From contig JACKIM010000003.1 in NCBI GenBank assembly GCA_020638465.1, positions 34,675-98,674 of the forward strand: 64,000 bases of DNA, read 5' to 3'. Source of the DNA: Geminicoccaceae bacterium. GTDB lineage: Bacteria > Pseudomonadota > Alphaproteobacteria > Geminicoccales > Geminicoccaceae. The notes under the pieces are model-generated. The model saw only the letters and a list, made by a program, of their open reading frames with translations, made no database searches and was not told the origin of the DNA. How positions within the stretch are numbered: the stretch's first letter is position 1; each line of letters opens with the position of its first letter. A program made the translations under genes and the position numbers. This document shows positions 1 to 64,000 of the stretch, piece by piece.

Positions 1-1195
1 CGTCGAGGACCTGCCGCTCGCTTCGGTGGTCAACCAGATGTATGCCGGCATCGACAGCTTCACCCTGCTGGCCGTTCCGTTTTTCATGTTGCTCGGGCGG
101 ATCCTCAACGCGGGTTCGATCACCAACCGCCTGCTTGAGGTCGCCGATGCGACGGTCGGGCACGTCCGCGGCGGGCTGGGGCATGTCAACGTGTTCGTGT
201 CGATGATCTTCGCCTCGCTGTCCGGTTCGGCCGCGGCCGATACGGCGAGCGTCGGCTCGATCCTCATCCCGGCCATGAAGAAAGCCGGCTATGCCCCGGC
301 CTTTGCGGTGGCATTGACAGCGGCTTCCTCGACACTTGGCGTCATCATTCCACCGTCCATCATCCTCATCGTATACGGTGCGTTCGGCAATGTTTCCATA
401 GGCGCACTGTTCCTCGGCGGTGTCGTTCCGGGCATGCTGATCGGCCTGTCGATGATGGGCTACACCTACATACTTGCCCGGAAATACGACTATCCCGCCA
501 ACCCCTTCCCCGGTGCGCGCAAGCTCGTCGGCGTACTGGCGCGCGGGGCAGCGCCTCTGTTGATCCCCGTGCTGGTCCTGGGCGGTATCGTGGGCGGTCT
601 TTTCACACCGACCGAAGGGGCGATTGTCGCCGTCCTCTGGGCGTTGTTCCTTTCGCTGTTCGTCTATCGGGACATTCCCTGGAAAAGCCTGCCGGCCCTG
701 CTTTCGGCTGCCGTCATCGATTTCGCCATTCCCATGTTCACCGTCGCCAGTGCCGGCATTTTCGGCTGGATGATCGCCTATCTGGGCGCGGCGGACATCG
801 TCGTGTCGTTCATCCTCGGCATCACCGACAATGGCTATCTGATCATGCTGATGCTGATCGGCTTCCTTCTCCTGGTGGGAATGGTTCTCAATCCGATATC
901 GGCAACGCTGATCTTCCTTCCCGTCATCCAGTCCCTGGCCACGGTTGCCGGCGTCGATCCGGTGCACATGGGGATCGTCAGTACCATCACCCTGTCGGTG
1001 GGATTGATCACGCCACCTTATGGCATCTGCCTCCTGATCGCCTCGCAGATCGGTGAGGTACAGCTGGGTCGCGCCATGCTCGCCGCCGCCCCCATCTGCC
1101 TGCTGACGATTCTGGTCGCCGTGATCTCCCTTTTCGTGCCCGATCTGGTGCTGGGCTTGCCCAAGCTTCTCGTTCCCGAACTCTTTCGCAGCTGA
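1..1195 (+). CDS. TRAP transporter large permease (DctM family), 5'-truncated by window edge
   Basis: Frame is open from nt 2 (track ORF 26..1195). Polytopic hydrophobic protein with DctM-type motifs LLAVPFFMLLGRILN and FASLSGSAAADTASVGSILIPAMKKAGY. Confidence 0.9.
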   Translation, partial: VEDLPLASVVNQMYAGIDSFTLLAVPFFMLLGRILNAGSITNRLLEVADATVGHVRGGLGHVNVFVSMIFASLSGSAAADTASVGSILIPAMKKAGYAPAFAVALTAASSTLGVIIPPSIILIVYGAFGNVSIGALFLGGVVPGMLIGLSMMGYTYILARKYDYPANPFPGARKLVGVLARGAAPLLIPVLVLGGIVGGLFTPTEGAIVAVLWALFLSLFVYRDIPWKSLPALLSAAVIDFAIPMFTVASAGIFGWMIAYLGAADIVVSFILGITDNGYLIMLMLIGFLLLVGMVLNPISATLIFLPVIQSLATVAGVDPVHMGIVSTITLSVGLITPPYGICLLIASQIGEVQLGRAMLAAAPICLLTILVAVISLFVPDLVLGLPKLLVPELFRS

Positions 1196-1210
1196 CACAG
1201 GAGACTGACC

Positions 1211-2152
1211 ATGGCTCACATCAAACCCAAAGGCTCGTTCGTCGCCCTTGTGACGCCGATGAACCACGATGGCAGCATCGACTTCGAGGGCTTTCGCACA
1301 TTGCTCGACTGGCATGCCGAGAACGGTACCGAAGCGGTATTGATCATGGGTTCGACCGGCGAGGTCTCCATGCTTTCCGCCGAGGAACGCAGGGAGATCA
1401 TCAGCCGCACGGTGAAGATGAAGCCCGGCAACATGCTCATGTATTACGGCATCACCGGCAACAATACCGCCACGACCATCGAATATGCCCGTTTCGCCAA
1501 GGCGGAGGGTGCCGATGGCGCCATCATGGCCGCTCCCGCCTATATCTGCGCCGACAATGCCGCGATCACCGACTATGCGCTCGAAGTGCTCGACAGCACC
1601 GATCTGGCCATGGGTTTCTACAACAATCCGCCACGGGTGAAGACCGACCTGCACTGGAACGACCTGCTGAAGCTGGCCGATCATCCCAACATGGTCGTCC
1701 TCAAGGAATCGACGACCCGCGTCGGTCAGGTCGCCCAGGTCTGTGCAGCCAGGCCCGACATGTCGATCATGTGCTGCTGTTCCCCCAATCTGGGGCTGGT
1801 GATCCCGACCATGGCACTGGGTGGTCACGGTACCGCCAACATGACGGGCAACATCATTCCCCGGGAAATGGCCGTCATTTCCAAGCCCTGGGCCGACGGT
1901 ACGGATGCCTTTGCCTGCCGTGAGGCGTGGCTGGAGAACCTGCCCATGCTGCACTTCGCCTATTCCACCATCAATCCGGTGTCGATCAAGACCCTCATGC
2001 GGGCTGTGGGTCTGCCTGCCGGCCCGCTGCGCAAGCCGCTTCAGCCCGCTTCGGCGCCCGTGCTGCAAGCCGGCCTCGACGCTTTCGAGACACTGGGCCT
2101 CGGTAAAAAATATGGCCTGCGGATGGACCGGAACGCGATTGCTGCCGAGTGA
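1211..2152 (+). CDS. Dihydrodipicolinate synthase/N-acetylneuraminate lyase family (class I aldolase) protein
   Basis: 313 aa. DapA-family motifs LIMGSTGE and candidate Schiff-base lysine in VVLKESTT. SD-like caggagac lies before the ATG. Confidence 0.85.
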   Translation: MAHIKPKGSFVALVTPMNHDGSIDFEGFRTLLDWHAENGTEAVLIMGSTGEVSMLSAEERREIISRTVKMKPGNMLMYYGITGNNTATTIEYARFAKAEGADGAIMAAPAYICADNAAITDYALEVLDSTDLAMGFYNNPPRVKTDLHWNDLLKLADHPNMVVLKESTTRVGQVAQVCAARPDMSIMCCCSPNLGLVIPTMALGGHGTANMTGNIIPREMAVISKPWADGTDAFACREAWLENLPMLHFAYSTINPVSIKTLMRAVGLPAGPLRKPLQPASAPVLQAGLDAFETLGLGKKYGLRMDRNAIAAE

Positions 2153-2156
2153 TCAC

Positions 2157-4400
2157 ATGAGTATCCAGCGCCGGCTGAGCCTGTGTCACTGGGGTGCCTT
2201 CACCGCGAGCGTGGGAAATGGCAGGCTCGTCGAGGCTGTCCCCATGGACGGTAGCGGCGCCGATCCCGTGATGATCGGGCGTTGGCCGGAACTGGTCCAT
2301 TCGCACCTGCGCATCGACCGCCCGCATGTGCGCCGCCGCTTTCTCGAACAAGGCGCGGCAGCGGGCGGCGAGGGACGCGGCAGCGACGAGATGGTGCCTG
2401 TCGACTGGGACACGGCGCTCGATCTGGTGGCGAGCGAAATTGCGCGCATCCATGAAACGTTCGGTCCACAGGCAATCTTTGGTGGTTCCTATGGCTGGTC
2501 GAGTGCAGGCCGGTTCCACCATGCCCGCACGCAAGTCCGGCGTTTTCTTGCCTCTGCCGGAGGGTTCACCGATCAGGTCGGCAATTACTCGTGGGGGGCC
2601 GCGCACGCCTTGCTGCCGCATGTCCTGGGATCGGCGGAAGCCGTTTCGGGGGCGGCCACCGGGTGGGAGAGTATCGCCGGTTCTACTGACACACTGGTGG
2701 CCTTTGGCGGGCTCAATCCCAAGAACTGGCGGGTGACGTCGGGCGGCGCCGGGTTCCACCGCATGCCCGAAGCCGTGGTTGAAGCCGCCCGGAACGGGGT
2801 GAAATTCATCATCGTCTCACCCCATGCCGACGATGTTCCCGACGGCATCGACGCGCTGACGATCCGGCCACGGCCCAACAGCGATACCGCGATCATGCTG
2901 GCACTCGCCCGCGAGGCCCTTGTCAGCGGGCGGGCCGACCTGCCCTTTCTCCAGCACTACACCGTGGGCCATGAGCAACTGGCCGACTATCTGCATGGCC
3001 GGATGGACGGAGTAGACAAAACACTGGAGTGGGCGGCAACCATTGCCGATGTTCCACATTCCACGCTTCGGGAATTGTGGCATCGAATCCGGAATGGCCG
3101 GGTGATGCTCACCGCGACGTGGTCCCTGCAACGTTCCCAATATGGCGAACAGCCCTATTGGGCACTCATCGCGCTTGCCGCCATGCTCGGCCAGATCGGC
3201 TTGCCGGGCGGCGGCTTCTGCTTCGGTTACGGTTCGCTCAACGCCGTGGGTGCGCGGGCGCGCAAGGGCTTCGTGCCTGCCATGCCCGCCATTTCCAACC
3301 CCGCAAACAGCGCCATTCCGGCAGCATCCATCCTCGACTGCCTTGCCCATCCGGGGAAGATCATCGCCTTCAACGGCAACACCCTCACCTTCCCTGACAT
3401 CCGCCTCGTCTACTGGGCGGGCGGCAATCCCTTCCACCATGCCCAGGACCTGTTCGCCCTCGATGCCGCGTGGCGTCGGCCGCAGACCGTGATCGTCAAC
3501 GAGCCATGGTGGACACCCGCCGCCCGCCGCGCCGACATCGTCCTGCCGGCCACCACATCGGCGGAACGCAACGATATCGGCGGCACTTCGCGTGACCCCC
3601 ATGTCTTCGCCATGCCCCGTCTCGTGCCGCCGCAGGGCGAGGCACGAGACGACTTCACCATTTTCGCGGCTCTGGCCGAGCGCCTCGGTTGCCACCAGAC
3701 GTTCACGGATGGACTCGACGAGCAGGGCTGGCTCACCCGGTTGTGGGTGGCGAACGAGGCCCGTGCGACCACCGCCGGCATCGACATTCCAAGTCTTGGC
3801 GAGCTCTTCGCCAAGGGGTGCTGGCGAGTACCGCCGCCGGACGGACCCGAAGTGATGCTGGCGGGATTCCGCGCCGATCCGGACGCTGTGCCACTTGCAA
3901 CGCCATCCGGCCGCATCGAGCTGTTCAGCGCCACGATCGCCGGCTTCGGCCTCGATGACGTACCGGGACATCCGGCGTGGATTGAGCCAGTCGAATGGCT
4001 GGGCCGGGCGGCAGCCGATGAACTGCATCTGGTGACCAACCAGCCGTCGCGGCAATTGCACAGCCAGTTGTTCCAGACCCGGACCGACAATGGCCCGGCG
4101 CAGGTCGACATCGCGCCGTCCGATGCCGCAGCACGCGGGATCGGCAACGGTGCGCAGGTGCGGCTGTTCAATCGTCGTGGCGCGTGTCTGGCACAGGCGC
4201 ATGTCAATCATGGCCTGCGTCCGGGTGTGCTGGCGATGCCGACGGGCGCATGGTTCGCCCCCGATCCCGCCCGGCCGCATCTCGAACGCAACGGCAATCC
4301 CAACGTGCTCACATCGTCCCGGACGACATCGGGCCTTGGTCAGGGATGCGCTGCCCTGAGCACGCTGGTGCGGATCGAGCCCTGGAATGTGGAAGGATAG
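2157..4400 (+). CDS. Molybdopterin oxidoreductase, cytoplasmic BisC/TorZ-like S-/N-oxide reductase family
   Basis: Track ORF 1905..4400 trimmed to the in-frame ATG at 2157, 5 nt after the upstream stop. N-terminus MSIQRRLSLCHWGAF resembles BisC. No Tat signal and no N-terminal Fe-S Cys cluster seen. About 747 aa. Confidence 0.85.
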   Translation: MSIQRRLSLCHWGAFTASVGNGRLVEAVPMDGSGADPVMIGRWPELVHSHLRIDRPHVRRRFLEQGAAAGGEGRGSDEMVPVDWDTALDLVASEIARIHETFGPQAIFGGSYGWSSAGRFHHARTQVRRFLASAGGFTDQVGNYSWGAAHALLPHVLGSAEAVSGAATGWESIAGSTDTLVAFGGLNPKNWRVTSGGAGFHRMPEAVVEAARNGVKFIIVSPHADDVPDGIDALTIRPRPNSDTAIMLALAREALVSGRADLPFLQHYTVGHEQLADYLHGRMDGVDKTLEWAATIADVPHSTLRELWHRIRNGRVMLTATWSLQRSQYGEQPYWALIALAAMLGQIGLPGGGFCFGYGSLNAVGARARKGFVPAMPAISNPANSAIPAASILDCLAHPGKIIAFNGNTLTFPDIRLVYWAGGNPFHHAQDLFALDAAWRRPQTVIVNEPWWTPAARRADIVLPATTSAERNDIGGTSRDPHVFAMPRLVPPQGEARDDFTIFAALAERLGCHQTFTDGLDEQGWLTRLWVANEARATTAGIDIPSLGELFAKGCWRVPPPDGPEVMLAGFRADPDAVPLATPSGRIELFSATIAGFGLDDVPGHPAWIEPVEWLGRAAADELHLVTNQPSRQLHSQLFQTRTDNGPAQVDIAPSDAAARGIGNGAQVRLFNRRGACLAQAHVNHGLRPGVLAMPTGAWFAPDPARPHLERNGNPNVLTSSRTTSGLGQGCAALSTLVRIEPWNVEG

Positions 4401-4406
4401 AACGCA

Positions 4407-5186
4407 ATGGATATGGGGATTGCCGGCAGGCGGGCCTTGTTGACGGGAGCAAGCAGGGGCATGGGCCTCGCCTGCGCGACGGCACTCGCCGGCGAAGGTG
4501 TCGAAGTGACGATCGTTGCCCGCAACGAGGAGACCCTGTGCCGTGCTGCCCGGCACATCGAGGTCGCGACGGGCACGCGGGTGGCCTTCGTCGCCGCCGA
4601 CATCACCACCGACGAGGGTCGTCGCAAGGCCCTTGGCGCCTGCCCGCAACCGGACATCCTACTCAACAATGCGGGAGGTTTCCCGCCCGGCGATTTTCGC
4701 GACTGGGACAGAAACACCTGGATCGCCGCCATCGACCTCATGATGCTGCCTCCCATCCTCATGATCCGCGAGGTCTTTGACGGAATGATGGAGCGCGGCT
4801 TCGGCCGCATCGTCAACATCGCCTCGCGCAGCGTGAAGATCGCGCAGCCGGAAATGGGGCTTTCCAACGGCGCACGTTCGGGCCTCGTGGGGTTCATGGC
4901 GGGTATTGCACGGGCCGGGACATATCGCGGCGTAACGGTCAACACGCTCCTGCCGGGCATCTTCGATACCGATGCACAGCGCGATCACGTGGCGGCACTT
5001 GCCGCCGAAACGGGGCGCGGTTTCGACGAGATCTGGAACGAGCGCGCTGCTGGCAATCCCGCCCGCCGCTATGGCCGTGCCGAAGAAATTGCCGCCTACT
5101 TCACCTTCCTCTGCTCGGTTCACGCGGGTTTCATCACCGGCCAGAACCTCATGATCGACGGCGGCAGCTATCCCGGAACCTATTGA
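4407..5186 (+). CDS. SDR family oxidoreductase
   Basis: 259 aa. Rossmann motif [12 protein letters not shown] motif, typical SDR length. Confidence 0.85.
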
Positions 5187-6316
5187 TGAGCGGTATCGGA
5201 TCCTGCTGCTGCCCTCAGCTCGCCCCGCTGCCGGTTTCGGCAGATCGCGACTGGGCACACCAAGCTATCGACCTCCTTCAGGGCGATGCCCGCCGGTCGG
5301 CGGACACCCATCTGGTCAAGCCGGTCTTCCCCGGCCTGTCCGGCATCTCGATCTACCTGAAGGATGAGAGCACCCATCCAACCGGAAGCCTCAAGCACCG
5401 GCTGGCCCGCTCCCTGTTCCTCTACGGCATCTGCAACGGCAGCATCGGACCGCGCACGACACTGGTCGAGGCATCATCCGGTTCCACGGCGGTTTCCGAG
5501 GCCTATTTTGCCCATCTGCTCGGATTGCCGTTCATCGCCGTGACGCCGGCGTCGACGAGCACCGCCAAGATCACCGCCATCGAGCGTTTCGGCGGACGTT
5601 GCCATCTGGTTGCGTCACCCGCCGCAGTCTATGGCGAGGCCGCGCGCATCGCACATGAAACCAGCGGCCATTATCTCGACCAGTTCACCTATGCCGAACG
5701 CGCCACTGACTGGCGTGGTAACAACAATATCGCCGAGAGTATCTTTGGGCAGATGGAAGGCGAGACCCACCCCGTTCCGGACTGGGTGGTCATGAGCGCC
5801 GGTACCGGCGGCACATCGGCGACGCTGGGCCGCTACATCCGTTATCGCAAGCTGGCGAGCCGGCTCTGCGTTGTCGACGTCGAGAACTCGACCTTCTACG
5901 AAAGCTGGTGTCGACGCGACCGGTCGCTGACCTGTGCCCTGCCATCGCGCATCGAGGGGATAGGCCGTCCGCGGGTCGAGCCTTCCTTCATCCCCGAAGT
6001 CATCGACCACATGATCCGGGTGCCCGACGCGGCTTCTCTGGCTGCGGCACACATCCTTTCGGAGCGATTGTTCCGCAGGGTCGGCGGTTCCACCGGGACA
6101 AATTTCTTCGGCATGTTGTGGATCGCCGCGAACATGCTGCGCGACGGCCGCCCGGGCTCGCTCGTGTCGCTCATCTGCGACAGCGGCGACCGCTACGGCT
6201 CCACCTATTTCAATCCGGACTGGCTGGACGCCAACGGCCTCGACCTCGCCCCCTGGAAGGCGATGATCGAGACGTTCCTGGACACGGGCATATGGAACCA
6301 GCCCGCCACCCGATGA
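5186..6316 (+). CDS. PLP-dependent fold-type II enzyme (cysteine synthase/CBS-like family)
   Basis: ATG at 5186 overlaps the SDR stop (TGATG). PLP-lysine motif [11 protein letters not shown] and glycine loop [10 protein letters not shown]. Confidence 0.8.
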
Positions 6317-6330
6317 CTTCACGAGCCGCT

Positions 6331-6672
6331 TCAGCCTGCATCATGTTCCGGGTCGAGGTCGATTTCGAGGTCGAGCAGGGGCGGGTATTGCTGCGCACCG
6401 AAGATGTCGGCGTCACCGGGGCTGCCTGACGGGCGCTCGCGGCGAATCGTGAACTTGATCGCCATGGCCGGATCGAAGGTGACGAAATCCGTGATCTGCT
6501 CCGGTGGCACGCCGAACAGCCGCTCGACCCTTTCGCGCGTCAGGCTGCCGCTGTCGCGCACCTTCTCGTAGATATCGCGGTCGGTGAAGATGATATCGAA
6601 GGTGATCTTGTCGACGCCCGCATTCTTGCTGCGCACGGTCTTTGCGAGATCCTTGAGATAGTGCCTGGTCAT
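6331..6672 (-). CDS. DUF4387 domain protein (small partner of AtuA-family proteins)
   Basis: 113 aa, located 2 nt downstream of the AtuA-like gene. Sequence pattern KNAGVDKITFDIIF...FDP recognised as DUF4387 from memory. Confidence 0.7.
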   Translation of the reverse strand: MTRHYLKDLAKTVRSKNAGVDKITFDIIFTDRDIYEKVRDSGSLTRERVERLFGVPPEQITDFVTFDPAMAIKFTIRRERPSGSPGDADIFGAQQYPPLLDLEIDLDPEHDAG

Positions 6673-6674
6673 TG

Positions 6675-8033
6675 TCAGCCGCCGATCGTGGTGATGTGGG
6701 TCGGGAAGAGTTCCATGGGATCATCTACGGCGATGGTGTGGTTCAGGGTCCAGCGATAGCCGGCGCTGGCCCGCACCACCTCGTCGAGCGGGAACGCGAC
6801 GGACCCCGCCGTGCCCTTCACGTCGGGCAGCCGGGCATAGAACATCTGCCGGGTTCCGGTCATCGTCACCTCTTCGGCCATCTCGGATGTCGGAGCGACA
6901 CCCTGGACGAGTATGCACAGCTCGTGGGCCGGCGTCCTGACCGGCTCCATCGTCCCCATCACGCCGTTGCGGCCATAGACCGTGTAATGCAGCTCGTAGC
7001 CCGCGGTGCCGAAGCGCTCCTCGACCTGGTGTCTGGCCCAGCCGATCACCTCGTCGACATGGGCGATCGTGTAGGGATCGCGGATCCCCACCAGTCCGAT
7101 ATAGCGCTCGCCCACCTTGCCCGATCCCTCCAGCTTGACCCGCACCCGGTCGGCATGATGGAACACCTGTCCGGTCACGCGGGTCGTCTTTTCGGAGACT
7201 TGTTCGTAATGGCACCGGCTCATGTCCAGCACGCCGCCGGCCACATGTTCGAGGAACGGGTTCGAGCGCTCATACATCGCGTGACCGGCCACCGAAGCTA
7301 TCGTGCAGCGTTGGTCCGGGTGCATCGCGGTGATGTGAACGCCATCGGACCGCACCTCGCCCATGACGGTTTCCTTGGCTCCATAGGGCTCCGCACAGAA
7401 GGAGGCACATTCCAGCGCCTTGCCCAGGAAGTAGGCATCCGCCTCCGCAGCTCCCCTGAAGATTGCCGGTGCGGCAAAGACCACGCAATCCGACGACCGC
7501 CCGCCAATGATGACATCGGCTCCCTTGCGCAGCAGATCGAGATAGGGATGGACACCTGCCACCGCGACGATGCGATCGGTCGCGTCCAGTTCCGCTTCGC
7601 TCAGCGCATCGCGCCCGTCCAGTCCCTCCACAGGCTCCTGCGAGCGGATGGCAGCACGGACCCTCTCCCTGTCGACCCCGCTGTAGAAATGGCCGAGTCT
7701 GAAGGGGGCAAGACCATGCTTGCGCGCGAGATCGCGAATGATATCGCAATACATGTCGACACGGCTGTCGGTGCCGGTATCGCCGGCGGAGCCGATGATC
7801 ATCGGTACCCCGATCCTCCTGGACGCCAGCAGCATGTCCTCAAGATCGCGGGTCTGCCACGCCTTCGGACTGGCGCAGGTGTCCGAACCGAGTGGTACCG
7901 GACCCACGTCATCGCTGCCGCTATCGGCGGCAATGAAATCGGGGCCCGCGTCGACACCGATATGGAAGCTTTCAGGCTTGAGCGGCGCGAAGCCCAGATG
8001 GCCATTGGGGCAGATGATCTTGACAAGGCTCAT
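6675..8033 (-). CDS. AtuA-family protein (DUF1446, acyclic terpene utilisation AtuA-like)
   Basis: 452 aa. N-terminus MSLVKIICPNGHLGFAP...IAADSGSDDVGP and length typical of DUF1446. Paired with DUF4387, as is usual for this family. Confidence 0.75.
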   Translation of the reverse strand: MSLVKIICPNGHLGFAPLKPESFHIGVDAGPDFIAADSGSDDVGPVPLGSDTCASPKAWQTRDLEDMLLASRRIGVPMIIGSAGDTGTDSRVDMYCDIIRDLARKHGLAPFRLGHFYSGVDRERVRAAIRSQEPVEGLDGRDALSEAELDATDRIVAVAGVHPYLDLLRKGADVIIGGRSSDCVVFAAPAIFRGAAEADAYFLGKALECASFCAEPYGAKETVMGEVRSDGVHITAMHPDQRCTIASVAGHAMYERSNPFLEHVAGGVLDMSRCHYEQVSEKTTRVTGQVFHHADRVRVKLEGSGKVGERYIGLVGIRDPYTIAHVDEVIGWARHQVEERFGTAGYELHYTVYGRNGVMGTMEPVRTPAHELCILVQGVAPTSEMAEEVTMTGTRQMFYARLPDVKGTAGSVAFPLDEVVRASAGYRWTLNHTIAVDDPMELFPTHITTIGG

Positions 8034-8063
8034 GTTTCTCTCATTCCCGATAGGCGGTTTTCT

Positions 8064-9038
8064 TCATGGGTCGAGCAATCGCAGCTTCCGCATCTGGTGG
8101 CGGAGGGCATGACGCGAAAGGCCGAGGCGTCTGGCCGCTTCTCCCGACCGACCGTTGGCGGCCTTGAGGGCATCGGCGATCAGGCGGCGCTGGAAGACCT
8201 CGGTGCGGACATGGAAATCGCCATGAGACGAGCCGTCGTCGATGCCTCCCCGCGGGCACGAACCCTCGACTTCGCGCATGATCCGCGGCGGGATATGACT
8301 GGCGAGGATGCAATCATCTTCTTCGAGCGCAATGATGCGTTCGATGAGATTCTCGAGTTCGCGAACATTCCCCGGCCACCGATGATATCGGAAAACCTCG
8401 ACGACCGACGGTTCCATGCCCTTGATGGTGCGGCCATAGATCCGCGAAAAGCGTTCGATGAAATGTTCCGCCAGCAGCAGCACGTCGTCGCCACGCTCAC
8501 GCAGCGGTGGCAGGTTGATGCTGATGACTTGCAGGCGGTAGTAGAGATCCTCGCGGAAATGTCCTGCCTTGACCTCGCCGAACAGGATCCGGTTGGTGGC
8601 CGCGACAAAGCGGACATCGGTGCCGATGGACTGCTCCGCGCCGATGCGGCGGAAGCGGGCCGTATCGAGCAGCGTCAACAGTTTGGCCTGGAGAACGCTG
8701 TCGAGTTCCCGGACTTCATCGAGAAACAGCGTTCCCTTGTCGGCAACCTCGATCAGACCGACACGTCGTCCGACGGCCCCGGTGAATGCGCCGCGCTCGT
8801 GCCCGAAGAGTTCCGATTCGAGCAGGCTCGCCGGAATGGCGGCACAATTGATGTCGACGAACTCGAAGGGTGCGCGCGAGGACAATTCGTGCAGGGCCCG
8901 GGCGACCAGCCCCTTGCCGGTTCCGGTCTCGCCGTAGATGAGAACGCAGCGGGCCGGGCTCGTGGCGATCTTGCGCACCAGCGCCCGCATGGCCTCGATC
9001 TCGCAGCTGTTGCCATGAATCCGGTCGAGTGCGCTCAA
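8064..9038 (-). CDS. Sigma-54-dependent transcriptional activator (bEBP) lacking any N-terminal sensory/receiver domain
   Basis: 324 aa. Walker A GETGTGKG, intact GAFTGA, Walker B LFLDEV, C-terminal Fis-type HTH AARRLGLSRHALRHQMRKL. The AAA+ core begins about 5 residues after the TTG start at 9038, which overlaps the upstream stop (TTGA). Confidence 0.9.
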   Translation of the reverse strand: MSALDRIHGNSCEIEAMRALVRKIATSPARCVLIYGETGTGKGLVARALHELSSRAPFEFVDINCAAIPASLLESELFGHERGAFTGAVGRRVGLIEVADKGTLFLDEVRELDSVLQAKLLTLLDTARFRRIGAEQSIGTDVRFVAATNRILFGEVKAGHFREDLYYRLQVISINLPPLRERGDDVLLLAEHFIERFSRIYGRTIKGMEPSVVEVFRYHRWPGNVRELENLIERIIALEEDDCILASHIPPRIMREVEGSCPRGGIDDGSSHGDFHVRTEVFQRRLIADALKAANGRSGEAARRLGLSRHALRHQMRKLRLLDP

Positions 9039-10090
9039 CGGCCGGCCCCGTCGCCATTCGCCAGTGTTGCAAAGGCGAACCTCTGCAATGGCTGCATGCA
9101 GGGCGGGCCGAAAGCGACCGAAAGCGCCGGTGCGCCGGTCTCAAGGCAGGCCAGGGACAATGTGCGCGCGTCATCGTCCTCGCCATGGCGGCACAGGGCC
9201 GGCCGGCCGTCTCCGCCGTGGCTCGCCATCAATGCCTGCGGATTGCACCCCATGCCGCTTTCCAGCGCCGCCCGCAGACGCTCCAGGCGCTCCTGCGAGC
9301 TTGCTTGCATGCAGTCGCCGGACCGGACAAGGTTCTCGTCGGCGAGCTGGACGAAGTGGTTCGTCCGGGCGACACTCCTGTCACCCCATTCGACCGCGAT
9401 ACCGTTGCAGGCGAGCTCGACGGCGGCCGTGACTCCCTGCCGGTCGGCAAGGACCAGGCAACCGCCACCGACATGACGAAGCTCCCGCAACATCGCCACG
9501 GCTGCCTTCACATCGGCGCAAACGGAGAGAATCCGGGTCATGACGAAATAGCGGAGCCAGCCCGGTGCATGATTGCGCACGGATGTCTGGGTATCGGCCA
9601 CCGCGAGCCCGGCATCGTTGATCCCGCTTGAATACGCACCCGGCGCGCCGAGCGAACCCAGCGACAGCCAGGCATGCGGCATGTCGGGTCCCTCGTGCAG
9701 GGCCACCATCTGCAGGGGCGCATGATCGCCACGGAAATCTCGGTTCTTGGCGATCCGGGCTCCGCCCTGCGGATGCGGCATGGCCAGAACCGAGCAGCCA
9801 TCCCCCTGATATGCCCCGAGATCGCCGAGTATCCCCGCATGAAGATAGATGAAAAGATCCAGCGGATCGACCGCATAGCCCTGGGCAATGCCGTCGATCT
9901 CCGCCATGTCGCCGGCACAATGAGCCTGTGCGAAGGCATGCTGCCTGTCGATGAAATCCCGATCGATCCGGATCGTCTCCAGCCGGGCCGCCAGTGCGTC
10001 ACGCACCGCAGCAGCCGCGTCCGGTCGCAGGGCGGCCTGTCCACGGCCCCGGACATGGGCGTCGCCGCGAAGATGGAGAAAGTTCCTCAT
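9035..10090 (-). CDS. Peptidase C45 family (acyl-CoA:6-APA acyltransferase-like Ntn hydrolase)
   Basis: 351 aa. Gly-Cys self-cleavage-type motif QGDGCSVLAM followed by IAKNRDF. Start overlaps the upstream ATPase stop (ATGA). Confidence 0.7.
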   Translation of the reverse strand: MRNFLHLRGDAHVRGRGQAALRPDAAAAVRDALAARLETIRIDRDFIDRQHAFAQAHCAGDMAEIDGIAQGYAVDPLDLFIYLHAGILGDLGAYQGDGCSVLAMPHPQGGARIAKNRDFRGDHAPLQMVALHEGPDMPHAWLSLGSLGAPGAYSSGINDAGLAVADTQTSVRNHAPGWLRYFVMTRILSVCADVKAAVAMLRELRHVGGGCLVLADRQGVTAAVELACNGIAVEWGDRSVARTNHFVQLADENLVRSGDCMQASSQERLERLRAALESGMGCNPQALMASHGGDGRPALCRHGEDDDARTLSLACLETGAPALSVAFGPPCMQPLQRFAFATLANGDGAGR

Positions 10091-11079
10091 GCGCGACCTT
10101 CATTGCCATGCAGATGGCAACGTACGCTGACATCGCCTTCCAGCATGACCGCGTCGGGCGATTTTTGACGACAGACGGGCATGGCATGCGGGCAGCGGGT
10201 GTGAAACCGGCAGCCGGCGGGCGGGTCGATCGGCGAGGGCGGATCGCCGTCGAGCCTGATGCGCGCCGACGATCCGGCATGGGTCTTCGGTGCCGCGGAA
10301 ATGAGTGCCTGCGTATAGGGATGGCTGGGCTGGGCGATGACCCGTCTGGCGGGACCGGTCTCGACGATCTCGCCCAGATACATGACCGCCACACGATCGC
10401 TGACATAGCCGATGACGGCGATGTCATGACTGACGAACAGGTAGGTCAGCGACAATTCCCGGCGCAGTTCGGCCAGCAGTTCGATCACCTGGGCCTGAAT
10501 GGAGACATCCAGCGCCGACACCGGCTCGTCGCAGACGACAAGGTCCGGTTCCAGCACGAGGGCACGCGCAATGCCGATGCGCTGACGCTGTCCACCGGAG
10601 AACTGATGGGGGAAACGCTGGAGCATCTCGTGCGACAGGCCGACCCGACCCGCGATCGCGACAACCTTGCGCCGGATGACGTCAGCATCGCGCTCGCCAT
10701 GCAGCTTCAAGGGACGGGCGATGATGGAAAAGACGTTCTGCCGCGGGTTCAGCGAGGCATAGGGATCCTGGAAAATGATCTGCATGCGCCGTCGCAACGC
10801 CTTGAGCTGCGACGCATCGGCCCCGGTGACGTCCTCACCGTCGAGCTCCACCGTTCCACCCGTGGGCTCCAGCAGCCGCAGCAGGGTCCGCCCCAGCGTC
10901 GACTTCCCGCACCCGCTCTCGCCGATCAGGCCCAGCGTCTCTCCGCGGGCCATGCTCAGGTCTACGCCATCCACGGCCCGAACCGCATGCCCCGGGCGCC
11001 CGATGAGCCTGCCGAACATGCTGCCACCGATCTCGTAATGCTTGGTCAATCCTCTCACACGCAGAAAGGTCTCGCTCAT
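10087..11079 (-). CDS. Peptide/opine ABC transporter ATP-binding protein (DppF/OppF type)
   Basis: Track ORF 10087..11532 trimmed to [11 protein letters not shown] at 11079 (ATGA overlap with the upstream gene). Walker [10 protein letters not shown], signature FSGGQRQR, C-terminal CRFHTRCP oligopeptide domain. Confidence 0.9.
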   Translation of the reverse strand: MSETFLRVRGLTKHYEIGGSMFGRLIGRPGHAVRAVDGVDLSMARGETLGLIGESGCGKSTLGRTLLRLLEPTGGTVELDGEDVTGADASQLKALRRRMQIIFQDPYASLNPRQNVFSIIARPLKLHGERDADVIRRKVVAIAGRVGLSHEMLQRFPHQFSGGQRQRIGIARALVLEPDLVVCDEPVSALDVSIQAQVIELLAELRRELSLTYLFVSHDIAVIGYVSDRVAVMYLGEIVETGPARRVIAQPSHPYTQALISAAPKTHAGSSARIRLDGDPPSPIDPPAGCRFHTRCPHAMPVCRQKSPDAVMLEGDVSVRCHLHGNEGRA

Positions 11080-12047
11080 GAGGAACTTCCAAGCACGCAG
11101 CGCACCGCCCTGCCCGGCGCCCGATCCTCCAGCATCACCGGCTGCATGCAGCGCCCGTGCGCCTGCATGCAGCGCGGGGCAAAGCGGCATCCGGCAGGCA
11201 GGCGTGCCAGATCGGGCGGCTGTCCCGGAATGGGGGAAATCGCCTTGTCCAGATGATCGAGATCGGGAATCGAGGCCAGCAGGCCGACGGCATAGGGATG
11301 CAGCGGCTGATCGATGAGCTCGCGTGTCGCCGCCCGCTCGACGATCTGCCCTGCATACATCACCATCACCCGGTCGCAATATTCCGCAACAACGCCCAGA
11401 TCGTGGGTAATGATCACCACGGCCATGCCGAGCTCGCGACGCAGCCGGTCGAGCAGTTCCAGCACCTGGGCCTGGATGGTGACATCCAGCGCCGTTGTCG
11501 GTTCGTCGGCGATCAGCAGTTTCGGTTCGCACGCCAGCGCGATGGCGATCATGATCCGCTGGCGCATGCCACCCGAAAACTGGTGCGGATAGTCACGCAA
11601 CCGGGTCTCCGGTGCAGGGATACCCACCAGACGCAGCAGTTCGAGGGAACGCTCGCGCGTCGCGCGCCGGCCGAGGGCCATACCGTGTGCCCCGAGGGTC
11701 TCGGCGATCTGCTCGCCGATCGTGAAGGCCGGGTTGAGCGAGGTCAGGGCATCCTGAAGGGTCATCGCCATCTGCCGCCCGCGAATCCGCCGCCAGGCCC
11801 GGTCGTCGAGACCGACCAGTTCGCGACCTTCCAGCCGCACGCTGCCGCGGTCGATCCGGCCGGGCGGACGTACCAGTCCCATGACGCTCTGGAATGTCAC
11901 GCTCTTGCCGGAACCGCTTTCGCCGACCACGCCGACGCATTCGCCGGCATTCACCGCGAAATCGACACCGTCCACGGCGACAAGGTCGCCATGCCGGGTG
12001 GCAAAGACCGTTCGCAGGCCGCGGACTTCGAGCAGGGCATCAGTCAT
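11076..12047 (-). CDS. Peptide/opine ABC transporter ATP-binding protein (DppD/OppD type)
   Basis: Trimmed to [11 protein letters not shown] at 12047. Walker A GESGSGKS, signature FSGGMRQR, C-terminal CRFAPRC. Confidence 0.9.
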
Positions 12048-12933
12048 GGAGCTTGGGATCGAAGGCGTCGCGCAATCCCTGGCTGGCGACATTGATGGCA
12101 AGGACGAGAATGAGGATGGCCAGTCCGGGGAACGTGCTGACCCACCACGCCTGGAGCATGAACTGCCGCCCGTCGGCAACCATCGACCCCCAGCTCGCCA
12201 TGGGCGGCTGCACGCCAAGGCCCAGGAACGAAAGACTGGCTTCGAGGATGATGACATGGGCCATGCGGATGGTTGCCACCACCAGCACCGGCGAAAGGAT
12301 GTTGGGGAGGATCTCGTACCGCATGACCTGCAGGCTGGAGGCGCCGGCCGCCCGCGCCGCCTCGACATATTCGAGTTCGCGCACCGACAGCGTTTCCCCG
12401 CGCACCACCCGGCACGGGATGACCCATTCCTTGTAGGCGAGCGCAAGGATGATGTTCTGCAACCCCGGCCCCATCATGGCCATGAGCCCTATGGCAAAGA
12501 TCAGATAGGGGAAACCGAGGAGGATATCGACGAGCCGCGAGATCAGGATGTCCGGCCAGCCGCGCAGATAGCCGGCCGCCAGACCGGCGACGATGCCGAT
12601 CGTCGTTGCCACGAGGATGACCGCCGCACCGATGAAGATGGAAATTCGCGCGCCGTAGATGATCCTCGAAAGGATATCCCTGCCAAGCGCATCACATCCG
12701 AGCGGGAAGGCCATCTCGCCTCCTGCCACCCAGAACGGAGGCTGGAGGCGGCGGAACAGGTCCGTCTCGTAGGGATCGTGCGGCGCCAGCCACGGTGCGA
12801 GGACGGCCGCCAGCAACACCAGGAGAACCACCAGCGTCGCCGCAACGGCCAGACGGTTTTCGGCAAAGATGGCCAGCGACCGCCGCAGCGGGGTTTCGGT
12901 GACGGGCAGGGCCGCGTCGGCGACCGCGCTCAT
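12040..12933 (-). CDS. ABC transporter permease (DppC/OppC type)
   Basis: Start taken at ATG 12933 (ATGA overlap with the upstream permease). Polytopic, with EAA-type loop region. Confidence 0.9.
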   Translation of the reverse strand: MSAVADAALPVTETPLRRSLAIFAENRLAVAATLVVLLVLLAAVLAPWLAPHDPYETDLFRRLQPPFWVAGGEMAFPLGCDALGRDILSRIIYGARISIFIGAAVILVATTIGIVAGLAAGYLRGWPDILISRLVDILLGFPYLIFAIGLMAMMGPGLQNIILALAYKEWVIPCRVVRGETLSVRELEYVEAARAAGASSLQVMRYEILPNILSPVLVVATIRMAHVIILEASLSFLGLGVQPPMASWGSMVADGRQFMLQAWWVSTFPGLAILILVLAINVASQGLRDAFDPKLHD

Positions 12934-13937
12934 AGCCCGACCCTCGGATTGAGCCACGTGTAGAGGATGTCGGCGACCAGATTGAGCATCACATAGGTTA
13001 CCGCGTAGAGCAGGACCGCCGCCTGAACCAGCGGATAGTTGCGCACGAAGATGCTCTCCACCACCAGCCTCCCCAGGCCGGGCCAGCCGAACACCGTTTC
13101 CACGACCATGTTGCCGCCCAGCAGCGAACCCGTCTCGATGGCAGCCACCGTGACGGTGGGAATGAGCGCATTCTTGAGGGCCAGCCTGAACAGCACGCGG
13201 CGCTGTGACAAGCCGCGCGCACGGGCGAAGGTGATGTAGTCCTGTCGCAGGACTTCGAGCATCGAGGCCCGGGTGACGCGGGTCAGGATGGCGGCCATGG
13301 GCAGGGCCAGCGTGACCGCGGGCAGGATGATATGCGAGAGCGCCTCACCGAACAGGGCGAAGTTGCCGGTGATCAGGCTGTCGACCAGCAACAGCCCGGT
13401 AATATCGGGAAGTTCGCTGGAAAAGCCCACCCGGCCTGATACCGGAAGCCAGTGCAGGTTCACCGAGAACAGCATCAGCAGCAGGATGCCGAACCAGAAT
13501 CCGGGAAGGGAGACACCCAGCAACGATGAAACTGTCGCCAGGCGATCAATGAACCGGTTGCGGTAGAGGGCTGCCAGCACACCCAGCGGGATCGATATGG
13601 CCAGCGCCAGGATGAGACTGGCCAGGGTCAGTTCGATGGTGGCCGGCAGCCTTTCGGCGATGACATCGGCCACCGGCCGCCGATGGAAGAAGCTCTGGCC
13701 GAAATCGCCCGTTGCGACATTGCCGATGAAAACGAAAAAGCGTTCATGGGCCGGACGGTCGAGACCCATGTCGTGACGGATGCCCGCCTCCTCCTCCGCC
13801 GTGACCTGCTGGTCGCCGAGCATGATGTCCACCGGATCGCCCGGCGTGAGCGCCATCATCACGAAGACGATGAAACTCACGCCCAGCAATACCGGCACGA
13901 GCTGCACCAGACGTTCGGCGAGCCTCGCAGGTCTCAC
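12930..13937 (-). CDS. ABC transporter permease (DppB/OppB type)
   Basis: 335 aa polytopic protein with typical C-terminus DILYTWLNPRV. Confidence 0.9.
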   Translation of the reverse strand: MRPARLAERLVQLVPVLLGVSFIVFVMMALTPGDPVDIMLGDQQVTAEEEAGIRHDMGLDRPAHERFFVFIGNVATGDFGQSFFHRRPVADVIAERLPATIELTLASLILALAISIPLGVLAALYRNRFIDRLATVSSLLGVSLPGFWFGILLLMLFSVNLHWLPVSGRVGFSSELPDITGLLLVDSLITGNFALFGEALSHIILPAVTLALPMAAILTRVTRASMLEVLRQDYITFARARGLSQRRVLFRLALKNALIPTVTVAAIETGSLLGGNMVVETVFGWPGLGRLVVESIFVRNYPLVQAAVLLYAVTYVMLNLVADILYTWLNPRVGL

Positions 13938-13948
13938 GTCAGCGGCCC

Positions 13949-15490
13949 TCAGCCGTCGACACAGGCATCATGCAGGTTGATGCGGCTGTCCGCGCTGGGC
14001 TGCCATCCGCTAACCCTCTTCGAGACGCCGTAGACATCCTGCGGAACCCACAGGAAGACCATCGGCACGTCCTTTTGCACCAGATCCTGCGCCTGAATGT
14101 AGAGCTGCATGCGTTTGTCGGCATCGGTTTCCGTCGAGGCGGCCGTCAACAGCCCGTCCAGTTCGGGATTGGCATATCCGCTCGAATTGCCGCGCGCATC
14201 CGTCATCAATACCGGGTTGAAGATATCGTAGGGATCGAGCGTACCGTTCCCCCACGAGGTGAACCACATGTCGCCTTCGCGCACCTTGGCACCCTCGGTC
14301 CGCCACTTGTCGACCAGCTGCGACCCCTCGCCCACCTGCACGGTGGTGCGGATGCCGGCCTTGGTGAGCAGCGATGCGACGGCCTCGGCAATGTCCTTGA
14401 AGGCGCCCTCCACGTCCATGGTCACGTCGATACCGTCACCCAGCCCCGCCTCTTCGAGCAGCGAAGCGGTCTTGTCCGGGTCGTAGGGATGTCCCGCCAG
14501 CGCGGGATCGAAGGCGAAGGCATCGGGGCTGAGGATGCCCTCGATCGGCACCGCCAGGCCGTTGAGGATCTTGTCGATCACCAGTTGCTTGTCGATGGCA
14601 TGGGCCAGTGCCTCGCGCACCTTCACATTGTCGAAGGGCGGCTTTTCCATGTTGAGGGCGATGTAGAAACTGCGCGTTCCGTTGACGGTCATCACCTTCG
14701 CATTGTCACTGTTCTCGACCGTGGCAATGTCCGACGGCGGCAGCTCGTTGATGATGTCGACATCGCCGGCCAGGAGTGCTGCCACGCGCGAGGAGCTTTC
14801 GGGAATGATCTGGAAGATCGCCCGCTCGACGCAGGCCGGACCCACGGGCGGGATCTCGGTGGAACCGCCGTAATAGTCGTCGTAACGGTCCATGATGACC
14901 GCCTCGCCCTTGCGCCACTCCGCGAGCCTGAACGGCCCGGTGCCGTTTTCCCTTTCCGCGAGCCCGCCCGGACCGGCAGCCTCGGTGAAACTTTTGGAGA
15001 CGACCTCCTGAAACGGCAGCATGGCCGGCAGGATCGGCCACGGCTCGGACAGCCTGAAGCGGACGGTCGAATCGTCGACTGCCTCGACATCGACCAGCGG
15101 GCCGAGCAGGCCCTTGCGCGGGCTCGTCTGGCCATCCATCGCATTCTCGTCGATCAGCCGATGGAAGGTGAAGGCGACATCACCGGCCGTGAGCGGAGAA
15201 CCGTCGTGGAAGGTCACGCCGGAGCGCAGCTTCGCCTCCCAGGTGGTGGGATCGACCTGCGTGAAGCTTTCGGCGAGCTGCGGCACGACCTGCATGTTCG
15301 CATCGCGGGTCACGACGCCGTCATACATGTTGCGCAGGATGGTCTCGGTCTCGCGCTTGCGATGGTTGGCGGGGTCGAGCGTCAGCGCATCGAGGGTAAA
15401 GCCAACCTTGATCTCGCTGGCATGAAGGTCGCCGGCCGCCGCACCGGCCATGACGGCCAGCGCCAGCAAGGATGTCGAAAGCCTTCTCAT
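13949..15490 (-). CDS. ABC transporter substrate-binding protein, family 5 (peptide/nickel/opine)
   Basis: 513 aa. Signal peptide MRRLSTSLLALAVMAGAAAG. First gene of the minus-strand operon. Confidence 0.9.
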   Translation of the reverse strand: MRRLSTSLLALAVMAGAAAGDLHASEIKVGFTLDALTLDPANHRKRETETILRNMYDGVVTRDANMQVVPQLAESFTQVDPTTWEAKLRSGVTFHDGSPLTAGDVAFTFHRLIDENAMDGQTSPRKGLLGPLVDVEAVDDSTVRFRLSEPWPILPAMLPFQEVVSKSFTEAAGPGGLAERENGTGPFRLAEWRKGEAVIMDRYDDYYGGSTEIPPVGPACVERAIFQIIPESSSRVAALLAGDVDIINELPPSDIATVENSDNAKVMTVNGTRSFYIALNMEKPPFDNVKVREALAHAIDKQLVIDKILNGLAVPIEGILSPDAFAFDPALAGHPYDPDKTASLLEEAGLGDGIDVTMDVEGAFKDIAEAVASLLTKAGIRTTVQVGEGSQLVDKWRTEGAKVREGDMWFTSWGNGTLDPYDIFNPVLMTDARGNSSGYANPELDGLLTAASTETDADKRMQLYIQAQDLVQKDVPMVFLWVPQDVYGVSKRVSGWQPSADSRINLHDACVDG

Positions 15491-15600
15491 CGTCTCTCTC
15501 CCTCATGTTACATGGCCTGCATCGTTCCGCGGCCGCGACACCGTCGGCAACATCACGGCTGTCGCCGGAACCCGGCCGCGGAGCCAGGCTGCCTCCTGCA

Positions 15601-15616
15601 TGGCACACGACCTGCG
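15601..15616 (+). promoter_or_regulatory. Second -24/-12-like element TGGCACACGACCTGCG, facing the minus-strand promoter
   Basis: GG-N10-GC spacing is correct, with one mismatch to consensus (CTGC instead of TTGC). Points toward the GntR/ABC operon starting near 15939. Confidence 0.35.
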
Positions 15617-15627
15617 AAAACCAAAAA

Positions 15628-15643
15628 AGCAAGAGGCGTGCCA
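15628..15643 (-). promoter_or_regulatory. Sigma-54 (-24/-12) promoter, 5'-TGGCACGCCTCTTGCT-3' on the minus strand
   Basis: Plus strand reads AGCAAGAGGCGTGCCA. The reverse complement matches the TGGCAC-N5-TTGCW consensus exactly. It lies about 138 nt upstream of the SBP start (15490), and a sigma-54 activator is encoded in the same operon. Confidence 0.65.
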
Positions 15644-15828
15644 GACGCAAGGGGCGATTGGAAAAACCTGGCCAAAACCTTCAAATTCCCTTGGGACAGG
15701 CGTCTCCGGAGCAGAAATTCCGCACTTCACCGCAATATCGCATGCGTGATCTTGACGCCATTCTGTACCCGGGATGCGCGCATTGCACTCAATAACGGAA
15801 ACAGGACCGCCCCATGCGACGCATCCTC

Positions 15829-15892
15829 CCCTGCGATGAGGCAAGCCACGGCTTGCCAGGCCCTGCGATGAGACAAGCCACGGCTTGCCAAG
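15829..15892. repeat. Two tandem 32-bp repeats, each containing the palindrome GGCAAGCC-AC-GGCTTGCC (candidate enhancer/operator)
   Basis: CCCTGCGATGAGGCAAGCCACGGCTTGCCAGG followed directly by CCCTGCGATGAGACAAGCCACGGCTTGCCAAG, with 2 mismatches. It lies 186-249 bp upstream of the minus-strand -24 element and about 47 bp upstream of the GntR start. Confidence 0.8.
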
Positions 15893-15938
15893 TCCGGTCG
15901 ATGGCGTTATGGCGGTACCAATTCAGGAATGGTCCCGT

Positions 15939-16676
15939 ATGGGAGGATCGCCGCAGTTCATGTCGATGGTCGGCCATAACCGCAACAATTCGAGCATTGC
16001 CCTGGCAGCGCTGCGCCAATGGCTGGCTCAGGATGGCCGTGTACCTGGAGACCGGCTTCCCCCCGAGCGGGAAATGGCCGAGCAATTCGAGGTCGGCAGG
16101 CGTTCCCTGCGTCGCGCGCTGGATGTCCTCGAAGCCGAAGGCCAGGTCTGGCGTCATCAGGGCAAGGGGACCTTCATCGGCGTGATGCCCTATCCCGCCG
16201 AACCGCCCGTCGCCGAGATCGCCGCTGCGACGGGGCCCGCCGACATCATGACGGCCCGCCTCGCCATCGAACCGGAGCTGGCCGCCCTCTGCTGCCGGTC
16301 CGCCGAGCCGGCGGATATCGTCCGCATGCGCTATCTCGCCAAGCGCATCGATGCCACCCGCGATCCCGATGCGGCCGAACTGTGGGACAGCGCATTGCAT
16401 CGCCTGATTGCCTGGGCGGCCGGCAATCCCCTGCTGCTGGCCAGCTTTGCCCTGGTGGACGAGATCCGGCAGCAGGACGAGTGGCGCGACCTCCGCGAAC
16501 AGGCCCGCAACGCCGAGAGCCGGGCCCTTTCCGGCCGCCAGCACCGGGAAATCATCGACGCCATCGCCATGCGCGATGCCGATGCCGCACGCCGCGCCAT
16601 GCGCGCTCACCTGAGCAGCCTTGCCGAAAGGCTGGACGACATCATCGGGGCACCCTTCGTGGACACGTTGCGATGA
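15939..16676 (+). CDS. GntR/FadR family transcriptional regulator
   Basis: wHTH LPPEREMAEQFEVGRRSLRRALDVLEAEG plus a FadR-type helical C-terminal domain. Start is uncertain: in-frame candidates at 15885, 15939 and 15960. Confidence 0.85.
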   Translation: MGGSPQFMSMVGHNRNNSSIALAALRQWLAQDGRVPGDRLPPEREMAEQFEVGRRSLRRALDVLEAEGQVWRHQGKGTFIGVMPYPAEPPVAEIAAATGPADIMTARLAIEPELAALCCRSAEPADIVRMRYLAKRIDATRDPDAAELWDSALHRLIAWAAGNPLLLASFALVDEIRQQDEWRDLREQARNAESRALSGRQHREIIDAIAMRDADAARRAMRAHLSSLAERLDDIIGAPFVDTLR

Positions 16677-17653
16677 CCGCCGAAGCCCTGCTCACCGTCG
16701 AGAACCTCACCATCGGCTTTCGCGGATTGCGGCAGCCGCTCGTCGATGGCGTCGGTTTCGCGATGGAACGCGGACGCACGCTCTGCCTCGTGGGCGAGTC
16801 CGGCTGCGGCAAGTCGCTCACCGCCCTCGCGCTCATGGGCCTTCTCGCCTCGCCGCCGACGGAAAGGCGCGCCGGCCGGGCCCTGTTCGAGGGCCGCGAC
16901 CTTTTCGACCTCGATCTCGCGGCCTTGCAGGACCTGCGCGGCGGCAGGATCGCGATGATCTTCCAGGAGCCGATGACCTCGCTCAATCCGGCCATCCGGA
17001 TCGGCGAGCAGATCGCCGAGAGCATCCGCAGGCATCAGGGACTGGACCGGGCGGCCGCGAGAAGGCGCGCGCTCGACCGGCTGGAACAGGTCCGCATTCC
17101 CGCCGCCGCCCGACGCCTTGACGACTATCCGCACCAGCTTTCGGGCGGCATGCGCCAGAGGGTGATGATCGCCATGGCGCTCGCCAACGATCCGGCCCTG
17201 CTGATCGCCGACGAACCGACCACCGCCCTCGATGTCACCATCCAGGCGCAGATCCTCGATCTGATCCGCAACCTCCAGTCCGAAACGGGAGCGGCTCTCC
17301 TGCTCATCACCCACGATCTCGGCGTCGTCGCCCAGATGGCCGACGAGGTGGCCGTGATGTATGCCGGCAGGATCGTCGAATCCGGCCCGGCCAGGAACAT
17401 CTTCGACGACCCGCAGCACCCCTACACGCTGGGGCTCATGGGCTCGCTGCCGACGCTGGACGCCCGGCGCGGGCCGTTGCTCACGATCCCCGGCATCGTG
17501 CCCTCGCCCGAACGGCTCCCCGACGGCTGCCGCTTTGCCGACCGCTGCCCGTTCCGGGGGCCGCCTTGCGTCGCGGTCCCGGCGCTCGCCCCACTCGGCG
17601 ACGGCCATGCCGCCGCCTGTCACTACGTACCGCTTGAGGAAAAGGTCGCGTGA
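16673..17653 (+). CDS. Peptide/opine ABC transporter ATP-binding protein (DppD type)
   Basis: Track ORF trimmed to [12 protein letters not shown] at 16673 (ATGA overlap with the GntR stop). Walker A GESGCGKS, signature LSGGMRQR. Confidence 0.9.
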
Positions 17654-18738
17654 TGGCCGCCGTGATCGAGGCCCATGGATTGCAGCGCCACTTCGGCGGC
17701 AGATCGTCGTGGTTCGGCCGCTCGTCCCCCGTCCGGGCCGTCGACGGCATCGACCTTGCCATCGAGGAAGGCGAGACCTTCGCCATCGTCGGCGAATCGG
17801 GTTGCGGCAAGTCCACGCTGGCACGGGTCCTGGCCGGACTCATGCCCGCCAGCGCCGGCTCGGTCAGCTTTCGCGGACGGGATCTGACCACCCTCGATCC
17901 GGCCGAACGCAAGCGGTTGCGCCGCGACATGCAGTTCGTGTTCCAGGACCCGTTCTCCTCGCTCAATCCACGCATGACCGCTGGTGCCCTGATCGGGGAG
18001 CCGCTCGCCGCGCATGACATCGGCGATGCCACCGGACGACGACGCAAGGTCGCCGAACTCATGGCCCGCGTCGGCCTGCGGCCCGAACATGCCAGCCGGT
18101 ATCCGCACGAATTCTCGGGCGGGCAGCGGCAGCGCATCGGCATTGCCCGCGCGCTGGCCACCGGCCCCTCCGTCATCGTCGGCGACGAGCCGGTATCCGC
18201 GCTCGACGTGTCGATCCAGGCGCAGGTGATCAACCTGCTCGAAGAACTGAAGACCGAGTTCGGCCTGACGCTGGTCGTCATTTCCCATGACCTGACCGTC
18301 ATTCATCACATGGCCGACAGGGTCGCGGTGATGTATCTGGGACAGATCGTCGAGCTGGCGCCAGTGCGCGAACTCTTCGCCAGTCCGCGGCATCCCTATA
18401 CCGCAGCCCTGCTCGCCGCCATTCCGATGGATGGCCGGATGCCCGCGCAACCGCTCGAAGGCGATCCGCCCAATCCGCTCTCGCCACCTTCCGGCTGCCG
18501 GTTCCACACGCGCTGCCCCCACGCGGTCGCCGCATGTTCGGCCGACGCACCGGCTCTTGAAGCGACGGAGGATGGCGGGGGGAACCGTGCCGTCGCCTGC
18601 CATCGTGCCCGCGAGCTGTCGCTGCGCGGTGCCGATGGGGGCGGGAGGCCGCCCGCGACTGCCGCCGCGAGGCGTTTCGAACTCTATCGCCGGGCACGCG
18701 AAGTGCCGGTCATGACAGGAAGGGAACATCGCTCATGA
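17650..18738 (+). CDS. Peptide/opine ABC transporter ATP-binding protein (DppF type)
   Basis: Walker [10 protein letters not shown], signature [16 protein letters not shown] domain, about 40-aa Arg/Ala-rich C-terminal tail. Confidence 0.9.
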   Translation: MMAAVIEAHGLQRHFGGRSSWFGRSSPVRAVDGIDLAIEEGETFAIVGESGCGKSTLARVLAGLMPASAGSVSFRGRDLTTLDPAERKRLRRDMQFVFQDPFSSLNPRMTAGALIGEPLAAHDIGDATGRRRKVAELMARVGLRPEHASRYPHEFSGGQRQRIGIARALATGPSVIVGDEPVSALDVSIQAQVINLLEELKTEFGLTLVVISHDLTVIHHMADRVAVMYLGQIVELAPVRELFASPRHPYTAALLAAIPMDGRMPAQPLEGDPPNPLSPPSGCRFHTRCPHAVAACSADAPALEATEDGGGNRAVACHRARELSLRGADGGGRPPATAAARRFELYRRAREVPVMTGREHRS

Positions 18739-20246
18739 CGCTGAAACGGAAGCTCCCGCTGGCCCTCGTCCTGGGACTCTCGGCCACCGCCGTGCAGGCC
18801 GCCGACCTGCGCATCGGCCTTCAGGACGATGCGGACATCCTTGATCCCGACCAGTCGCGGACATTCGTCGGCCGCATCGTCTACACCTCGCTGTGCGACA
18901 AGCTCGTGGACATCACTCCCGACCTCGAGATCATCCCGCAACTGGCGACCGAATGGGAATGGTCGGAGGATGGCAGGCAGCTCACCATGAAGCTGCGCGA
19001 GGGCGTCACCTTCCACGACGGCGAACCGTTCGATGCCGCTGCCGTCGCGGCCAATATCGACCGTTCGAAGACTCTCGACGAAAGCCGCCGCAAGTCGGAG
19101 GTCGCGTCGATCGAATCGACCGAGGTCATCGACGACCGCACCATCCGTTTCAACCTGAGCGCACCGGACGCCACCCTGCTGGCCCAGCTTGCCGACCGGG
19201 CGGGCATGATGATCGCCCCGAAGGCCGCCAGCGAGGCGGGTGCCGATTTCGGGCTCAAGCCGGTCTGCTCGGGGCCCTACAGGTTCAAGGAGCGCATCCA
19301 GCAGGATCGCATCGTCCTGGAGAAGTTCGACGGTTACTGGAACGCCGACGCCTTCCATTTCGATACCGTGACCTTCCTGCCCATTCCCGATACCACGGTG
19401 CGTCTCGCCAATCTGCGCGCCGGCGATCTGGACATGATCGAGCGGCTGGCGGCGACCGACCTCCAGTCGGTGAAGGACGACAGTGCGCTCGCCGTGGAGC
19501 AGGCGGTGTCGCTGGGCTACCAGGGCATCACCGTCAATGTCGCCAACGGCCCGCGCGCCGACACGCCCATCGGCAAGGACCCCCGCATCCGCCAGGCCCT
19601 GTCGCTGGCGGTGGACCGCAATGTCATCAACCAGGTCGTTTTCAACGGTGCCTTCGCCGCCGGCAACCAGCCCTTCGCACCGACCTCGCCCTGGTATGAC
19701 CAGAAGTTTCCCGTGCCCGCACGCGATGTCGCGAAGGCCAGGGCGCTTCTCGCCGAGGCGGGCTATCCCGACGGCCTGAAGATCGAGGTGCAGGTGACCA
19801 ACAATCCGGTGCAGATGCAGCTCACGCAGGTCGTGCAGGCCATGGCGTCCGAAGCCGGCATCACCATCGAACTGGTTGCCAAGGAATTCGCCACCCTGCT
19901 CAAGGACCAGACAGCGGGCGATTATACCGCCAGCCAGGTGGGCTGGTCCGGCCGGGTGGACCCCGACGGCAACATCCACCAGTTCCTGACCTGCAAGGGC
20001 GGCATCAACGACAGCAAGTACTGCAATCCCGAGATCGACAGGCTGCTCGACGAGGCCCGCGCCACCAATGACATGGACAAGCGCAAGGCCAGCTATGACG
20101 CCGCCCGCGCGATCCTCGATTCGGACCTGCCGATCATCTATCTCTACCATCCGGTATGGATCTGGGCGCTGAACGGCAGGATCGACGGGTTCGTGCCCTA
20201 TCCCGACGGCATGATCCGCCTCGAAAACGTCAGCTTCTCCGGCTGA
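18735..20246 (+). CDS. ABC transporter substrate-binding protein, family 5
   Basis: 503 aa. Signal peptide MTLKRKLPLALVLGLSATAVQA. Confidence 0.9.
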   Translation: MTLKRKLPLALVLGLSATAVQAADLRIGLQDDADILDPDQSRTFVGRIVYTSLCDKLVDITPDLEIIPQLATEWEWSEDGRQLTMKLREGVTFHDGEPFDAAAVAANIDRSKTLDESRRKSEVASIESTEVIDDRTIRFNLSAPDATLLAQLADRAGMMIAPKAASEAGADFGLKPVCSGPYRFKERIQQDRIVLEKFDGYWNADAFHFDTVTFLPIPDTTVRLANLRAGDLDMIERLAATDLQSVKDDSALAVEQAVSLGYQGITVNVANGPRADTPIGKDPRIRQALSLAVDRNVINQVVFNGAFAAGNQPFAPTSPWYDQKFPVPARDVAKARALLAEAGYPDGLKIEVQVTNNPVQMQLTQVVQAMASEAGITIELVAKEFATLLKDQTAGDYTASQVGWSGRVDPDGNIHQFLTCKGGINDSKYCNPEIDRLLDEARATNDMDKRKASYDAARAILDSDLPIIYLYHPVWIWALNGRIDGFVPYPDGMIRLENVSFSG

Positions 20247-20262
20247 TGCGACGGAATGACGG

Positions 20263-20290
20263 GGCCCGGCGGGCGATACCGCGCCGGGCC
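20263..20290 (+). other. Intercistronic GC-rich stem-loop after the SBP gene
   Basis: GGCCCGGCG - 10-nt loop - CGCCGGGCC, a perfect 9-bp stem, between the SBP stop (20246) and the permease start (20299). Confidence 0.5.
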
Positions 20291-20298
20291 GCCATGCC

Positions 20299-21243
20299 AT
20301 GACCGGTTTCCTTGTCCGCCGCCTGCTGGTCGCGATTCCGACCATCCTGCTGATCTCGGTCTTCGTCTTCGGCCTCCAGAAGCTGCTGCCGGGCGATCCC
20401 GTGCTGGCGATGGCCGGCGAGGAGCGCGACCCGGCCACCCTCGATTTCCTGCGGGAAAAGTACCGCCTGAACGATCCGATCCCGGTCCAGTATGTCCACT
20501 GGATCGGCAATGCCGTGCAGGGCGATCTGGGGGTGTCGCTGCGCACCCGCCAGCCGGTCGGCGAGCTGATCGGCCAGAAGCTGCCCGTCACCGTGCAGCT
20601 GGCGGTCATGGCGCTGGTCATAGCCCTGGCCATCGGCATTCCCGCCGGCATCGTCTCGGCCTACCGCAAGGGAACCTGGGTCGACTGGCTTGCCAACGTC
20701 GTGGCCCTTTCCGGCCTGTCGGTGCCCAATTTCTGGCTGGGCATCATGCTCATCCTGCTGGTCTCCGTCCGCCTCGGCTGGCTGCCGGCCTCGGGCTATA
20801 CCTCGTTCGCCGAGGATCCCCTGCGCTCGATCGAGACCATGCTGATGCCCGCCTTCGTGCTCGGTACCGGGCTCGCCGCCACGCTGATGCGCCACACCCG
20901 TTCGGCGATGCTGGGCGTCCTGCGCTCGGACTACATCCGCACCGCACGGGCCAAGGGGCTGGGGGAGAACGTGGTCGTCATCAAGCATGCGCTGCGCAAC
21001 GCGCTGGTCCCCATCGTCACCATCACCACGCTGCTGTTCGGCGAACTGCTCGGCGGCGCGGTGCTCACCGAGCAGATCTTCACCATTCCCGGCTTCGGCA
21101 AGCTGGTCGTCGATGCCGTCTTCACCCGCGACTATGCCGTCGTCCAGGGCATCGTCCTTTGCACCGGCATCGCCTTCATCCTGCTCAACATCCTCGCCGA
21201 TGCCATCTACCGCCTGCTCAACCCGCGCATGGAGGATGGATGA
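20299..21243 (+). CDS. ABC transporter permease (DppB type)
   Basis: 314 aa, polytopic, C-terminus DAIYRLLNPRM. Confidence 0.9.
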   Translation: MTGFLVRRLLVAIPTILLISVFVFGLQKLLPGDPVLAMAGEERDPATLDFLREKYRLNDPIPVQYVHWIGNAVQGDLGVSLRTRQPVGELIGQKLPVTVQLAVMALVIALAIGIPAGIVSAYRKGTWVDWLANVVALSGLSVPNFWLGIMLILLVSVRLGWLPASGYTSFAEDPLRSIETMLMPAFVLGTGLAATLMRHTRSAMLGVLRSDYIRTARAKGLGENVVVIKHALRNALVPIVTITTLLFGELLGGAVLTEQIFTIPGFGKLVVDAVFTRDYAVVQGIVLCTGIAFILLNILADAIYRLLNPRMEDG

Positions 21244-22109
21244 ACGCCGCCGCCACCGCCACCGACCAGGCCGAACCGCGCCAGCCCAATCGTGTCTGGC
21301 GCAAGTTCAAGCACAACCCCTCGGCCATCCTCGGTGCCCTGCTCGTCCTGTTCTTCGTCGCCGTGGCCGTCCTCGCCCCGGTCCTGCCCGTGGCGGACCC
21401 GACGGCGACCGACTGGGGCGCGGTGCGCAAGGCGCCGGATGCCGTTCACCTCCTCGGGACGGACGAGATCGGCCGCGACATCCTCTCGCGCATGATCTGG
21501 GGGGCCCGCGCGTCATTGCTCGCCGGTGTCGTTTCGGTGGCGATCGCCATGATCCTGGGCGTGCCGTTCGGCGTGCTGGCGGGCTATCTGCGCGGCTGGA
21601 CCGACATGGCCATAAGCCGTGTCACCGAGGCCCTGCTGGCCGCCCCCTTCCTCATCCTTGCCATTGCCCTTGCCGCGTTCCTCGGTCCCTCGCTGATGAA
21701 TGCCATGCTCGCCATCGGTCTCTCGGCCATGCCGATCTTCATCCGCATCGCCCGCGGCCAGACCATGTCGGTGATGACCGAGGACTATGTCGAGAGCGCC
21801 CATGCCATCGGCCTGGGCCACGGCGCCATCGTCGCCCGCTACATCCTGCCGAACATCGTCCCGCCCCTGCTGGTCCAGGCCACGCTCACGATTGCCACGG
21901 CCATCATCGCCGAGGCTTCCCTCTCCTTTCTCGGTCTCGGACAGCAGCCGCCGGCACCCTCGTGGGGCTCCATGCTCAACACGGCGAAGAACTTCCTCGA
22001 CCAGGCGCCGTGGATGGCGCTCTGGCCCGGTCTCGCCATCTTTCTCGTCGTCCTCGGCTTCAATCTCCTTGGCGACGGGCTCCGCGACGCCCTCGACCCG
22101 CGCGAATAG
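21240..22109 (+). CDS. ABC transporter permease (DppC type)
   Basis: Track ORF 20256..22109 trimmed to MNAAATATDQ at 21240 (ATGA overlap). Polytopic. Confidence 0.9.
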   Translation: MNAAATATDQAEPRQPNRVWRKFKHNPSAILGALLVLFFVAVAVLAPVLPVADPTATDWGAVRKAPDAVHLLGTDEIGRDILSRMIWGARASLLAGVVSVAIAMILGVPFGVLAGYLRGWTDMAISRVTEALLAAPFLILAIALAAFLGPSLMNAMLAIGLSAMPIFIRIARGQTMSVMTEDYVESAHAIGLGHGAIVARYILPNIVPPLLVQATLTIATAIIAEASLSFLGLGQQPPAPSWGSMLNTAKNFLDQAPWMALWPGLAIFLVVLGFNLLGDGLRDALDPRE

Positions 22110-22169
22110 AGGGGCGCGAAATACCTTCGATTTTCGTCGAATTTTAGGGATCGGGGCCGGTTCGGCCGG

Positions 22170-22892
22170 TCAGGCGGGGGCGTCGCGAAGAAAGGACGTG
22201 CCGTCGGCTGTGGAATTGTCCGGCGGTGCGGGAACCGTCCCGGCCGCCGGGGCGTGGGCTGCTTTCGCCGCGTCGCGTTCCGCCGACAGTGCCGTGCCGG
22301 CGGCCAGCAGCAGGGCGTGAATGTGGCCGGTCAGCCTGCACAGGAGACGGCGGCGGCCGCGGGCACGTTGCAGCGCCGTCTGGTGCTCCGGGTCCTGCCG
22401 CAGTTCGCGGATGCGTTCGGTTGACGGCACGGGATGTTCCCCGGTGCGGGAACGCGATCGCGCAGGTTGATCCATCCGCCGCAGCACGCTGTCCAGCAGG
22501 GCCTCCAGCGGGCGATAGCCGCGCTTCTGGGTTGCCCAGCGCAGCCATTCCAGCTCGTCACGGTTGTCCTCGCCGGCGAAGTGGAACAGGTGCTGGCACA
22601 GTTCGGCAAACCACGGGCGCGCCCGGTCGGCGAGGAAGGCGCGCAGCCCGTCGCGGCCATCGGCGGCGAGGCATTCGAGCGCCATGATCAGTGTCCGGAC
22701 GGTCTCCGGGAGGAGCCGGTCATCGCCGGGCGGGTCCATGTCGCGACAGCCCGCCACCTCCGGTTCCGCCTGCCGCCCGGTGGCCCGCAGCCAGGCGAAC
22801 CGCAACAGTCGTGCCAACCCCCAACGCGAGATCCGCCGCGCCAGCCTCAACGGACGCGTCATGGAATCTGCAGGTGTGGGGTTGGTCGACAT
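22170..22892 (-). CDS. Hypothetical Arg-rich protein, paralogue of 61452..62228
   Basis: Track ORF 22170..23075 trimmed to MSTNPTPADSMTRPLRLARRISRWG at 22892, because the upstream part is low-GC and the paralogue starts at the equivalent residue. I recognised no known domain. Confidence 0.6.
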   Translation of the reverse strand: MSTNPTPADSMTRPLRLARRISRWGLARLLRFAWLRATGRQAEPEVAGCRDMDPPGDDRLLPETVRTLIMALECLAADGRDGLRAFLADRARPWFAELCQHLFHFAGEDNRDELEWLRWATQKRGYRPLEALLDSVLRRMDQPARSRSRTGEHPVPSTERIRELRQDPEHQTALQRARGRRRLLCRLTGHIHALLLAAGTALSAERDAAKAAHAPAAGTVPAPPDNSTADGTSFLRDAPA

Positions 22893-23092
22893 GCCTTCGA
22901 TTCTGCCATGGGTAACATGGAATGTAAAGGAAATTATTCCTTTTATGAATGACGGAAACAATGTCTTCTGGACCCGGAGCGGAGGAAAGGCCGGACCACT
23001 TGCGTGAAATACCTGTATGAACGACCTTCCCGCAGGTGGATTGTTTCCTTGACCAATGCGCTGACATGACTGCAAAAAGCGTTGTCAGTGGA

Positions 23093-23117
23093 GGAACCGT
23101 CCCCAATTTAAACCGTT
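23093..23117 (+). promoter_or_regulatory. EcfG-type (general stress response) promoter GGAAC-N16-CGTT
   Basis: GGAAC (23093-23097), 16-nt spacer cgtccccaatttaaac, CGTT (23114-23117). It lies 35-80 nt upstream of the NepR-like ORF. Confidence 0.65.
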
Positions 23118-23196
23118 AAGCAGGGAACGTACCTCGTCCAGATCTTCAACCATGCGGGACACACGGATCCGATATCCGAGGGACAACCAGACGGCG

Positions 23197-23427
23197 ATGC
23201 ACAAGGCACGGTTCTCACCCCGTCTCAATCCAAACGACCTACCGGACAGCGACTGTCTTTTCGACCGGTGGCTGACGCGGCAGTTCCGCACACTGCATGG
23301 TCCCGGCGAAAGGGACCCCCTCCCCGAACGGCTGCAGAAACTTGTCGATGCCTTTCCATCGCGCGATGACGACACGTGCTGCCACGGCAAAGGACATTAC
23401 GGCCAGCGGGAAAAACCGGACTGCTGA
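23197..23427 (+). CDS. NepR-like anti-sigma factor (small protein)
   Basis: Track ORF 23152..23427. Core LTRQFRTLHGPGERDPLPERLQKLVDAF fits the NepR pattern (L.R..Y......EP[LIV]P..[LF]..LL..L). GC3-rich codon usage. The start could be 23152 or 23197. Confidence 0.55.
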   Translation: MHKARFSPRLNPNDLPDSDCLFDRWLTRQFRTLHGPGERDPLPERLQKLVDAFPSRDDDTCCHGKGHYGQREKPDC

Positions 23428-23600
23428 CAGGTCGGGCCGAAACATTTCTCCCCCGAAGTGGACGTGAACAGGACAGATTACCCATATCGGGTCTGCAACC
23501 TGAATGTCGCACCTTTTGTCACAAAAAGATATTTGCAGATTGGTATTACCAGTTCAGAGTATTGTGCATATGTGAAATAAATGTCGTTTGGGGGAATGTC

Positions 23601-24209
23601 ATGTCGGTTTGTCGCGATGATGTCGTCGCATTGATGCCGGACTTGCGCGCGTTCGCCAGAAGCCTCGTTTCGGGAAACAATGCGCTGGCCGACGATCTCG
23701 TGCAGGATACGCTGGTCAATGCCCTCCAGGCCCAGGACCAGTTCGAGGAGGGAAGCAACCTGCGCGGCTGGCTGTTCACGATTCTCCGCAATCGCTTCTT
23801 CAGCCTGCGCGCCCGGAAATACGTCACCTCCGAAATCGGCACCGACAACCTCGAAGCCCTTGCCTGGGTGGCACCGGAGCAGGAAAGCAGGATCGAAGTC
23901 ATCGCATTCAAACGGGCCTTTGCCGCCCTCGGTTCGAGCCATCGCGAGGTGCTGGTGCTGGCCATCGTCCAGGGCCTGCCCTATGAGGAGGTGGCCCGGA
24001 TATGCCGTTGCGAGGTCGGAACGGTCAAGAGCCGGATCAACCGTGCCCGCAAGCGGCTGCGCGACCTCCTGTTCGATGGCGGGCATGACCGACGGATGTC
24101 CGACTCCGCGGCGCAGGCAGGCCCCCCGGTAGCCGACCGGCGCAAGGTGGTGACCGTCATGCCCGACCGCTTGTCCCCCGTGCCCGAACCGGTCCAGCCG
24201 GCAGACTGA
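23601..24209 (+). CDS. ECF-type RNA polymerase sigma factor (EcfG-like)
   Basis: Track ORF trimmed to MSVCRDDVVALMPDLRAFARSL at 23601 (SD gggggaa). Region 2: DDLVQDTLVNAL and LRGWLFTILRNRFFS. Region 4: PYEEVARICRCEVGTVKSRINRARKRL. About 45-aa tail beyond region 4. Confidence 0.9.
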   Translation: MSVCRDDVVALMPDLRAFARSLVSGNNALADDLVQDTLVNALQAQDQFEEGSNLRGWLFTILRNRFFSLRARKYVTSEIGTDNLEALAWVAPEQESRIEVIAFKRAFAALGSSHREVLVLAIVQGLPYEEVARICRCEVGTVKSRINRARKRLRDLLFDGGHDRRMSDSAAQAGPPVADRRKVVTVMPDRLSPVPEPVQPAD

Positions 24210-24335
24210 GGCTCCCGGACAGCCATCCGGTCGGGATTTCCTCAACAGGGAGGAAATCATGTGTCATGTTCGGTTTGCGGAACCGAATGGCGCCATCGGC
24301 ATTCCGGGGCGACCGATGAAACGGAGGCATCATAT

Positions 24336-25202
24336 TTGGCACCCGGAAAGCCCCTGCTGCAACGCATCCTCGATGCCTATGGCGACATGCCGCGGGGCGA
24401 ACGCCGGCTTGCCGACCTGCTGCTCGCCAATGCGGCGGCGATCGTCGAGCGCAATGCGACGGAACTCGCCGCTTCGGTCGGCATCTCCAAGGCGACGGCC
24501 GCGCGCTTTTTCCGCCGCCTCGACTATCCCAGCTTCCGCGCGGCGCAGGCGGACGTTCGCGGACAAGGGTTCGGCCATCCACCGCTGGACTACAGCGAAC
24601 GTTTCCCCCACCTCGGCGGCCGGCGACCGGAACTGAGCCAGCATCTCGAATCCGAAACGGCCAACCTGATCAAGACCATCGAGCAGCAGCGCCCCGACGA
24701 GCTCGCCCGTGCCGTTCGGCTCATGGCGCGGGCCGAAAAGCTGTGGGTGGTGGGCTTCGGCGACAACTATCCGCTGGCCCATCTCGCCCGCGCCCAACTC
24801 ATCAAGATCCGCAGCGACATCCGAATGTTGCCCATCGGCGGCTTTTCCATGCCCGAGGAATTCGCATCGATCACCGCCAATGACGTGATGCTCGCCCTCG
24901 GCGTCGGCCGCCGCACGCGCGCTCTCCGCTACGTCGTCACCGGGGCGATCCAGGCCGGCGCGCGCGTGATCTACCTCACCGACAGCAGCGGCCTCGACCG
25001 TCCGGGTGACGGCAGCATGGTGCTGCGTTGCCGCAATACCAGCCCGACGCTGTTCGACTCGCCGACCGCCGCGGTGAGCCTCATCCATTACCTGTGCAGC
25101 ACGCTGGCCGCCCTGCTCGGCGAGAGCACGATCAGCCGTCTTCGCCGGATCGACGACATCCATCACAGTTGGGGTGTCGTCGACGAATTGCCGGTCAACT
25201 GA
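24336..25202 (+). CDS. MurR/RpiR family transcriptional regulator (HTH + SIS domain)
   Basis: HTH ATELAASVGISKATAARFFRRLDY and SIS-type LWVVGFGDNYPLA. TTG at 24336 has GGAGG 8 nt upstream. The longest ORF starts at GTG 24261. Confidence 0.85.
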   Translation: MAPGKPLLQRILDAYGDMPRGERRLADLLLANAAAIVERNATELAASVGISKATAARFFRRLDYPSFRAAQADVRGQGFGHPPLDYSERFPHLGGRRPELSQHLESETANLIKTIEQQRPDELARAVRLMARAEKLWVVGFGDNYPLAHLARAQLIKIRSDIRMLPIGGFSMPEEFASITANDVMLALGVGRRTRALRYVVTGAIQAGARVIYLTDSSGLDRPGDGSMVLRCRNTSPTLFDSPTAAVSLIHYLCSTLAALLGESTISRLRRIDDIHHSWGVVDELPVN

Positions 25203-25246
25203 CCGTTCACGGTTGGCGACTGGCTTCTCCGGTGGCGTGCTGATTG

Positions 25247-25282
25247 TTTCATTTATGAAATTCGACATTCGATTTCTGAAAT
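25247..25282. promoter_or_regulatory. Cluster of overlapping GAAAT/ATTTC palindromes (candidate operator)
   Basis: TTTCAT-TT-ATGAAA (25247-25260), imperfect GAAATTCGA-CAT-TCGATTTC (25257-25276) and ATTTC-T-GAAAT (25272-25282), in an AT-rich gap between the RpiR gene and the SBP gene. Confidence 0.4.
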
Positions 25283-25373
25283 TTCCTTGACCCGATCTCC
25301 CGTGCGCCTTCCCATCCTCGCGTACCCTTGCCCGGTTCCACGCCGGGCCCCTTGAACCCGGGGAAGGACGCAG

Positions 25374-26927
25374 ATGACCGAACACAAGAACAGCATCAAG
25401 CTTGCCGGAGCGGGGCTGGCCTGCGGTCTCATGGCGAGCACGGCCATGGCACAGGAGGTCAACTGGGCGCGTTACGGCGACATCGATTCGCTCGACCCCC
25501 ATCGTGCCACCTCGACGCTGTCCATGCAGGTCTGGGACCAGATCTACGAGACCCTGCTGGCATTCGACATGGACGGCAATCCCCAGCCGCACATCGCGAA
25601 GAGCTGGGAAATCAGCGATGACGGGCTCGAATACACCTTCGCGCTGCAGGACGGTGTCCTGTGCCATGACGGCACCCCGTTCGACGCCAACGACGTCAAG
25701 TTCACCGTCGACCGCGCGTTCGACGAAGGCAATCCGAGCCTGACGAAGACCAGCTGGGGCCCGGTCTCCAGTGTCGAGGTGATCGACGATCTCACGGTCA
25801 AGTTCACCTTCGAGAGCCGCTTCGGACCGTTCCTGCCATTCCTCGCCGACAGCTTCTCCTCGATGGTCTGCGATTCCAACGATCCCGCGACCTTCGGCAG
25901 TTCGACCGGGATCGGTGCCGGACCGTTCAAGCTGGTGGAATGGATCAAGGGTGACCGGGTCATCCTGGAAAAGAATCCCGATTACACGAATTTCGGACGT
26001 CCCTTCGACAACAAGGGACCTGTCCAGTTCGACAGGCTGGTCATCTCCACCGTGCCGGAAGCGCAGACCCGGCTTGCGGGCCTCCAGACCGGCGAGATCC
26101 AGGTCGCCGAGCCCCCCTTTGACGATGTGGCCGCCATCCGCGATTCCGGCGAGCTCGACATCATCGTCGCCGACAACACCGGGCAGAACGTGTTCTGGGA
26201 GTTCGCGGTCCATCGCCCGCCCTTCGACGACATCCGCGCACGGCAGGCCGTGGCCTATGCCACCGATCCGCAGATGGCGATCGACATCATCTATGGAGAC
26301 CTGAGCCAGCGGGAATGGTGCCCGATCGCACGCGGCGTGTTCGGCAACGACCAGGATTTCTGCAGGCAGTACGGCTACGAGTACAATCCGGAAAAGGCGA
26401 AGGAACTCCTCGGGGAACTGGGCTATGGCCCGGACAATCCGTTGGAGACGACGATGTTCGTGTGGACCGGCGGAAATCGTCACAAACTGGCGGAAATCTT
26501 CCAGAACCAGCTTTCTCAGGTTGGTATCAATGCCGGTATCGAGATCATGGACATCGGAACCATGAATGCGCGGGTGAAGGAGCAGAACGAGATCACCGAT
26601 CCGTCGACTCCGGGGACCTTCGACATGATGACATGGTCCTGGTACGATCCGGATATCCTCTATGCCCTGTGGCACAGCCCCGGCGCCTATTCGGGTTATT
26701 CGACCCCCGAACTCGACCGGCTGCTTGAGGAAACCCGCACGACCATCGACCCGCAGGCACGACTGGAAAAGGTGCAGGCCGTCATCAGGGACCTGATGGA
26801 GAATGCCGTCCATGTCGGACTCTACACACCGGGATGGGAATGGGTGTTCGCGGTGAGGCCGGAAGTCTCGGGCTTCAAGGTCGGCCCCTTCCTGCATCCG
26901 ATGTTCAACGACGTCGTCGTCAAGTAG
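25374..26927 (+). CDS. ABC transporter substrate-binding protein, family 5
   Basis: 517 aa. Signal peptide KLAGAGLACGLMASTAMA. Confidence 0.9.
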   Translation: MTEHKNSIKLAGAGLACGLMASTAMAQEVNWARYGDIDSLDPHRATSTLSMQVWDQIYETLLAFDMDGNPQPHIAKSWEISDDGLEYTFALQDGVLCHDGTPFDANDVKFTVDRAFDEGNPSLTKTSWGPVSSVEVIDDLTVKFTFESRFGPFLPFLADSFSSMVCDSNDPATFGSSTGIGAGPFKLVEWIKGDRVILEKNPDYTNFGRPFDNKGPVQFDRLVISTVPEAQTRLAGLQTGEIQVAEPPFDDVAAIRDSGELDIIVADNTGQNVFWEFAVHRPPFDDIRARQAVAYATDPQMAIDIIYGDLSQREWCPIARGVFGNDQDFCRQYGYEYNPEKAKELLGELGYGPDNPLETTMFVWTGGNRHKLAEIFQNQLSQVGINAGIEIMDIGTMNARVKEQNEITDPSTPGTFDMMTWSWYDPDILYALWHSPGAYSGYSTPELDRLLEETRTTIDPQARLEKVQAVIRDLMENAVHVGLYTPGWEWVFAVRPEVSGFKVGPFLHPMFNDVVVK

Positions 26928-26945
26928 GAAACGGGAGCGAGGGCG

Positions 26946-27866
26946 GTGATCCGCTACATCATCCAGCGTTGCCTTGCCGCCCTCGTCACCATCTGGATCG
27001 CGACGATTGCCGTCACCCTGCTGATCCACGCGGTGCCGGGTGATCCGGTCCGCATCATGTATGCCAAGTTCCAGTCCACGCCCGAGCAGATCGAGGCCGT
27101 GCGCACGGCACTGGGGCTCGACCAGCCGATATACATCCAGTACTGGATGTATATCCAGCGCATCTTCGAGGGCGACCTGGGCCGCTCCATCGTTGGCAAC
27201 CAGCCCGTTCTCGAAGTGCTTCTCGCCCGCTTCCCCGCAACCCTGCTCCTGGCGACGACCAGCCTGCTGATCGCCGTCGTCGTCGGAATGAGCCTGGGTT
27301 TCCTCGCCGCCTACAGGCGCGGCACATGGATCGATGCCGGCGCGATGCTGGTGGCCATTCTCGGCGTGTCGATGCCGCATTTCTGGCTCGGCCTGCTGCT
27401 GCTGTTCTTCTTCGCGCTCAAGCTCGGCTGGCTGCCGGTGGCGGGAGGCAACCTGGCGAGCCTCGTCCTGCCCGCGCTGACACTCGGACTTTCGAATGCG
27501 GCGGTCCTGGCACGCCTCACCCGCTCCGCCATGATCGACATCTTCGATCAGGACTTCGTGCGTACCGCCCGGGCCAAGGGACTGCCTCAGGCCGTCGTCC
27601 TCTACCGCCATGCCCTGCGCGCCGGGCTCGTTCCCATTGTCTCGATGATGGGGTTGCAGTTCGCCTACATGATGGGAGGTGCAATCGTCGTGGAAAATGT
27701 CTTTGCGTGGAACGGTGTCGGCAGACTCGCCATCGAGGCGGTCTTCGCCCGCGATTATCCGTTGATCCAGGGATTCATCCTGTTCTTTGCCACGGTGGTC
27801 GTGATCGTCTCCCTGCTCATCGACCTGCTCTACGCCGTCCTCGACCCGCGAATCAGGTACAGCTGA
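26946..27866 (+). CDS. ABC transporter permease (DppB type)
   Basis: 306 aa. Begins MIRYIIQRCLAAL and ends DLLYAVLDPRIRY. Confidence 0.9.
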   Translation: MIRYIIQRCLAALVTIWIATIAVTLLIHAVPGDPVRIMYAKFQSTPEQIEAVRTALGLDQPIYIQYWMYIQRIFEGDLGRSIVGNQPVLEVLLARFPATLLLATTSLLIAVVVGMSLGFLAAYRRGTWIDAGAMLVAILGVSMPHFWLGLLLLFFFALKLGWLPVAGGNLASLVLPALTLGLSNAAVLARLTRSAMIDIFDQDFVRTARAKGLPQAVVLYRHALRAGLVPIVSMMGLQFAYMMGGAIVVENVFAWNGVGRLAIEAVFARDYPLIQGFILFFATVVVIVSLLIDLLYAVLDPRIRYS

Positions 27867-28735
27867 TGGCCACCGCCACGGACATTGCCGAACGGCAACC
27901 CAGACGTCGCTTCTGGCTGGAGCTGCTGGCGACACCGACGGGCCTTCTGGGTTCCGTGATCGTCGCCACCCTTGTCATTATGGCCGTTTTCGCCACCTGG
28001 ATTGCACCTTATGACCCGCTGGCCATGGCCGCCGGTCCGAGACTTGCCCCACCCGATGCGCAATACTGGTTCGGCACCGACGATTTCGGTCGCGACGTCT
28101 TCTCCCGCATCGTCTACGGGTCTCGCCTGACCCTGCAGATCGGCGTCATCGCGGTGGGAATATCGCTCACCTCGGGCCTTCTGCTGGGACTGGTGGCCGG
28201 CTATGCCGGAGGCTGGACGGAACGGGTCCTGATGCGACTGGTCGATGTCCTGTTCTCGTTCACCGAGATCGTCATCGCACTGGCCTGTCTCGCCATTCTG
28301 GGCATCGGTCTCACAAACGCGATGATCGCCATCGGGATAGCGTCCATCCCGTTCTATGCCCGTATCACCCATTCGGTCGTTCTGGTGGAAAAGGGCAAAC
28401 CCTATTTCGAGGCCGCGGTCGCAGCCGGTTGCAACCACGTGCGGATGATCTTCCTGCACCTGCTGCCCAATGTCGTGCCGACTCTCATCGTCGTCGGTAC
28501 GCTGGGCATCTCCACAGCCGTCCTCGCGGCGGCCGGACTGAGCTTCCTGGGATTGGGTGCGCAGCCGCCCGAACCCGAGTGGGGGTTCATGCTGTCCTCC
28601 TCGCGCGACCTCATCAACAAGGCACCATGGATGATGATCTTCCCGGGAACGGCCATCGCGATCACCGTTCTGGGCTTCAATCTCCTTGGCGACGGCATCC
28701 GCGAGGTGCTCGATCCTCGCCAGGCCCGTCGCTGA
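27866..28735 (+). CDS. ABC transporter permease (DppC type)
   Basis: Track ORF 27326..28735 trimmed to MATATDIAERQP at 27866 (TGATG overlap). Polytopic. Confidence 0.9.
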   Translation: MATATDIAERQPRRRFWLELLATPTGLLGSVIVATLVIMAVFATWIAPYDPLAMAAGPRLAPPDAQYWFGTDDFGRDVFSRIVYGSRLTLQIGVIAVGISLTSGLLLGLVAGYAGGWTERVLMRLVDVLFSFTEIVIALACLAILGIGLTNAMIAIGIASIPFYARITHSVVLVEKGKPYFEAAVAAGCNHVRMIFLHLLPNVVPTLIVVGTLGISTAVLAAAGLSFLGLGAQPPEPEWGFMLSSSRDLINKAPWMMIFPGTAIAITVLGFNLLGDGIREVLDPRQARR

Positions 28736-28754
28736 CAGCGTGTCGGAGCAGAAC

Positions 28755-30497
28755 ATGAGCGAACCGGTTCTCGATGTCCGCGACCTGACCATCAGCTTCG
28801 GCCACGGCCGGCATCGCCATACCGCCGTGCAATCGCTGTCCTATCACCTGGACAAGGGCGAAACGCTGGCCATCGTCGGTGAGAGCGGCTCCGGCAAGTC
28901 GGTTTCAAGCCTCGCCCTTCTGGGCCTGCTCCCGGAAGGACACGCGACCGTCGAAAGCGGCAGCGCCATGTTCGAGGGGCGCGATCTTCTCCACCTGGAG
29001 GAAGCTGCCATCCGCAACCTGCGGGGCGACCGTCTGACGATGATCTTCCAGGAACCGATGACCTCGCTCAACCCGGTGCTCAAGATCGGCCTGCAACTCA
29101 CCGAGGCCCTCGTCGAGCACAAGGGCATGGATCAGGGCGAAGCCGATGCCCGCGCCATGGAGATGCTGGATCTGGTAGCGCTGCCGGATCCGTCCGGGAC
29201 GATGAAGCGCTATCCGCATGAACTCTCGGGGGGAATGCGCCAGCGGGTGATGATTGCCATGGCGATGGCAAGCGACCCGGCCATTCTCATTGCCGACGAA
29301 CCGACCACGGCTCTGGATGTTACCGTCCAGGCACAGATCCTCGATCTGATGCGCAACCTGAAGGACAGCTTCGGCACGAGCATCATCCTGATCACGCATG
29401 ACATGGGCGTGGTTGCGGAGATGGCCGACCGCGTCGTCGTCATGCATCGCGGGGAGAAGGTCGAGGAGGGAACCGTCGACCGGATCTTCGACAACCCCGG
29501 GAAGGACTACACGAGGCGACTGCTGGCAGCGGTCCCGCGATTGGGCAGCCTTGCCGGTACGAGCTCACCGAAAGCGGTTGTCGGCGAGCCCGAATTGCCG
29601 ACGACGGACATCGTTGTCGAGGCGCGCGGGATGACCAAGCGTTTTGGCGGCGGCACATGGTGGAACCGGGGCAAGGGCACCCTCGCCATGGACGATGTCG
29701 GTTTTACGCTGCACCATGGCGAAACGCTGGCCATCGTCGGCGAAAGCGGTTCGGGAAAGTCGACAACCGGTCGGGCCATTCTCCGCCTGATCGAGGTCGA
29801 CAAGGGACAGATCACCGTCAGCGGCGAGAATATCCGCAAGCTCGGGAATGCTGCCGTCCGATCGGCAAGGCGGCACATGCAGATGATCTTCCAGGACCCG
29901 TTCGCGAGCCTCAACCCGCGCATGTCGGTGGGCCGCCTCGTGATGGAGCCGATGCTTATCCACGGCATGGCATCGGGCTCGGAACTCGAACAACGCGCGG
30001 TAACCCTGTTCGAGCGGGTGGGGCTCGATGCCGATCACATGCGGCGTTACCCGCACGAATTCTCCGGCGGTCAGCGCCAGCGGATCGCCATCGCCCGTGC
30101 ATTGGGTACCCAACCGTCGCTGATCGTGGCCGACGAGCCGACCAGCGCTTTGGATGTCTCCGTCCAGGCCCAGGTCCTGGAACTCATGCTTGAACTGCAA
30201 CAATCGATGGGATTGTCCTATCTGTTCATCTCGCACGACATGGCGGTTGTCGAGGAAATGAGCCATCGGGTAGCCGTCATGCACAAGGGAAGAATTGTCG
30301 AGATGGGATCGCGCGCCGATGTCCTCTATCATCCATTGCACGACTACACCCGCTCCCTGCTGGCCGCCGTGCCGGTAGCCGATCCGCACCGGCAACGCGG
30401 GATCCTTCCGGCACTCGACCTGGCGCATTTGCCGCGCGGGCCGCTTGCCGAAGTGGCGCCCGGTCACTGGGTGGCCCGGGAAGCGGACGCAGCATGA
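28755..30497 (+). CDS. Fused double-domain ABC ATP-binding protein (DppD-DppF fusion type)
   Basis: Trimmed to MSEPVLDVRDL at 28755. Two Walker A sites (GESGSGKS twice) and two signatures ([16 protein letters not shown]). Confidence 0.9.
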   Translation: MSEPVLDVRDLTISFGHGRHRHTAVQSLSYHLDKGETLAIVGESGSGKSVSSLALLGLLPEGHATVESGSAMFEGRDLLHLEEAAIRNLRGDRLTMIFQEPMTSLNPVLKIGLQLTEALVEHKGMDQGEADARAMEMLDLVALPDPSGTMKRYPHELSGGMRQRVMIAMAMASDPAILIADEPTTALDVTVQAQILDLMRNLKDSFGTSIILITHDMGVVAEMADRVVVMHRGEKVEEGTVDRIFDNPGKDYTRRLLAAVPRLGSLAGTSSPKAVVGEPELPTTDIVVEARGMTKRFGGGTWWNRGKGTLAMDDVGFTLHHGETLAIVGESGSGKSTTGRAILRLIEVDKGQITVSGENIRKLGNAAVRSARRHMQMIFQDPFASLNPRMSVGRLVMEPMLIHGMASGSELEQRAVTLFERVGLDADHMRRYPHEFSGGQRQRIAIARALGTQPSLIVADEPTSALDVSVQAQVLELMLELQQSMGLSYLFISHDMAVVEEMSHRVAVMHKGRIVEMGSRADVLYHPLHDYTRSLLAAVPVADPHRQRGILPALDLAHLPRGPLAEVAPGHWVAREADAA

Positions 30498-31453
30498 CCA
30501 TCGGCATAGCCGCCGCCGGCAAGGGAGCTGGCCTTGGCGTCTTCAGGGCCCTGGCAGCCGTCGAGAAGGTCGGTCGCGGAGCCATCGGCGGATTTGTCAG
30601 CATGGCGGCCATCACCGGTGATGGAAGGTTGCTTCGGGCAGAAACCCAACGTGGTGGGACCCTCACCCTTTTCACCGAAGGTGAAACCACCGGCACGCTG
30701 CCGCCGGATGACATCGCCCTTGCCCCCTTCGCCGTCGTCATGTCGAGCGGTCCCGACCGTCCTCATCCGCTGGCCCAGTTCACGCCCGGCGATCCCCTGG
30801 CCGGGCTGGTGACAGGTCACCGCCTGCCCAACATGCCGGGCGCCGGTGGGAAGATACCCAATCTGGAAGTTCTGGAACGGTTGCGTGCGGGTGCCGATGC
30901 ACGTTCGGCGGTGAACGAGGTTCTGGCCGCCATGCCGGATGCGGATGCAGGGGTGGTCGCCATCGACCTGTCGGGCCGGATCCATCTCGGCAATACGGAT
31001 TTCACCGCCACGCGGGGCGATCTCGGACAGGCCCTGATGGAAGCACCGCACGGACGGGCCGCCGTCCTGCACAACGCCATCCACCCGCATCGCGGCCTGG
31101 CCGAACTGGCCGCGGCCACGGCCCTGGATGCCATGGCGCCGGGCGATCGCAGCGATTTCGATGTCACATTCAACGGCAACGTGCCGCTCGAACTCGGCCC
31201 CGCCAATGTGGCCCTGATCGACGATGAAGGGCGCATTGCCATGATCCGTGTCACCCAGGCATCGTGGCTGGGCACGACCTTCGAGGGTGCGGCGATCAAT
31301 TTCAACGCCGCGATCTGCCGGAACGAAACGCTGCTCGGCCATGCCGTATCCGAACCCTATTGCGTTGCACGCAATCGCCACGTGATTTCCATGAGTGGCA
31401 GCAGCCATGCCCGGATCGGTGTGCGCGCCATTCGCCCATCCCCACCGGGATGA
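30494..31453 (+). CDS. Hypothetical protein, possibly distantly DUF1028/Ntn-hydrolase-like
   Basis: 319 aa, ATGA-coupled to the ATPase gene. The segment ARSAVNEVLAAMPDADAGVVAIDLSGRIHLGNT resembles the DUF1028 central region. The assignment is weak. Confidence 0.55.
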   Translation: MTIGIAAAGKGAGLGVFRALAAVEKVGRGAIGGFVSMAAITGDGRLLRAETQRGGTLTLFTEGETTGTLPPDDIALAPFAVVMSSGPDRPHPLAQFTPGDPLAGLVTGHRLPNMPGAGGKIPNLEVLERLRAGADARSAVNEVLAAMPDADAGVVAIDLSGRIHLGNTDFTATRGDLGQALMEAPHGRAAVLHNAIHPHRGLAELAAATALDAMAPGDRSDFDVTFNGNVPLELGPANVALIDDEGRIAMIRVTQASWLGTTFEGAAINFNAAICRNETLLGHAVSEPYCVARNRHVISMSGSSHARIGVRAIRPSPPG

Positions 31454-31561
31454 CCGCCCTTTCGCGTGAAAGAACTCTCGACATTGCAGGCCCCTGCGGC
31501 AAACTGTCGGCATCCGATCGGGCATCCGCCAGTTCGGATACGATGTCGATTTTCAGGATAT

Positions 31562-31601
31562 ATTCACTTTTTATTACAATAAGTTGCAATGAAAAGTGAA
31601 T
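31562..31601. promoter_or_regulatory. 40-bp AT-rich imperfect palindrome (16/19 arm matches) upstream of the SDR gene
   Basis: ATTCACTTTTTATTACAAT-AA-GTTGCAATGAAAAGTGAAT. The outer 10 bp are perfect (ATTCACTTTT / AAAAGTGAAT). It ends 54 nt before the ATG at 31655. Confidence 0.5.
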
Positions 31602-31654
31602 GTACATGATGAAAATCGACATGGCTGGAAACAACAGTGGAAACGGGGAGAACC

Positions 31655-32425
31655 ATGGGACTTGTCCAATACGATCTGCGCGGCAAGCGTGCGCTGGTGA
31701 CGGGTGGAGCATCGGGCATCGGCCTTGCGGCCGTCACCATGCTGGCGCGGGCCGGAGCGGCGGTGGCACTGAACCACCTGCCGGGCGACCCCATGGCCGA
31801 TGACGCACTGGCAAGGCTGACTGCCGAGGGACTGGATGTCCGCTCCGCACCCGGGTCGGTGGCTGAGGCCGAAGCCGTCGGGTCGATGGTCGAGCGGGCC
31901 ATGTCCGACCTCGGCGGGCTCGACTATCTGGTCAACAATGCCGGAACTCCGGCAACCAGGGTGCCCATCCCTCCCGGTGATCTTGATGCGATGACGGACG
32001 GTTTCTGGCAGCAGATCCTCGATACCAATCTTCTTGGACCCTTTCGGTGCACGAAGGCTGCCGTCCACGCCCTGAAGGAAGCACGGGGTGCCATCGTCAG
32101 CACGGCATCGATCGCCGGCATCAACACCCAAGGCAGTTCGGTGGCCTACGGCGCGAGCAAGGCCGGCGTGATCAACCTCACCCGCGCGCTTGCCCGTGGA
32201 CTCGGACCCGAAATCCGCGTCAATGCCGTGGCACCGGGCCATGTGGAAACACCCTGGACGGCGGCCTGGCCCGAGGAGCGCCGGCTGGAAGTGATCGAGA
32301 AGGCCCCCATGAAAAGGGCCTGCCGGGCCGAGGACATTGCCGAAGTGATGATGTTCCTGCTGGCGGGTGCTTCCATGGTCACCGGTCAGACCATCATCGT
32401 CGACGGAGGTCTCACCCTGCAATAA
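31655..32425 (+). CDS. SDR family oxidoreductase
   Basis: ATG at 31655 preceded by GGGGAGA. TGGASGIG, NNAG, and catalytic YGASKAG motifs. Confidence 0.85.
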   Translation: MGLVQYDLRGKRALVTGGASGIGLAAVTMLARAGAAVALNHLPGDPMADDALARLTAEGLDVRSAPGSVAEAEAVGSMVERAMSDLGGLDYLVNNAGTPATRVPIPPGDLDAMTDGFWQQILDTNLLGPFRCTKAAVHALKEARGAIVSTASIAGINTQGSSVAYGASKAGVINLTRALARGLGPEIRVNAVAPGHVETPWTAAWPEERRLEVIEKAPMKRACRAEDIAEVMMFLLAGASMVTGQTIIVDGGLTLQ

Positions 32426-32496
32426 TTCCCCGCCTGGCCGGGGATGTTTTCACAGCATCATTTCGGAAATATCCACCGGCGCCCCGGCGGTGCCGG

Positions 32497-33639
32497 TCAC
32501 CTTCGCGCACCCTTGGCCATCAGTTCGCGGGCGATGATCATGCGCTGGATCTGGTTGGTTCCCTCGTAGATCTGCGTGATCTTGGCATCGCGGTAGAGTC
32601 GCTCGACCTCGAACCCCCGGATATATCCCGATCCGCCGAAGACCTGGACTGCATCCGCCGTCCGCGCCACCGCCATGTCACTGGCGAAGCATTTCGCCAT
32701 CGAGCAATATCGGGTCGCATCCTCGCCCAGATCGATCTTGCCTGCTGCATGATGCACGAGCAGCCGCGCCGCCTCTATATCCTTGGCCATGTCGGCCAGC
32801 AGCCATTGAACACCCTGGAATTCGGAAATGTGCCGGCCGAACTGCTTGCGCTGACCGGCATAGTCGACCGCTGCCTCAAGCCCCGCCTGCGCAATGCCCA
32901 CGGCCAGTGCGGCAATTCCCACCCTGCCCTTGTCCAGCACCGACATCATCATGTGAAAGCCGCGTCCCTGCTCTCCCAGCAACGCTTCGGCCCCGAGCCT
33001 CACATCGGTGAAGGTCAGCGATCCCACCTGCGATGCGCGCTGTCCCATCTTGTGTTCCTTCGGGCCCCGCTCGACGCCCGCCGCATGAAAGTCGACGATG
33101 AAGATCGACATTCCGCGATTGCCGGCCTCCCTGTCGGTGCGGGCCAGCACGAAGCCGAGATCGGCGACCGGGGCATTGTGGATCCAGATCTTGCCGCCAT
33201 CCAGGATCCAGCCGTCACCATCGCGGACCGCCGTGGTCCGTATACCCGAAACATCGGTCCCTGCCTCCGCTTCGGTGATGCAATAGGCCACCTTGCGCCG
33301 CATGGAGAGGATCTCCGGCAACAGCCTGCGCTGTGCTCCGGTTCCGTGGCGGACAAGGAGGGTCGCGATCAGTTCCACCAGTCCGCACTGATCGGCGATG
33401 CTCGCATAACCGCGGGAAAGTTCCTCCATGACGAGAGCATAGGTCAGCGTATCGAATCCGGGACCGCCCATCTCCTCGGGTACGCCGATGCCGAAAAGGC
33501 CAAGCCGGGCCATCTGGTCGTAGATCCCGGCAGGGAAGCACTCCTCCCGGTCCAGGGATTCGGCGGCAGGCCGTATGACTTCGTCGGCAAAGCTGCGCGC
33601 CATTTCGCGCACCTGCTCCTGTATTTGCGAAACATGCAT
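32497..33639 (-). CDS. Acyl-CoA dehydrogenase family protein
   Basis: Trimmed to MHVSQIQEQVREMARSFADE at 33639 (SD GGAGGTGAG). C-terminal ACAD motif YEGTNQIQRMIIAREL. Confidence 0.9.
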   Translation of the reverse strand: MHVSQIQEQVREMARSFADEVIRPAAESLDREECFPAGIYDQMARLGLFGIGVPEEMGGPGFDTLTYALVMEELSRGYASIADQCGLVELIATLLVRHGTGAQRRLLPEILSMRRKVAYCITEAEAGTDVSGIRTTAVRDGDGWILDGGKIWIHNAPVADLGFVLARTDREAGNRGMSIFIVDFHAAGVERGPKEHKMGQRASQVGSLTFTDVRLGAEALLGEQGRGFHMMMSVLDKGRVGIAALAVGIAQAGLEAAVDYAGQRKQFGRHISEFQGVQWLLADMAKDIEAARLLVHHAAGKIDLGEDATRYCSMAKCFASDMAVARTADAVQVFGGSGYIRGFEVERLYRDAKITQIYEGTNQIQRMIIARELMAKGARR

Positions 33640-33858
33640 GGCGACCTCACCTCCTGACGATTTTTCGGGCCGGTTCTTCACGACACCGGCCGCTCGACTA
33701 CAACATGACCTGGATATCGTATTTGTCGATACTGCCTTCTGCATCTACGCAGCCCCGGACAAGGTGGCAACCGCCCGTCGCGACGGTTGTCCCTTGCCTG
33801 CCCGTCCGGCACGACCAAGATTACCGGAAGCCCGCAAGCGCCCAGGTGAAGGATCGAC

Positions 33859-35157
33859 ATGCGCCACGCTCTCCTGCGCTACCTCATGAACCGGATATCG
33901 ACCAGCCTCTGGCTCCTGCCGCTCATCTGCGTCATCGCGGCATGTTTCTCGGCATGGGTATTTTACCATATCGACAACTCGCAGGTCGGACTGAAGCTGA
34001 GCTACTGGCTCGGCATCCATTCCCTCGACGCCTCCAGCGCGAAGCTGATCCTCTCGACCATCGCGGGCTCGATGATGACCATTGCATCGCTGGTGTTCTC
34101 GATCACGCTGATGACACTCACGCTCGCCAGCCAGCAACTGGGCTCACGGCTGATCGAATGGTTCATGAACAATCGCCTGACCCAGCTGGTTCTCGGGTCG
34201 TACATCGCCCTCTTCGTCTACACGCTCCTGAGCATCGGTTCGGTCTCCGACAACGACACCGGCTTCAACTCTCACATCACCGTCGTGGCCGCCATATGCG
34301 CCACGGTCGCCAACCTGATACTGCTCGTCATCTACATCCACAGGGCGGCCCTGCACATCCAGACGGATACCGTCATCTCGGCAAGCGGCAACCAGCTCAA
34401 CGAATCGATCGAGAGCCGGTTCAAGACCATCGGGCAACACGCGCAGGTGGAGGTGAAACCCTATCTCGAAGGCGAACCGGTGACGATCTGCGCTACCGAT
34501 GCCGGTTACGTCCAGACGATCGACATCGGCGCGTTGCTGGATCTGGCCACGAAACATGAGGGGTTCATCAAGGTGGAGCGCCAGGCCGGCGATTTTGTCG
34601 TCGAGGGAGTACCGCTGGCCAGGATATGGGGGTGTGGCGACGAAGCTCTCGAAAAGATCGAGGACAATGTCCGCGGCAATTTCGTATTCGGCCCGAAGCG
34701 GACCGCGGCGCAGGACATCCAGTTCGCCCTTCGCGGTCTGGTGGAGATTGCCCTGCGTGCCCTTTCCCCGGGAATCAACGATCCCCACACGGCACTGGCC
34801 TGCATCGACTACATCGGCAGTGCTCTGGTCAAGCTCATGACCGGGCCCGTCGATCCGAAAATGTTGCCGGACGACAAGGGTATCGCAAGGCTGGCTCTCA
34901 GCGGGCCTTCACTGGACGACTATGCCGATACGGGCTTCAACCCGATACGTCATGCAGGTGCGGACAATCCGCTGGTTCTGGGACGACTGGCGGACGTCCA
35001 GCTCATGCTGCTCTCCCTGTCCGACGACGAGGAGGAATGCATGTTGTGGAAGCGACACCTTCGGCGCACGCTCGAAACGGCCGAACGCTGCATTGCCGAA
35101 CCGGCGGAACGGGTGGACCTGCAACAGCGGATTGGCACTGCCATCGGCGCCCGATAG
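33859..35157 (+). CDS. DUF2254 domain membrane protein
   Basis: 432 aa. N-terminal TM helices, motif LSTIAGSMMTIASLVFSITLMTLTLASQQLGSRL, soluble C-terminal half. SD GAAGGA. Confidence 0.75.
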   Translation: MRHALLRYLMNRISTSLWLLPLICVIAACFSAWVFYHIDNSQVGLKLSYWLGIHSLDASSAKLILSTIAGSMMTIASLVFSITLMTLTLASQQLGSRLIEWFMNNRLTQLVLGSYIALFVYTLLSIGSVSDNDTGFNSHITVVAAICATVANLILLVIYIHRAALHIQTDTVISASGNQLNESIESRFKTIGQHAQVEVKPYLEGEPVTICATDAGYVQTIDIGALLDLATKHEGFIKVERQAGDFVVEGVPLARIWGCGDEALEKIEDNVRGNFVFGPKRTAAQDIQFALRGLVEIALRALSPGINDPHTALACIDYIGSALVKLMTGPVDPKMLPDDKGIARLALSGPSLDDYADTGFNPIRHAGADNPLVLGRLADVQLMLLSLSDDEEECMLWKRHLRRTLETAERCIAEPAERVDLQQRIGTAIGAR

Positions 35158-35166
35158 AGCTTTTCC

Positions 35167-35190
35167 CGTTCAGGCGGAATAGCCTGAACG
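35167..35190. terminator. Stem-loop between convergent genes (9-bp perfect stem)
   Basis: CGTTCAGGC-ggaata-GCCTGAACG, 10 nt after the DUF2254 stop. No clear U-tract. Confidence 0.35.
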
Positions 35191-35225
35191 ATCAGGAAAT
35201 GCGTCGAAACAAACAGATAGAGCCA

Positions 35226-35253
35226 GTTTTCCGATTTCACCTAATCGGGAAAC
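35226..35253. terminator. Second stem-loop between convergent genes (11-bp stem with one G-U pair)
   Basis: GTTTTCCGATT-tcacct-AATCGGGAAAC. No clear U-tract on either strand. Confidence 0.3.
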
Positions 35254-35317
35254 GCTCTAGTCGCGCGCGCCTCTTGTCGACTTTCCCGATCAGGTGAATA
35301 TCCTCCGACAAGTATTG

Positions 35318-36673
35318 TCAGATACGGGTAATTTCCGCGCAGACAGCGGCCTGCACGGCCGCATCGGCGCCGATCCTCTCGCCGAATATCGAACGCATGC
35401 CGAGAAACGCCCGTGCCGTTTCCTGCGGTCTGGCGGAAATCCTCGACGCGAGTTCCGCGGTCATCGGATCGGGAGAGGCAAGTCCCCGCTGCCAGACAGC
35501 GATCCACGCCGCGACCGCCCGACAGAGCAACCGCGGGACACGCCCCTCCCGAAGGTGCCATTCCAGCGCCGGAACCAGCCGCTGGGCAATCTTCTGGCTG
35601 CTGTCCATGGCGATCTGGGCGACACGATGCCGGATCGCCGGGTTGGCGAAGCGCTCGATCACCGAATCGACATGGGCATGAGGATCGAGACCGGCGGGAA
35701 CGGCTGTGGCGGGGATCATCTCCTCTTTCAGCAATGCTTCAATAAACGTCCGTATCGTATTGTCAGCCATACTGTCCGCGACCGTCTCATGCCCTCGCAA
35801 CAGGCCCAGCCATGCCAGCGAGGAATGCGGCGCGTTGACCAGCCGCAGCTTGGCATTCTCGAACGGTTCCACATCGCCGGTGATCAGGGCGCCATGCCGG
35901 TCCCAGGCTGGCCGCGCCCCGTCGAACCGGTCCTCGATGACCCACTGGCTGAACGGCTCGGTGACGACCGCCGCATGGTCCATCCAGCCGAGCTGGCGTG
36001 CGATGGCCTGCCGGTCGGCATCGGTCGTGGCCGGCGTGATCCTGTCGACCATGGATGACGGGCACGCCAGGTCGCGCTCGATGGCATCGGCCAGTTCTCC
36101 GTCGATCTTGCGGGCAAACCGGATGATGGCGGATTTCAGCAGCTGACCGTTTCCGCGCAGGTTGTCGAGGCTCATCACCGTCGGCCAGTCGAGGCCGGCA
36201 TGGCGGCGGGCGGACAGGATGGCCGTGAGCAGGCCCGCGACGGTCACGGGATTGTCCCGATTCGCCAGATCATGACGAATGTCGGATTGATCGAGGTCGA
36301 GAGCTCCGGTGGCCGGATCGAGCGAATATCCCTTTTCGGTGACCGTCATGCTGATGATGGAAAGTCCCGGATCGACGGCCAGGCGCATGACCCGTTCCCG
36401 ATCGCGCGCCAGGGCCACGGCTTCACGGATGACGCCGATCGGCCGCGTACGCAATCCGTCGGCGTGCAACTCGCTGAGCGAGTAGATGCAATCCCGCTCG
36501 CGCAAGGCATCGACGACGGCCGTCGAACGCATGCTGACGGCAGCGATCCCCATGGAGGGATCTTCGGCAAGCGCCTTCTGGCTGTAGTCGGCCATGTGCG
36601 CGCGAAAGAACGCACCCGGGCCCAGATGCATGATGCGCGTCGCCTCCGCTCGCTGCACCGGAATTGTCTCCAT
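35318..36673 (-). CDS. Mannitol dehydrogenase family oxidoreductase (mannonate/altronate/fructuronate reductase-like)
   Basis: Trimmed to [26 protein letters not shown] at 36673 (SD GGGGGGAGG). Long-chain mannitol-DH N-terminal motif HLGxGxFxRAH. Confidence 0.85.
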
Positions 36674-36795
36674 GGCCGCAACCTCCCCCCTGTCCGGTGC
36701 ATCACCGACGATGGTTCCACCTTGCCGCAAAAGGCTCTAGGAGCATTCTAGCCGGGCCGGAACCCGCCAGATACCCAAAGGAGGAGCCATCACTC

Positions 36796-37494
36796 ATGTT
36801 CACCAGCAGCTTTCCCGACCGCCAGGAGATGAACAGGCTCACCGCACGCATGCTGCTCGAAATCGAGGCCGTGCATTTCAGGAGCGACGAGCCCTACACC
36901 CTGACCTCCGGCCTCAGGAGCCCGGTCTATATCGACTGCCGCAAGCTCATTTCCTATCCGCGCATCCGCCGCACATTGATGGATTTCGCCACGACGACAT
37001 TGCTGCGCGATTGCGGCTTCGAATGCTTCGATGCCGTGGCCGGCGGCGAGACAGCAGGCATACCCTTCGCGGCCTGGCTTGCCGACAAGCTCGACCTGCC
37101 GATGCTCTACGTGCGCAAGAAGCCCAAGGGCTTCGGACGCAACGCCCGCATCGAGGGGCATATGACCGAAGGGCAGAGGGTGCTCCTGGTCGAGGATCTC
37201 ACGACGGATGGCGGCAGCAAGGTGAAGTTCGCACAGGGCCTGCGGGAGGCCGGTGCGATCGTCACCGACACCATCGTGGTGTTCTACTACGACATCTTCA
37301 GGGATGCGCGTGCCAACCTGGAAAGGCACGGCCTGCGGCTGCACAGTCTCGCAACCTGGTGGGATGTTCTCCAGTATTGTCGCAATGAGGATTATTTCGA
37401 CAACGCGACATTGAACGAGGTCGAAGCCTTTCTCAATTCACCGCTGGAATGGTCGGCGGCGCGCGGCGGTGCAGGTGAAATCTCCAGCGGATGA
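36796..37494 (+). CDS. pyrE: Orotate phosphoribosyltransferase
   Basis: Trimmed to [15 protein letters not shown] at 36796 (SD AAGGAGGAG). [22 protein letters not shown] and PRPP loop [13 protein letters not shown]. Confidence 0.9.
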
Positions 37495-37521
37495 GATATT
37501 TTCCCATTGGCGATCGCCTCA

Positions 37522-38544
37522 TCAGCGATCGCGCAGTTTCTGCGCATAGACATTGATGACCAGGGCAAGCAGCAGGATCAGCCCGCGGATGAGGACCTTG
37601 AGGAAACTGTCGATGTCGATGTGATCAAGGCCGTTGTTGAGCACGCCCAGCACGAACAGGCCGATGATGGTGTTGGGTATGCCACCGACGCCGCCGAACA
37701 GGGAGGTGCCCCCCACCACGACGGCGGCAATCGAATCGAGGAGAAAGTCATCGAACTGGTTTTGTTGCGCACTGCCGTAATACGCCACCCCGAGCATGCC
37801 GGCGACACCGGAACAGACCGCACCGATGATCATCACCGAGGCGGTGATCAATTTGACGTTGACGCCCGAGAATTCCGCCGCCTCGCGATTGCCGCCTACC
37901 ATGTAAACGTACCGGCCGAAGCGGGTATAGGTGAGCACGAAATGCCCCACCAGGAGAAAGACGCCGGCGACGATGACGATTACCGGCACCGAACCGATAT
38001 AACCCGACCCGAGGAACTTGATCAGTGGTGGAACGTTGTAGGCGATCTGCCCGCGCACCAGCATCGCGCAGATGCCCGCACCGATCTGCAGCATGGCCAG
38101 CGTCATGATGAAGGAGGGAATGCCGATGACCGTGACGCCGAAGGCCGTGACCATGCCCAGCGCGACAGCTGACGCCAGGGCGAGCAGGATCGCGAGCGCG
38201 CCCGGCAGCGGCAGGTTGGCGATGTTCACATAGGCTTCCTGCATGGTGAAAAACGCCACCACGATTCCTACCGCATTGGCGACACTCGCCACGGAGAGAT
38301 CAATCTCGGCGGTGAGGATGACGAAGGTGAGACCCGTCGCGATGATGGCGGTGATCGAGACCTGACGCAGGATGTTGGAAACATTGTCCATCGTCGCGAA
38401 CGAGGGACTCATGGCACTGAATATGAGAACCAGGAAGATCAGCGTGATCAGCGGTGCGATTGCAGTGAGTCTGCGCGCGATCCACGATCCGATACCGCCT
38501 TGACTGGACGTCGCCAATAGTTCCCCTCCCCTTGATACCGTCAC
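37522..38544 (-). CDS. Sugar ABC transporter permease (CUT2/RbsC type)
   Basis: 340 aa, polytopic, branched-chain/ribose-type permease pattern. Confidence 0.9.
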   Translation of the reverse strand: MTVSRGGELLATSSQGGIGSWIARRLTAIAPLITLIFLVLIFSAMSPSFATMDNVSNILRQVSITAIIATGLTFVILTAEIDLSVASVANAVGIVVAFFTMQEAYVNIANLPLPGALAILLALASAVALGMVTAFGVTVIGIPSFIMTLAMLQIGAGICAMLVRGQIAYNVPPLIKFLGSGYIGSVPVIVIVAGVFLLVGHFVLTYTRFGRYVYMVGGNREAAEFSGVNVKLITASVMIIGAVCSGVAGMLGVAYYGSAQQNQFDDFLLDSIAAVVVGGTSLFGGVGGIPNTIIGLFVLGVLNNGLDHIDIDSFLKVLIRGLILLLALVINVYAQKLRDR

Positions 38545-38558
38545 ACCTGCGGGCCGGC

Positions 38559-40070
38559 TCAGGCGGCAGCCAGCAACTGGTCCTTGCCCACCGGCTCGCC
38601 GGCAAATTCCTTCGTTATCCGTCCGCGACGCATGACCACGATGCGATCGGCCAGCGACATGATCGTCTCGGGCTCGGTGGACACCACGACAACGCCCATC
38701 TTGCGCTCCTTCAGCGCCCGCACGATCTTCACCACGTCATCCTTGGCACCGACATCCATGCCGCGGGTCGGTTCGGCCAGCACGAGAATGCGCGGCTCGT
38801 GGGCAATCCAGCGGGCCAGGGCGACCTTCTGCTGATTGCCTCCCGAGAGTGTCCGCAGCAATGCATCGACGGAATCGGTCCGGATCTTCAGGTCATCGAC
38901 CTGGGTCCGGGCGATCTGCCTTTCACGTTTCGGTCTGACGAACCAGCGGGAGATCCTCTCCAGGATGCTGATCGAGATATTCCGATAAACGGGAACATCG
39001 CCAAACAACATTGATGCCCGGCTCTCCGGAACGATGGCGATCCCGGCCCGTTTCCCGTCCGCGGTATGACGCAATCTCGCCGGCTTGCCGCCCCGCAGCA
39101 ATTCGCCCGACCGCGGCCTGAACTTGCCGACCAGCGCCCGTGCCAGCTCCAGCTGCCCGCAACCCATGAAGCCATAGATGCCGACGGCCTCGCCCTCGCG
39201 CACGACAAGGTCGATGTCCTCGAAGGCCCCGGGCATGGTCAGGCCGCGCGCTGCCAGGACGACCGGCGCATCGGAAGCCTGTGGCAGTTCGAGCTGGTGC
39301 AGATAGGTTTCCTCCAGCTCATGATGCGACCGGCCGATCATCTGCTCGATGATCTTCGCCTTGTCGAGTTCGGCCGCAGGCGCCGTCATGACCCGCCGGC
39401 TGTTCTTGAAGATCGTCACCGAATCGGAGATCTCCAGCACATCGTCGAGGAAATGCGAGATGAAGATGAAGCTCCGCCCGCTCTTGCGCAGCCGGTCGAT
39501 GACCGAGAACAGCTGCTTGACCTCGGGCGGCGAAAGCGCCGATGTCGGCTCGTCGAGGATGATGATCCGGGCACCGGAAAACAGCACGCGGCCGAGCTCG
39601 ACAAGCTGCTGCAACCCGATGGACAGATCGCCGGCCCGCATCGCCGGATCGACGTCGATGCCCAGTGCGGAGAGATGCTCGCGCGCCTGTCCGGCCATGT
39701 GCCGCCAGCGCACGAGCCCCATGCCATTGACCGGCTGCGAACCGAGAAACACGTTTTCGGCGACGCTCAGCGCCGGAACGATCGACAGTTCCTGATGGAC
39801 CATGCCGATGCCGTGGGCCAGGGCATCGGCCGTCGAACGCAGGTGCACGGGCCTGCCATCGATCTCGTACACCCCCTCGAAATCGGTATGCACCCCGGCG
39901 ATGATCTTCATCGCCGTGCTCTTGCCCGCACCATTCTCGCCGACGAGGCCGTGCACCTCGCCACGCTGAAGCGCGAAATCGACATCGCTCAGGGCCGTGA
40001 CGCCGCCGAAGCGCTTGGTGACGCCGCTCAGCCGGAGCAGCGGCGACGTCACCCCAACGGATTCGCCCAC
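38559..40070 (-). CDS. Sugar ABC transporter ATP-binding protein, double domain (RbsA type)
   Basis: 503 aa. Walker A GENGAGKST, signature LSGGNQQK in the second domain. Confidence 0.9.
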   Translation of the reverse strand: MGESVGVTSPLLRLSGVTKRFGGVTALSDVDFALQRGEVHGLVGENGAGKSTAMKIIAGVHTDFEGVYEIDGRPVHLRSTADALAHGIGMVHQELSIVPALSVAENVFLGSQPVNGMGLVRWRHMAGQAREHLSALGIDVDPAMRAGDLSIGLQQLVELGRVLFSGARIIILDEPTSALSPPEVKQLFSVIDRLRKSGRSFIFISHFLDDVLEISDSVTIFKNSRRVMTAPAAELDKAKIIEQMIGRSHHELEETYLHQLELPQASDAPVVLAARGLTMPGAFEDIDLVVREGEAVGIYGFMGCGQLELARALVGKFRPRSGELLRGGKPARLRHTADGKRAGIAIVPESRASMLFGDVPVYRNISISILERISRWFVRPKRERQIARTQVDDLKIRTDSVDALLRTLSGGNQQKVALARWIAHEPRILVLAEPTRGMDVGAKDDVVKIVRALKERKMGVVVVSTEPETIMSLADRIVVMRRGRITKEFAGEPVGKDQLLAAA

Positions 40071-40076
40071 GTCGGA

Positions 40077-41120
40077 TCAGATCAGGAAATGCTTCTGCAT
40101 CCACAGCATGCCCGGTGCGTTGGCCTGCGTCACCACCGGACCATCGGTAATCACATGCTTGGGAATGCCGTCGACCCCCGTGGCCTCGCCGGTCAGTACC
40201 GCCGCGACACCGGCCATGAGCGCACCGCCGTGGATACGGCAGGACGGGTTGCGCACGGTGGCATGCATCCGACCGTCGATGACCGCTTCCACCGCCGGCG
40301 GCATGGCGTCGACACCGCCAATGACGATATCCGTGCGGCCGCGCGCCTGCATGACATTGTAGGCGGCGAGCGCCATGTCGTCATTGTGGAAGAAGGCTGC
40401 CGAGATCTTGTCGTACTTGGTCAGCAGGCTGTCCCAGATGCGCGACGCCTTGGTGACGTCCCAGTCCGCCGGCTGCTCGTCGAGCACCTCGATATCGGGA
40501 TATTTGTCGACGATCGCATGGAAGCCGCGGGCCCGGCCCTGCGCACCGGTATGGCCGAGCGCCCCCTGGGTCATGACCATGGTTCCCTCGCCGCCGATGG
40601 CATCCACCAGCGCCTGGGTCACCGATGCCCCCATGAACTCGTTGTCGGGCGCGAGGAAGCTGTTGACGTTGATCTGTTCGAGCGGTGCTATCAGCGTGTC
40701 CATGTCGAACACCGGAATGCCGCGTTCGAGCATGCGGTTGACCGGATCGGTCAGCGTACCGATGCCGAACGCCTGAATGGCCACGAAGTCCCAGTCCTGG
40801 CTGGCCATGTTGTCGATGGCGGCGCGCTGCTTGGGAGCACTGAGCTCACCGTCGAACCATGTCACCTCGACGTTGAAGAGCGAGCCCCAGTATTCGGCTG
40901 CCTGCTTGCCCTGCGCACACCAGGTCGCCTGCAAACCGGCATTGGAGAAGGCCGCCTTGAGCGGCTTCTCGCTGCGTCCCATCTCCGCCGCCATGGCCGC
41001 CGACAGGCGCGGATCCATGCCGAATCCGCCCAGCATCGCACCCGCTGCCGCAGACGATGCCGCCGCGCGCCGGACGAACGAACGCCGGGTCGATGGTGAA
41101 AACTTGTCGAGATCGCTCAT
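40077..41120 (-). CDS. Sugar ABC transporter periplasmic binding protein (RbsB-like) with Tat-type signal
   Basis: Trimmed to MSDLDKFSPSTRRSFVRRAAASSAAAGAML at 41120 (SD GGGGGAGGAG). Twin-arginine motif TRRSFV. Confidence 0.85.
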   Translation of the reverse strand: MSDLDKFSPSTRRSFVRRAAASSAAAGAMLGGFGMDPRLSAAMAAEMGRSEKPLKAAFSNAGLQATWCAQGKQAAEYWGSLFNVEVTWFDGELSAPKQRAAIDNMASQDWDFVAIQAFGIGTLTDPVNRMLERGIPVFDMDTLIAPLEQINVNSFLAPDNEFMGASVTQALVDAIGGEGTMVMTQGALGHTGAQGRARGFHAIVDKYPDIEVLDEQPADWDVTKASRIWDSLLTKYDKISAAFFHNDDMALAAYNVMQARGRTDIVIGGVDAMPPAVEAVIDGRMHATVRNPSCRIHGGALMAGVAAVLTGEATGVDGIPKHVITDGPVVTQANAPGMLWMQKHFLI

Positions 41121-41255
41121 TCGACTCCTCCCCCTTGAAATCTTCTGCATGTGGGTTCTTCACATTCCATATTCTCTGGCCATTGAAGACACTTGGCAAG
41201 TGGCGATTGGCATACCAGAGATAAAGACGGCACCCGGAGACATCCGGGCGTCACC

Positions 41256-42485
41256 TCAGAATCGCGGCCGGCCATCCTGCCATCCAGGCCAGTGCTTGCG
41301 CATCTCGGTCGCGTCGTCGCGCCGCGTCAGGCCGGCATCGAGATAGTTCCTGTGCAGCCGTGCCAGGGCGTCCCGGTCGAGGGTCACGCCGAGGCCGGGG
41401 CCGTCGGGCAGTTTCATCTCGCCATCACGGATCGTCAGCTTGCCGCCTTCGATCACCTCGTCGACCTGCCAGGGATAGTGCGTATCGCAATCGTAGGTCA
41501 GGTTGGGTGTGGCGGCGGCGAGATGGGCCATGGCCGCAAGGCTGATCCCCAGGTGCGAATTCGAGTGCATGGAAAGGCTGATGCCGAAGATATCGCAGAT
41601 CCGCGCCAGTTCGCGGCTGGCACGCAGGCCACCCCAGTAATGATGGTCCGAGAGGATCACGCGCACGGCACCGCTGGCGATGGCTTGCGGCAGGTGGTCG
41701 AAGGCGACCACGCACATGTTGGTGGCAAGGGGCAGGCTTGTGGCCGACTGGATCAGGCCCATGGAGGGAATGCCGATCGTCGGATCCTCCAGATATTCGA
41801 GCAGCCGTTCGAGTTCGGGCAGCAGCTTCAGCGTCGTATGGACGTGCCAGCCGCCGTTGGGGTCGATGCGCAGCGGTGCCCTCGGGAAGGCATCGCGCAG
41901 GGCCCGCAGGGCCTCGATCTCCGCTTCCGGTTCGAGCACGCCGGCCTTGAGCTTGATCGCCTCGAAGCCGTATTCGTCGACCATCCGCCGGGCCTCGTCG
42001 ACCATGGCCTCCGGTGTCAGCACCTCGCCCCAGGCATCGTCCTCCGCCTCCCCGTGATGGCGGGCGAACTTGTAGAACAGATAGGCGGAGAACGGCACGG
42101 TCTCCCGGACCTGCCCGCCGAGTATCTCGCAGACCCGGCGGCCGGAGGCCTTGCCGAAGGCGTCGTGACAGGCCACCTCGATCGCCGCCACCGCACGCGG
42201 CAGCCGTCGCTCGCCGCCATCCTCGACGATCACCGCACTTCCCTCGCGCCGCAGCGCGTTCAGGTCCATGACATCCCGGCCGATCATCCGCGGAGCCAGT
42301 GCGGCAATCGCGTCGAGCACCGACTTCGACCCGTAGCTTTCGCCCAGGCCGACGAAGCCGCCTTCAATCTCGACTTCGATGATGCTGCGCAGGGCCCAGG
42401 GCTCGTGGCAACCGGCGACATTCAGCAATGGCGGATCACGGAACGCGATGGGCGTGACCCGGATATCCTCGATACGGTTGGCCAC
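41256..42485 (-). CDS. Enolase-superfamily enzyme, glucarate dehydratase (GudD)-like
   Basis: 409 aa. KLKAGVLEPEAEIEALRALRDAFPRAPLRIDPNGGW and YLEDP parallel the GudD motifs KLKGGVL...DPNGAW...YAEDP. Confidence 0.8.
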   Translation of the reverse strand: MANRIEDIRVTPIAFRDPPLLNVAGCHEPWALRSIIEVEIEGGFVGLGESYGSKSVLDAIAALAPRMIGRDVMDLNALRREGSAVIVEDGGERRLPRAVAAIEVACHDAFGKASGRRVCEILGGQVRETVPFSAYLFYKFARHHGEAEDDAWGEVLTPEAMVDEARRMVDEYGFEAIKLKAGVLEPEAEIEALRALRDAFPRAPLRIDPNGGWHVHTTLKLLPELERLLEYLEDPTIGIPSMGLIQSATSLPLATNMCVVAFDHLPQAIASGAVRVILSDHHYWGGLRASRELARICDIFGISLSMHSNSHLGISLAAMAHLAAATPNLTYDCDTHYPWQVDEVIEGGKLTIRDGEMKLPDGPGLGVTLDRDALARLHRNYLDAGLTRRDDATEMRKHWPGWQDGRPRF

Positions 42486-42508
42486 TTGACCTGTCCCCTT
42501 CTTGAAGA

Positions 42509-43660
42509 TCAGGCCAGATTGGCCTCGATGTAGTCGAGGTTGAGATCCTGGCCGAGGCCGGGCTCGGTGCGGCAGTGGACATATCCGTCCTTGTCCATCT
42601 CGTCATCGATGCGGTTCTGGAAATCCTTCGGTTGATCGTAGTCGATGAAGGGATGAAGCAGACCGCGTTCGTAATAGCTCGTGTTGGAGATGGCTGCCGC
42701 CACGGCAAGGTTGCCGGCACCCGTGCCGTGGACTTCGCAGGACATTCCGAAACTGTCGGCCAGATGTGCCACCTTCATCGACGGTCCGATGCCGCCGACA
42801 TCCCACACGCCGGTACGGAGCATGTCGCATGCTCCCTTCGATGCCCACTCGGCACGGGTCCAGTGCTTGCCGGTCATGCTCTCGGGACCGAGAATGTTCA
42901 GTCTTGGCAGATTTCCCGAAAGCCACTGATAGGAGGAAAGCGAGGCCTCCTCCATGCATTCCTCCATCCACAGGAATCCCAGTTCCTCAAGTTTCTGGCC
43001 GAGCCACAGGCTGTCCGCTCGCGAATACCAGTGGTTGGGGTCGAGCATCAGGGGGATGTCGGGACCGACGGCTTCACGTACCGCGGCACAGGCCGCGTAG
43101 TCCATTTTCACATTCGGTGCACCGGGAATGGGGGGCATCCACGTGTGCAGCTTTATCGCCCTGTAGCCATGCTTCCTGACAAGCCGTTCGGCAAAGCGAC
43201 CATAGTCCTCCGGGGTGGCAAGACCATTGTCGAGATCATCGCCGCACATGGTCGATCCATAGGCGAGGATCTTCTCACGATAGCCGCCAAGCAGTTTCCA
43301 CACCGGCTGCCCGCAGATCTTGCCGACGAGGTCCCACAGGGCGAGATCGACCGCGCACAGCACACGGTCGGTGAGCCGCATGGAGCTGCCGCGCTGCCAC
43401 TTGTACAGCGCCCGCCACAGGTGCTCGTGCCGCATCGGGTCGGCACCGATCAGCACCGGCCGGATGAACTGCGCCAGCAGAGGTTCCGCGATGTCGGCCG
43501 GATTGGCGATGACATGGCCGACCGTGCCGTCATCGGCGACAATCGACAGAAGTCCCCCCCGGGTTTCGGTCACCGGTCCGGGATGACCGTGCCCGTCGCT
43601 GTCGCGGCTGGTGTTGGTACGATAGCGGAATGTCCTTGACTCGACTTTTTCGATCTTCAT
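42509..43660 (-). CDS. Enolase-superfamily enzyme (mandelate racemase/muconate lactonising family)
   Basis: 383 aa. Candidate metal ligands in MLDPNH, WMEECM and ILGPES. LALWDLVGKICGQPVWKLLGG motif. Confidence 0.8.
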   Translation of the reverse strand: MKIEKVESRTFRYRTNTSRDSDGHGHPGPVTETRGGLLSIVADDGTVGHVIANPADIAEPLLAQFIRPVLIGADPMRHEHLWRALYKWQRGSSMRLTDRVLCAVDLALWDLVGKICGQPVWKLLGGYREKILAYGSTMCGDDLDNGLATPEDYGRFAERLVRKHGYRAIKLHTWMPPIPGAPNVKMDYAACAAVREAVGPDIPLMLDPNHWYSRADSLWLGQKLEELGFLWMEECMEEASLSSYQWLSGNLPRLNILGPESMTGKHWTRAEWASKGACDMLRTGVWDVGGIGPSMKVAHLADSFGMSCEVHGTGAGNLAVAAAISNTSYYERGLLHPFIDYDQPKDFQNRIDDEMDKDGYVHCRTEPGLGQDLNLDYIEANLA

Positions 43661-44862
43661 CTTCGGCGCAGCTTTCTTCGTCGTGACAATCGTGTCTGGA
43701 TGTAGAGGGCTTCATCGCGCGTTCCGGGCTCGTTGGCCCAGCCATCGTCGGGGGGAAGTTCGGCAACGTTGCGAATGCCCGGATAGCGGACAATCTCGCC
43801 TTCGATAATGTCGACGCCGAGCCCCGGAGCGTCCGGCACCGGCAGGCGGCCATCCACGACCTTCAGCACCGGTCGTACCACCTCGTACCGGCCCGGCCAG
43901 TCGAACTCGACCCGCTCCAGCATCAGCGCGTTGGGGATGGTGGCCATGACGTGCAATGCCGCGAACTCGGCCACCGGCCCGAGCGAACCCGAATGCGGCG
44001 CCATCATGATCCCGTGCGCCTCGGCCATGGCCGCCATCTTGCGCATCTGGGTAATGCCGCCGGCACGTCCCGTATCCGGCTGGATCACGTCGACCAGATC
44101 GCGTTCGATATAGGGTCGCATTCCGTGGATGGTTGCCACCCGCTCTCCGGCTGCAAGAGGCACATTTACCGAATCGCGCAGGCGTGCCAGAGCGTCGAGA
44201 TTCTCCGGTGGGACAGGGTCCTCATAGAACAGGAGGTCGAATGCCTCGAGTTCCCTCCCGACGAGAATGGCATCTTGTGTGGTCATCCATGACGGGCCGT
44301 GGGCATCGACCATGAGATCGCGCTCATCGCCGATTGCCGTACGGATGTCGGCGACAATGTCGAGATCGACCGCTCCGGTGAACGGAACCTTGAAGCCGCG
44401 ATAGCCGCGCTCGATCAGTTCGGCCGCCCGCTGGGGCGTGCGGGCATGGCCGTAGACCTGTATACAGTCACGGAACCGCCCGCCCAGCAGGTTCCAGACC
44501 GGCTGCCCCAGCGCCTTGCCCTTGATGTCCCACAAGGCCATCTCGATGCCGCTCATGGCGCCGCCGGCAACCGTGCCGAGCATGCCATGCCCCATCATCG
44601 CCAGTTGCATGCGATGCCATAGCCGGTCGACATGTTGCGGATCCTCGCCGACCAGGACATTGGCCAGGTCCTGCACCGCCCGTTCGACGACACGCGGCCA
44701 GCCGCTGCATTCCCCGACGCCGTGAAGGCCCTCATCGGTCAGGACACGCACGAACAGCCAGTTGCGCGACCCGCGGAAATCGGCATCCACCCCCAGCGCC
44801 GCGCCGCCGGACGGCCTCGCCCCCACCTGCATCAGGTGGGTCTCGATGGCCGTGATCTTCAT
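43657..44862 (-). CDS. Enolase-superfamily enzyme (galactonate/mannonate dehydratase-like)
   Basis: 401 aa. MKITAIETH..., MALWDIKGKALGQPVWNLLGG, candidate ligands in VDAHG, YEDP and AAGER. Confidence 0.8.
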   Translation of the reverse strand: MKITAIETHLMQVGARPSGGAALGVDADFRGSRNWLFVRVLTDEGLHGVGECSGWPRVVERAVQDLANVLVGEDPQHVDRLWHRMQLAMMGHGMLGTVAGGAMSGIEMALWDIKGKALGQPVWNLLGGRFRDCIQVYGHARTPQRAAELIERGYRGFKVPFTGAVDLDIVADIRTAIGDERDLMVDAHGPSWMTTQDAILVGRELEAFDLLFYEDPVPPENLDALARLRDSVNVPLAAGERVATIHGMRPYIERDLVDVIQPDTGRAGGITQMRKMAAMAEAHGIMMAPHSGSLGPVAEFAALHVMATIPNALMLERVEFDWPGRYEVVRPVLKVVDGRLPVPDAPGLGVDIIEGEIVRYPGIRNVAELPPDDGWANEPGTRDEALYIQTRLSRRRKLRRR

Positions 44863-45815
44863 CGCTCCAGTCCTTCAAGGAATCGCACGGCGTCGGCGAG
44901 CACGCTGCGGGCGGCCGGAAGCACGCGCGCCCGATTGATGAATCCGTGCGTGACCCCTTTCTCCACGCGCAATTGCGTCCGGACGCCCGCAGATTCGAGC
45001 CGACGGGCCATGGAGAGCGTATCGTCGCGCAAGACGTCGAGTTCGGCCGCTACCAGCCATGTGGGCGGCAAGCCGGCGAGATCGCCCAGCATGGGCGTCA
45101 CGAGCGGATCGTGGACGCGGCGTCCGCCAGGGTCGTAATGGTCGAAATATTCCATCATCCGGGCCCGCGGCAGACCGAACCTGCCATCGGCAAATTCGCG
45201 ATAGCTGGGGCTGTCGAAATTCACGGCGAGCACGCCGTAGAACAGCATCAACCCCGCCAGCCCGGCCCGCTGGTTGTCGGCAAGGGCCGTGGCCGCAGCC
45301 AGATTGCCTCCCGCAGAAGTGCCGGCAAGGACGATCCGGGCCGGGTCCAGCCCCAGCCCCGGCCCGCTTTCACGGATCCACGCCAATGCGGCCGTGCAAT
45401 CAGTCAACCCGGCGGGAAAGGGATGTTCGGGCGCCAGCCGGTAGGTGGGGGCCACCACACTCCAGCCGCTGTCATGCACCAGTGTGCGGATGGCCGGTTC
45501 GTTCTGGACGACGCTCCCGGCGACCCAGCCCCCGCCATAGATGTAGAGGATGACCGGCGAGGGTCGGCCCTTCGCCCCGCGGAACAGGCGAAGGGGCACG
45601 GTATGGCCGTCATCCGCGGCTGTATGCAGCTCCTCCGTGATCCCGGCTTCCACAAGTCCCTCATTCCAGAAGGATGCCGTCAGCGGTCCGGCACGTCGCG
45701 ATTCGGCGATGCCCTCGCCGCGGCCAAATTCACGGTCGAGCCTCGCTTCCTCGGCCATCGAACGGGCCATGCCCGGCGCCAGCCTGTGTTCGTCATCGCC
45801 TGTATGCAGGTTCAT
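44859..45815 (-). CDS. Alpha/beta hydrolase, hormone-sensitive-lipase-type esterase
   Basis: 318 aa. Oxyanion-hole motif IYGGGWVAGS and nucleophile elbow GTSAGGNL. Confidence 0.8.
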   Translation of the reverse strand: MNLHTGDDEHRLAPGMARSMAEEARLDREFGRGEGIAESRRAGPLTASFWNEGLVEAGITEELHTAADDGHTVPLRLFRGAKGRPSPVILYIYGGGWVAGSVVQNEPAIRTLVHDSGWSVVAPTYRLAPEHPFPAGLTDCTAALAWIRESGPGLGLDPARIVLAGTSAGGNLAAATALADNQRAGLAGLMLFYGVLAVNFDSPSYREFADGRFGLPRARMMEYFDHYDPGGRRVHDPLVTPMLGDLAGLPPTWLVAAELDVLRDDTLSMARRLESAGVRTQLRVEKGVTHGFINRARVLPAARSVLADAVRFLEGLER

Positions 45816-47497
45816 TCCTCCCCTCGATAGCGTACCCTCTTGCGCGTTCCGCGCAGTGCGGGATCGGCACTGGGCACAGCCGACAACAACGCCTGGGTGT
45901 AGGGATGTTGCGGATCGGTGATGACCTGTTCGGTATCGCCGAGCTCGACGATGCGGCCCCGGTACATGACCGCGATCCGGTCGCAGAAATAGCGGATCAC
46001 GGCCATGTCGTGACTGATGAAGAGGAAGGACAGGCCGAGGTCGCGTTGCAGTTCCAGCAGCAGGTCGAGGACCTGTGTACGGATCGACACGTCGAGGGCC
46101 GAGGTCGGTTCGTCGGCGATGATGAGCTTCGGATCGAGCGCTATGGCCCGGGCAATGACGATACGTTGCCGCTGTCCGCCGGAAAAGGCGTGCGGATAAC
46201 GTTCCCGCATCGCCGGATCGAGCCCCACCCGTTCGAGCAGCGAACCGACCCGCCGATCCAGTTCACTGCCCGCCATGCCCTGATTGATGACCAGGGGCTC
46301 GGCAATGATCTGCTTGACGGTCATCCGCGGATTGAGCGAGGCGAACGGGTCCTGGAAGATCATGCGGATCTCGCGCCGCACCGGTTCGAGGTCGGCGGCA
46401 CCGGCCGTCATCAGATCCTTGCCGCGGTAGCTGATCTCGCCGCCGGTCGGTTCGTAGACCCGGGCGATGCAACGACCCACGGTGGTCTTGCCGGATCCGC
46501 TCTCGCCAACGATCCCGAGCGTCTCGCCCTGCCTGAGTTCGAAGGAGATGCCGTCAACGGCCCTGGTGCGGTCGGTCACCCTCTGGAAGAAGCCGGTGCG
46601 CTTCTCGAAATGCATGGCGAGATCGCGCGTCGTGAGAATGGATGGCGCGTCGGCCGGAACGGGCGTCTTGTTGCGGGCCTTGCCGGAAAGCAGCTTGACG
46701 GCTCCGAGCAGGCGCTGCGTGTAGGCCTCCCGGGGCGCATTGAAAATGGCATCGACATCGCCGCGCTCGACCACGCGCCCCTTGTGCATGACCACCACGT
46801 CATGCGCGATCTCGGCGACCACCCCCATGTCGTGGGTGATGAACATGACCGCCATGCCGAGATCGCGCTGCAAGGTGGCGATGAGATCGAGGATTTCCGC
46901 CTGTGTGGTGACGTCCAGCGCCGTGGTGGGCTCATCGGCGATAAGGACGTCCGGATGACAACATAACGCCATGGCAATCATTGCCCGTTGGCGCATTCCG
47001 CCCGAAAACTCGAAGGCATAGCGGTTGATCGCCTTCTCCGGATCGGGAATTTCGACCTGCCGCAACATGTCCACGGCGATCTCGCGCGCTTCCCTCCGGC
47101 TCGCCTTGCGATGCAGCAGCACGGCCTCGATGATCTGCGCCCCGATGGTGTGGACAGGCGAGAGCGAACTCATCGGTTCCTGGAAGATCATGCCGATGCG
47201 CCCCCCGCGGATCTCGCGGATGGCCTTCGAGCGCGAGCCGAGCGCAATGAGTTCGGTCGCTCCGCTCCCCGGCTCGGGCTCGAAGAGGATGCGGCCGCCC
47301 GTGATCGTTCCCGGCGGCGGCACCATGTTGAGAATCGAGCGCGCCGTCATCGACTTGCCCGATCCGCTTTCGCCGACGATGCAGGTCGTCTTGCCGCGTT
47401 CGAGCTCGAAGGTCACGCCATCGAGGACGCGAAGCCCCCCCTGGCGCATCGCGAAATCGACGACGAGGTTGTCGACCCTGAGAATGGCTCCGTTCAT
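45812..47497 (-). CDS. Fused double-domain peptide/opine ABC ATP-binding protein
   Basis: Trimmed to [11 protein letters not shown] at 47497. Two Walker A sites (GESGSGKS twice) and two signatures ([16 protein letters not shown]). Confidence 0.9.
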
Positions 47498-47501
47498 GCC
47501 G

Positions 47502-48641
47502 TCACTGCCCATAGGGGTCGGCGGCGTCACGCATGCCATCGCCGAGGAAATTGAAGGCGAGCACCGCCACCACCACGAAGCCGCCCGGGATGAACAGCCA
47601 GGGTGCTTGACTTATGGAGCGCACGTTCTGCGCCTCCTTGAGCAGCACCCCCCAGCTGATCGCGGGCGGTTGCAGGCCGAGACCGAGGAAACTCAGGCTC
47701 GTCTCGGCAAGGATCATCAGCGGGACCGCCAATGTCAGCGAGGCGATGATGTGGCTGGTGAGCGATGGCAGCATGTGACGAAAGATGATGCGCTTCTCGC
47801 TGGCACCGTCGAGACGGGCCGCGATGACGAAATCCTCGTTCTTCATGGCGAGGAAACGGCCGCGCACCACCCGTCCCAGTTCGGTCCATCCCACGAGCGA
47901 CACGATCAGCGTTATGACGAAATATTGCAGGTAGATGGGCCATGACGGCGGCAGGGCCGCCGCAAGCGCGAGCCAGATCGGAATGGTCGGCAGCGAGAGG
48001 ACGAACTCGATCAGGCGCTGGATGATGACGTCGACCCGTCCGCCATAGTACCCCGACAGGCCGCCAAGCGTGATGCCGAGGACGAGGGAGATGGCGACGC
48101 CGACGAGCCCGATCGACATTGATATCCGCGTGCCGTACATTGTCCGGCTGAACATGTCGCGGCCAAGACGATCGGCACCGAAGAAGAAGACATTGTCGCG
48201 GGGATTTTCCGTGGCGATCAGATGTGTCTCGCTGTCGAATATCCCCCACAACCTGTAGGGTGCGCCCTTGCCGAAAAACTCCAGATAGATCTTTTCGCCC
48301 GTGGGCTCGTAGCTCACCCTGAAGGTCTTCGGATCGCGCTTGCGGTCCATCGCATCCACATAGGGCCGGAACGACCAGCTCCCGTCTTCGGCAACATCCA
48401 CGAAATGCGGCATCTGCGGCGGGTGGAATATCGCCCGGCGGTTCTGCGTGAGCGGATCGCCCGGCGCAATGAACTCGCAGAAGAGCACGATCACGTAGAA
48501 CAGCACGATGACCCACAGCCCCGCCATGGCGAGCTTGTGCCGTTTGAAGGCCCACCAGGTGAGCTGGGCCTGGGACGCGACCGCCACCTTGTTGTCGACG
48601 GCGACCGGCGCATCGTTGTCGAGAATGCCTGCCTCACTCAT
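47502..48641 (-). CDS. ABC transporter permease (OppC type with long N-terminal periplasmic extension)
   Basis: 379 aa, polytopic. Confidence 0.9.
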   Translation of the reverse strand: MSEAGILDNDAPVAVDNKVAVASQAQLTWWAFKRHKLAMAGLWVIVLFYVIVLFCEFIAPGDPLTQNRRAIFHPPQMPHFVDVAEDGSWSFRPYVDAMDRKRDPKTFRVSYEPTGEKIYLEFFGKGAPYRLWGIFDSETHLIATENPRDNVFFFGADRLGRDMFSRTMYGTRISMSIGLVGVAISLVLGITLGGLSGYYGGRVDVIIQRLIEFVLSLPTIPIWLALAAALPPSWPIYLQYFVITLIVSLVGWTELGRVVRGRFLAMKNEDFVIAARLDGASEKRIIFRHMLPSLTSHIIASLTLAVPLMILAETSLSFLGLGLQPPAISWGVLLKEAQNVRSISQAPWLFIPGGFVVVAVLAFNFLGDGMRDAADPYGQ

Positions 48642-49620
48642 AGCGCACCCGCGGATCCAGGAGAACGAGCAGAATGTCGGAAATCAGCATGCCGATGACC
48701 GTCAGCGACGAGAGCAGCAGCACGAAGGCACCGGCCAGGTACATGTCCTGCGCCAGCAGCGCCTGAAGCATCAGCGGCCCCGCCGTGGGCAGCGAAAGGA
48801 CGATGGCGGTCACCACCGCCCCCGAAACGAGGTTGGGCAGGACCCACCCGATCGTCGATATGAACGGATTCAGCGCGACCCGCACGGGGTATTTCATGAT
48901 GAGCCTGAATTCCGACAGCCCCTTGGCCCGGGCGGTATCGACATAGGGCTTGTTGAGCTCGTCGAGCAGATTGGCGCGCATGATGCGGATGAGGCTGGCG
49001 GTTGCCGACGTGCCGAGCACGACCATCGGCAGCCAGAGATGCTTCATCAGGTCGACCACCTTGGCCATCGACCACGGGGCATTTGCATACCGGTCGGAGA
49101 ACAGTCCGCCGACATCGGCTCCGAAATACACGACACCGATGTACATGAGCACCAGGGCGAGGAGGAAGTTCGGGGTGGCAAGGCCGATGAAACCGATGAA
49201 GGTCGCAACGTAGTCACCCAGCGAATACTTGCGGACGGCGCTGTATACACCGATGGGAAAGGCGACGGCCCACGTGAACAGCAGGGTCGAGAAACTCAGG
49301 ATGAGCGTCAGCCCCATGCGCTCCCAGATGAGGTCCGAAACCGGCTGCCGCCATTCGAACGACATTCCGAAATCGCCATGGAGAAGATTGGTGACCCACT
49401 TGAAGTACTGGACATAGAGCGGCTGATCGAGGCCGAAGCGCATGCGCAGGTTGTCGATCGTCGCCTGGTCGAGGACTTCGTTCGATTCGCCGAGCTTGGC
49501 GATGTAGGTGGTCAGGTAGTCGCCGGGCGGTGCCTGTATCAGCAGGAAGGCAACGATCGAAACGGCAAAGAGAAAGGGCACCATCCAGATGATGCGCTTG
49601 ACGATATAACGCAGGATCAT
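48634..49620 (-). CDS. ABC transporter permease (OppB type)
   Basis: 328 aa. Begins MILRYIVKRIIWMV and ends LLVLLDPRVRYE. Confidence 0.9.
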   Translation of the reverse strand: MILRYIVKRIIWMVPFLFAVSIVAFLLIQAPPGDYLTTYIAKLGESNEVLDQATIDNLRMRFGLDQPLYVQYFKWVTNLLHGDFGMSFEWRQPVSDLIWERMGLTLILSFSTLLFTWAVAFPIGVYSAVRKYSLGDYVATFIGFIGLATPNFLLALVLMYIGVVYFGADVGGLFSDRYANAPWSMAKVVDLMKHLWLPMVVLGTSATASLIRIMRANLLDELNKPYVDTARAKGLSEFRLIMKYPVRVALNPFISTIGWVLPNLVSGAVVTAIVLSLPTAGPLMLQALLAQDMYLAGAFVLLLSSLTVIGMLISDILLVLLDPRVRYE

Positions 49621-49685
49621 GATGGCGCCCCGTCAAATACGACGGGATCCGCAAACCGACCCCCCGACGCGGATCCCGCCCCCCA

Positions 49686-51620
49686 TCAATTGTTGTCGTA
49701 GTACCAGGTCTGCGGCAGCGTCGGCCCGGGATCCGGATACATCCAGGCACCGGGCATGATCTCCGGAACGTTGCGCAGCTTCACGTTCACCACGCCATAG
49801 AGATTCGGTGCGGATGAAATTCCGAACACCTCGAAGGCGTCGGCGGCCATCTGGTGGATCTGCCGGAACAATTCGGCCTGCCGGTCGGGATCGGCCGTCT
49901 GCTTGAACTCGTCGTAAAGGGCAAGGCGTTCCTTCATCGACTCGCTCGGTTCCTGGCCATCCTTGCCGCCCGACAGGTACCAGCGCGCCCATGGAATGGC
50001 GAACCAGGAAGCCTGCGGATGGACGGCCAGCACGTCACGCGGGCTCAGATAGGGATCGAGACCGCCCGGCGCACCCCAGACCATGAAATCATGCTCATTG
50101 GCCTCGCCGCGGCTGTAATAGATGGAACGCTCCACCGAGGTGGAGTGGAGATCGACGCCGATCTTGCGCCACTGCTCCTTCATGATTTCGAGCGCATCGC
50201 CCCAGTCGGGCTGCTCGATCCCCGTGTACTGGACATTGAAGGTGAACCGGCGGCCGTCGGGCAGCAGGCGGAAGTCGTCGGAATCGCGCTTGTCCAGTCC
50301 CGCACCGTCAAGCAGCTCGTTGGCCCGGTCCGGGTCGTATTCCGTGAACTGGTGCCCCAGCTGCTCGTTGTACAGCGGATGGCTGGGTTTGGGACCGATC
50401 TGCCACGGCTCGCCCATTCCCTGGTAGACGATGTCGATGATCTCGTCACGGTCGATCCCGAGCGACAGTGCGACACGCACATCCCTGTTGTCCAGCACCT
50501 CGCGCATGACCGGATCCTTGTGGGTCAGGTTGAGATGGATGGCCATGGCATTGGAATTGGCATTATCGAGTTCATACAGCTTGTAGCCGTTCTTTTCCGC
50601 ATTCTCGGCGAGCACGGGTACATTGGCGAGGGCATCGATGCGCCGCCGCTGCATGTCGATATTGCCGGCAGCCGCCTCCAGCAGGAGGGCCTCGGAATCC
50701 TGGACGACATTCATCGCCAGTTCATCGATGTAGGGCAGCTGGTTCCCGTCCGTGTCGACCTGCCAGAAATAGGGATTGCGGGCCATCACGACGCGTGTGG
50801 CTCCCGCCGTGTAGGCATCCTTGGTCATGACCCAGGGATCGAGCGTCGGGCGATCCGGATTGCCCCAGCGGTTGGGGGCCTCGACCTCCCCGCAGCGCAG
50901 GCGGAACAGTGCCGGCCAGTCCTCGACCGCTTCGGTGCTGGCAACCAGGTCGGCGACCTTGTCGTTGTACTTGGGATGGAACTGGCTGCAGTAATGCTTG
51001 GCCCAGAGCACAGGCTCCTGGGCCAGCGGCGTCGCCAGTTCCTGGAGGAACATGCCATACGGCGCGGCGAACTTCAGCTTGACCGTGTAATCGTCGACCT
51101 TCTCCGCGGTCATCAGCTTGTCGTCGACCACGAAGCGCGCCGGCGGATTGGGGTAGAATTCCGTGTTGCTCAGGAGATCGTCAACGAAGAACATGATGTC
51201 GTCGGCCGTGAACGGCTCGCCGTCCGACCACTTCGTCCCCTTGCGGAGCTTGAAGGTGTATTCGGACGCGTCGTCGTTGACTTCCCAGCTTTCGGCCAGG
51301 TTGGGCTTGATGTTCGAAAAATCGGGCTCCCACCGGGTCAGCCCCTGGGGTGAAACGATGCGCAGGATCGAGTTGTGGTCATTCGAACCGCCAAGCACGC
51401 GGCGCAATGTCCCGCCATAGGTTCCGACACTGTCGAGAGGCGTCACGACCTCGGGCTGGTCGGGAAGGCGCTGGTCCACTTCCGGCAATTGTCCCGCCTT
51501 GACCATCTCCGCCAGCGACGGCGCTTCCTGATAGGCCCAGGCCAGTGCCGGCGACAGCAGCAGCCCTGCCATGGCCGTAGCCATCAGTGCACGGCGACCG
51601 GCACACCATGATCGTGCCAT
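49686..51620 (-). CDS. ABC transporter substrate-binding protein, family 5 (large, 644 aa)
   Basis: Signal peptide RRALMATAMAGLLLSPALAWA. SD GGGAGG 8 nt upstream. Confidence 0.9.
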   Translation of the reverse strand: MARSWCAGRRALMATAMAGLLLSPALAWAYQEAPSLAEMVKAGQLPEVDQRLPDQPEVVTPLDSVGTYGGTLRRVLGGSNDHNSILRIVSPQGLTRWEPDFSNIKPNLAESWEVNDDASEYTFKLRKGTKWSDGEPFTADDIMFFVDDLLSNTEFYPNPPARFVVDDKLMTAEKVDDYTVKLKFAAPYGMFLQELATPLAQEPVLWAKHYCSQFHPKYNDKVADLVASTEAVEDWPALFRLRCGEVEAPNRWGNPDRPTLDPWVMTKDAYTAGATRVVMARNPYFWQVDTDGNQLPYIDELAMNVVQDSEALLLEAAAGNIDMQRRRIDALANVPVLAENAEKNGYKLYELDNANSNAMAIHLNLTHKDPVMREVLDNRDVRVALSLGIDRDEIIDIVYQGMGEPWQIGPKPSHPLYNEQLGHQFTEYDPDRANELLDGAGLDKRDSDDFRLLPDGRRFTFNVQYTGIEQPDWGDALEIMKEQWRKIGVDLHSTSVERSIYYSRGEANEHDFMVWGAPGGLDPYLSPRDVLAVHPQASWFAIPWARWYLSGGKDGQEPSESMKERLALYDEFKQTADPDRQAELFRQIHQMAADAFEVFGISSAPNLYGVVNVKLRNVPEIMPGAWMYPDPGPTLPQTWYYDNN

Positions 51621-51671
51621 GCGGATAACCTCCCTGATTTATTTCACAAGACAGGTTCACATCTTATCCGC

Positions 51672-51721
51672 GAGTTGTCAAACGCATTCATGAGTTGTCA
51701 ATTAGGCTGTTGACTTGTCAT
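51672..51721. promoter_or_regulatory. Three direct repeats GA(G/C)TTGTCA(A/T) phased exactly 20 bp apart (candidate GntR operator array)
   Basis: GAGTTGTCAA at 51672, GAGTTGTCAA at 51692, GACTTGTCAT at 51712. They lie in the 127-bp divergent region between the SBP gene (51620, minus strand) and the GntR gene (51748, plus strand). Confidence 0.55.
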
Positions 51722-51747
51722 GAAACCCGCTTCCACAATACGCGATC

Positions 51748-52482
51748 ATGACTGCCGTCAATCCGCATCCGACCTGTCCGACGGGAGCCGATCGCAGGCC
51801 ATCCGAGCCAACGCTGGGCGACCATGTCCACGAACAATTGCTGGACCGCATAAGGGCCGGCGTCTATCCGCTCGACAGCCGGCTGCCGAGCGAGATCGAT
51901 CTGGCGGCCGAATTCGAGGTGTCGCGCCCGATCGTGCGCTCGGCACTCGCCCGGTTGCGCGAGGAGGGCCTGGTGGTCTCGCGCCGCGGTTCGGGGAGCT
52001 TCGTCGCCAGCAGCAGCGAAACCGGCACCGGCGGCTACATGCAGCTCAAGAGCGTCGAGGACATCGCCGCGTGGTACGAATTCCGTCGCATGATCGAATC
52101 GGAGACCGCGGCGCGCGCCGCAAGCCGCGCATCGGGCGATGATGTCGCCAGGCTGGAAGCCATCGCACTGGAGATGGAGCGCACCCTCGACGAGGGCCGT
52201 TCAGGCGTGGAGGTCGACATCCGCTTTCACGACGCGATCGCCGCGATCGCCGACAACCGCTTTTTGCACCAGACCGTCATCATGATCCGCCCCCACCTCT
52301 ATTTCATCGCCCGCTTTGTCCGCAGCCTCGGGCAGATGGGCTATCTGACCGGCCAGATCGAGGCGCGCGGCGAGCACCGGGCGATCATCGCGGCGATCAG
52401 GGCCGGCGATGCCGATGCGGCCCGCAGGGCGATGGTCGACCACGTCGACGGGTCTCACAGGAGGGTATTCAAGGGCGAGTAG
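51748..52482 (+). CDS. GntR/FadR family transcriptional regulator
   Basis: 244 aa. wHTH LPSEIDLAAEFEVSRPIVRSALARLREEG and FadR-type C-terminal domain. Confidence 0.9.
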   Translation: MTAVNPHPTCPTGADRRPSEPTLGDHVHEQLLDRIRAGVYPLDSRLPSEIDLAAEFEVSRPIVRSALARLREEGLVVSRRGSGSFVASSSETGTGGYMQLKSVEDIAAWYEFRRMIESETAARAASRASGDDVARLEAIALEMERTLDEGRSGVEVDIRFHDAIAAIADNRFLHQTVIMIRPHLYFIARFVRSLGQMGYLTGQIEARGEHRAIIAAIRAGDADAARRAMVDHVDGSHRRVFKGE

Positions 52483-52626
52483 ATTCAGCCGTTGTGATTA
52501 TATGTCATTCTGATCATTTTCACATTGATGAGACAAATGGACACCCCCGCCCCGTCGGGCTGATCATGTAAGAGTCATGATGAACGGGCATCGTCACAGC
52601 CCGTCGGAATAAAGCGGGAGAGTCTC

Positions 52627-53850
52627 ATGTCGATTGCCAGACCGGTCGTGCGGACCGTCGCACGAAACCTGTTGCTCATGGGCGCGTTCACGACGGCGGC
52701 GACAGCGCCATTCCCTGTCGATGCCCAGTCGGCAAGCGAAGTCGAAAGCCTGCAGAAGCAGATCGAGGAATTGCAGAAGCAGATCGACGATCTCAGGCAG
52801 AAGCAGACCGAGACGGCCAGGCGGGTGGAGGAGCCACCCACCGTCGGATCCGGCAACGACAAGGTGCGGCTGAGCATTTCGGGACAGGTCGACCGCGCCG
52901 TCCTGATGACCAATGACGGCCACAGCAGCGATGCATTCTTCGTCGACAACGACAACAGCTCGACGCGCATCCGCATGATCGGCGAGGCCGATGCGAGCGA
53001 CGACGTCACGATCGGGTCCAACATCGAGGTGCAGTTCAAGAGCAATGCCAGCACGGCGGTCAACCAGCGCGACGAGCGCAATGTCGGCCCGAACAACTTC
53101 ACCGAACGCAAGATGGAGATCTATGTCGACAGCAAGAGTCTTGGCCGCCTTTCCCTGGGCCAGGGCGACACGGCCTCGAACAGCACCTCGGAGGTCGATC
53201 TTTCCGGCACCACCGTCGTCGGCTACTCGTCGATCGCCGACATGGCGGGCGGCATTCTCTTTCGCGACGGCAGCGATTTCACCGACATCACCATCGGCGA
53301 CGGTTTCAGCAATCTCGATGGCCTGTCGCGGGATGACCGCATCCGCTACGACACTCCGGACTTCGGCGGCTTCAAGCTCTCGGGCTCGCTGGTCGCGGAC
53401 GAGAGATCGGACATTGCCGCCCGCTTCTCCCGCCAATATGGCGAGACCAGGGTCGCGGCCGCGATCGCCTACGCTCACGACGATGGCGATTTCGACCAGG
53501 TCAACGGCTCCGCGTCGGTCCTGTTCGCGAACGGCATCAGCCTGACAGCGGCCGGCGGCAACCGGGACAACGACAACCGGGATGACGGCAGGTTCATCTA
53601 CGGCAAGGTCGGCTACGAGACGAAGCTGGTCGAATACGGCACGACGGCCTTTGCCGTCGACTATCAGCATGGCGAGGATATCGGTGCCGATGGCGACAAG
53701 GGCAATTCGTTCGGCGCGTTCGCGGTGCAGAATCTCGATGATTTGGCGACCGACCTCTATTTCGGCTACCGGTACTACGACCTCGACCGGAACAACTTCG
53801 ATCTTGATGCCATCAACGCCGTCATGACCGGCGCGCGCGTGAAGTTCTGA
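52627..53850 (+). CDS. Outer-membrane porin (beta-barrel) with N-terminal coiled-coil segment
   Basis: Signal peptide ending PVDAQS, heptad-like SEVESLQKQIEELQKQIDDLRQKQ, alternating beta-strand pattern, C-terminal ...GARVKF. Confidence 0.75.
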   Translation: MSIARPVVRTVARNLLLMGAFTTAATAPFPVDAQSASEVESLQKQIEELQKQIDDLRQKQTETARRVEEPPTVGSGNDKVRLSISGQVDRAVLMTNDGHSSDAFFVDNDNSSTRIRMIGEADASDDVTIGSNIEVQFKSNASTAVNQRDERNVGPNNFTERKMEIYVDSKSLGRLSLGQGDTASNSTSEVDLSGTTVVGYSSIADMAGGILFRDGSDFTDITIGDGFSNLDGLSRDDRIRYDTPDFGGFKLSGSLVADERSDIAARFSRQYGETRVAAAIAYAHDDGDFDQVNGSASVLFANGISLTAAGGNRDNDNRDDGRFIYGKVGYETKLVEYGTTAFAVDYQHGEDIGADGDKGNSFGAFAVQNLDDLATDLYFGYRYYDLDRNNFDLDAINAVMTGARVKF

Positions 53851-54035
53851 TGCAGCGCACTGTTGTCGCCCTGCTGGCGATACTGGCCGTCAACAGCTGC
53901 GGCGGCCAGTCCTACACGGCGCCGGAAGTCGACGAGCTCAAGCCCGGCCGTGGTCTCTTCACGGGCGACGAGGGCGCGTTTGTCATCCGTCCCCCGGCAT
54001 CCACGATGAAACCGAAGAAACAGGACCGTATCTGA
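53850..54035 (+). CDS. Small putative lipoprotein (61 aa)
   Basis: Start overlaps the porin stop (TGATG). Signal peptide plus lipobox-like LAVNSC. Confidence 0.5.
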   Translation: MQRTVVALLAILAVNSCGGQSYTAPEVDELKPGRGLFTGDEGAFVIRPPASTMKPKKQDRI

Positions 54036-54096
54036 AGGACTTGCGGGCTGAAGCCGATCCCGGATATCGCCGCCGGGACCGGCTTTCCTTTCGGCT

Positions 54097-55083
54097 TCAT
54101 CCGGCCTTCCCCGTCATTCGGGCACTGCCGGATCCGGCCGCGAACTCGGGTATGTGCGCGGCGGCCGCCTCGCGGATGCGTTCCACGGCGGCACCATCGA
54201 CACCGCTGTACGGCCAGAGCAGGCGGGGAGTGATCGTCGCCCATCCGCCGGCCGCCGCCATGGCCTTGTCGCAGGCATAGCCCGGAAGGCCGGATGCGAG
54301 AATGGGGGCGATGGCATCCGCCATGAACGATGCGATGCGCCGTTCCAGATCGAGGGCCGCATCGGCGTCGGTGCGGACGAGCCCCGCCCAGGCGACGGCG
54401 GCGGCGGGATCGAGGCAGGCCATGTTCGAGTAGGAACCATGGGCGCCGGAAGCGATGCCGCTGGCGTAATGATGCCCTGGAATGAACACCGCGATCCGCT
54501 CCAGCACCGGCCGCATCGCTGCATACCAGTGGCCATCTCCGCCCGCGCACTTGAGCCCGATCAGGGAAGGCACTGCAATGCAAGCCTTTTCCAGATCCTG
54601 CGGTGTGAGCACGGTCTTGGCATGCGGTGGGTTGTAGAGCACCAGCGGCATATCCTGCGCAGCCTGTGCACAGCCTTCGAGATATCTGCATGCAGCCGGC
54701 GGGTCGATCGGCGACCAGTCGGGCAACGTGACCTGAATGGCAGCGGGTGCCAATCCGCTGGCGAATATGATGCGGTCGACGGCCTGCCGTGGAAGCGGAT
54801 GCGATGCGCCGATCTGGAACGGCAACCCCGCCTGCCGTGCCGCATGGGCGAAACGGCGGCTGACCGCCTCGAATTGTCCATCGGCAAGGCAGTGGAACTC
54901 GCTGGCCGTGCCGTGGACATACACGCCGTCGACACCCGCCGCGGCGAATGCCCGGACCTGTTCGTCGATGGCTTCGAGGCGGATGCCGCCATCCTCGCGC
55001 ACATCGAGGAGAACGGTCGCCCACACGCCGCGCAGGCGAGCAGCCGTCATCCGCGGCGGACGCCCCCCGTTCAGGCCAGCCAT
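54097..55083 (-). CDS. Dihydrodipicolinate synthase family protein (second aldolase paralogue next to nanA)
   Basis: 328 aa. VHGTASEF replaces the GTTGE motif. Candidate Schiff-base Lys in LIGLKCAGG. Start is 55083 (13-nt overlap with nanA) or 55050. Confidence 0.75.
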   Translation of the reverse strand: MAGLNGGRPPRMTAARLRGVWATVLLDVREDGGIRLEAIDEQVRAFAAAGVDGVYVHGTASEFHCLADGQFEAVSRRFAHAARQAGLPFQIGASHPLPRQAVDRIIFASGLAPAAIQVTLPDWSPIDPPAACRYLEGCAQAAQDMPLVLYNPPHAKTVLTPQDLEKACIAVPSLIGLKCAGGDGHWYAAMRPVLERIAVFIPGHHYASGIASGAHGSYSNMACLDPAAAVAWAGLVRTDADAALDLERRIASFMADAIAPILASGLPGYACDKAMAAAGGWATITPRLLWPYSGVDGAAVERIREAAAAHIPEFAAGSGSARMTGKAG

Positions 55084-55967
55084 GGGCGCACCGCGTCCCC
55101 GGAGAGGAAGGCCGCGAGCTTCGTTTCGGCATCGTCGCAGCGCAGCGCCATGGGCAGGCGCGCGGGGCCGACATCGATACCGCCGATGCGCAGGGCAAGC
55201 TTGGTGCCGGGGACGACACCGGTTTCCATCAGCAGCTCGACGAAGCGCTGGGAGATGTCCTGAAGCTGGCGGGCGGTGGCGAGATCGCCCTCCCGAATCG
55301 CCCGGTGCAGGGCGACATACAGCTTGCCCAGGACATTGTAGGTGGTGCCGATACCGCCATCGCTGCCGAGCAACGCGCCCGTCGCATAGATTTCATCGAA
55401 GCCGAAATAGAAGGTCTTCCCCGGATGCCGGCGGCGCAGCATCGAGAACTTGAAGAGGTCGGTGGAGGAGAATTTCACACCCTGCACACGGGGCAGTTCG
55501 AGGATGGCGGAGAGCAGGTCGAGCGGTAGCGGCCGGCCGGTGCGGATCGGGATTTCGTAGGCGATCAGCGGCAGGTCGGTGGCCGCCGACAATTCACGGT
55601 AGTAGGAAAGGATCTCGGAATCGCTGAACGGGTAGGAATGCGGCGGCAGGGCGGAGAGCGCATGATAGCCCAGCCGTGCAGCGTTGCGCGCCAGTTTGAC
55701 CGAGGTGCCCAGCGAGGGCATGCCCACATGGGCGATCAGCGTCGCGGGGTGGTTTTTCGCACTTTCCGCCACGACCGCCTGCTGTTCGAGCAGGGCATCG
55801 CTTTCCAGCAGTCCGGATTCGCCGCTGCTCCCGCCGACATACAACCCCGCCAGTCCCTGGCCGAGGACATGGGCATCCAGCCGGCGCTGGCGCTCGGGAT
55901 CGAATTCGCCCTGATCGTTCATTGCGGTCAGCAGGGCTACATACATGCCGGAAAGGGGCTTTGTCAT
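55071..55967 (-). CDS. nanA: N-acetylneuraminate lyase
   Basis: 298 aa. YVGGSSGE, GVKFSSTDLF (aligns with E. coli NanA ALKQTSGDLY, K165) and GFDEIYATGALLGSDGGIGTTYN (aligns with NanA [23 protein letters not shown]). Confidence 0.85.
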   Translation of the reverse strand: MTKPLSGMYVALLTAMNDQGEFDPERQRRLDAHVLGQGLAGLYVGGSSGESGLLESDALLEQQAVVAESAKNHPATLIAHVGMPSLGTSVKLARNAARLGYHALSALPPHSYPFSDSEILSYYRELSAATDLPLIAYEIPIRTGRPLPLDLLSAILELPRVQGVKFSSTDLFKFSMLRRRHPGKTFYFGFDEIYATGALLGSDGGIGTTYNVLGKLYVALHRAIREGDLATARQLQDISQRFVELLMETGVVPGTKLALRIGGIDVGPARLPMALRCDDAETKLAAFLSGDAVRPWLA

Positions 55968-56066
55968 GGGATGTCCGGTTGCTGGATGACGGGTCGCGGC
56001 CGGCAGGTCGTGCGTGATGGGCCCGAATGCGGCACCCGCCGGAATGCGATGACCATGCGCCCTGCT

Positions 56067-56104
56067 TTTTGGTTTGACAATACGGAATTATTGTCTTACC
56101 AAAA
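56067..56104. promoter_or_regulatory. 38-bp palindrome TTTTGGTTTGACAATA-CGGAAT-TATTGTCTTACCAAAA (candidate GntR-type operator of the nan cluster)
   Basis: 14 of 16 arm positions match. Contains a TGGT...ACCA core. Lies in the divergent region between nanA (55967, minus strand) and the GntR regulator gene. Confidence 0.6.
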
Positions 56105-56168
56105 TTTCCACAAACTGATCCCGTTATTCTGCCGGATGGCCCGCCGGGCCGGACGAGGGAGGCTCAAG

Positions 56169-56906
56169 GTGCAGCTCGCGGCCGATGGCACGCGCGGACA
56201 GGGGCGTGTCGCCGACATGATCGCCGATACGCTGATCAGCGAGATCCGCTGCGGAAAGATCGCGATCGATGACGTGCTGCCGAGCGAGCGCTCGCTGTGC
56301 GCCCGTTTCGACGCGTCGCGGCCGACGGTGCGCGAGGCCCTCTCGCAGGTGCAGCTCCGGGGCTACATCCATGCGGGCGGCGGCAAGCGGCCACGGGCGG
56401 CATGGCCATCGCTGGCGGGGATCCTGCGGGGCGCCGGCGACGTCATCCGCGATATTCTCGGCGATACCGAAAGCTCGGCCCATCTGGAACAGATGCGCCA
56501 CTTCATCGAGACGGGGGCCATGCGCGAGGCGGCCAGCCGGGCCGATCATCTCCAGATCGCGCAGATGCGTCATGCGCTCGAAACCAATTTCGAGGCCATC
56601 GGCACCTCCGGTTTCGCCGCCAGCGACCTCGCGTTCCATCGTTCGCTCGTGTCGGTGGTCGGCAATCCGATCATATTGACACTGCATGATCTTTTCGTCT
56701 CGGACATGCTCGCGCGAAGGCCGCCGGAACCCGACCGGCTCACCCACGACCGGCTGGTCTACGAGGAACACCGCCAGATCTACGACGCCGTACTCAAGGG
56801 TGACGTGATCGCTGCTACCGAGGTCATGGACCGGCATCTGGCCCGCTCCTATCGTGCCAGTCTCGGTTCGCCCAGGACTCTTTCGACCGGCGGTGATGGG
56901 GCGTAA
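56169..56906 (+). CDS. GntR/FadR family transcriptional regulator (NanR-like by context)
   Basis: wHTH LPSERSLCARFDASRPTVREALSQVQLRG. GTG at 56169 is preceded by AGGGAGG. An alternative ATG lies at 56136. The track ORF 55638.. is an over-extension. Confidence 0.85.
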   Translation: MQLAADGTRGQGRVADMIADTLISEIRCGKIAIDDVLPSERSLCARFDASRPTVREALSQVQLRGYIHAGGGKRPRAAWPSLAGILRGAGDVIRDILGDTESSAHLEQMRHFIETGAMREAASRADHLQIAQMRHALETNFEAIGTSGFAASDLAFHRSLVSVVGNPIILTLHDLFVSDMLARRPPEPDRLTHDRLVYEEHRQIYDAVLKGDVIAATEVMDRHLARSYRASLGSPRTLSTGGDGA

Positions 56907-56957
56907 CCGACCTGCATCGCCGCACCGCGAAAAAAACCAAATGGAGGAATTCTTGCA

Positions 56958-57914
56958 ATGTTGAAGAAAATGCTGGCCGCCACCGCCCTGGCGGTCCTGC
57001 TCACTGCGACCGCTTCCGCCCGCGAGCTGACGCTCGGATCGCAGGACAACGAGCAGTCCAATCCCTACAAGGGTGCCCTGGCCATGCAGGAGAAGCTGGC
57101 CGAGCTGTCCGGCGGCGATCTCACCCTCAAGCTGTTCCCCAATTCGCAGCTGGGCGACTTCAAGGCCATGGTCGCCCAGATGCAGGCCGGCGAGCTGGAC
57201 ATGGCGATGACCGGCTATCCCGACATGTCCTACATCATTCCCGAACTCAAGCTGATCGGCGCTCCCTATGTCGTGCGCGACTTCGATCACCTGAAGACGA
57301 TCCTTGCCGGGCCGTGGGGCCAGGACATGGAGCAGAAGTTCGAGGCGCAGAACGTCAAAATTCTCGATGTGTGGTATTATGGAACGCGCCAGACCACGGC
57401 CAACAGGCCGATCAACTCGATCGAGGACCTCAAGGGCCTGCGGATGCGCACTCCGAACGTGCCCTTCCTGATCGCCTATGCCTCCGCCGTCGGCGCGACG
57501 CCCGCTCCGGTCGCGTTTGCCGAGGTCTATCTGGCCCTGCAGACCAACCAGGTCGACGCCGAGGAAAATCCGCTGCCGACCATCGAGGCCATGAAGTTCT
57601 ATGAAGTGCAGAGCGCTGTGGCCATCACCAACCATTTCATCGCTTCCAGCGCCATGCAGATCTCGCTCGATACGTGGAACAGTCTCAGCGAACAGGAGCA
57701 GGGCTGGCTCATGGAAGCCATCAAGGCCGGCGGCGAGGTGAACGACACCCTCAATTTCGATGGCGAGGCCAAACTGCTCGACGAGTTCGCCAAGCGCGGG
57801 CTCACCGTCACCCATCCCGACCTCGAACCGTTCCGTGCGGCCATGCAGCCCTATTACGACGAGCTTGAGGCCGAGTTCGGCAAGGGCTCGATTGCCGCCG
57901 TCATCGGCGACTGA
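56958..57914 (+). CDS. siaP: Sialic-acid TRAP transporter substrate-binding protein (SiaP-like, DctP family)
   Basis: [27 protein letters not shown]...[27 protein letters not shown]...KFYEVQ closely parallels H. influenzae SiaP ([26 protein letters not shown]...[26 protein letters not shown]). Confidence 0.85.
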   Translation: [318 protein letters not shown]

Positions 57915-57992
57915 CAATTCATCGCGACTGCAAGGCGGGGCCATGTGCCGGCCTCGCCGCTTCCATGTTTCCGGTGTGCAGGGAGAGAGCCG

Positions 57993-58478
57993 ATGGACCG
58001 GCCACCCGCCCGATACGGCTTCGAGGGCGTGCTCGCCTCGCTGGCCTTCATCGCGCTTTTGAGCGTGCTTCTCGTCCAGATCCTCGGGCGCACGCCGCTG
58101 TTCAATGGACCGGTGTGGACCGAGGAACTGGCCCGCTGGATCTGGGTATGGATGGCATTCTTCGCCATCGGCGAGGCCGAGCGCACGGACAGCCAGTTGC
58201 GCATGGACTTCCTGGCGGGCTTCCTCCCGGAGATCGTCAGGAGAGCCGTGCGGATGATGATCGACATCGTCTATCTCGCCATTTCCGGACATCTGGTGTG
58301 GATCGCATGGAAGACCGTGCTTCGCACGTGGAATAACGAATCGGTGACGCTGCCGCTTTCGGATGCGGCCATGTATGCCGCGGCCCTCGCAGGTTTCGTC
58401 TTTGTCGTCCACCGTGTCGTCCGCCGGCTGATTCGCGGCTGCCGCCGACCCTCCTCCGCCGAAGGGATCCGTTCATGA
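57993..58478 (+). CDS. siaQ: TRAP transporter small permease (DctQ family)
   Basis: Trimmed to MDRPPARYGFEG at 57993 (SD GGGAGAGAG). Four TM helices. ATGA overlap with the large-subunit gene. Confidence 0.8.
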   Translation: MDRPPARYGFEGVLASLAFIALLSVLLVQILGRTPLFNGPVWTEELARWIWVWMAFFAIGEAERTDSQLRMDFLAGFLPEIVRRAVRMMIDIVYLAISGHLVWIAWKTVLRTWNNESVTLPLSDAAMYAAALAGFVFVVHRVVRRLIRGCRRPSSAEGIRS

Positions 58479-59749
58479 TCCTCGCCACCGTCGCCCTCGG
58501 CTGGCTCCTGCTCGTCCTTGTCGGCGTCCCCATCGGCGTGGCCATGGTCTTCGTCTCGATGGGCTACTTCTACCACAGCGGCCTCGGGCTGATGTTCGCG
58601 GTGCAGCGCATGGCCGACGGTCTCAACTCGTTTCCGCTGCTGGCCGTGCCGCTGTTCATCCTTGCGGCGGCGATCCTCAATTCCGCCGGCATCACCAATC
58701 ACCTGTTCGGCTTTGCCCGCGCCCTGGTCGGCCACATTCCGGGAGGTCTGGGACATGTCAATGTTCTCGCTTCGTTGTTTTTCTCCGGCATGTCCGGTTC
58801 GGCCATGGCCGACGCCGGCGGGCTCGGCAAGATGGAGATCGAGGCGATGCGCAAGGCGGGCTATGACGACGAGTTCTCGGGCTCGGTGACAGCCGCCTCG
58901 TCGATGATCGGCCCGCTGGTGCCACCGTCGATCACCATGGTGCTCTACGGCGTGATCTCCAACACCTCGATCGGGGCCCTGTTCATGGGTGGCGTGATAC
59001 CGGGGGTGATGTGCGCCGCGTCACTGATGGTGATGGTCTACGTCCTCGCCCGCAGGCGCGACTACCCGCGCGATCCGAAAAGCAGTGCCGGCGACATCGG
59101 CAGACTGTTCATCCGCTCGCTGCCCGCCCTGCTGACACCGCTGGTCATCATCGGCGGCATCTTCTCCGGTTTCTTTTCACCCACCGAGGCGGCGGCCATC
59201 ACCGTGGTCTACGCCATCCTCATCGACCTGGTCTTCTACCGCGAGCTCACCTGGCGGCGGCTGTGGGATGCCATCTACGAAACGTCGGCCACGTCGGGTG
59301 CCATAGCCACCATCATTGCCGGGGTCAGCCTGCTCGGTTTCGTGCTGGCCCGAGAACAGGCGCCGCAATACATCGCCTCGCTGTTCCTTGCCATCGCCGA
59401 TGGCCCCGTGAGCTTCCTCATCGCCGTCAACCTGATGATCTTCGTGCTCGGCGCCTTCATCGAATCGCTGGTCATCCTGCTGATCGTCGTGCCGATCCTG
59501 GTGCCCGTGGCGCTCGGTTTCGGCATCGACCCGATCCATTTCGGCATCATCGTGGTGCTCAACCTGATGATCTCGATCCTCACGCCACCCATGGGCATGG
59601 CCCTGTTCGTCGTTGCCCAGGTGGGGAATATCCCCTTCCAGAAACTTGCCCGCGGCATCCTGCCCTGGCTGATCCCGCCCGTCGTCGTGCTGGTGCTCGT
59701 CTGCACCTTCCCGATTCTCGCGACCGGCCTGCCCAGCCTGCTGCAATAG
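58475..59749 (+). CDS. siaM: TRAP transporter large permease (DctM family)
   Basis: 424 aa. LLAVPLFILAAAILN and FFSGMSGSAMADAGGLGKMEIEAMRKAGY. Confidence 0.9.
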   Translation: MILATVALGWLLLVLVGVPIGVAMVFVSMGYFYHSGLGLMFAVQRMADGLNSFPLLAVPLFILAAAILNSAGITNHLFGFARALVGHIPGGLGHVNVLASLFFSGMSGSAMADAGGLGKMEIEAMRKAGYDDEFSGSVTAASSMIGPLVPPSITMVLYGVISNTSIGALFMGGVIPGVMCAASLMVMVYVLARRRDYPRDPKSSAGDIGRLFIRSLPALLTPLVIIGGIFSGFFSPTEAAAITVVYAILIDLVFYRELTWRRLWDAIYETSATSGAIATIIAGVSLLGFVLAREQAPQYIASLFLAIADGPVSFLIAVNLMIFVLGAFIESLVILLIVVPILVPVALGFGIDPIHFGIIVVLNLMISILTPPMGMALFVVAQVGNIPFQKLARGILPWLIPPVVVLVLVCTFPILATGLPSLLQ

Positions 59750-59785
59750 CCGGACGGACGGGCCGGGCATCCCGGAAAGCCGCCT

Positions 59786-60658
59786 TCATCGCCCCTTCTC
59801 CCCGGGAGCTGCCGTGCATTCCGCCCGCGCGAGGGCCGCGATCCCGATAACTCCCGCATCCGCGCCCAGGGCCGCCGCGACAAGCGACGGCCGCAGCCGG
59901 TCCGGGCGGGCATCGCACTGCCGGCGCAGGCGCTCCAGATAACCCCCGGCCATGCCGACACCGCCGCCGATGACGATGACCTGCGGATCGAAGGCCAATT
60001 GCAGGTTGCAGCAGAGCAGCGCCACATCGACTGCCGAAGCCCGCACGACCGCCTCCGCCCAGCTTTCGCCCGCCGCACAGGCCGCGAAGATCGCGGGTGC
60101 GCGCAGATCGTGCCCCGCCCGCCTCGCCGCCGCCTCGATGCCAAGCCCCGAAGCCCTGTCCTCCAGGCGTGCGCCGACGCCATCGATCGCCTGCCCGAAG
60201 CTCCCGGCCACACCGCCACGGCCGACAAGCAGCCGGCCATGGGTCACGACCCCGCCGCCAATGCCGGTGGAAACGGTGAGGAATACCATGTCGCGCCCCT
60301 GCCCCGCGCCATGCAGATATTCCCCCCACGCAGCCGCCTGCGCATCGTTGGCGAGAACGGGCCGGCAGCCGAATGCCGCACCGAGCCGGTCGGCCAGTGG
60401 ATAGTGCGGCGGTATCGCCAGCGTACCGGTGTTGAGCGGCGACCAGCAGCCCCCGGCCACCACACCCGTCACCGCACAGCCGATCCCGTCATAACGGCCC
60501 TCCCAGCCTTCGACCGCCCGGACGATCTGTCCGATCCACTCCTCCGGGCCGGTCTCCCGCCGGGTCGCCATGACCCTGCGCTCGACGACCGTTGCCCCAT
60601 CGACGAGACTTGCCAGGATTTTCGTCCCACCGATGTCCAGCGCCAGGATCGGGCTCAT
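59786..60658 (-). CDS. nanK: N-acetylmannosamine kinase (ROK/sugar-kinase family)
   Basis: Trimmed to MSPILALDIGGTK at 60658 (ATGA overlap with nanE). ANDAQAAAWGE and VSTGIGGG motifs. Confidence 0.8.
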   Translation of the reverse strand: MSPILALDIGGTKILASLVDGATVVERRVMATRRETGPEEWIGQIVRAVEGWEGRYDGIGCAVTGVVAGGCWSPLNTGTLAIPPHYPLADRLGAAFGCRPVLANDAQAAAWGEYLHGAGQGRDMVFLTVSTGIGGGVVTHGRLLVGRGGVAGSFGQAIDGVGARLEDRASGLGIEAAARRAGHDLRAPAIFAACAAGESWAEAVVRASAVDVALLCCNLQLAFDPQVIVIGGGVGMAGGYLERLRRQCDARPDRLRPSLVAAALGADAGVIGIAALARAECTAAPGEKGR

Positions 60659-61323
60659 GCTCCGGCAATCGCCCGCGCGAACCATGAGGTGACATGCTCA
60701 GGCCGGGTGATCGCCGATCCGACGACCACAGCACCGGCACCGGCCCTGATCGCCGCCGCCGCGTCGACCGGCCGGTGATAACGCCCCTCGGCCAGTGTGA
60801 AACGGCCGAGCCCCGCCAGTGCGCGCACCAGTTCCAGGTCGGGATGGTCCGGAACCTCCCCGCCCGTGTAACCCGACAGCGTCGACCCCAGTATCCGGCA
60901 TCCGAGCGCAGCCGCCCGCTCGCCATCCGCCAGAACCGCGCAATCCGCCATCGCCTGCGCGCCAAGCCCATGGACGAGCGCCACCAGCGCCTCGACCGGC
61001 TCCGGGCGAATCCGGTCCGTCGCGTCGAACGCGACGATGTCCGCCCCCTCACCGACCAGCCCGCGGACATGATCGGACAGCGGCGTGATCCGCACCGGAC
61101 TGTCGTCGAGATCGGCCTTGACCAGTCCGATGACCGGTGCATCCGTCACCCGGCGCACCGCCCGCAGGTTGGCCAGCCCCTCGATCCTCAACCCATGCGC
61201 ACCACCGTCGAGTGCCGCAAGCGCGAATGCCGCCGTGACCTCGGGACGATCCAGCGGCCCGCCCGGAACCGGCTGACACGATACCACCAGCCCGCCTGCC
61301 AACCGTTCGATCACCCCCGACAT
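60655..61323 (-). CDS. nanE: N-acetylmannosamine-6-phosphate 2-epimerase
   Basis: 222 aa. LVVSCQPVPGGPL, GLRIEG, VIGLVK and STLSGYTG are typical NanE motifs. Confidence 0.85.
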   Translation of the reverse strand: MSGVIERLAGGLVVSCQPVPGGPLDRPEVTAAFALAALDGGAHGLRIEGLANLRAVRRVTDAPVIGLVKADLDDSPVRITPLSDHVRGLVGEGADIVAFDATDRIRPEPVEALVALVHGLGAQAMADCAVLADGERAAALGCRILGSTLSGYTGGEVPDHPDLELVRALAGLGRFTLAEGRYHRPVDAAAAIRAGAGAVVVGSAITRPEHVTSWFARAIAGA

Positions 61324-61451
61324 GTCCCCTCCGTGAAAATCCCGCCCGCATTGTCTTCGCCCCCCGCGCGAACCGCAAGGGGCTTCGGGGAGGCAGGGAA
61401 GAAGCCTCCAACCCCACTATTTTCACTGTAGAATAACCCCGCGCGAAGGCG

Positions 61452-62228
61452 TCAGGGGATGCCGGAGAGCGATTTGCCGAACACGGGGTGGGGTTTGCAC
61501 ACCGGCAGCGGCCGCCTCGCTGGCACGGGCGGCGGCGGCAGGTCGGGGAAATCGCCGGGCGGCAGCGCGCGGATGAGGCGCAACTCGTCCGGCGCGAAGA
61601 TGGCGAACGCTCCCGCCTGCGGGGTCGTCATCATCGCGTCGAGGATATGCTCGTGGAGACTTTTCAACAGGCGGGACCGTCCCCTTGCGCGGAGCCTTTC
61701 CTCCTCGCCACGGGATTTCCTCGCCCTTGCGGGTTTCGCCGCCCCGGGAGTGTCCTCCGTGAGCGACCATGGCACCGGGCAGACATCCGGCACATCGATC
61801 CCTCTGGCCACCGACTTCAGCAGCGAGGTGATGACATTCCCCATTCCCCTGCGTCCGGCACGATCCAGCCATGCCCTTTCGGCACCATCCGCCGATGCGA
61901 CGGATTGCGCCAGGGAGTTGTCCTGCAACCGGCGGAACCAGTCGCGGGAGTGGAACAGCAGCAGACGGTGGAGGATCGCCCGGAGGCCATGACCACCATG
62001 TGGGGATAGTCCCGCCCGCATCGCCGACAGGACACCTGCCACATGCGGCAGATGTTCCAACCCGTCGACCTCCGCCACATCAAGCCGGACCGCCGGCCCC
62101 GCCAGCACCCCGCGCCGCCCGGTCGCCACCAGCCAGCACACCTTCAGGAAACGAGGCGCGCCCCAGCGAAAGACCCGGCCGGCGAGTTTGCGCGGCAATA
62201 TGGGGGGTGTGGGAGAGGTGTGGGACAT
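61452..62228 (-). CDS. Hypothetical Arg-rich protein, paralogue of 22170..22892
   Basis: 258 aa. Collinear blocks shared with the other copy: MSHTSPTPPILPRKLAGRVFRWG...WLVATGR; HGGHGLRAIL; AERAWLDRAGRRG; ITSLLKSVARGID; RARGRSRLLKSL. Confidence 0.6.
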   Translation of the reverse strand: MSHTSPTPPILPRKLAGRVFRWGAPRFLKVCWLVATGRRGVLAGPAVRLDVAEVDGLEHLPHVAGVLSAMRAGLSPHGGHGLRAILHRLLLFHSRDWFRRLQDNSLAQSVASADGAERAWLDRAGRRGMGNVITSLLKSVARGIDVPDVCPVPWSLTEDTPGAAKPARARKSRGEEERLRARGRSRLLKSLHEHILDAMMTTPQAGAFAIFAPDELRLIRALPPGDFPDLPPPPVPARRPLPVCKPHPVFGKSLSGIP

Positions 62229-62397
62229 GGGGGGAGGTTATGATGCAAGGGCAGTGTGAGAGTCAAGGAATATTTTCTTATATTTTGCAACATTCCGCAT
62301 GTCGCCGTCTCACATGCCTGCACGACCGGACGGATCCTCTCCAGCACCGCCGGCGCCAGGTCATGGAGCCAACGGAACTTGCGGATATGTAACTTTT

Positions 62398-62418
62398 TCA
62401 ATGGATTGAATCCATTGA
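62398..62418. promoter_or_regulatory. Perfect 21-bp palindrome TCAATGGATT-G-AATCCATTGA (candidate operator)
   Basis: 10-1-10 perfect inverted repeat, 53 nt upstream of the kinase ATG (62471). A GntR gene follows the kinase gene. Confidence 0.55.
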
Positions 62419-62470
62419 CTTTAAAGGATTTCCGTCCGATTATCGAACAAGTTTCTCCCCAAAGGTGCCG

Positions 62471-63499
62471 ATGCCGGAACTGGCCATCATCGCGGATGAT
62501 CTGACGGGCGCGCTGGATGCGGCGGCGCCATTCTGTGGCGTGCCGGGCGGGGTTGTCGTTGCGACCCATGCAGGGGCGCTGGCTGCTGCCCTGAAGGCTG
62601 GCGCGGGCGTGGTTTCGGTGTCGACCCGGTCCCGCGAGATTCCCGGGGACGAGGCCCGCCTGCGGGTCGCGGCCATCCTCGAAGCGCTTCCGTCCGGCGT
62701 GCGTATGTTCAAGAAGATCGACTCCCGGCTCAAGGGCCATATCGGGGCCGAACTCGAACCGTTCGGACCGGTGCCGTTCCTGGTTTCGCCGGCCATTCCC
62801 GATCTCGGCCGAAGCGTTGTGGACGGGCATCTGCAGGGCTTCGGCGTGGCCGAACCGATTGCGATCGCCCCCCGGCTGGGAGGCGCGGCCGGGCGCGCCA
62901 TCATCCCCGACGCGCGGTCGGACGCGGACCTTGAGGACGCGGTGCGACAGGCGGTCGATCCTGCCGTCCTGGTCGGCGCGCGCGGTCTGGCCCAGGCGGC
63001 CGCAAGGGTCATGGGACTGGAGCCGGCACTGCTGTCCGCGACGCCCCTGCCATCGCCCATGGGTATCGTCGTCGGGTCCACCGATCCGATCACCCTGCGT
63101 CAGGTCGCCGCCCTGAAATCGGCGCACGGCGACCTGGTGCCGGTCGAGGCACCGTCGGGGCGGGTCGGTCCGCCGCCGGCAGCACCCCTGCCGCCGCTGA
63201 CGCTCCTCCAGGCCGTCGCGGGTCCAAAACGGGCACCCGCCGCGGTCGCGCGCGATTTCGCCGATGGTGCAAGGGCATGGCTGGCACCGATGCGGTCCAT
63301 GCTGCTGACCGGCGGGGCCACGGCCGAGGCGTTGCTCGATGCGTTGGGGATCGACGTCCTGACGGTCGAGGGCGAGATTTTGCCGGGCATTCCGTGCTGC
63401 CGAGGCGGCGACCGGATCGTGATGACCAAGTCCGGCGGTTTCGGTGGCGCCGACACCCTTGTCCGGCTCGCCGGGCGACTGGCCATGCGGAAGGCTTAG
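62471..63499 (+). CDS. Four-carbon acid sugar kinase family protein (DUF1537)
   Basis: N-terminal MPELAIIADDLTGALDAA is the family hallmark. ATG at 62471 (the track ORF starts at GTG 62465). About 342 aa, which is shorter than I expect for this family. Confidence 0.75.
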   Translation: MPELAIIADDLTGALDAAAPFCGVPGGVVVATHAGALAAALKAGAGVVSVSTRSREIPGDEARLRVAAILEALPSGVRMFKKIDSRLKGHIGAELEPFGPVPFLVSPAIPDLGRSVVDGHLQGFGVAEPIAIAPRLGGAAGRAIIPDARSDADLEDAVRQAVDPAVLVGARGLAQAAARVMGLEPALLSATPLPSPMGIVVGSTDPITLRQVAALKSAHGDLVPVEAPSGRVGPPPAAPLPPLTLLQAVAGPKRAPAAVARDFADGARAWLAPMRSMLLTGGATAEALLDALGIDVLTVEGEILPGIPCCRGGDRIVMTKSGGFGGADTLVRLAGRLAMRKA

Positions 63500-63502
63500 T
63501 TC

Positions 63503-64000
63503 ATGGTGCTGCAAGCTCACGGCAAGCCCGGCAGGCGCCGGAATCTCGGCGATATCGTGTTCGACAGTCTCGCGAGTTCGATCAAGTCGGGGGTCTATGA
63601 GGTGGACGAGCGCCTGCCGACCGAGCAGGATCTGGCACTCGAATTCCAGGTGTCGCGACCGGTGGTCCGCGATGCGTTGCAGCGTCTCCGCGACCAGGGC
63701 CTGATCTATTCGAGGCGCGGGGCAGGCAGTTTCGTGCGCAATGCGGGCCTGCGCAAACCGCTGGGCTTCGGGCAGGTCGAGAGCATTGCCGACCTGTCCA
63801 GCTGTTACGAATTCCGCATCACGCTGGAACCGCAGGCCGCGGCTGCCGCCGCCGAGCGGCACAGTGCCGACGGACTGGCGGCGATCGGCGGCGCGCTCGA
63901 CCTGATGCGGGATGCAACCGACCGGCAGCGGCACCGCGAGGATGCCGATTTCGCCTTTCACAATGCGATCGCCCATGCCGGCAACAACCCCTATTTCGCC
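63503..64000 (+). CDS. GntR/FadR family transcriptional regulator, 3'-truncated by window edge
   Basis: Not in the ORF track because there is no stop in the window. Hand translation from ATG 63503 gives MVLQAHGKPGRRRNLGDIVFDSLASSIKSGVYEVDERLPTEQDLALEFQVSRPVVRDALQRLRDQGLIYSRRGAGSFV... Confidence 0.85.
   Translation, partial: MVLQAHGKPGRRRNLGDIVFDSLASSIKSGVYEVDERLPTEQDLALEFQVSRPVVRDALQRLRDQGLIYSRRGAGSFVRNAGLRKPLGFGQVESIADLSSCYEFRITLEPQAAAAAAERHSADGLAAIGGALDLMRDATDRQRHREDADFAFHNAIAHAGNNPYFA

Follow-up and report, generated by a model that had tools for sequence, protein, structure and literature searches.

Results

Organization of the operon

The window (the whole stretch of 64,000 nucleotides that was analyzed) contains nine tightly packed genes behind a single -24/-12 promoter, P1, and one of the nine encodes a short sigma-54 activator (bEBP). 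In the direction of transcription, the promoter region, the genes and the marked parts of the activator gene are the following.

15744..15758 (-): predicted activator binding site (UAS), GCGTCAAGATCACGC, differing from the family palindrome at 1 position and lying 115 bp 5' of the -24 element
15628..15643 (-): sigma-54 promoter P1, TGGCACgcctcTTGCT, 153 nt before the SBP start codon
13949..15490 (-): family-5 periplasmic solute-binding protein (SBP), operon gene 1; Pfam SBP_bac_5, E 5e-86
12930..13937 (-): ABC permease 1; orthologues carry BPD_transp_1, 67-84% identical across loci
12040..12957 (-): ABC permease 2; orthologues carry OppC_N/BPD_transp_1
11076..12047 (-): ABC ATPase 1; start MTDALLEV overlaps the end of permease 2; orthologues carry ABC_tran and oligo_HPY
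10087..11079 (-): ABC ATPase 2; start MSETFLRV overlaps the end of ATPase 1 by 4 nt; orthologues carry ABC_tran and oligo_HPY
9035..10090 (-): C45-family autoproteolytic acyltransferase/hydrolase; Pfam AAT, NCBIfam C45_proenzyme 136 bits against a cut-off of 85
8064..9038 (-): sensor-less sigma-54 activator, 324 aa, TTG start; Pfam and AlphaFold2 model
8775..8792 (-): codons of the GAFTGA loop, the sigma-54 contact motif, activator residues 83-88; read from the sequence, invariant in a 40-member family alignment
8082..8201 (-): Fis-type HTH at the activator C-terminus, residues 280-319; Pfam HTH_8
8091-8126 (-): family-specific LGLSRHALRHQM recognition region in this HTH; SRHALRHQM invariant or nearly so across the family
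6675..8033 (-): AtuA-family protein, CmlA homologue, starting 30 nt after the activator stop; Pfam AtuA
6331..6672 (-): DUF4387 protein, CmlB homologue, last operon gene; Pfam DUF4387, E 2e-36

The genes overlap or sit 11-30 nt apart, and this spacing fits with one transcript. For the SBP no NCBIfam equivalog reached its cut-off.

The activator and its family

The TTG start codon of the activator gene (9038-9036) overlaps the TGA stop of the C45 gene (9037-9035), and the 4-nt gene overlap is as read in the first-pass annotation of this DNA. An in-frame stop is found 35 codons 5' of the TTG with no ATG, GTG or TTG in between, so an N-terminal extension of the protein is impossible. Pfam assigned Sigma54_activat to residues 8-174 (profile positions 2-167 of 168, E 2e-61) and AAA_lid_14 to residues 180-256, and apart from these two and HTH_8 the scan of the 324-aa protein gave no domain. 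Only 7 residues precede the AAA+ core. The AlphaFold2 model (mean pLDDT 87) displayed the core, the lid, a linker that is disordered at residues 261-273, and a three-helix HTH, and nothing else. The earlier description of a short protein with an intact GAFTGA loop and a C-terminal HTH was confirmed by the Pfam matches and the motifs, and the lack of an N-terminal regulatory domain by both the HMM scan and the model.

Walker A (GETGTGKG, residues 36-43), Walker B (LFLDE, residues 104-108), the R-finger region (FREDLYYRL, residues 161-169) and sensor II (NVRELEN, residues 224-230) are all intact, and every residue that is invariant in the 40-member alignment is kept in the window protein. It differs from the database entry (P0001) by one residue, S270 in place of L. 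With its AAA+ motifs, GAFTGA loop and HTH the protein carries the structural marks of a bEBP, and ATP-dependent activation is predicted.

The family to which the protein belongs is large, has a typical length of ~325 aa and is present in Alpha-, Beta- and Gammaproteobacteria. A length of 317-345 aa is shared by 115 of the 120 best homologues. At 57 orthologous loci the AAA+ core is preceded by an in-frame stop, at a median distance of 31 codons, and by a start codon, nearly always ATG, at 5-15 codons. A longer reading frame encoding a sensor, a possibility that the first-pass annotation had raised for orthologues, was found neither at the 57 loci nor among the 115 uniformly short homologues, and the whole family, like the window protein, is without a sensor domain. 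Family members share invariant residues beyond the canonical ATPase motifs, e.g. NCAAIP, QAKLLTLLDT..FRRVG and HLPDRILR.

The NCBIfam models for PspF scored below their cut-offs (TIGR02974, 252 bits against 444; NF008622, 206 against 529), and the activator is therefore not a PspF orthologue. AtoC, NifA, NorR, PrpR and the other named equivalogs likewise stayed under the NCBIfam cut-off, with only the core and the HTH matched. As judged from these comparisons, the window protein is a well-defined sensor-less activator of a known class and comes from a previously unstudied family; a literature search for DUF4387, DUF1446 or AtuA together with RpoN, or for this activator family, found no report. 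Current annotations wrongly call family members response regulator AtoC, "PAS, ATPase and Fis domain" regulators or Nif-specific regulators.

Linkage of the activator to the AtuA/DUF4387 pair

A total of 89 related loci (86 non-redundant) were surveyed, those from PLSDB being annotated by tblastn. The activator gene adjoins the AtuA/DUF4387 pair in 62 of the 89, in three layouts: ABC-C45-activator-AtuA-DUF4387 (layout A, 27 loci), activator-AtuA-DUF4387-TctC (layout B, 24 loci), and AtuA-DUF4387-TctC with a convergent activator gene (layout C, 6 loci). In 5 further loci, on short contigs, the activator gene is upstream. Cultivable carriers include Cupriavidus necator N-1, Albidovulum sediminis, Elioraea thermophila and Ciceribacter thiooxidans. 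The first-pass annotation had suggested a check for conserved linkage to the C45 gene and to the AtuA/DUF4387 pair. Linkage to the pair was seen, but layouts B and C have no C45 gene. C45 does not occur in the Betaproteobacterial layouts, and is hence not a conserved partner of the activator. The co-occurrence with AtuA/DUF4387 is what is expected of a local regulator and its target genes, and does not imply binding. Activator genes in layouts B and C are without a sigma-54 promoter or palindrome of their own; the genes upstream of them are varied and unrelated, with no shared regulatory element.

The window pair is matched by a solved structure (PDB 9ERQ), AtuA over its full length by chain A (E 1e-69) and DUF4387 by chain B (E 8e-22). 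The two window genes are adjacent, with a 4-nt overlap given in the ORF list, and in CmlAB (PDB 9ERQ/9EVF) an AtuA-family and a DUF4387 gene are likewise adjacent and in the same order; identity between the two pairs is ~40% by a rough reading of the alignment. CmlAB is a citramalate lyase, and the Raoultella planticola enzyme is cited in a preprint (bioRxiv 10.64898/2026.01.16.699985). By homology, the window pair would thus be two subunits of one enzyme of the CmlAB type. Across related loci AtuA is 71-87% identical, with one outlier (L031) at 53%. Near the window lyase no mutase, methylaspartase or mesaconase gene of the methylaspartate pathway was found.

Sharing of this activator by the characterized CmlAB clade was considered and rejected on the one relative examined, a Pseudescherichia vulneris homologue (L117, 85% identical to the PDB chain), which lies in a methylaspartate-pathway cluster with a LysR-type regulator and no sigma-54 activator. 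Enzymes of the same group, at 70-75% identity, also exist without activator gene, sigma-54 promoter or palindrome, and so the enzyme does not need the activator. At one of these activator-less loci a divergent GntR/UTRA regulator is adjacent.

Promoter and predicted operator

Exact matches to TGGCAC-N5-TTGCW number one in the window, P1 itself, against 0.02 expected. The earlier claim that the only consensus -24/-12 promoter of the window heads this operon is thus correct for exact matches, but a site with 1 mismatch occurs at 22816-22801 (-), in a stretch without a recognisable gene and with no palindrome match upstream. A promoter equivalent to P1 precedes the SBP gene in 20 of 22 layout-A loci, in most of them with a palindrome ~110 bp 5' of it. 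Further, in 50 of 60 activator-linked loci the 130 bp ahead of AtuA contain a -24/-12 promoter, against a background of 1.8%. This second promoter precedes AtuA in most relatives but is absent from the window, where the gap is just 30 nt.

The family palindrome is a 15-bp element, GCGTGAAwwTCACGC, ~110 bp upstream of the -24/-12 promoter. Across the family it lies most often 107-111 bp from the promoter, with a second site at 87-90 bp, and the window carries a single copy slightly outside the usual range. Allowing up to 1 mismatch, we counted 41 palindromes in 36 kb of regulatory zones and 7 in 887 kb elsewhere (~140-fold enrichment); with up to 2 mismatches the element is present in 43 of 60 activator-linked loci (background 3.5%). 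Three loci with full flanks but no activator gene had neither element (promoter 0/3, palindrome 0/3). As negative control we used the loci of 27 generic, unrelated activators (40-47% identity) from a genome-contig search with the activator protein, and no exact palindrome was found among them. This search gave nothing but such generic activators and was of no use for orthology. No palindrome was found beside any other promoter in the window. We infer from this co-occurrence that the palindrome is bound by the window activator rather than by another factor.

Of 56 intervals between palindrome and promoter, 14 contain an exact IHF consensus (background 0.17%) and 31 contain one when up to 1 mismatch is allowed (background 1.4%). 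The corresponding spacer in the window is AT-enriched, and its best IHF match has 2 mismatches. A 32-bp tandem repeat with an internal palindrome, GGCAAGCC-N2-GGCTTGCC (15829-15892), was also considered as the activator site. It is conserved in no related locus and lies ~190-250 bp from the promoter, and was rejected on both grounds; an association with the divergent GntR gene is more likely.

Discussion

Proposed circuit

The 324-aa protein probably serves as a dedicated local activator, and its target would be the sigma-54-dependent uptake and catabolic operon that contains it. The first-pass annotation had proposed this target, and the proposal has gained support from a promoter and a palindrome that recur across the family at fixed spacing and track the activator gene. 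In the proposed circuit the C-terminal HTH would bind the palindrome GCGTCAAGATCACGC (15758-15744), and the AAA+ ring, held ~115 bp upstream, would contact sigma-54 RNA polymerase at TGGCACgcctcTTGCT (15643-15628) by looping of the DNA across the AT-enriched spacer. ATP hydrolysis would then open the promoter, and transcription would run through all nine genes, i.e. those for the SBP, two permeases, two ATPases, the C45 hydrolase, the activator itself and the AtuA/DUF4387 lyase. Sigma-54 is assumed to be present in this organism, because no rpoN gene lies within the 64-kb window.

Positive autoregulation, which had been suggested before, is permitted by a layout in which the activator gene lies inside the operon behind P1. 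Because the activator is encoded within the transcript and no second promoter precedes AtuA, the window circuit would include positive feedback, and self-activation of the activator is plausible. It would be special to layout A, as the layout B and C activator genes are without a sigma-54 promoter of their own. Self-activation requires some basal expression of the activator. A search for an internal sigma-70 promoter gave nothing above chance, with a scan that is ill-suited to a 64% GC genome.

How a signal could reach the activator

Because the protein has no sensing module, a signal must reach it otherwise, and this could occur through a partner protein, a ligand on the AAA+ core, or control of the amount of activator or sigma-54. 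The inducer is probably the substrate of this lyase branch and of the family-5 and TctC binding proteins, or the product made from it. A riboswitch or structured leader as the input was rejected, as the leader gave no Rfam match and its fold had z = -0.46.

The first reading, possible rather than probable, is that there is no post-translational control. The activator would always be active, and output would follow the amounts of activator and sigma-54, with basal read-through, positive feedback from P1, sigma-54 supply, IHF or a DNA-acting repressor as inputs. This is consistent with the location of the window activator gene inside the transcript that it would activate, where a second promoter is absent. 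In 6 of the 22 layout-A loci a sigma-54 gene immediately precedes the operon, which fits with control by sigma-54 supply. A parallel is SfnR of Pseudomonas putida, a short sigma-54 activator that is encoded in a metabolic operon and is controlled by CysB through its expression. However, the varied upstream genes in layouts B and C would mean that expression control had been reinvented in each lineage, and a bare positive loop around an always-active activator would latch on and give no response to substrate.

It is also conceivable, although doubtful, that the AAA+ core or the lid senses a small molecule directly, for instance the substrate or product of the lyase. Parallels are the AAA+ domain of FleQ, which binds c-di-GMP, and the central domain of TyrR, which binds tyrosine, and the many family-invariant residues outside the ATPase motifs could form a family-specific site of this kind. 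The same residues may, however, reflect just shared ancestry or oligomer contacts.

The first-pass annotation favored an intrinsically active protein that is blocked by an antagonist encoded in the operon (C45, AtuA or DUF4387) and relieved by substrate, by analogy with PspA and PspF. We regard this as unlikely. PspF/PspA and HrpRS/HrpV are documented cases of restraint in trans, but such restraint is not a law for sensor-less activators. In its favor, AtuA and DUF4387 are the sole cytoplasmic proteins that always accompany the activator, and an inducible target would need post-translational control in layouts B and C, where the activator is transcribed separately and without a sigma-54 element of its own. 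In the RtcAB-RtcR system, enzymes encoded in the operon control their own activator (PMC9650030). Against it, layouts B and C have no C45 gene, AtuA and DUF4387 together make up one enzyme (PDB 9ERQ), the enzyme group of similar identity that occurs without activator or sigma-54 elements gives no sign of a specialized regulatory form, and the linkage is explained by adjacency of regulator and target with no binding required. The particular version in which the lyase doubles as a sensor, blocking the AAA+ core when substrate-free or aiding assembly of the activator when substrate-loaded, is in our judgment improbable. If true, the catalytic state of the lyase would set transcription of its own operon, i.e. 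a PspA- or RtcAB-like switch made from a metabolic enzyme across Alpha-, Beta- and Gammaproteobacteria.

Finally, the TTG start codon and the S270 difference from the database entry could point to a decayed remnant, or to an activator that serves a distant target while another drives P1, but this is very hard to reconcile with the retention of all invariant residues, the uniformly short family, and a family palindrome at the expected place upstream of P1 and beside no other promoter in the window.

Significance and comparison with known systems

Few sigma-54 activators are sensor-less, and those that have been studied well (PspF and HrpRS) govern stress or virulence genes. The family described here is large, phylogenetically broad and tied to one enzyme pair whose function was assigned only recently. 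If its members are dedicated local activators as proposed, they offer an easy experimental system for the question of how a signal reaches a sensor-less activator, because the predicted operator is clean, the distance between enhancer and promoter is fixed and IHF sites are frequent. They would also provide a regulon-level handle on the uncharacterized branch of CmlAB (AtuA/DUF4387) enzymes with the linked transporters and C45 hydrolase, and could aid the identification of substrates.

PspF of Escherichia coli resembles the window protein in its size of ~325 aa and in having no domain besides the AAA+ core and the C-terminal HTH. It governs a membrane-stress regulon under restraint by PspA, whereas the window protein is predicted to act on genes for uptake and a lyase, and nothing resembling PspA or HrpV was seen among the genes of the locus. 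HrpR and HrpS of Pseudomonas syringae are also sensor-less, and they are controlled in trans, by HrpV; they form an obligate hetero-hexamer that acts on one virulence promoter, in contrast to the single activator gene per locus in the window family. SfnR is similar in that a short activator gene lies within a metabolic operon. It acts as a relay, with another regulator setting its level, but its family, target and operator differ from those of the window activator.

The closest precedent for an enzyme as sensor is RtcR/RtcAB, where control of the sigma-54 activator requires the enzymes of the operon that it activates (PMC9650030). RtcR has an N-terminal CARF domain to which the enzymes bind; the window protein has no such domain. 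Activators of the NtrC/AtoC/ZraR type, the best PDB and NCBIfam matches of the window protein, share its AAA+ core, lid and HTH_8 but are two-component proteins with a receiver domain at the N-terminus. All NCBIfam equivalog scores of the window protein fall far short of the cut-off, with 313 against 714 for AtoC. Activators of this type have the same classical layout of enhancer, IHF site and -24/-12 promoter that recurs in the window family.

The activator has no sensory domain

The 324-aa sigma-54 activator (window 8064-9038, minus strand) had been described in the first-pass annotation as lacking an N-terminal sensor, and the Pfam matches, the upstream reading frame and a structure model all agree with this. 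Pfam placed Sigma54_activat at residues 8-174 (profile positions 2-167 of 168), AAA_lid_14 at residues 180-256 and HTH_8 at residues 280-319; no further Pfam domain was matched. Canonical forms of Walker A, GAFTGA, Walker B, the arginine-finger region and sensor II are present. The reading frame is closed by a stop 35 codons before the TTG start, with no alternative start codon in between, and a start at the next in-frame ATG (M17) would truncate the conserved core. The AlphaFold2 model, computed from a 40-member family alignment (mean pLDDT 87, pTM 0.71), contained the AAA+ fold, the lid, a disordered linker (261-273) and a three-helix HTH (275-318), and no additional domain.

A database protein from a Geminicoccaceae metagenome-assembled genome (P0001) is 100% identical (rounded) to the activator. 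The single difference is at residue 270 (window 8229-8231), within the disordered linker, which is Ser (TCG) in the window and Leu in P0001. Many homologues share 59-74% identity; sources include Rhodobacteraceae, Acetobacteraceae (Roseomonas, Elioraea), Cupriavidus, Rhodoferax and Hydrogenophaga, as well as one Ectothiorhodospiraceae and one Gemmatimonadota genome. Among the 120 best homologues 115 are 317-345 aa long, and the 5 longer ones have no extra Pfam domain on record. Across 57 orthologous loci the median distance from the core back to the in-frame stop is 31 codons, and the start codon, almost always ATG, is 5-15 codons upstream; a longer, sensor-bearing reading frame in orthologues, which the first-pass annotation had considered, was thus not found there. 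No curated NCBIfam model represents the family (AtoC, NifA, NorR, PspF and others scored far below cut-offs), and no description of the family, its operator or its regulon was found in the searchable literature.

Operon structure and conserved linkage

The activator gene lies within nine tightly packed genes on the minus strand (window 15490 to 6331).

Genes of the operon in the window
13949-15490, minus strand, family-5 solute-binding protein
12930-13937, minus strand, ABC permease 1
12040-12957, minus strand, ABC permease 2
11076-12047, minus strand, ABC ATPase 1
10087-11079, minus strand, ABC ATPase 2
9035-10090, minus strand, C45-family autoproteolytic acyltransferase/hydrolase
8064-9038, minus strand, sigma-54 activator, 324 aa
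6675-8033, minus strand, AtuA-family protein
6331-6672, minus strand, DUF4387 protein

Gene junctions are overlaps of 4-28 nt or gaps of 11-30 nt, and the activator TTG (9038-9036) and the C45 stop TGA (9037-9035) overlap, just as first annotated.

Contigs of family members, two large PLSDB replicons and a metagenome scan seeded with the window AtuA gave 89 loci including the window (86 non-redundant). Layout A (ABC transporter, C45, activator, AtuA, DUF4387) was found in 27 loci, the window among them, layout B (activator, AtuA, DUF4387, TctC) in 24, and layout C (AtuA, DUF4387, TctC, with the activator convergent downstream) in 6; the activator was upstream on short contigs in 5 further loci. 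No activator was visible in 27 of the 89, mostly short contigs. The gene was absent from three loci with full flanks (L062, L081, L093) and from several with ample upstream sequence (such as L111, L113, L115). Comparison of the three layouts therefore identifies activator, AtuA and DUF4387 as the conserved core. Linkage is thus conserved for AtuA/DUF4387 but not for C45, which, like the ABC transporter, is confined to layout A.

Some loci depart from these orders. At L037 (1870-4669; also L070 and L092) AtuA directly follows C45 with no activator gene between them, and since the L037 AtuA is the closest relative of the window AtuA (84% identical), the position of the activator gene varies even within the clade. 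The same AtuA/DUF4387 group (~72% identical) occurs in the activator-less L062 (8950-12893) and L093 (3281-8069), beside D-glutamate-cyclase-like genes (PF14336) and DctP- or NMT1-type binding proteins, neighbours that may point to the class of substrate; L093 has, in addition, a divergent GntR/UTRA regulator. The metagenome contig L081, likewise without the activator, carries two AtuA-DUF4387 pairs (720-2396 and 10001-11689; 49% and 73% identical to the window pair) flanking a family-5 ABC transporter.

Promoters and predicted operator

The first-pass annotation had reported one consensus -24/-12 promoter in the window, and TGGCACgcctcTTGCT (15643-15628) is indeed the sole exact match, with 0.02 expected. 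Among 22 orthologous layout-A loci, 20 have an equivalent promoter ahead of the binding-protein gene, and in 50 of 60 activator-linked loci AtuA has its own promoter, 45-82 nt before the start codon (background 1.8%). Upstream of the family promoters lies a 15-bp palindrome, GCGTGAAwwTCACGC; allowing at most one mismatch, the regulatory zones (36 kb) contain 41 copies and the other 887 kb contain 7. The spacing between palindrome and -24 element has a sharp maximum at 107-111 bp, and a second site lies at 87-90 bp. The IHF consensus was present between palindrome and promoter in 14 of 56 intervals as an exact match (background 0.17%) and in 31 with at most one mismatch (background 1.4%); the family regulatory region has the classical order of enhancer, IHF site and -24/-12 promoter. 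No exact palindrome copies were found in 27 unrelated activator loci, and neither promoter nor palindrome in any of the three full-flank loci without the activator gene. Because this arrangement co-occurs with the activator gene, the family activator would be the obvious binder of the palindrome, its predicted operator.

Ahead of the window operon there is a single palindrome, GCGTCAAGATCACGC (15758-15744), with one mismatch, 115 bp upstream of the promoter. GC content is 53% in the AT-enriched spacer, against 64% overall, and the best IHF match there has two mismatches. The activator-AtuA gap is only ~30 nt in the window and in its closest relative L028, and neither has a second sigma-54 promoter before AtuA; all nine window genes, activator included, would therefore depend on one upstream promoter. 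The proposed positive feedback thus fits the window but does not extend to every layout: the activator gene of layouts B and C follows varied, unrelated genes and lacks both a sigma-54 promoter and a palindrome upstream. For the window protein, the predicted role of sensor-less local activator of its own operon is well supported by the comparative evidence.

In 6 of 22 layout-A loci (L029, gene at 1964-3286; L048, L064, L069, L071, L100) the gene immediately preceding the operon, in the same orientation, is a complete sigma-54 (rpoN) gene, which may be a dedicated sigma-54 paralogue; the operon promoter and palindrome are located between the two. In the window a GntR gene occupies the equivalent position. 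This divergent GntR-FCD gene is the first gene of another peptide-type ABC transporter operon (15885-22103, plus strand: two ATPases, family-5 binding protein, two permeases); L028 likewise has a second ABC cluster that includes a GntR-FCD gene, differently arranged. Between the predicted activator site and the GntR-FCD gene are two tandem 32-bp direct repeats (15829-15892, 94% identical), each with the palindrome GGCAAGCC-N2-GGCTTGCC; related loci do not share these repeats, which may be the GntR operator. A one-mismatch sigma-54-like site, TGGCACGACTGTTGCG (22801-22816, minus strand), falls in a stretch of ~1.26 kb (22110-23375) in which no ORF matches Pfam, and no family palindrome is nearby. 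A second one-mismatch palindrome copy, GCGTGAAGATCGCGC (4831-4845, plus strand), is probably a chance match, since it is internal to a short-chain dehydrogenase gene (4407-5186) and no sigma-54 promoter is close by.

The predicted target enzyme

The window AtuA and DUF4387 proteins match both chains of PDB 9ERQ/9EVF (E 1e-69 and 8e-22), deposited as the citramalate lyase subunits CmlA and CmlB. In a preprint (bioRxiv 10.64898/2026.01.16.699985) the Raoultella planticola enzyme is described as directly splitting citramalate into pyruvate and acetate. A CmlAB homologue 85% identical to the solved enzyme lies in a methylaspartate-pathway cluster of Pseudescherichia vulneris (L117, 4455-14670: glutamate mutase, methylaspartase, CmlA, CmlB, transporter, mesaconase, LysR regulator); in some database entries CmlA is wrongly annotated as 3-methylaspartate ammonia-lyase. 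The window AtuA is only ~40% identical to the solved chain on a rough reading of the alignment. Given this identity and the methylaspartate context of the close CmlAB relative, we class the window pair as a predicted lyase related to CmlAB. In layout A a peptide-like compound may be imported, after which C45 would cleave an amide and the lyase a C-C bond; in layouts B and C a carboxylate may be taken up directly through the TctC-type binding protein.

Control of the activator

PspF is controlled in trans by PspA, and HrpRS by HrpV (PMC7057263). In layouts B and C the activator is transcribed separately and apparently unregulated, which argues that the family activator would be under some control after translation. 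An antagonist encoded in the operon (C45, AtuA or DUF4387), as first proposed, is a reasonable guess for what holds it in check, but the field has narrowed: its confinement to layout A excludes C45 from the conserved partners. AtuA and DUF4387 make up a single enzyme, whose group also occurs without the activator, so a regulator-target relationship fully explains their co-location with it. An antagonist encoded outside the operon, direct ligand sensing by the AAA+ core and pure dosage control are the other three of four options. A riboswitch in the operon leader was excluded as the signal input.

The system is clean and widespread, and offers a tractable route to how a domain-less activator is controlled. 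By domain content the activator is sensor-less like PspF and HrpS; however, it is not an orthologue of either, and its predicted target here is a catabolic operon.

Follow-up and report, generated by a model that had tools for sequence, protein, structure and literature searches.

Within the 64,000-nt stretch of DNA that was analysed (the window), a 448-bp intergenic gap (15491–15938) separates two divergent operons. The minus-strand operon encodes a solute-binding protein (SBP), two permeases, two ATPases, a C45/AAT-family enzyme, a sensor-less sigma-54 activator and two more genes, with the activator gene sitting inside the operon. On the plus strand, a GntR/FCD regulator gene (gntR) heads a second peptide-type ABC operon. 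The gap holds a pair of sigma-54-like elements at 15601–15643, reading TGGCACACGACCTGCG-AAAACCAAAAA-AGCAAGAGGCGTGCCA, and the region is best explained as the control region of a sigma-54-dependent operon. We refer to the minus-strand element as the right arm and to the plus-strand element as the left arm (Table 1).

The initial annotation described the pair as TGGCACACGACCTGCG-N11-AGCAAGAGGCGTGCCA, which matches the window letter for letter. Its account of the arms also holds: the right arm is a perfect TGGCAC-N5-TTGCT on the minus strand, and the left arm is TGGCAC-N5-CTGC on the plus strand (TGGCAC-N5-CTGCG over its full 16 nt) with GG-N10-GC spacing. The spacing between the arms had been given both as N11 and as 12 bp; N11 stands and 12 bp does not, the two 16-mers being 11 nt apart and the two 15-mers 13 nt apart. 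The distance from the left arm to gntR, put at about 320 nt, measures 323 nt to the ATG at 15939.

Table 1. Features of the intergenic gap and of the genes that flank it, in window coordinates
Feature	Coordinates	Strand	Details
Sensor-less sigma-54 activator, 324 aa	8064..9038	-	AAA+ sigma-54 interaction domain and HTH_8 only; Pfam PF00158, E 2e-61
Family-5 periplasmic solute-binding protein, first gene of the operon	13949..15490	-	Pfam SBP_bac_5, E 5e-86
5' leader of the SBP mRNA, about 125 nt	15491..15616	-	predicted start ~15617
Left arm: sigma-54-like site TGGCACACGACCTGCG, probably fortuitous	15601..15616	+	GG 15602-15603, GC 15614-15615
A/T-rich 11-nt segment AAAACCAAAAA between the arms	15617..15627	.	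holds both predicted starts
Right arm: sigma-54 -24/-12 promoter TGGCACGCCTCTTGCT of the SBP/ABC/C45/activator operon	15628..15643	-	GG 15642-15641, GC 15630-15629
Candidate activator dyads	15711..15788	-	GCGGAATTTCTGC (15711-15723); TCACGCA-N8-TGCGGTGA (15727-15749); GTGCAATGCGCGCAT (15774-15788)
Two tandem 32-bp units, each with palindrome CAAGCC-AC-GGCTTG	15829..15892	.	gntR side
Candidate GntR operator ACCAATTCAGGAATGGT	15917..15933	.	just before the gntR start codon
Divergent GntR/FCD regulator gene, heads a second peptide-type ABC operon	15939..16676	+	Pfam GntR and FCD

The SBP leader contains a long hairpin with arms at 15519–15535 and 15573–15589. The leader sequence occurs once in the genome, which rules out the hairpin as a repeated element. 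An Rfam search of 15300–16100 gave no credible match, and no relatives of the intergenic region were found in a plasmid collection. The juxtaposition of gntR and the SBP operon is specific to this lineage: a GntR homologue adjoins the SBP operon only in two other loci (L154 and L155).

We identify the right arm with high confidence as the genuine sigma-54 promoter, conserved among orthologues, of an operon for nutrient uptake whose genes include that of its own activator. Its orientation, its distance from the SBP gene, the presence of a cognate activator in the operon and its conservation in 12 of 12 orthologous operons all argue for this, and the reading of this element as a sigma-54 promoter in the initial annotation is thus supported. 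Orthologous SBP operons were gathered from genome, metagenome and assembly collections. The set of 12 spans 57–78% protein identity and includes Stappia, Oricola, Maritimibacter, Microvirga and Marinobacterium. Each orthologue has exactly one strong site, 56–112 nt before the start codon. The site reads TGGCA[CT]-N5-TTGC in ten of them; the two variants have TGGCGT (L148) and TGGCCT (L010). At the three loci with enough downstream DNA (L007, L008 and L010), the operon continues with the same C45 gene and, after it, the gene for the same short activator. The same operon with the short activator was found in Microvirga, Marinobacterium and a gammaproteobacterial metagenome-assembled genome. In Maritimibacter sp. 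HL-12, the orthologous SBP operon and its sigma-54 promoter are immediately preceded by an rpoN gene of 445 aa (L153:921–2258); the operon looks as though it carried a dedicated sigma factor along with it.

Some candidate comparators were set aside. Family-level and Paraburkholderia homologues at 53–58% identity are not comparable because they lack an upstream sigma-54 site; none was found upstream in L059, L060, L063, L009, L038, L061 or L062. In the upstream DNA of L059, L060 and L063, the SBP homologue instead lies behind a regulator-like gene and a CTTGAC-type promoter. Locus L065 (78% identity) has lost the promoter region, with an aldo-keto reductase gene ending 130 bp upstream. A metagenome scan with an SBP alignment returned almost entirely paralogues at about 30% identity and a single usable locus (L066).

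Upstream of the conserved promoter, 10 of the 12 orthologues (L064, L150, L151, L152, L153, L007, L008, L146, L149 and L066) carry a dyad of the type GCGTGA-N3-5-TCACGC, located 90–195 nt upstream of the -24 T and in nine cases at 90–133 nt. This dyad is likely the binding site of the sensor-less activator. The window has three candidate counterparts, which are degenerate versions of the dyad and are centred at about -100, -121 and -164 from the predicted minus-strand start. The palindrome CAAGCC-AC-GGCTTG has only two copies in the genome, those in the two tandem 32-bp units, and is absent upstream of the orthologous sigma-54 promoters, so the units are more probably part of the gntR side than of the enhancer used by the activator. 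Closest to gntR, ACCAATTCAGGAATGGT is a candidate GntR operator; a family relative (G103; L169:2650–2667) has the similar ACCAATCTGTCGATTGGT in front of its gntR orthologue.

No rpoN gene was found in the five-contig assembly, which is rated 100% complete. A genome of the same genus has rpoN, in the order RNase D-like, kdsD, lptA, lptB, rpoN, ptsN, hprK, rapZ ... ahcY. In our assembly, the RNase D-like and KdsD orthologues lie at 1999171–2001010 of the 2001765-bp contig C2, at its very end, and LptB, RpoN, PtsN, HprK, RapZ, AhcY and a TsaE-like protein are all missing. By comparison of gene order, rpoN and its missing neighbours would lie just past the end of C2, so that a gap in the assembly is a likelier reason for their absence than loss of sigma-54. 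The genome encodes seven true sigma-54 activators. The 16-mer TGGCACGCCTCTTGCT also occurs, identical, at C2:1219804–1219819 (+), about 85 nt upstream of a flgI-like gene, which suggests that the organism has sigma-54-dependent flagellar genes. At C2:823586–823638 (+), an intergenic region has two sigma-54-like sites on the same strand, TGGCACGCCGGTCGCT and TGGCACGCTCCTTGCT, 38 bp apart. A dispersed repeat containing CGATGGCACGTCTTTGGCTTTCA is present at 12 places in the genome (for example C1:132632, C1:681304 and C2:595557) and scores as sigma-54-like despite GGC replacing TGC at -12; the repeat probably belongs to an insertion sequence or a comparable element.

On balance, we take the left arm to be a fortuitous, weaker look-alike in the leader of the operon, specific to this lineage. 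The initial annotation had judged that two copies so close together were unlikely to be accidental. This is not supported by the orthologues, in which the minus-strand element alone is conserved: a search of the whole 500 bp before the gene found an antisense site of comparable quality in none of the 12, an outcome that the initial annotation had itself named as refuting. Their lack of a left arm is not decisive, because the divergent gntR operon is missing from these orthologues as well. Relative to the promoter, the left arm is on the operon side and occupies about +1 to +17 of a fast-evolving minus-strand leader. Orthologue leaders are 30–60 nt shorter than that of the window and cannot be aligned with it, even in the 78%-identical orthologue. 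Three near-identical loci of the same species-level lineage (L154, L155 and L156) have both arms unchanged, together with the divergent gntR. These say nothing about constraint, because their intergenic DNA is 99–100% identical to the window, with 0–5 substitutions in 470 bp (five in L155, none of them in the 43 bp of the pair).

The left arm keeps the GG-N10-GC core and TGGCAC; its base at -15 is C and its base at -11 is G. Among the family promoters, -15 is T in 12 of 12 cases and -11 is T, A or G; the combination of T at -15/-14 with A or T at -11 is absent from the left arm. C at positions -15 to -17 marks weak formers of closed complexes, such as Klebsiella nifH. With C at -15 and G at -11, the left arm should bind holoenzyme less well than the right arm.

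Scoring both sites with a position weight matrix, a check proposed in the initial annotation, bore out the right arm and went against the left. With a log-odds matrix built from the 12 orthologous promoters, the right arm scores 16.4 bits, a score reached by 24 genome sites of which 12 are copies of one dispersed repeat. The left arm scores 7.8 bits, reached by 1931 genome sites, and loses mainly at the C at -15, the G at -11 and the spacer. A crude consensus score gives 20.4 for the right arm (14 genome sites) and 19.2 for the left (128 genome sites). The true rank of the left arm lies somewhere between the crude score and the matrix, because the matrix is small and over-fits the spacer. In bound Escherichia coli sigma-54 sites, five bases rarely vary (GG and TGC), and motif score tracks binding in vivo (PMC4591121). 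The left arm may well bind holoenzyme, as it keeps all five. ChIP-seq in E. coli also shows that many sigma-54 sites are bound yet inactive or non-functional (PMC4591121).

How often such a pair arises by chance can be estimated from the 4.6-Mb genome. TGGCAC-N5-NTGC has 78 matches on both strands (8.5e-6 per strand-position), and about 0.008 are expected in a 448-bp gap. The initial estimate of under 1% for one gap was accurate, as a figure that ignores multiple testing. Seen for this gap alone, an expectation of about 0.01 speaks against a coincidence. By the crude consensus score, with 14 top-scoring sites and 128 sites at or above the left arm, about 0.04–0.08 partners within 50–100 bp of a top site are expected per genome. 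The 42 genome sites matching TGGCAC-N5-YTGC give an expectation of about 0.002 inward-facing pairs with a gap of 5–25 nt per genome. A coincidence of one in 500 genomes is expected in a scan of this size, and chance therefore suffices for the pair. The looser pattern TGG[CT]A[CT]-N5-NTGC shows no enrichment outside genes: by our own classifier, 26% of its 198 genome matches are non-coding, against 26% of the genome.

The window itself has three matches to TGGCAC-N6-TGC compared with 1.0 expected, and three were reached in 9 of 100 shuffles. The third match, TGGCACGACTGTTGC at 22802–22816 (-), lies about 25 codons inside the ORF starting at 22892; it is either a chance or intragenic site, or a sign that the gene start is mis-set. 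Among 400 other genomes of the class, none has an inward-facing pair with a gap of 8–25 nt, in agreement with the chance rate of about 0.002 per genome. One of the 400 (G502) has two pairs with a 6-nt gap on the phage-like contig C60 (L176:9190–9225 and 10423–10458).

If transcription begins at the usual distance of 12 nt past the C of the GC at -12, the plus-strand start would be at about 15627 and the minus-strand start at about 15617, 10 bp apart. Each promoter would then lie within the first transcribed bases of the other, and both would open one common A/T-rich stretch of 11 bp. A sigma-54 closed complex has a footprint of -34 to -5. Two such footprints would meet at 15622, so that two enzymes could hardly coexist, and competition between two holoenzymes for the pair is a reasonable inference. 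The start sites had been described in the initial annotation as overlapping head-on, which does not follow from this geometry: the predicted RNAs diverge without overlap. The label 'face-to-face' does not fit either. Under the published definitions of 'overlapping' and 'face-to-face' divergent promoters, the pair belongs to the 'overlapping' class (PMC5175336).

If the left arm is not fortuitous, the 43-bp element might be a two-way sigma-54 promoter or switch, which we consider unlikely. Both arms would be functional, holoenzyme would bind in either orientation over a shared A/T-rich core, and activator bound at 15711–15788 would fire whichever orientation is occupied. Taken as a promoter, such an element would doubtfully co-induce the SBP operon (leftwards from ~15617) and the gntR/second ABC operon (rightwards from ~15627, with a 312-nt leader). 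Taken as a switch, it is no less doubtful that the activator would fire either uptake or the gntR/second ABC operon, or that a wrong-way complex would throttle positive feedback. Consistent with two-way use, both arms have GG-N10-GC with TGGCAC, the arms flank one common A/T-rich segment as those of a designed two-way promoter would, and no terminator-like site was found between 15300 and 16100. A start spacing of 10 bp is also common at sigma-70 bidirectional promoters (PMC12825309). The left arm is about 90–160 bp from the likely activator sites, within looping range, and a non-functional sigma-54 site close to an activator site has been argued to be very unlikely by chance (PMC4591121). The gntR orthologue of the family relative G103 has TGGTATCAGGTTTGCA 137 nt upstream; however, that site overlaps a half-site of a likely GntR operator, and no activator gene lies within 17 kb of it. 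Two-way use is further opposed by the poor score of the left arm and its absence in all 12 orthologues, and a rightward polymerase would have to pass through bound activator. By eye, the DNA nearer to gntR than the left arm offers that gene a sigma-70-like CTTGCC-N17-TTATGG of its own, along with an operator-like dyad.

Alternatively, the left arm could be a selected competitor, where holoenzyme bound the wrong way occludes the real promoter and damps the positive feedback of the activator; we think this rather improbable. The activator is encoded within its own target operon, and the bulk of enzymes whose predicted closed-complex footprints meet at 15622 would be expected to clash. In the part of PMC4591121 that cites Zafar 2014, sigma-54 holoenzyme is described as forming stable inactive complexes that can repress overlapping promoters, and competition between RNA polymerases has been demonstrated at symmetric sigma-70 promoters (PMC12825309). 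Yet the left arm is not conserved in orthologues with the same feedback layout, as the weaker arm it would lose a competition for holoenzyme, and intragenic sites showed no roadblock effect (PMC4591121). Any reading in which the pair is selected gains from the phage contigs described below, where palindromic sigma-54-type pairs appear to be under selection, although their geometry differs. It is very improbable that the quasi-palindrome is instead the operator of a dimeric regulator, such as the neighbouring GntR, with a left side unrelated to sigma-54. The two arms are complementary at 11 of 15 positions and lie beside a regulator gene, but as a plain inverted repeat the pair is unremarkable: the same gap has six of comparable length and complementarity, the pair and five others. 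A typical dimer would not span the 28 bp between the arm centres, and a better GntR-type dyad lies at 15917–15933. The matching positions of the pair are only the sigma-54 consensus bases and two spacer bases. A cruciform or plain-palindrome reading was rejected because the matches are confined to consensus bases.

With a genuine right arm and a fortuitous left arm, the region would work as follows. Sigma-54 RNA polymerase would bind the right arm on the minus strand (15643–15628) as a closed complex. The activator encoded by the operon would bind the dyads about 100–165 bp upstream, loop to the polymerase and open the A/T-rich segment, and transcription would begin near 15617 and proceed leftwards. 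The left arm would have arisen as a near-consensus match in the fast-evolving leader of one lineage. If it is bound at all, the two orientations should be mutually exclusive, and the left arm could at most account for a small part of the occupancy or produce some minor transcript, dependent on the activator, in the direction of gntR.

As it stands, the finding matters little. It contributes one sigma-54 promoter, whose activator-site motif is conserved, to an operon family that is unstudied but widespread, and the mirror element is probably noise. Should the left arm prove active, two opposed sites over a single core would, given how long sigma-54 closed complexes live, make a clean natural test of orientation competition, of which no sigma-54 example is known.

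The known system closest to the right arm is PspF at pspA of E. coli, where a sensor-less activator acts from sites upstream of a canonical sigma-54 promoter. Both have a promoter with -24 GG and -12 GC, dyads about 100–160 bp upstream, and an activator made of AAA+ and HTH domains without an N-terminal sensor. In the window, by contrast, the activator is encoded within its own target operon, which carries a peptide-type ABC importer and enzymes as cargo, and no partner is known to restrain the activator.

Divergent sigma-54 promoter pairs that share activator sites exist at hycA/hypA and zraP/zraSR in E. coli. Like them, the window has two sigma-54-type elements in one intergenic region between oppositely oriented operons. 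The E. coli promoters stand back-to-back on either side of the activator sites, whereas the elements here face inwards, each within the region that would be transcribed from the other.

The left arm also resembles the non-productive sigma-54 sites of E. coli, many of which are regarded as noise (Bonocora et al. 2015, PMC4591121), in having a good motif where a promoter is not expected. By analogy, it is probably either unbound or occupied by an inactive complex. Unlike the intragenic sites of that study, it lies in a leader, 11 bp from an opposed real promoter and near activator sites, and for these reasons it could be activated.

At symmetric sigma-70 bidirectional promoters, starts diverge by 10–23 bp and one polymerase binds at a time (Warman et al., bioRxiv 10.1101/2020.01.31.928960; PMC12825309). 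The window pair would be similarly opposed over a common melted core, with starts predicted 10 bp apart. The sigma-70 promoters differ in sharing a -10 hexamer and depending on sigma-70, and two-way transcription is hypothetical for the window pair. Sigma-54 is not mentioned in PMC12825309, and we found no sigma-54 counterpart of these promoters described in the literature.

Parallels also occur in phages. We searched IMG/VR for TGGCAC-N5-YTGC on both strands facing inward, allowing a gap of 3–16 nt. Pairs of the form TGGCAC-N5-TTGC / gap / GCAA-N5-GTGCCA occur on at least 120 phage contigs (L177–L296, for example L180:8262–8392, L229:55–227, L226:418–596 and L216:3661–3779), none of which matches a named phage. 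Among the matches listed, the gap is 3–7 nt in 134 of 145 pairs, both arms have TTGC in 127 of 145, and the N5 spacers are no more complementary than random sequence (most commonly at one of five positions). Because the spacers are not complementary, the symmetry of the phage pairs is confined to sigma-54 consensus bases. The pairs often form arrays with a period of 43–54 bp. In L180, such an array takes up the whole space separating a block of small leftward genes from the terminase and portal genes, which run rightward. Judged by their sequence, these pairs are candidates for two-way sigma-54 promoters or holoenzyme traps, and only a single orientation could be occupied at any moment. Tandem same-strand TGGCAC-N5-YTGC pairs are as frequent, on at least 120 phage contigs (L297–L369), and among the matches listed their gaps peak at 11–12 nt, or about 26–27 bp from start to start.

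The window pair shares with the phage pairs the inward-facing TGGCAC-N5-YTGC on both strands and a symmetry found only in consensus bases. It differs in its 13-nt gap, its CTGC left arm and its single copy, and does not fit the palindromic pairs of the phage type. With their fixed short gap, the phage palindromic pairs may be a more useful lead than the pair in the window.

Follow-up and report, generated by a model that had tools for sequence, protein, structure and literature searches.

A nepR-ecfG pair in a Geminicoccaceae genome without PhyR, a probable remnant of the general stress switch

The locus and its components

The DNA analyzed here is a stretch of 64,000 nucleotides (the window) located on a 395-kb replicon of a Geminicoccaceae bacterium. 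Its forward strand carries, in this order, an EcfG-type promoter motif, a small ORF for a putative anti-sigma factor of the NepR family, an AT-rich spacer, and a gene for a sigma factor of the EcfG clade.

The sigma gene (23601..24209, forward strand) starts with an ATG at 23601 preceded, at a distance of 5 nt, by the ribosome-binding site GGGGGA, and ends at 24209. It is fully intact (GC3 0.80) and encodes a 202-aa ECF factor with a Pro-rich C-terminal extension of ~40 aa. The peptides ADDLVQDTLVNAL and LRGWLFTILRN, cited in the initial annotation as EcfG-like, are both present, as are the strings cited there for the small ORF. The protein is built like a two-domain ECF factor, with only regions 2 and 4, and matches the Pfam models Sigma70_r2 (48.9 bits), Sigma70_r4_2 (45.9 bits), and PhyR_sigma2 (46 bits). 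TIGR02937 is over its cut-off, and the NCBIfam models of alphaproteobacterial sigma factors match below cut-off only. The best relative in PDB is 5uxx_A (E 4.5e-34), followed by ECF SigH (1e-18); 5uxx_A is the sigma factor in a complex with NepR and was deposited together with the chain 5uxx_B, named 'Anti-sigma factor NepR', and we take the source organism of 5UXX to be Bartonella quintana. The best homologs among 40 relatives come from G021 (66% identity), G016 (63%), G015 (61%), G005 (61%), and G024 (60%), and in each of these genomes the gene lies 2-3 kb from a full-length phyR on the same contig. In the maximum-likelihood tree, the window sigma is sister to the ecfG of contig C195 in the same-genus genome G002 (93/91), and both fall inside a 13-member EcfG clade (92/90); the majority of its members show linkage to a phyR locus. 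Because the closest structure, the synteny in relatives, and the tree agree, we treat the protein as a true EcfG-type factor, as had been proposed, with ECF15 as its probable group. It is the only EcfG-clade sigma in the genome, and the product of the small ORF is the only NepR homolog.

The promoter motif GGAAC-N16-CGTT (23093..23117, forward strand) was identified by sequence reading: GGAAC occupies 23093-23097 and, after a 16-base gap, CGTT occupies 23114-23117. It agrees with the published sigma(EcfG) consensus GAAC-N16,17-C/GGTT (PMC4814048), so the exact fit reported earlier holds, and its position is conserved in relatives. The same motif is found 5' of nepR at two related loci (L004 and L058) and directly 5' of ecfG at five (L004, L054, L055, L056, and L058); unlike these five, the window locus has no such motif directly 5' of ecfG. 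The 23093 motif is informative because of its position rather than its count. The window contains three copies against 0.92 expected, a number reached in 8 of 100 shuffles and hence not beyond chance. Likewise, the 68 sites in the whole genome equal the base-composition expectation (~68), and shifted-spacer controls give 71-92, so there is no enrichment. By our estimate, a chance placement in the ~260-bp gap directly 5' of the nepR-like gene and ecfG has a probability of ~0.002. The motif may direct transcription, with a predicted start at ~23124-23127, and the ATG of the small ORF at 23152 follows 34 bases 3' of the motif.

The small ORF (23152..23427, forward strand) has 91 codons and appears to encode a diverged anti-sigma factor of the NepR family, as suggested by a family profile, tblastn, an alignment, and an AF2 model. 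An in-frame ATG at 23197, chosen by one public gene caller, is an alternative start that would give a 76-aa protein. The ORF contains FDRWLTRQFRTLHGPGERDPLPERLQKLVDAFPSRDDDTCCHGKGHYGQREKPDC, and its core, FDRWLTRQFRTL-HGPGERDPLP-ERLQKLVDAF, reads as a helix, a linker, and a helix. The Pfam model of NepR, PF18557, gave no match to the ORF at E <= 1, the same was true of the NCBIfam models, and PF18557 was over its cut-off nowhere in the genome. The NepRs encoded beside phyR in relatives score 25-28 bits with this model, the cut-off being 25.7. We therefore rely, given the failure of PF18557, on a leave-one-out profile built from 10 NepRs of the family, to which neither the window ORF nor its counterpart in the same genus contributed. 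Among the 78,052 six-frame ORFs of the genome, this profile retrieved the small ORF at E 3.6e-9 (38.8 bits) as the sole significant match, the next one having E 0.15. In addition, tblastn with the NepR of G002 found the ORF at E 2e-8. Thus, the earlier claim of a NepR-like core is supported by the lineage-specific profile and fails with the Pfam model, and the ORF is best described as a probable NepR homolog.

The core aligns without gaps, as FDRWLTRQFRTLHGPGERDPLPERLQKLVDAF, to the family consensus FDRWLxRQLHxLYDPVLxExxPDDLxxLLxxF. The alignment shows that the Trp, the hydrophobic positions, the P-x-P element (D-P-L-P, corresponding to the (D/E)PxP linker), and the second helix are retained. 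The family motif LYD is replaced by LHG, that is, the nearly invariant Asp has become Gly and the Tyr has become His. A 12-sequence family profile that includes the window ORF and its counterpart at L060 retrieves the NepR chains 5uxx_B, 4qic_B, 3t0y_B, and 2lfw_B from PDB; the window ORF as a single query does not retrieve these chains. For the 76-aa form, the AF2 model based on the 12-sequence alignment predicts helices at 18-34 and 44-52 with pLDDT ~86, the mean pLDDT being 67 and the flanks having low confidence. This predicted layout is that described for the NepR of Caulobacter, two helices with disordered flanks (PMC4551977). The ORF is probably translated and its product may bind the sigma factor.

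Some features of the ORF are less regular. Its GC3 is 0.70 versus 0.80-0.90 in the neighboring genes, an antisense ORF scores about equally, and sequence reading revealed no clear Shine-Dalgarno sequence upstream of the ATG at 23152. The acidic tail of the family NepRs is replaced by a Cys/His-rich tail, DDDTCCHGKGHYGQREKPDC. This tail, pointed out in the initial annotation, is real, yet it is unique among the 12 aligned sequences and present in no relative. The Cys and His residues considered with the tail are C35, C72, C73, H74, H78, and C91; neither the HxxxCxxC zinc anti-sigma motif nor a match to the ZAS domain was found in the protein. A homolog search of a collection of 15 billion proteins with the ORF returned only the ORF itself, in identical copies whose sources are ENA, IMG, and Logan. 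These sources called the ORF; no NCBI source is listed for it, whereas the sigma factor has one, in agreement with the expectation that gene callers easily miss such an ORF.

The two genes are separated by an AT-rich spacer of 173 bp with ~47% GC (23428..23600, forward strand), in the place that phyR and/or a HisKA_2 kinase gene occupy in relatives. The spacer contains the dyad TGGTATTACCA at 23541-23551. No EcfG-type motif was found within 23428-23600, a scan of the spacer for sigma-70-like sites and terminators gave none that passed, no Rfam family matched it, and its RNA fold is insignificant (z = -1.6).

Absence of PhyR and its kinases in the genome and the family

According to the accepted model, sigma(EcfG) is held by NepR, and HWE/HisKA_2 kinases feed PhyR, which in its phosphorylated form removes NepR by titration (PMC5830050, PMC4551977). 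The PhyR-NepR-EcfG trio is regarded as the conserved core of the general stress response found in Alphaproteobacteria (PMC5830050, PMC4814048). The initial annotation noted that no phyR or kinase gene lies within reach of the pair and assumed a chromosomal PhyR elsewhere. The observation extends to the whole genome, and the assumption did not survive the search. The assembly, rated 100% complete, consists of five contigs of 2.18, 2.00, and 0.39 Mb and 15.7 and 1.5 kb. A six-frame search of it with the PhyR model NF006623, which among the controls was over cut-off in Caulobacter only, yielded half-length matches only, to two ECF sigmas or to receiver domains. The six-frame search with PF22029 matched two ECF sigmas only, and a large anti-sigma gene lies downstream of the second. 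The 18 receiver-domain matches of the NF006623 search all differ from the layout of PhyR, in which an N-terminal domain of ~130 aa precedes a C-terminal receiver. The models HisKA_2 (PF07568) and HWE_HK (PF07536) have no matches in the genome, and both were positive in the Caulobacter control. Thus, PhyR and all HisKA_2/HWE kinases are absent from the whole genome and not just from the locus, as far as HMM searches of a five-contig assembly reach, a very diverged substitute being able to escape them. The lack of the kinases that feed PhyR fits a coherent loss of the signaling branch.

A divergently oriented gene for a 240-aa protein was considered as a source of a PhyR substitute and rejected: the protein has no sigma-like or receiver domain, the gene is absent at related nepR-ecfG loci, and it belongs to a family with multiple copies in the window genome.

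A survey of 25 genomes of the family, including the present one (G000), points to the gene order before the loss. In six related genera (G021, G016, G015, G005, G024, and G017) we observe the order nepR-phyR-HisKA_2 kinase-ecfG on one strand, with a kinase of 536-651 aa, and this gene order is, as judged by comparison of the loci, probably the ancestral one. Two loci are present in G002, a genome of the same genus. One, on contig C86, is nepR-phyR-ecfG, with a sigma factor 52% identical to that of the window. The other, on C195 (L060), contains a diverged nepR-like ORF with no Pfam match, a gene for a 476-aa HisKA_2 kinase, and an ecfG 70% identical to the window gene. The window pair corresponds to the C195 type minus the kinase, which implies that the divergence of the NepR-like ORF preceded the loss of PhyR. 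When G001 and G002, both of the same genus, were searched at the DNA level, no shared flanks were found; the match is confined to the coding region of the sigma factor, at 72%.

In other members of the family the system is reduced to various degrees. PhyR, the EcfG-clade sigma, and HisKA_2 kinases were all not found in 5 of the 25 genomes (G001, G004, G012, G013, and G022). At least two genomes, G000 and G023, keep only nepR-ecfG, with PhyR and HisKA_2 not found, and both are rated 100% complete. The NepR of G023, which looks canonical, also carries a substitution in the LYD motif, LHD. G014 (L004) has nepR-ecfG without PhyR; G010 has ecfG without PhyR, on a contig that ends just past the gene, so that nepR is not visible. 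Both G014 and G010 retain two or three HisKA_2 kinases. The sigma of G014 groups in the tree with those of the full-operon genomes (82/91), which suggests that phyR was lost there independently of its loss in the window genome. PhyR-like proteins of G008, G019, and G020 are below the cut-off. The system is thus patchy across the family, and the pattern is one of repeated loss; within this single family, nepR-ecfG pairs without PhyR recur in two or three lineages at least.

Regulon and possible fate of the pair

In relatives, the 12-kb stretch around the locus contains 2-6 copies of the promoter motif, and the genes behind it include csbD, which typically belongs to the stress regulon, genes for small membrane proteins of the DUF1328 type and for glycine-zipper lipoproteins, and a YihY-like gene. 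In the window genome, the csbD homolog (C1:980816-981006) is still preceded by GGAAC-N16-CGTA and is split by a frameshift, which could be an assembly error. Homologs of the DUF1328 and glycine-zipper genes were not found in the genome, and its YihY-like homolog has no motif upstream. The frameshift in csbD, the missing homologs, and the lack of genome-wide enrichment of the motif point to an eroded regulon, in which a handful of targets may remain. Across the 25 genomes, the ratios of the motif to a reversed-pattern control vary from 0.3 to 13 and are too noisy for a comparison of genomes with and without PhyR.

The left flank of the module (22115-22942) is 97.7% identical to C2:863557-864384, and the module therefore adjoins a recently duplicated segment. 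This flank encodes the 240-aa protein considered above, which is Arg-rich and has at least eight paralogs in the genome, and no homolog of it was found near nepR-ecfG in relatives.

The locus is probably a stripped-down remnant of the PhyR-NepR-EcfG general stress switch. In such a remnant, free sigma factor would transcribe the nepR-like gene from the promoter at 23093 and ecfG by read-through, and the NepR-like protein would hold the sigma factor by its helix-linker-helix core. The positive and the negative arm would form a closed, self-limiting loop, with no phospho-PhyR to open it. The sigma factor could then be released only if NepR were turned over, if a further promoter supplied sigma in excess, or if the anti-sigma factor were directly modified. 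Some observations go against a mere remnant, namely, the intact sigma gene with its good ribosome-binding site and the open small ORF with its hydrophobic pattern and linker.

These observations would be accommodated by a working switch independent of PhyR that has acquired a new input: redox or metal sensing by the tail, proteolysis of the NepR-like protein, or excess sigma from a separate, repressor-controlled promoter in the dyad-bearing spacer. The retention of both genes intact, not only here but also in G023, likewise without PhyR and complete, and in G014, speaks for this scenario, as do the replacement of the acidic tail by a Cys/His-rich one and the dyad-bearing spacer between the genes. 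However, the tail occurs in a single sequence and lacks the HxxxCxxC motif; the scan of the spacer gave no promoter that passed; and a regulon is indicated neither by enrichment of the motif nor by the frameshifted csbD homolog. On balance, we consider a new input rather unlikely. A still bolder proposal is that NepR and EcfG constitute a minimal two-protein stress switch operating with neither PhyR nor HWE/HisKA_2 kinases, reached independently in at least two Geminicoccaceae lineages, with a tail sensor or a repressor-controlled spacer promoter gained in the present one; this we regard as doubtful.

Another scenario is a dead nepR, where the small ORF is untranslated or its product does not bind, and the sigma factor is controlled by transcription only. 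It would explain the failure of PF18557, the substitution of both Asp and Tyr in the LYD motif, the lower GC3 with an antisense ORF of about equal score, the lack of a clear Shine-Dalgarno sequence before the ATG at 23152, and the missing NCBI source. Yet the frame is open over 91 codons, the Trp, P-x-P, the second helix, and the hydrophobic positions are retained in a core that aligns gap-free, two helices are predicted by AF2, and the canonical-looking NepR of G023 has LHD as well, which makes the scenario unlikely. It is also conceivable that PhyR is encoded in the genome and was missed because of an assembly gap or divergence, and that the pair is an ordinary satellite nepR-ecfG module like those of Rhodobacter sphaeroides and Rhizobium etli. 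Satellite copies of ecfG away from phyR are indeed common (PMC3892343), the assembly is in five contigs, and three genomes of the family have PhyR-like proteins below the cut-off. But two independent models applied in six frames produced no protein with both halves, no regulator combines an N-terminal domain of ~130 aa with a C-terminal receiver, completeness is rated at 100%, and the kinases that feed PhyR are all gone too; a missed PhyR is thus highly improbable.

If the locus is a remnant of the switch, its present state may be either of two, which we consider about equally probable: the pair is still active independently of PhyR, or it is silent and decaying. Several lineages that lack PhyR have kept nepR-ecfG intact, which speaks for a residual use of some kind and for function over decay. 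Ongoing decay is suggested by the erosion of the regulon and by the sister genomes that have lost everything. Should the pair be active, the sigma factor would be released in a way that has not been described for EcfG; if it is silent, the locus would illustrate cleanly how regulation decays on a secondary replicon. The sister genomes, among which all stages between the complete operon and its total loss are represented, offer a natural series for the questions of how a partner switch is dismantled and whether NepR-EcfG works without its antagonist.

Comparison with known systems

The closest known system is the PhyR-NepR-sigma(EcfG) switch described in Methylobacterium extorquens, Caulobacter (SigT/NepR/PhyR), and Sphingomonas melonis and represented by PDB entries 5uxx, 4qic, 3t0y, and 2lfw. 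The window sigma belongs to the same clade, and the anti-sigma factor is likewise small, with a helix-linker-helix core and disordered flanks (PMC4551977) according to the predicted model. The promoter is of the same type, GGAAC-N16-CGTT (PMC4814048), and the arrangement of the motif and the two genes would allow autoregulation. The differences concern the signaling branch, as PhyR and the HWE and HisKA_2 kinases are missing from the window genome; the anti-sigma factor, which is below Pfam detection and has a Cys/His-rich rather than acidic tail; the 173-bp AT-rich spacer; and the lack of any sign of a large regulon.

Within the family, the locus resembles the Geminicoccaceae operons (L054-L059) and the C195 locus of G002 (L060): the sigma factors are 60-70% identical, nepR is on the same side, and the motif is the same. 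Unlike L054-L059, it has no phyR or kinase gene between the nepR-like gene and ecfG, and unlike L060, it has no kinase gene there.

A more distant parallel is provided by the zinc-binding anti-sigma factors (ZAS) RsrA and ChrR, which have the motif HxxxCxxC. The window anti-sigma factor is similarly small and of the cytoplasmic type, and, by analogy, its Cys and His residues could sense redox state. However, it contains neither this motif nor the ZAS domain, and its predicted fold and core are NepR-like.

In the literature, which we covered incompletely, we found nothing relevant on natural NepR-EcfG genomes without PhyR or on stress regulation in Geminicoccaceae. Satellite EcfG paralogs, such as EcfG2 of Rhizobium etli, EcfG2-6 of M. 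extorquens, and EcfG1/2 of Sphingopyxis granuli, resemble the window gene in that they are not located beside phyR. Some satellite copies are free of NepR control, and some are constitutively active sigma factors (PMC3892343, PMC4814048). The genomes with satellite copies still encode PhyR and a primary locus, whereas in the window genome the sigma factor and the NepR homolog are the sole representatives of their families and PhyR is missing. In the cases found, an orphan ecfG module is accompanied by PhyR elsewhere in the genome; here PhyR is gone together with the whole kinase layer.

Sequences flanking the window's sigma factor gene

The AT-rich spacer ahead of the EcfG-clade sigma factor gene contains a perfect dyad, TGGTA-T-TACCA (23541-23551), 50 nt before the sigma factor start, which forms a small hairpin in the predicted fold of the spacer. 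A separate regulator of ecfG may use this dyad as its operator.

To the left of the module, an 828-bp segment (22115-22942) contains a minus-strand gene (22170-22892) whose Arg-rich product of 240 aa matches no Pfam domain. The segment is 97.7% identical to C2:863557-864384, on another contig of the same genome, and a further location in the window, 61452-62228, is listed for this gene or segment. At least eight paralogs of the protein are spread over contigs C1, C2, and C3, and the family looks like one in recent spread. Against the C2 copy, the tblastn match covers only residues 1-170 of the protein although the DNA match extends further, so an indel may be present in one copy or the other.

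Another ECF sigma factor and a split csbD homolog

Besides the sigma factor in the window, only one ECF-type sigma factor is found in the genome (at E <= 1e-15). The gene after it encodes an anti-sigma-like protein of 378 aa (locus L002, C2:906476-909637), and together the two resemble a ChrR/RskA-type system. Outside the window, a one-base frameshift interrupts a minus-strand csbD homolog (C1:980816-981006) after approximately 29 codons, and the Trp conserved in QQWGKL is no longer present; either the gene is a pseudogene or the assembly contains an error here. GGAAC-N16-CGTA is still present 74 nt upstream of it.

The general stress system across Geminicoccaceae

Within this single family, possession of the general stress system is strikingly uneven. 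Of the 25 compared genomes, some carry the whole operon (nepR-phyR-HisKA_2 kinase-ecfG), others have just nepR-ecfG, and five have none of it. The PhyR-like proteins of G008, G019, and G020 score 142-189 bits, well under the family cut-off of 240.

In the PhyR-less metagenome-assembled genome G014, exact GGAAC-N16-CGTT sites are located upstream of nepR and 39 nt before ecfG (locus L004, 3380-3404 and 3937-3961). This locus retains both promoters, whereas the window retains only the first, upstream of the NepR-like ORF. In G023, which like the genome of the window lacks both PhyR and the kinase, NepR is encoded downstream of ecfG (locus L062, 5204-5539) and has LHD in place of the family LYD, a Tyr-to-His change that it shares with the NepR-like ORF of the window.
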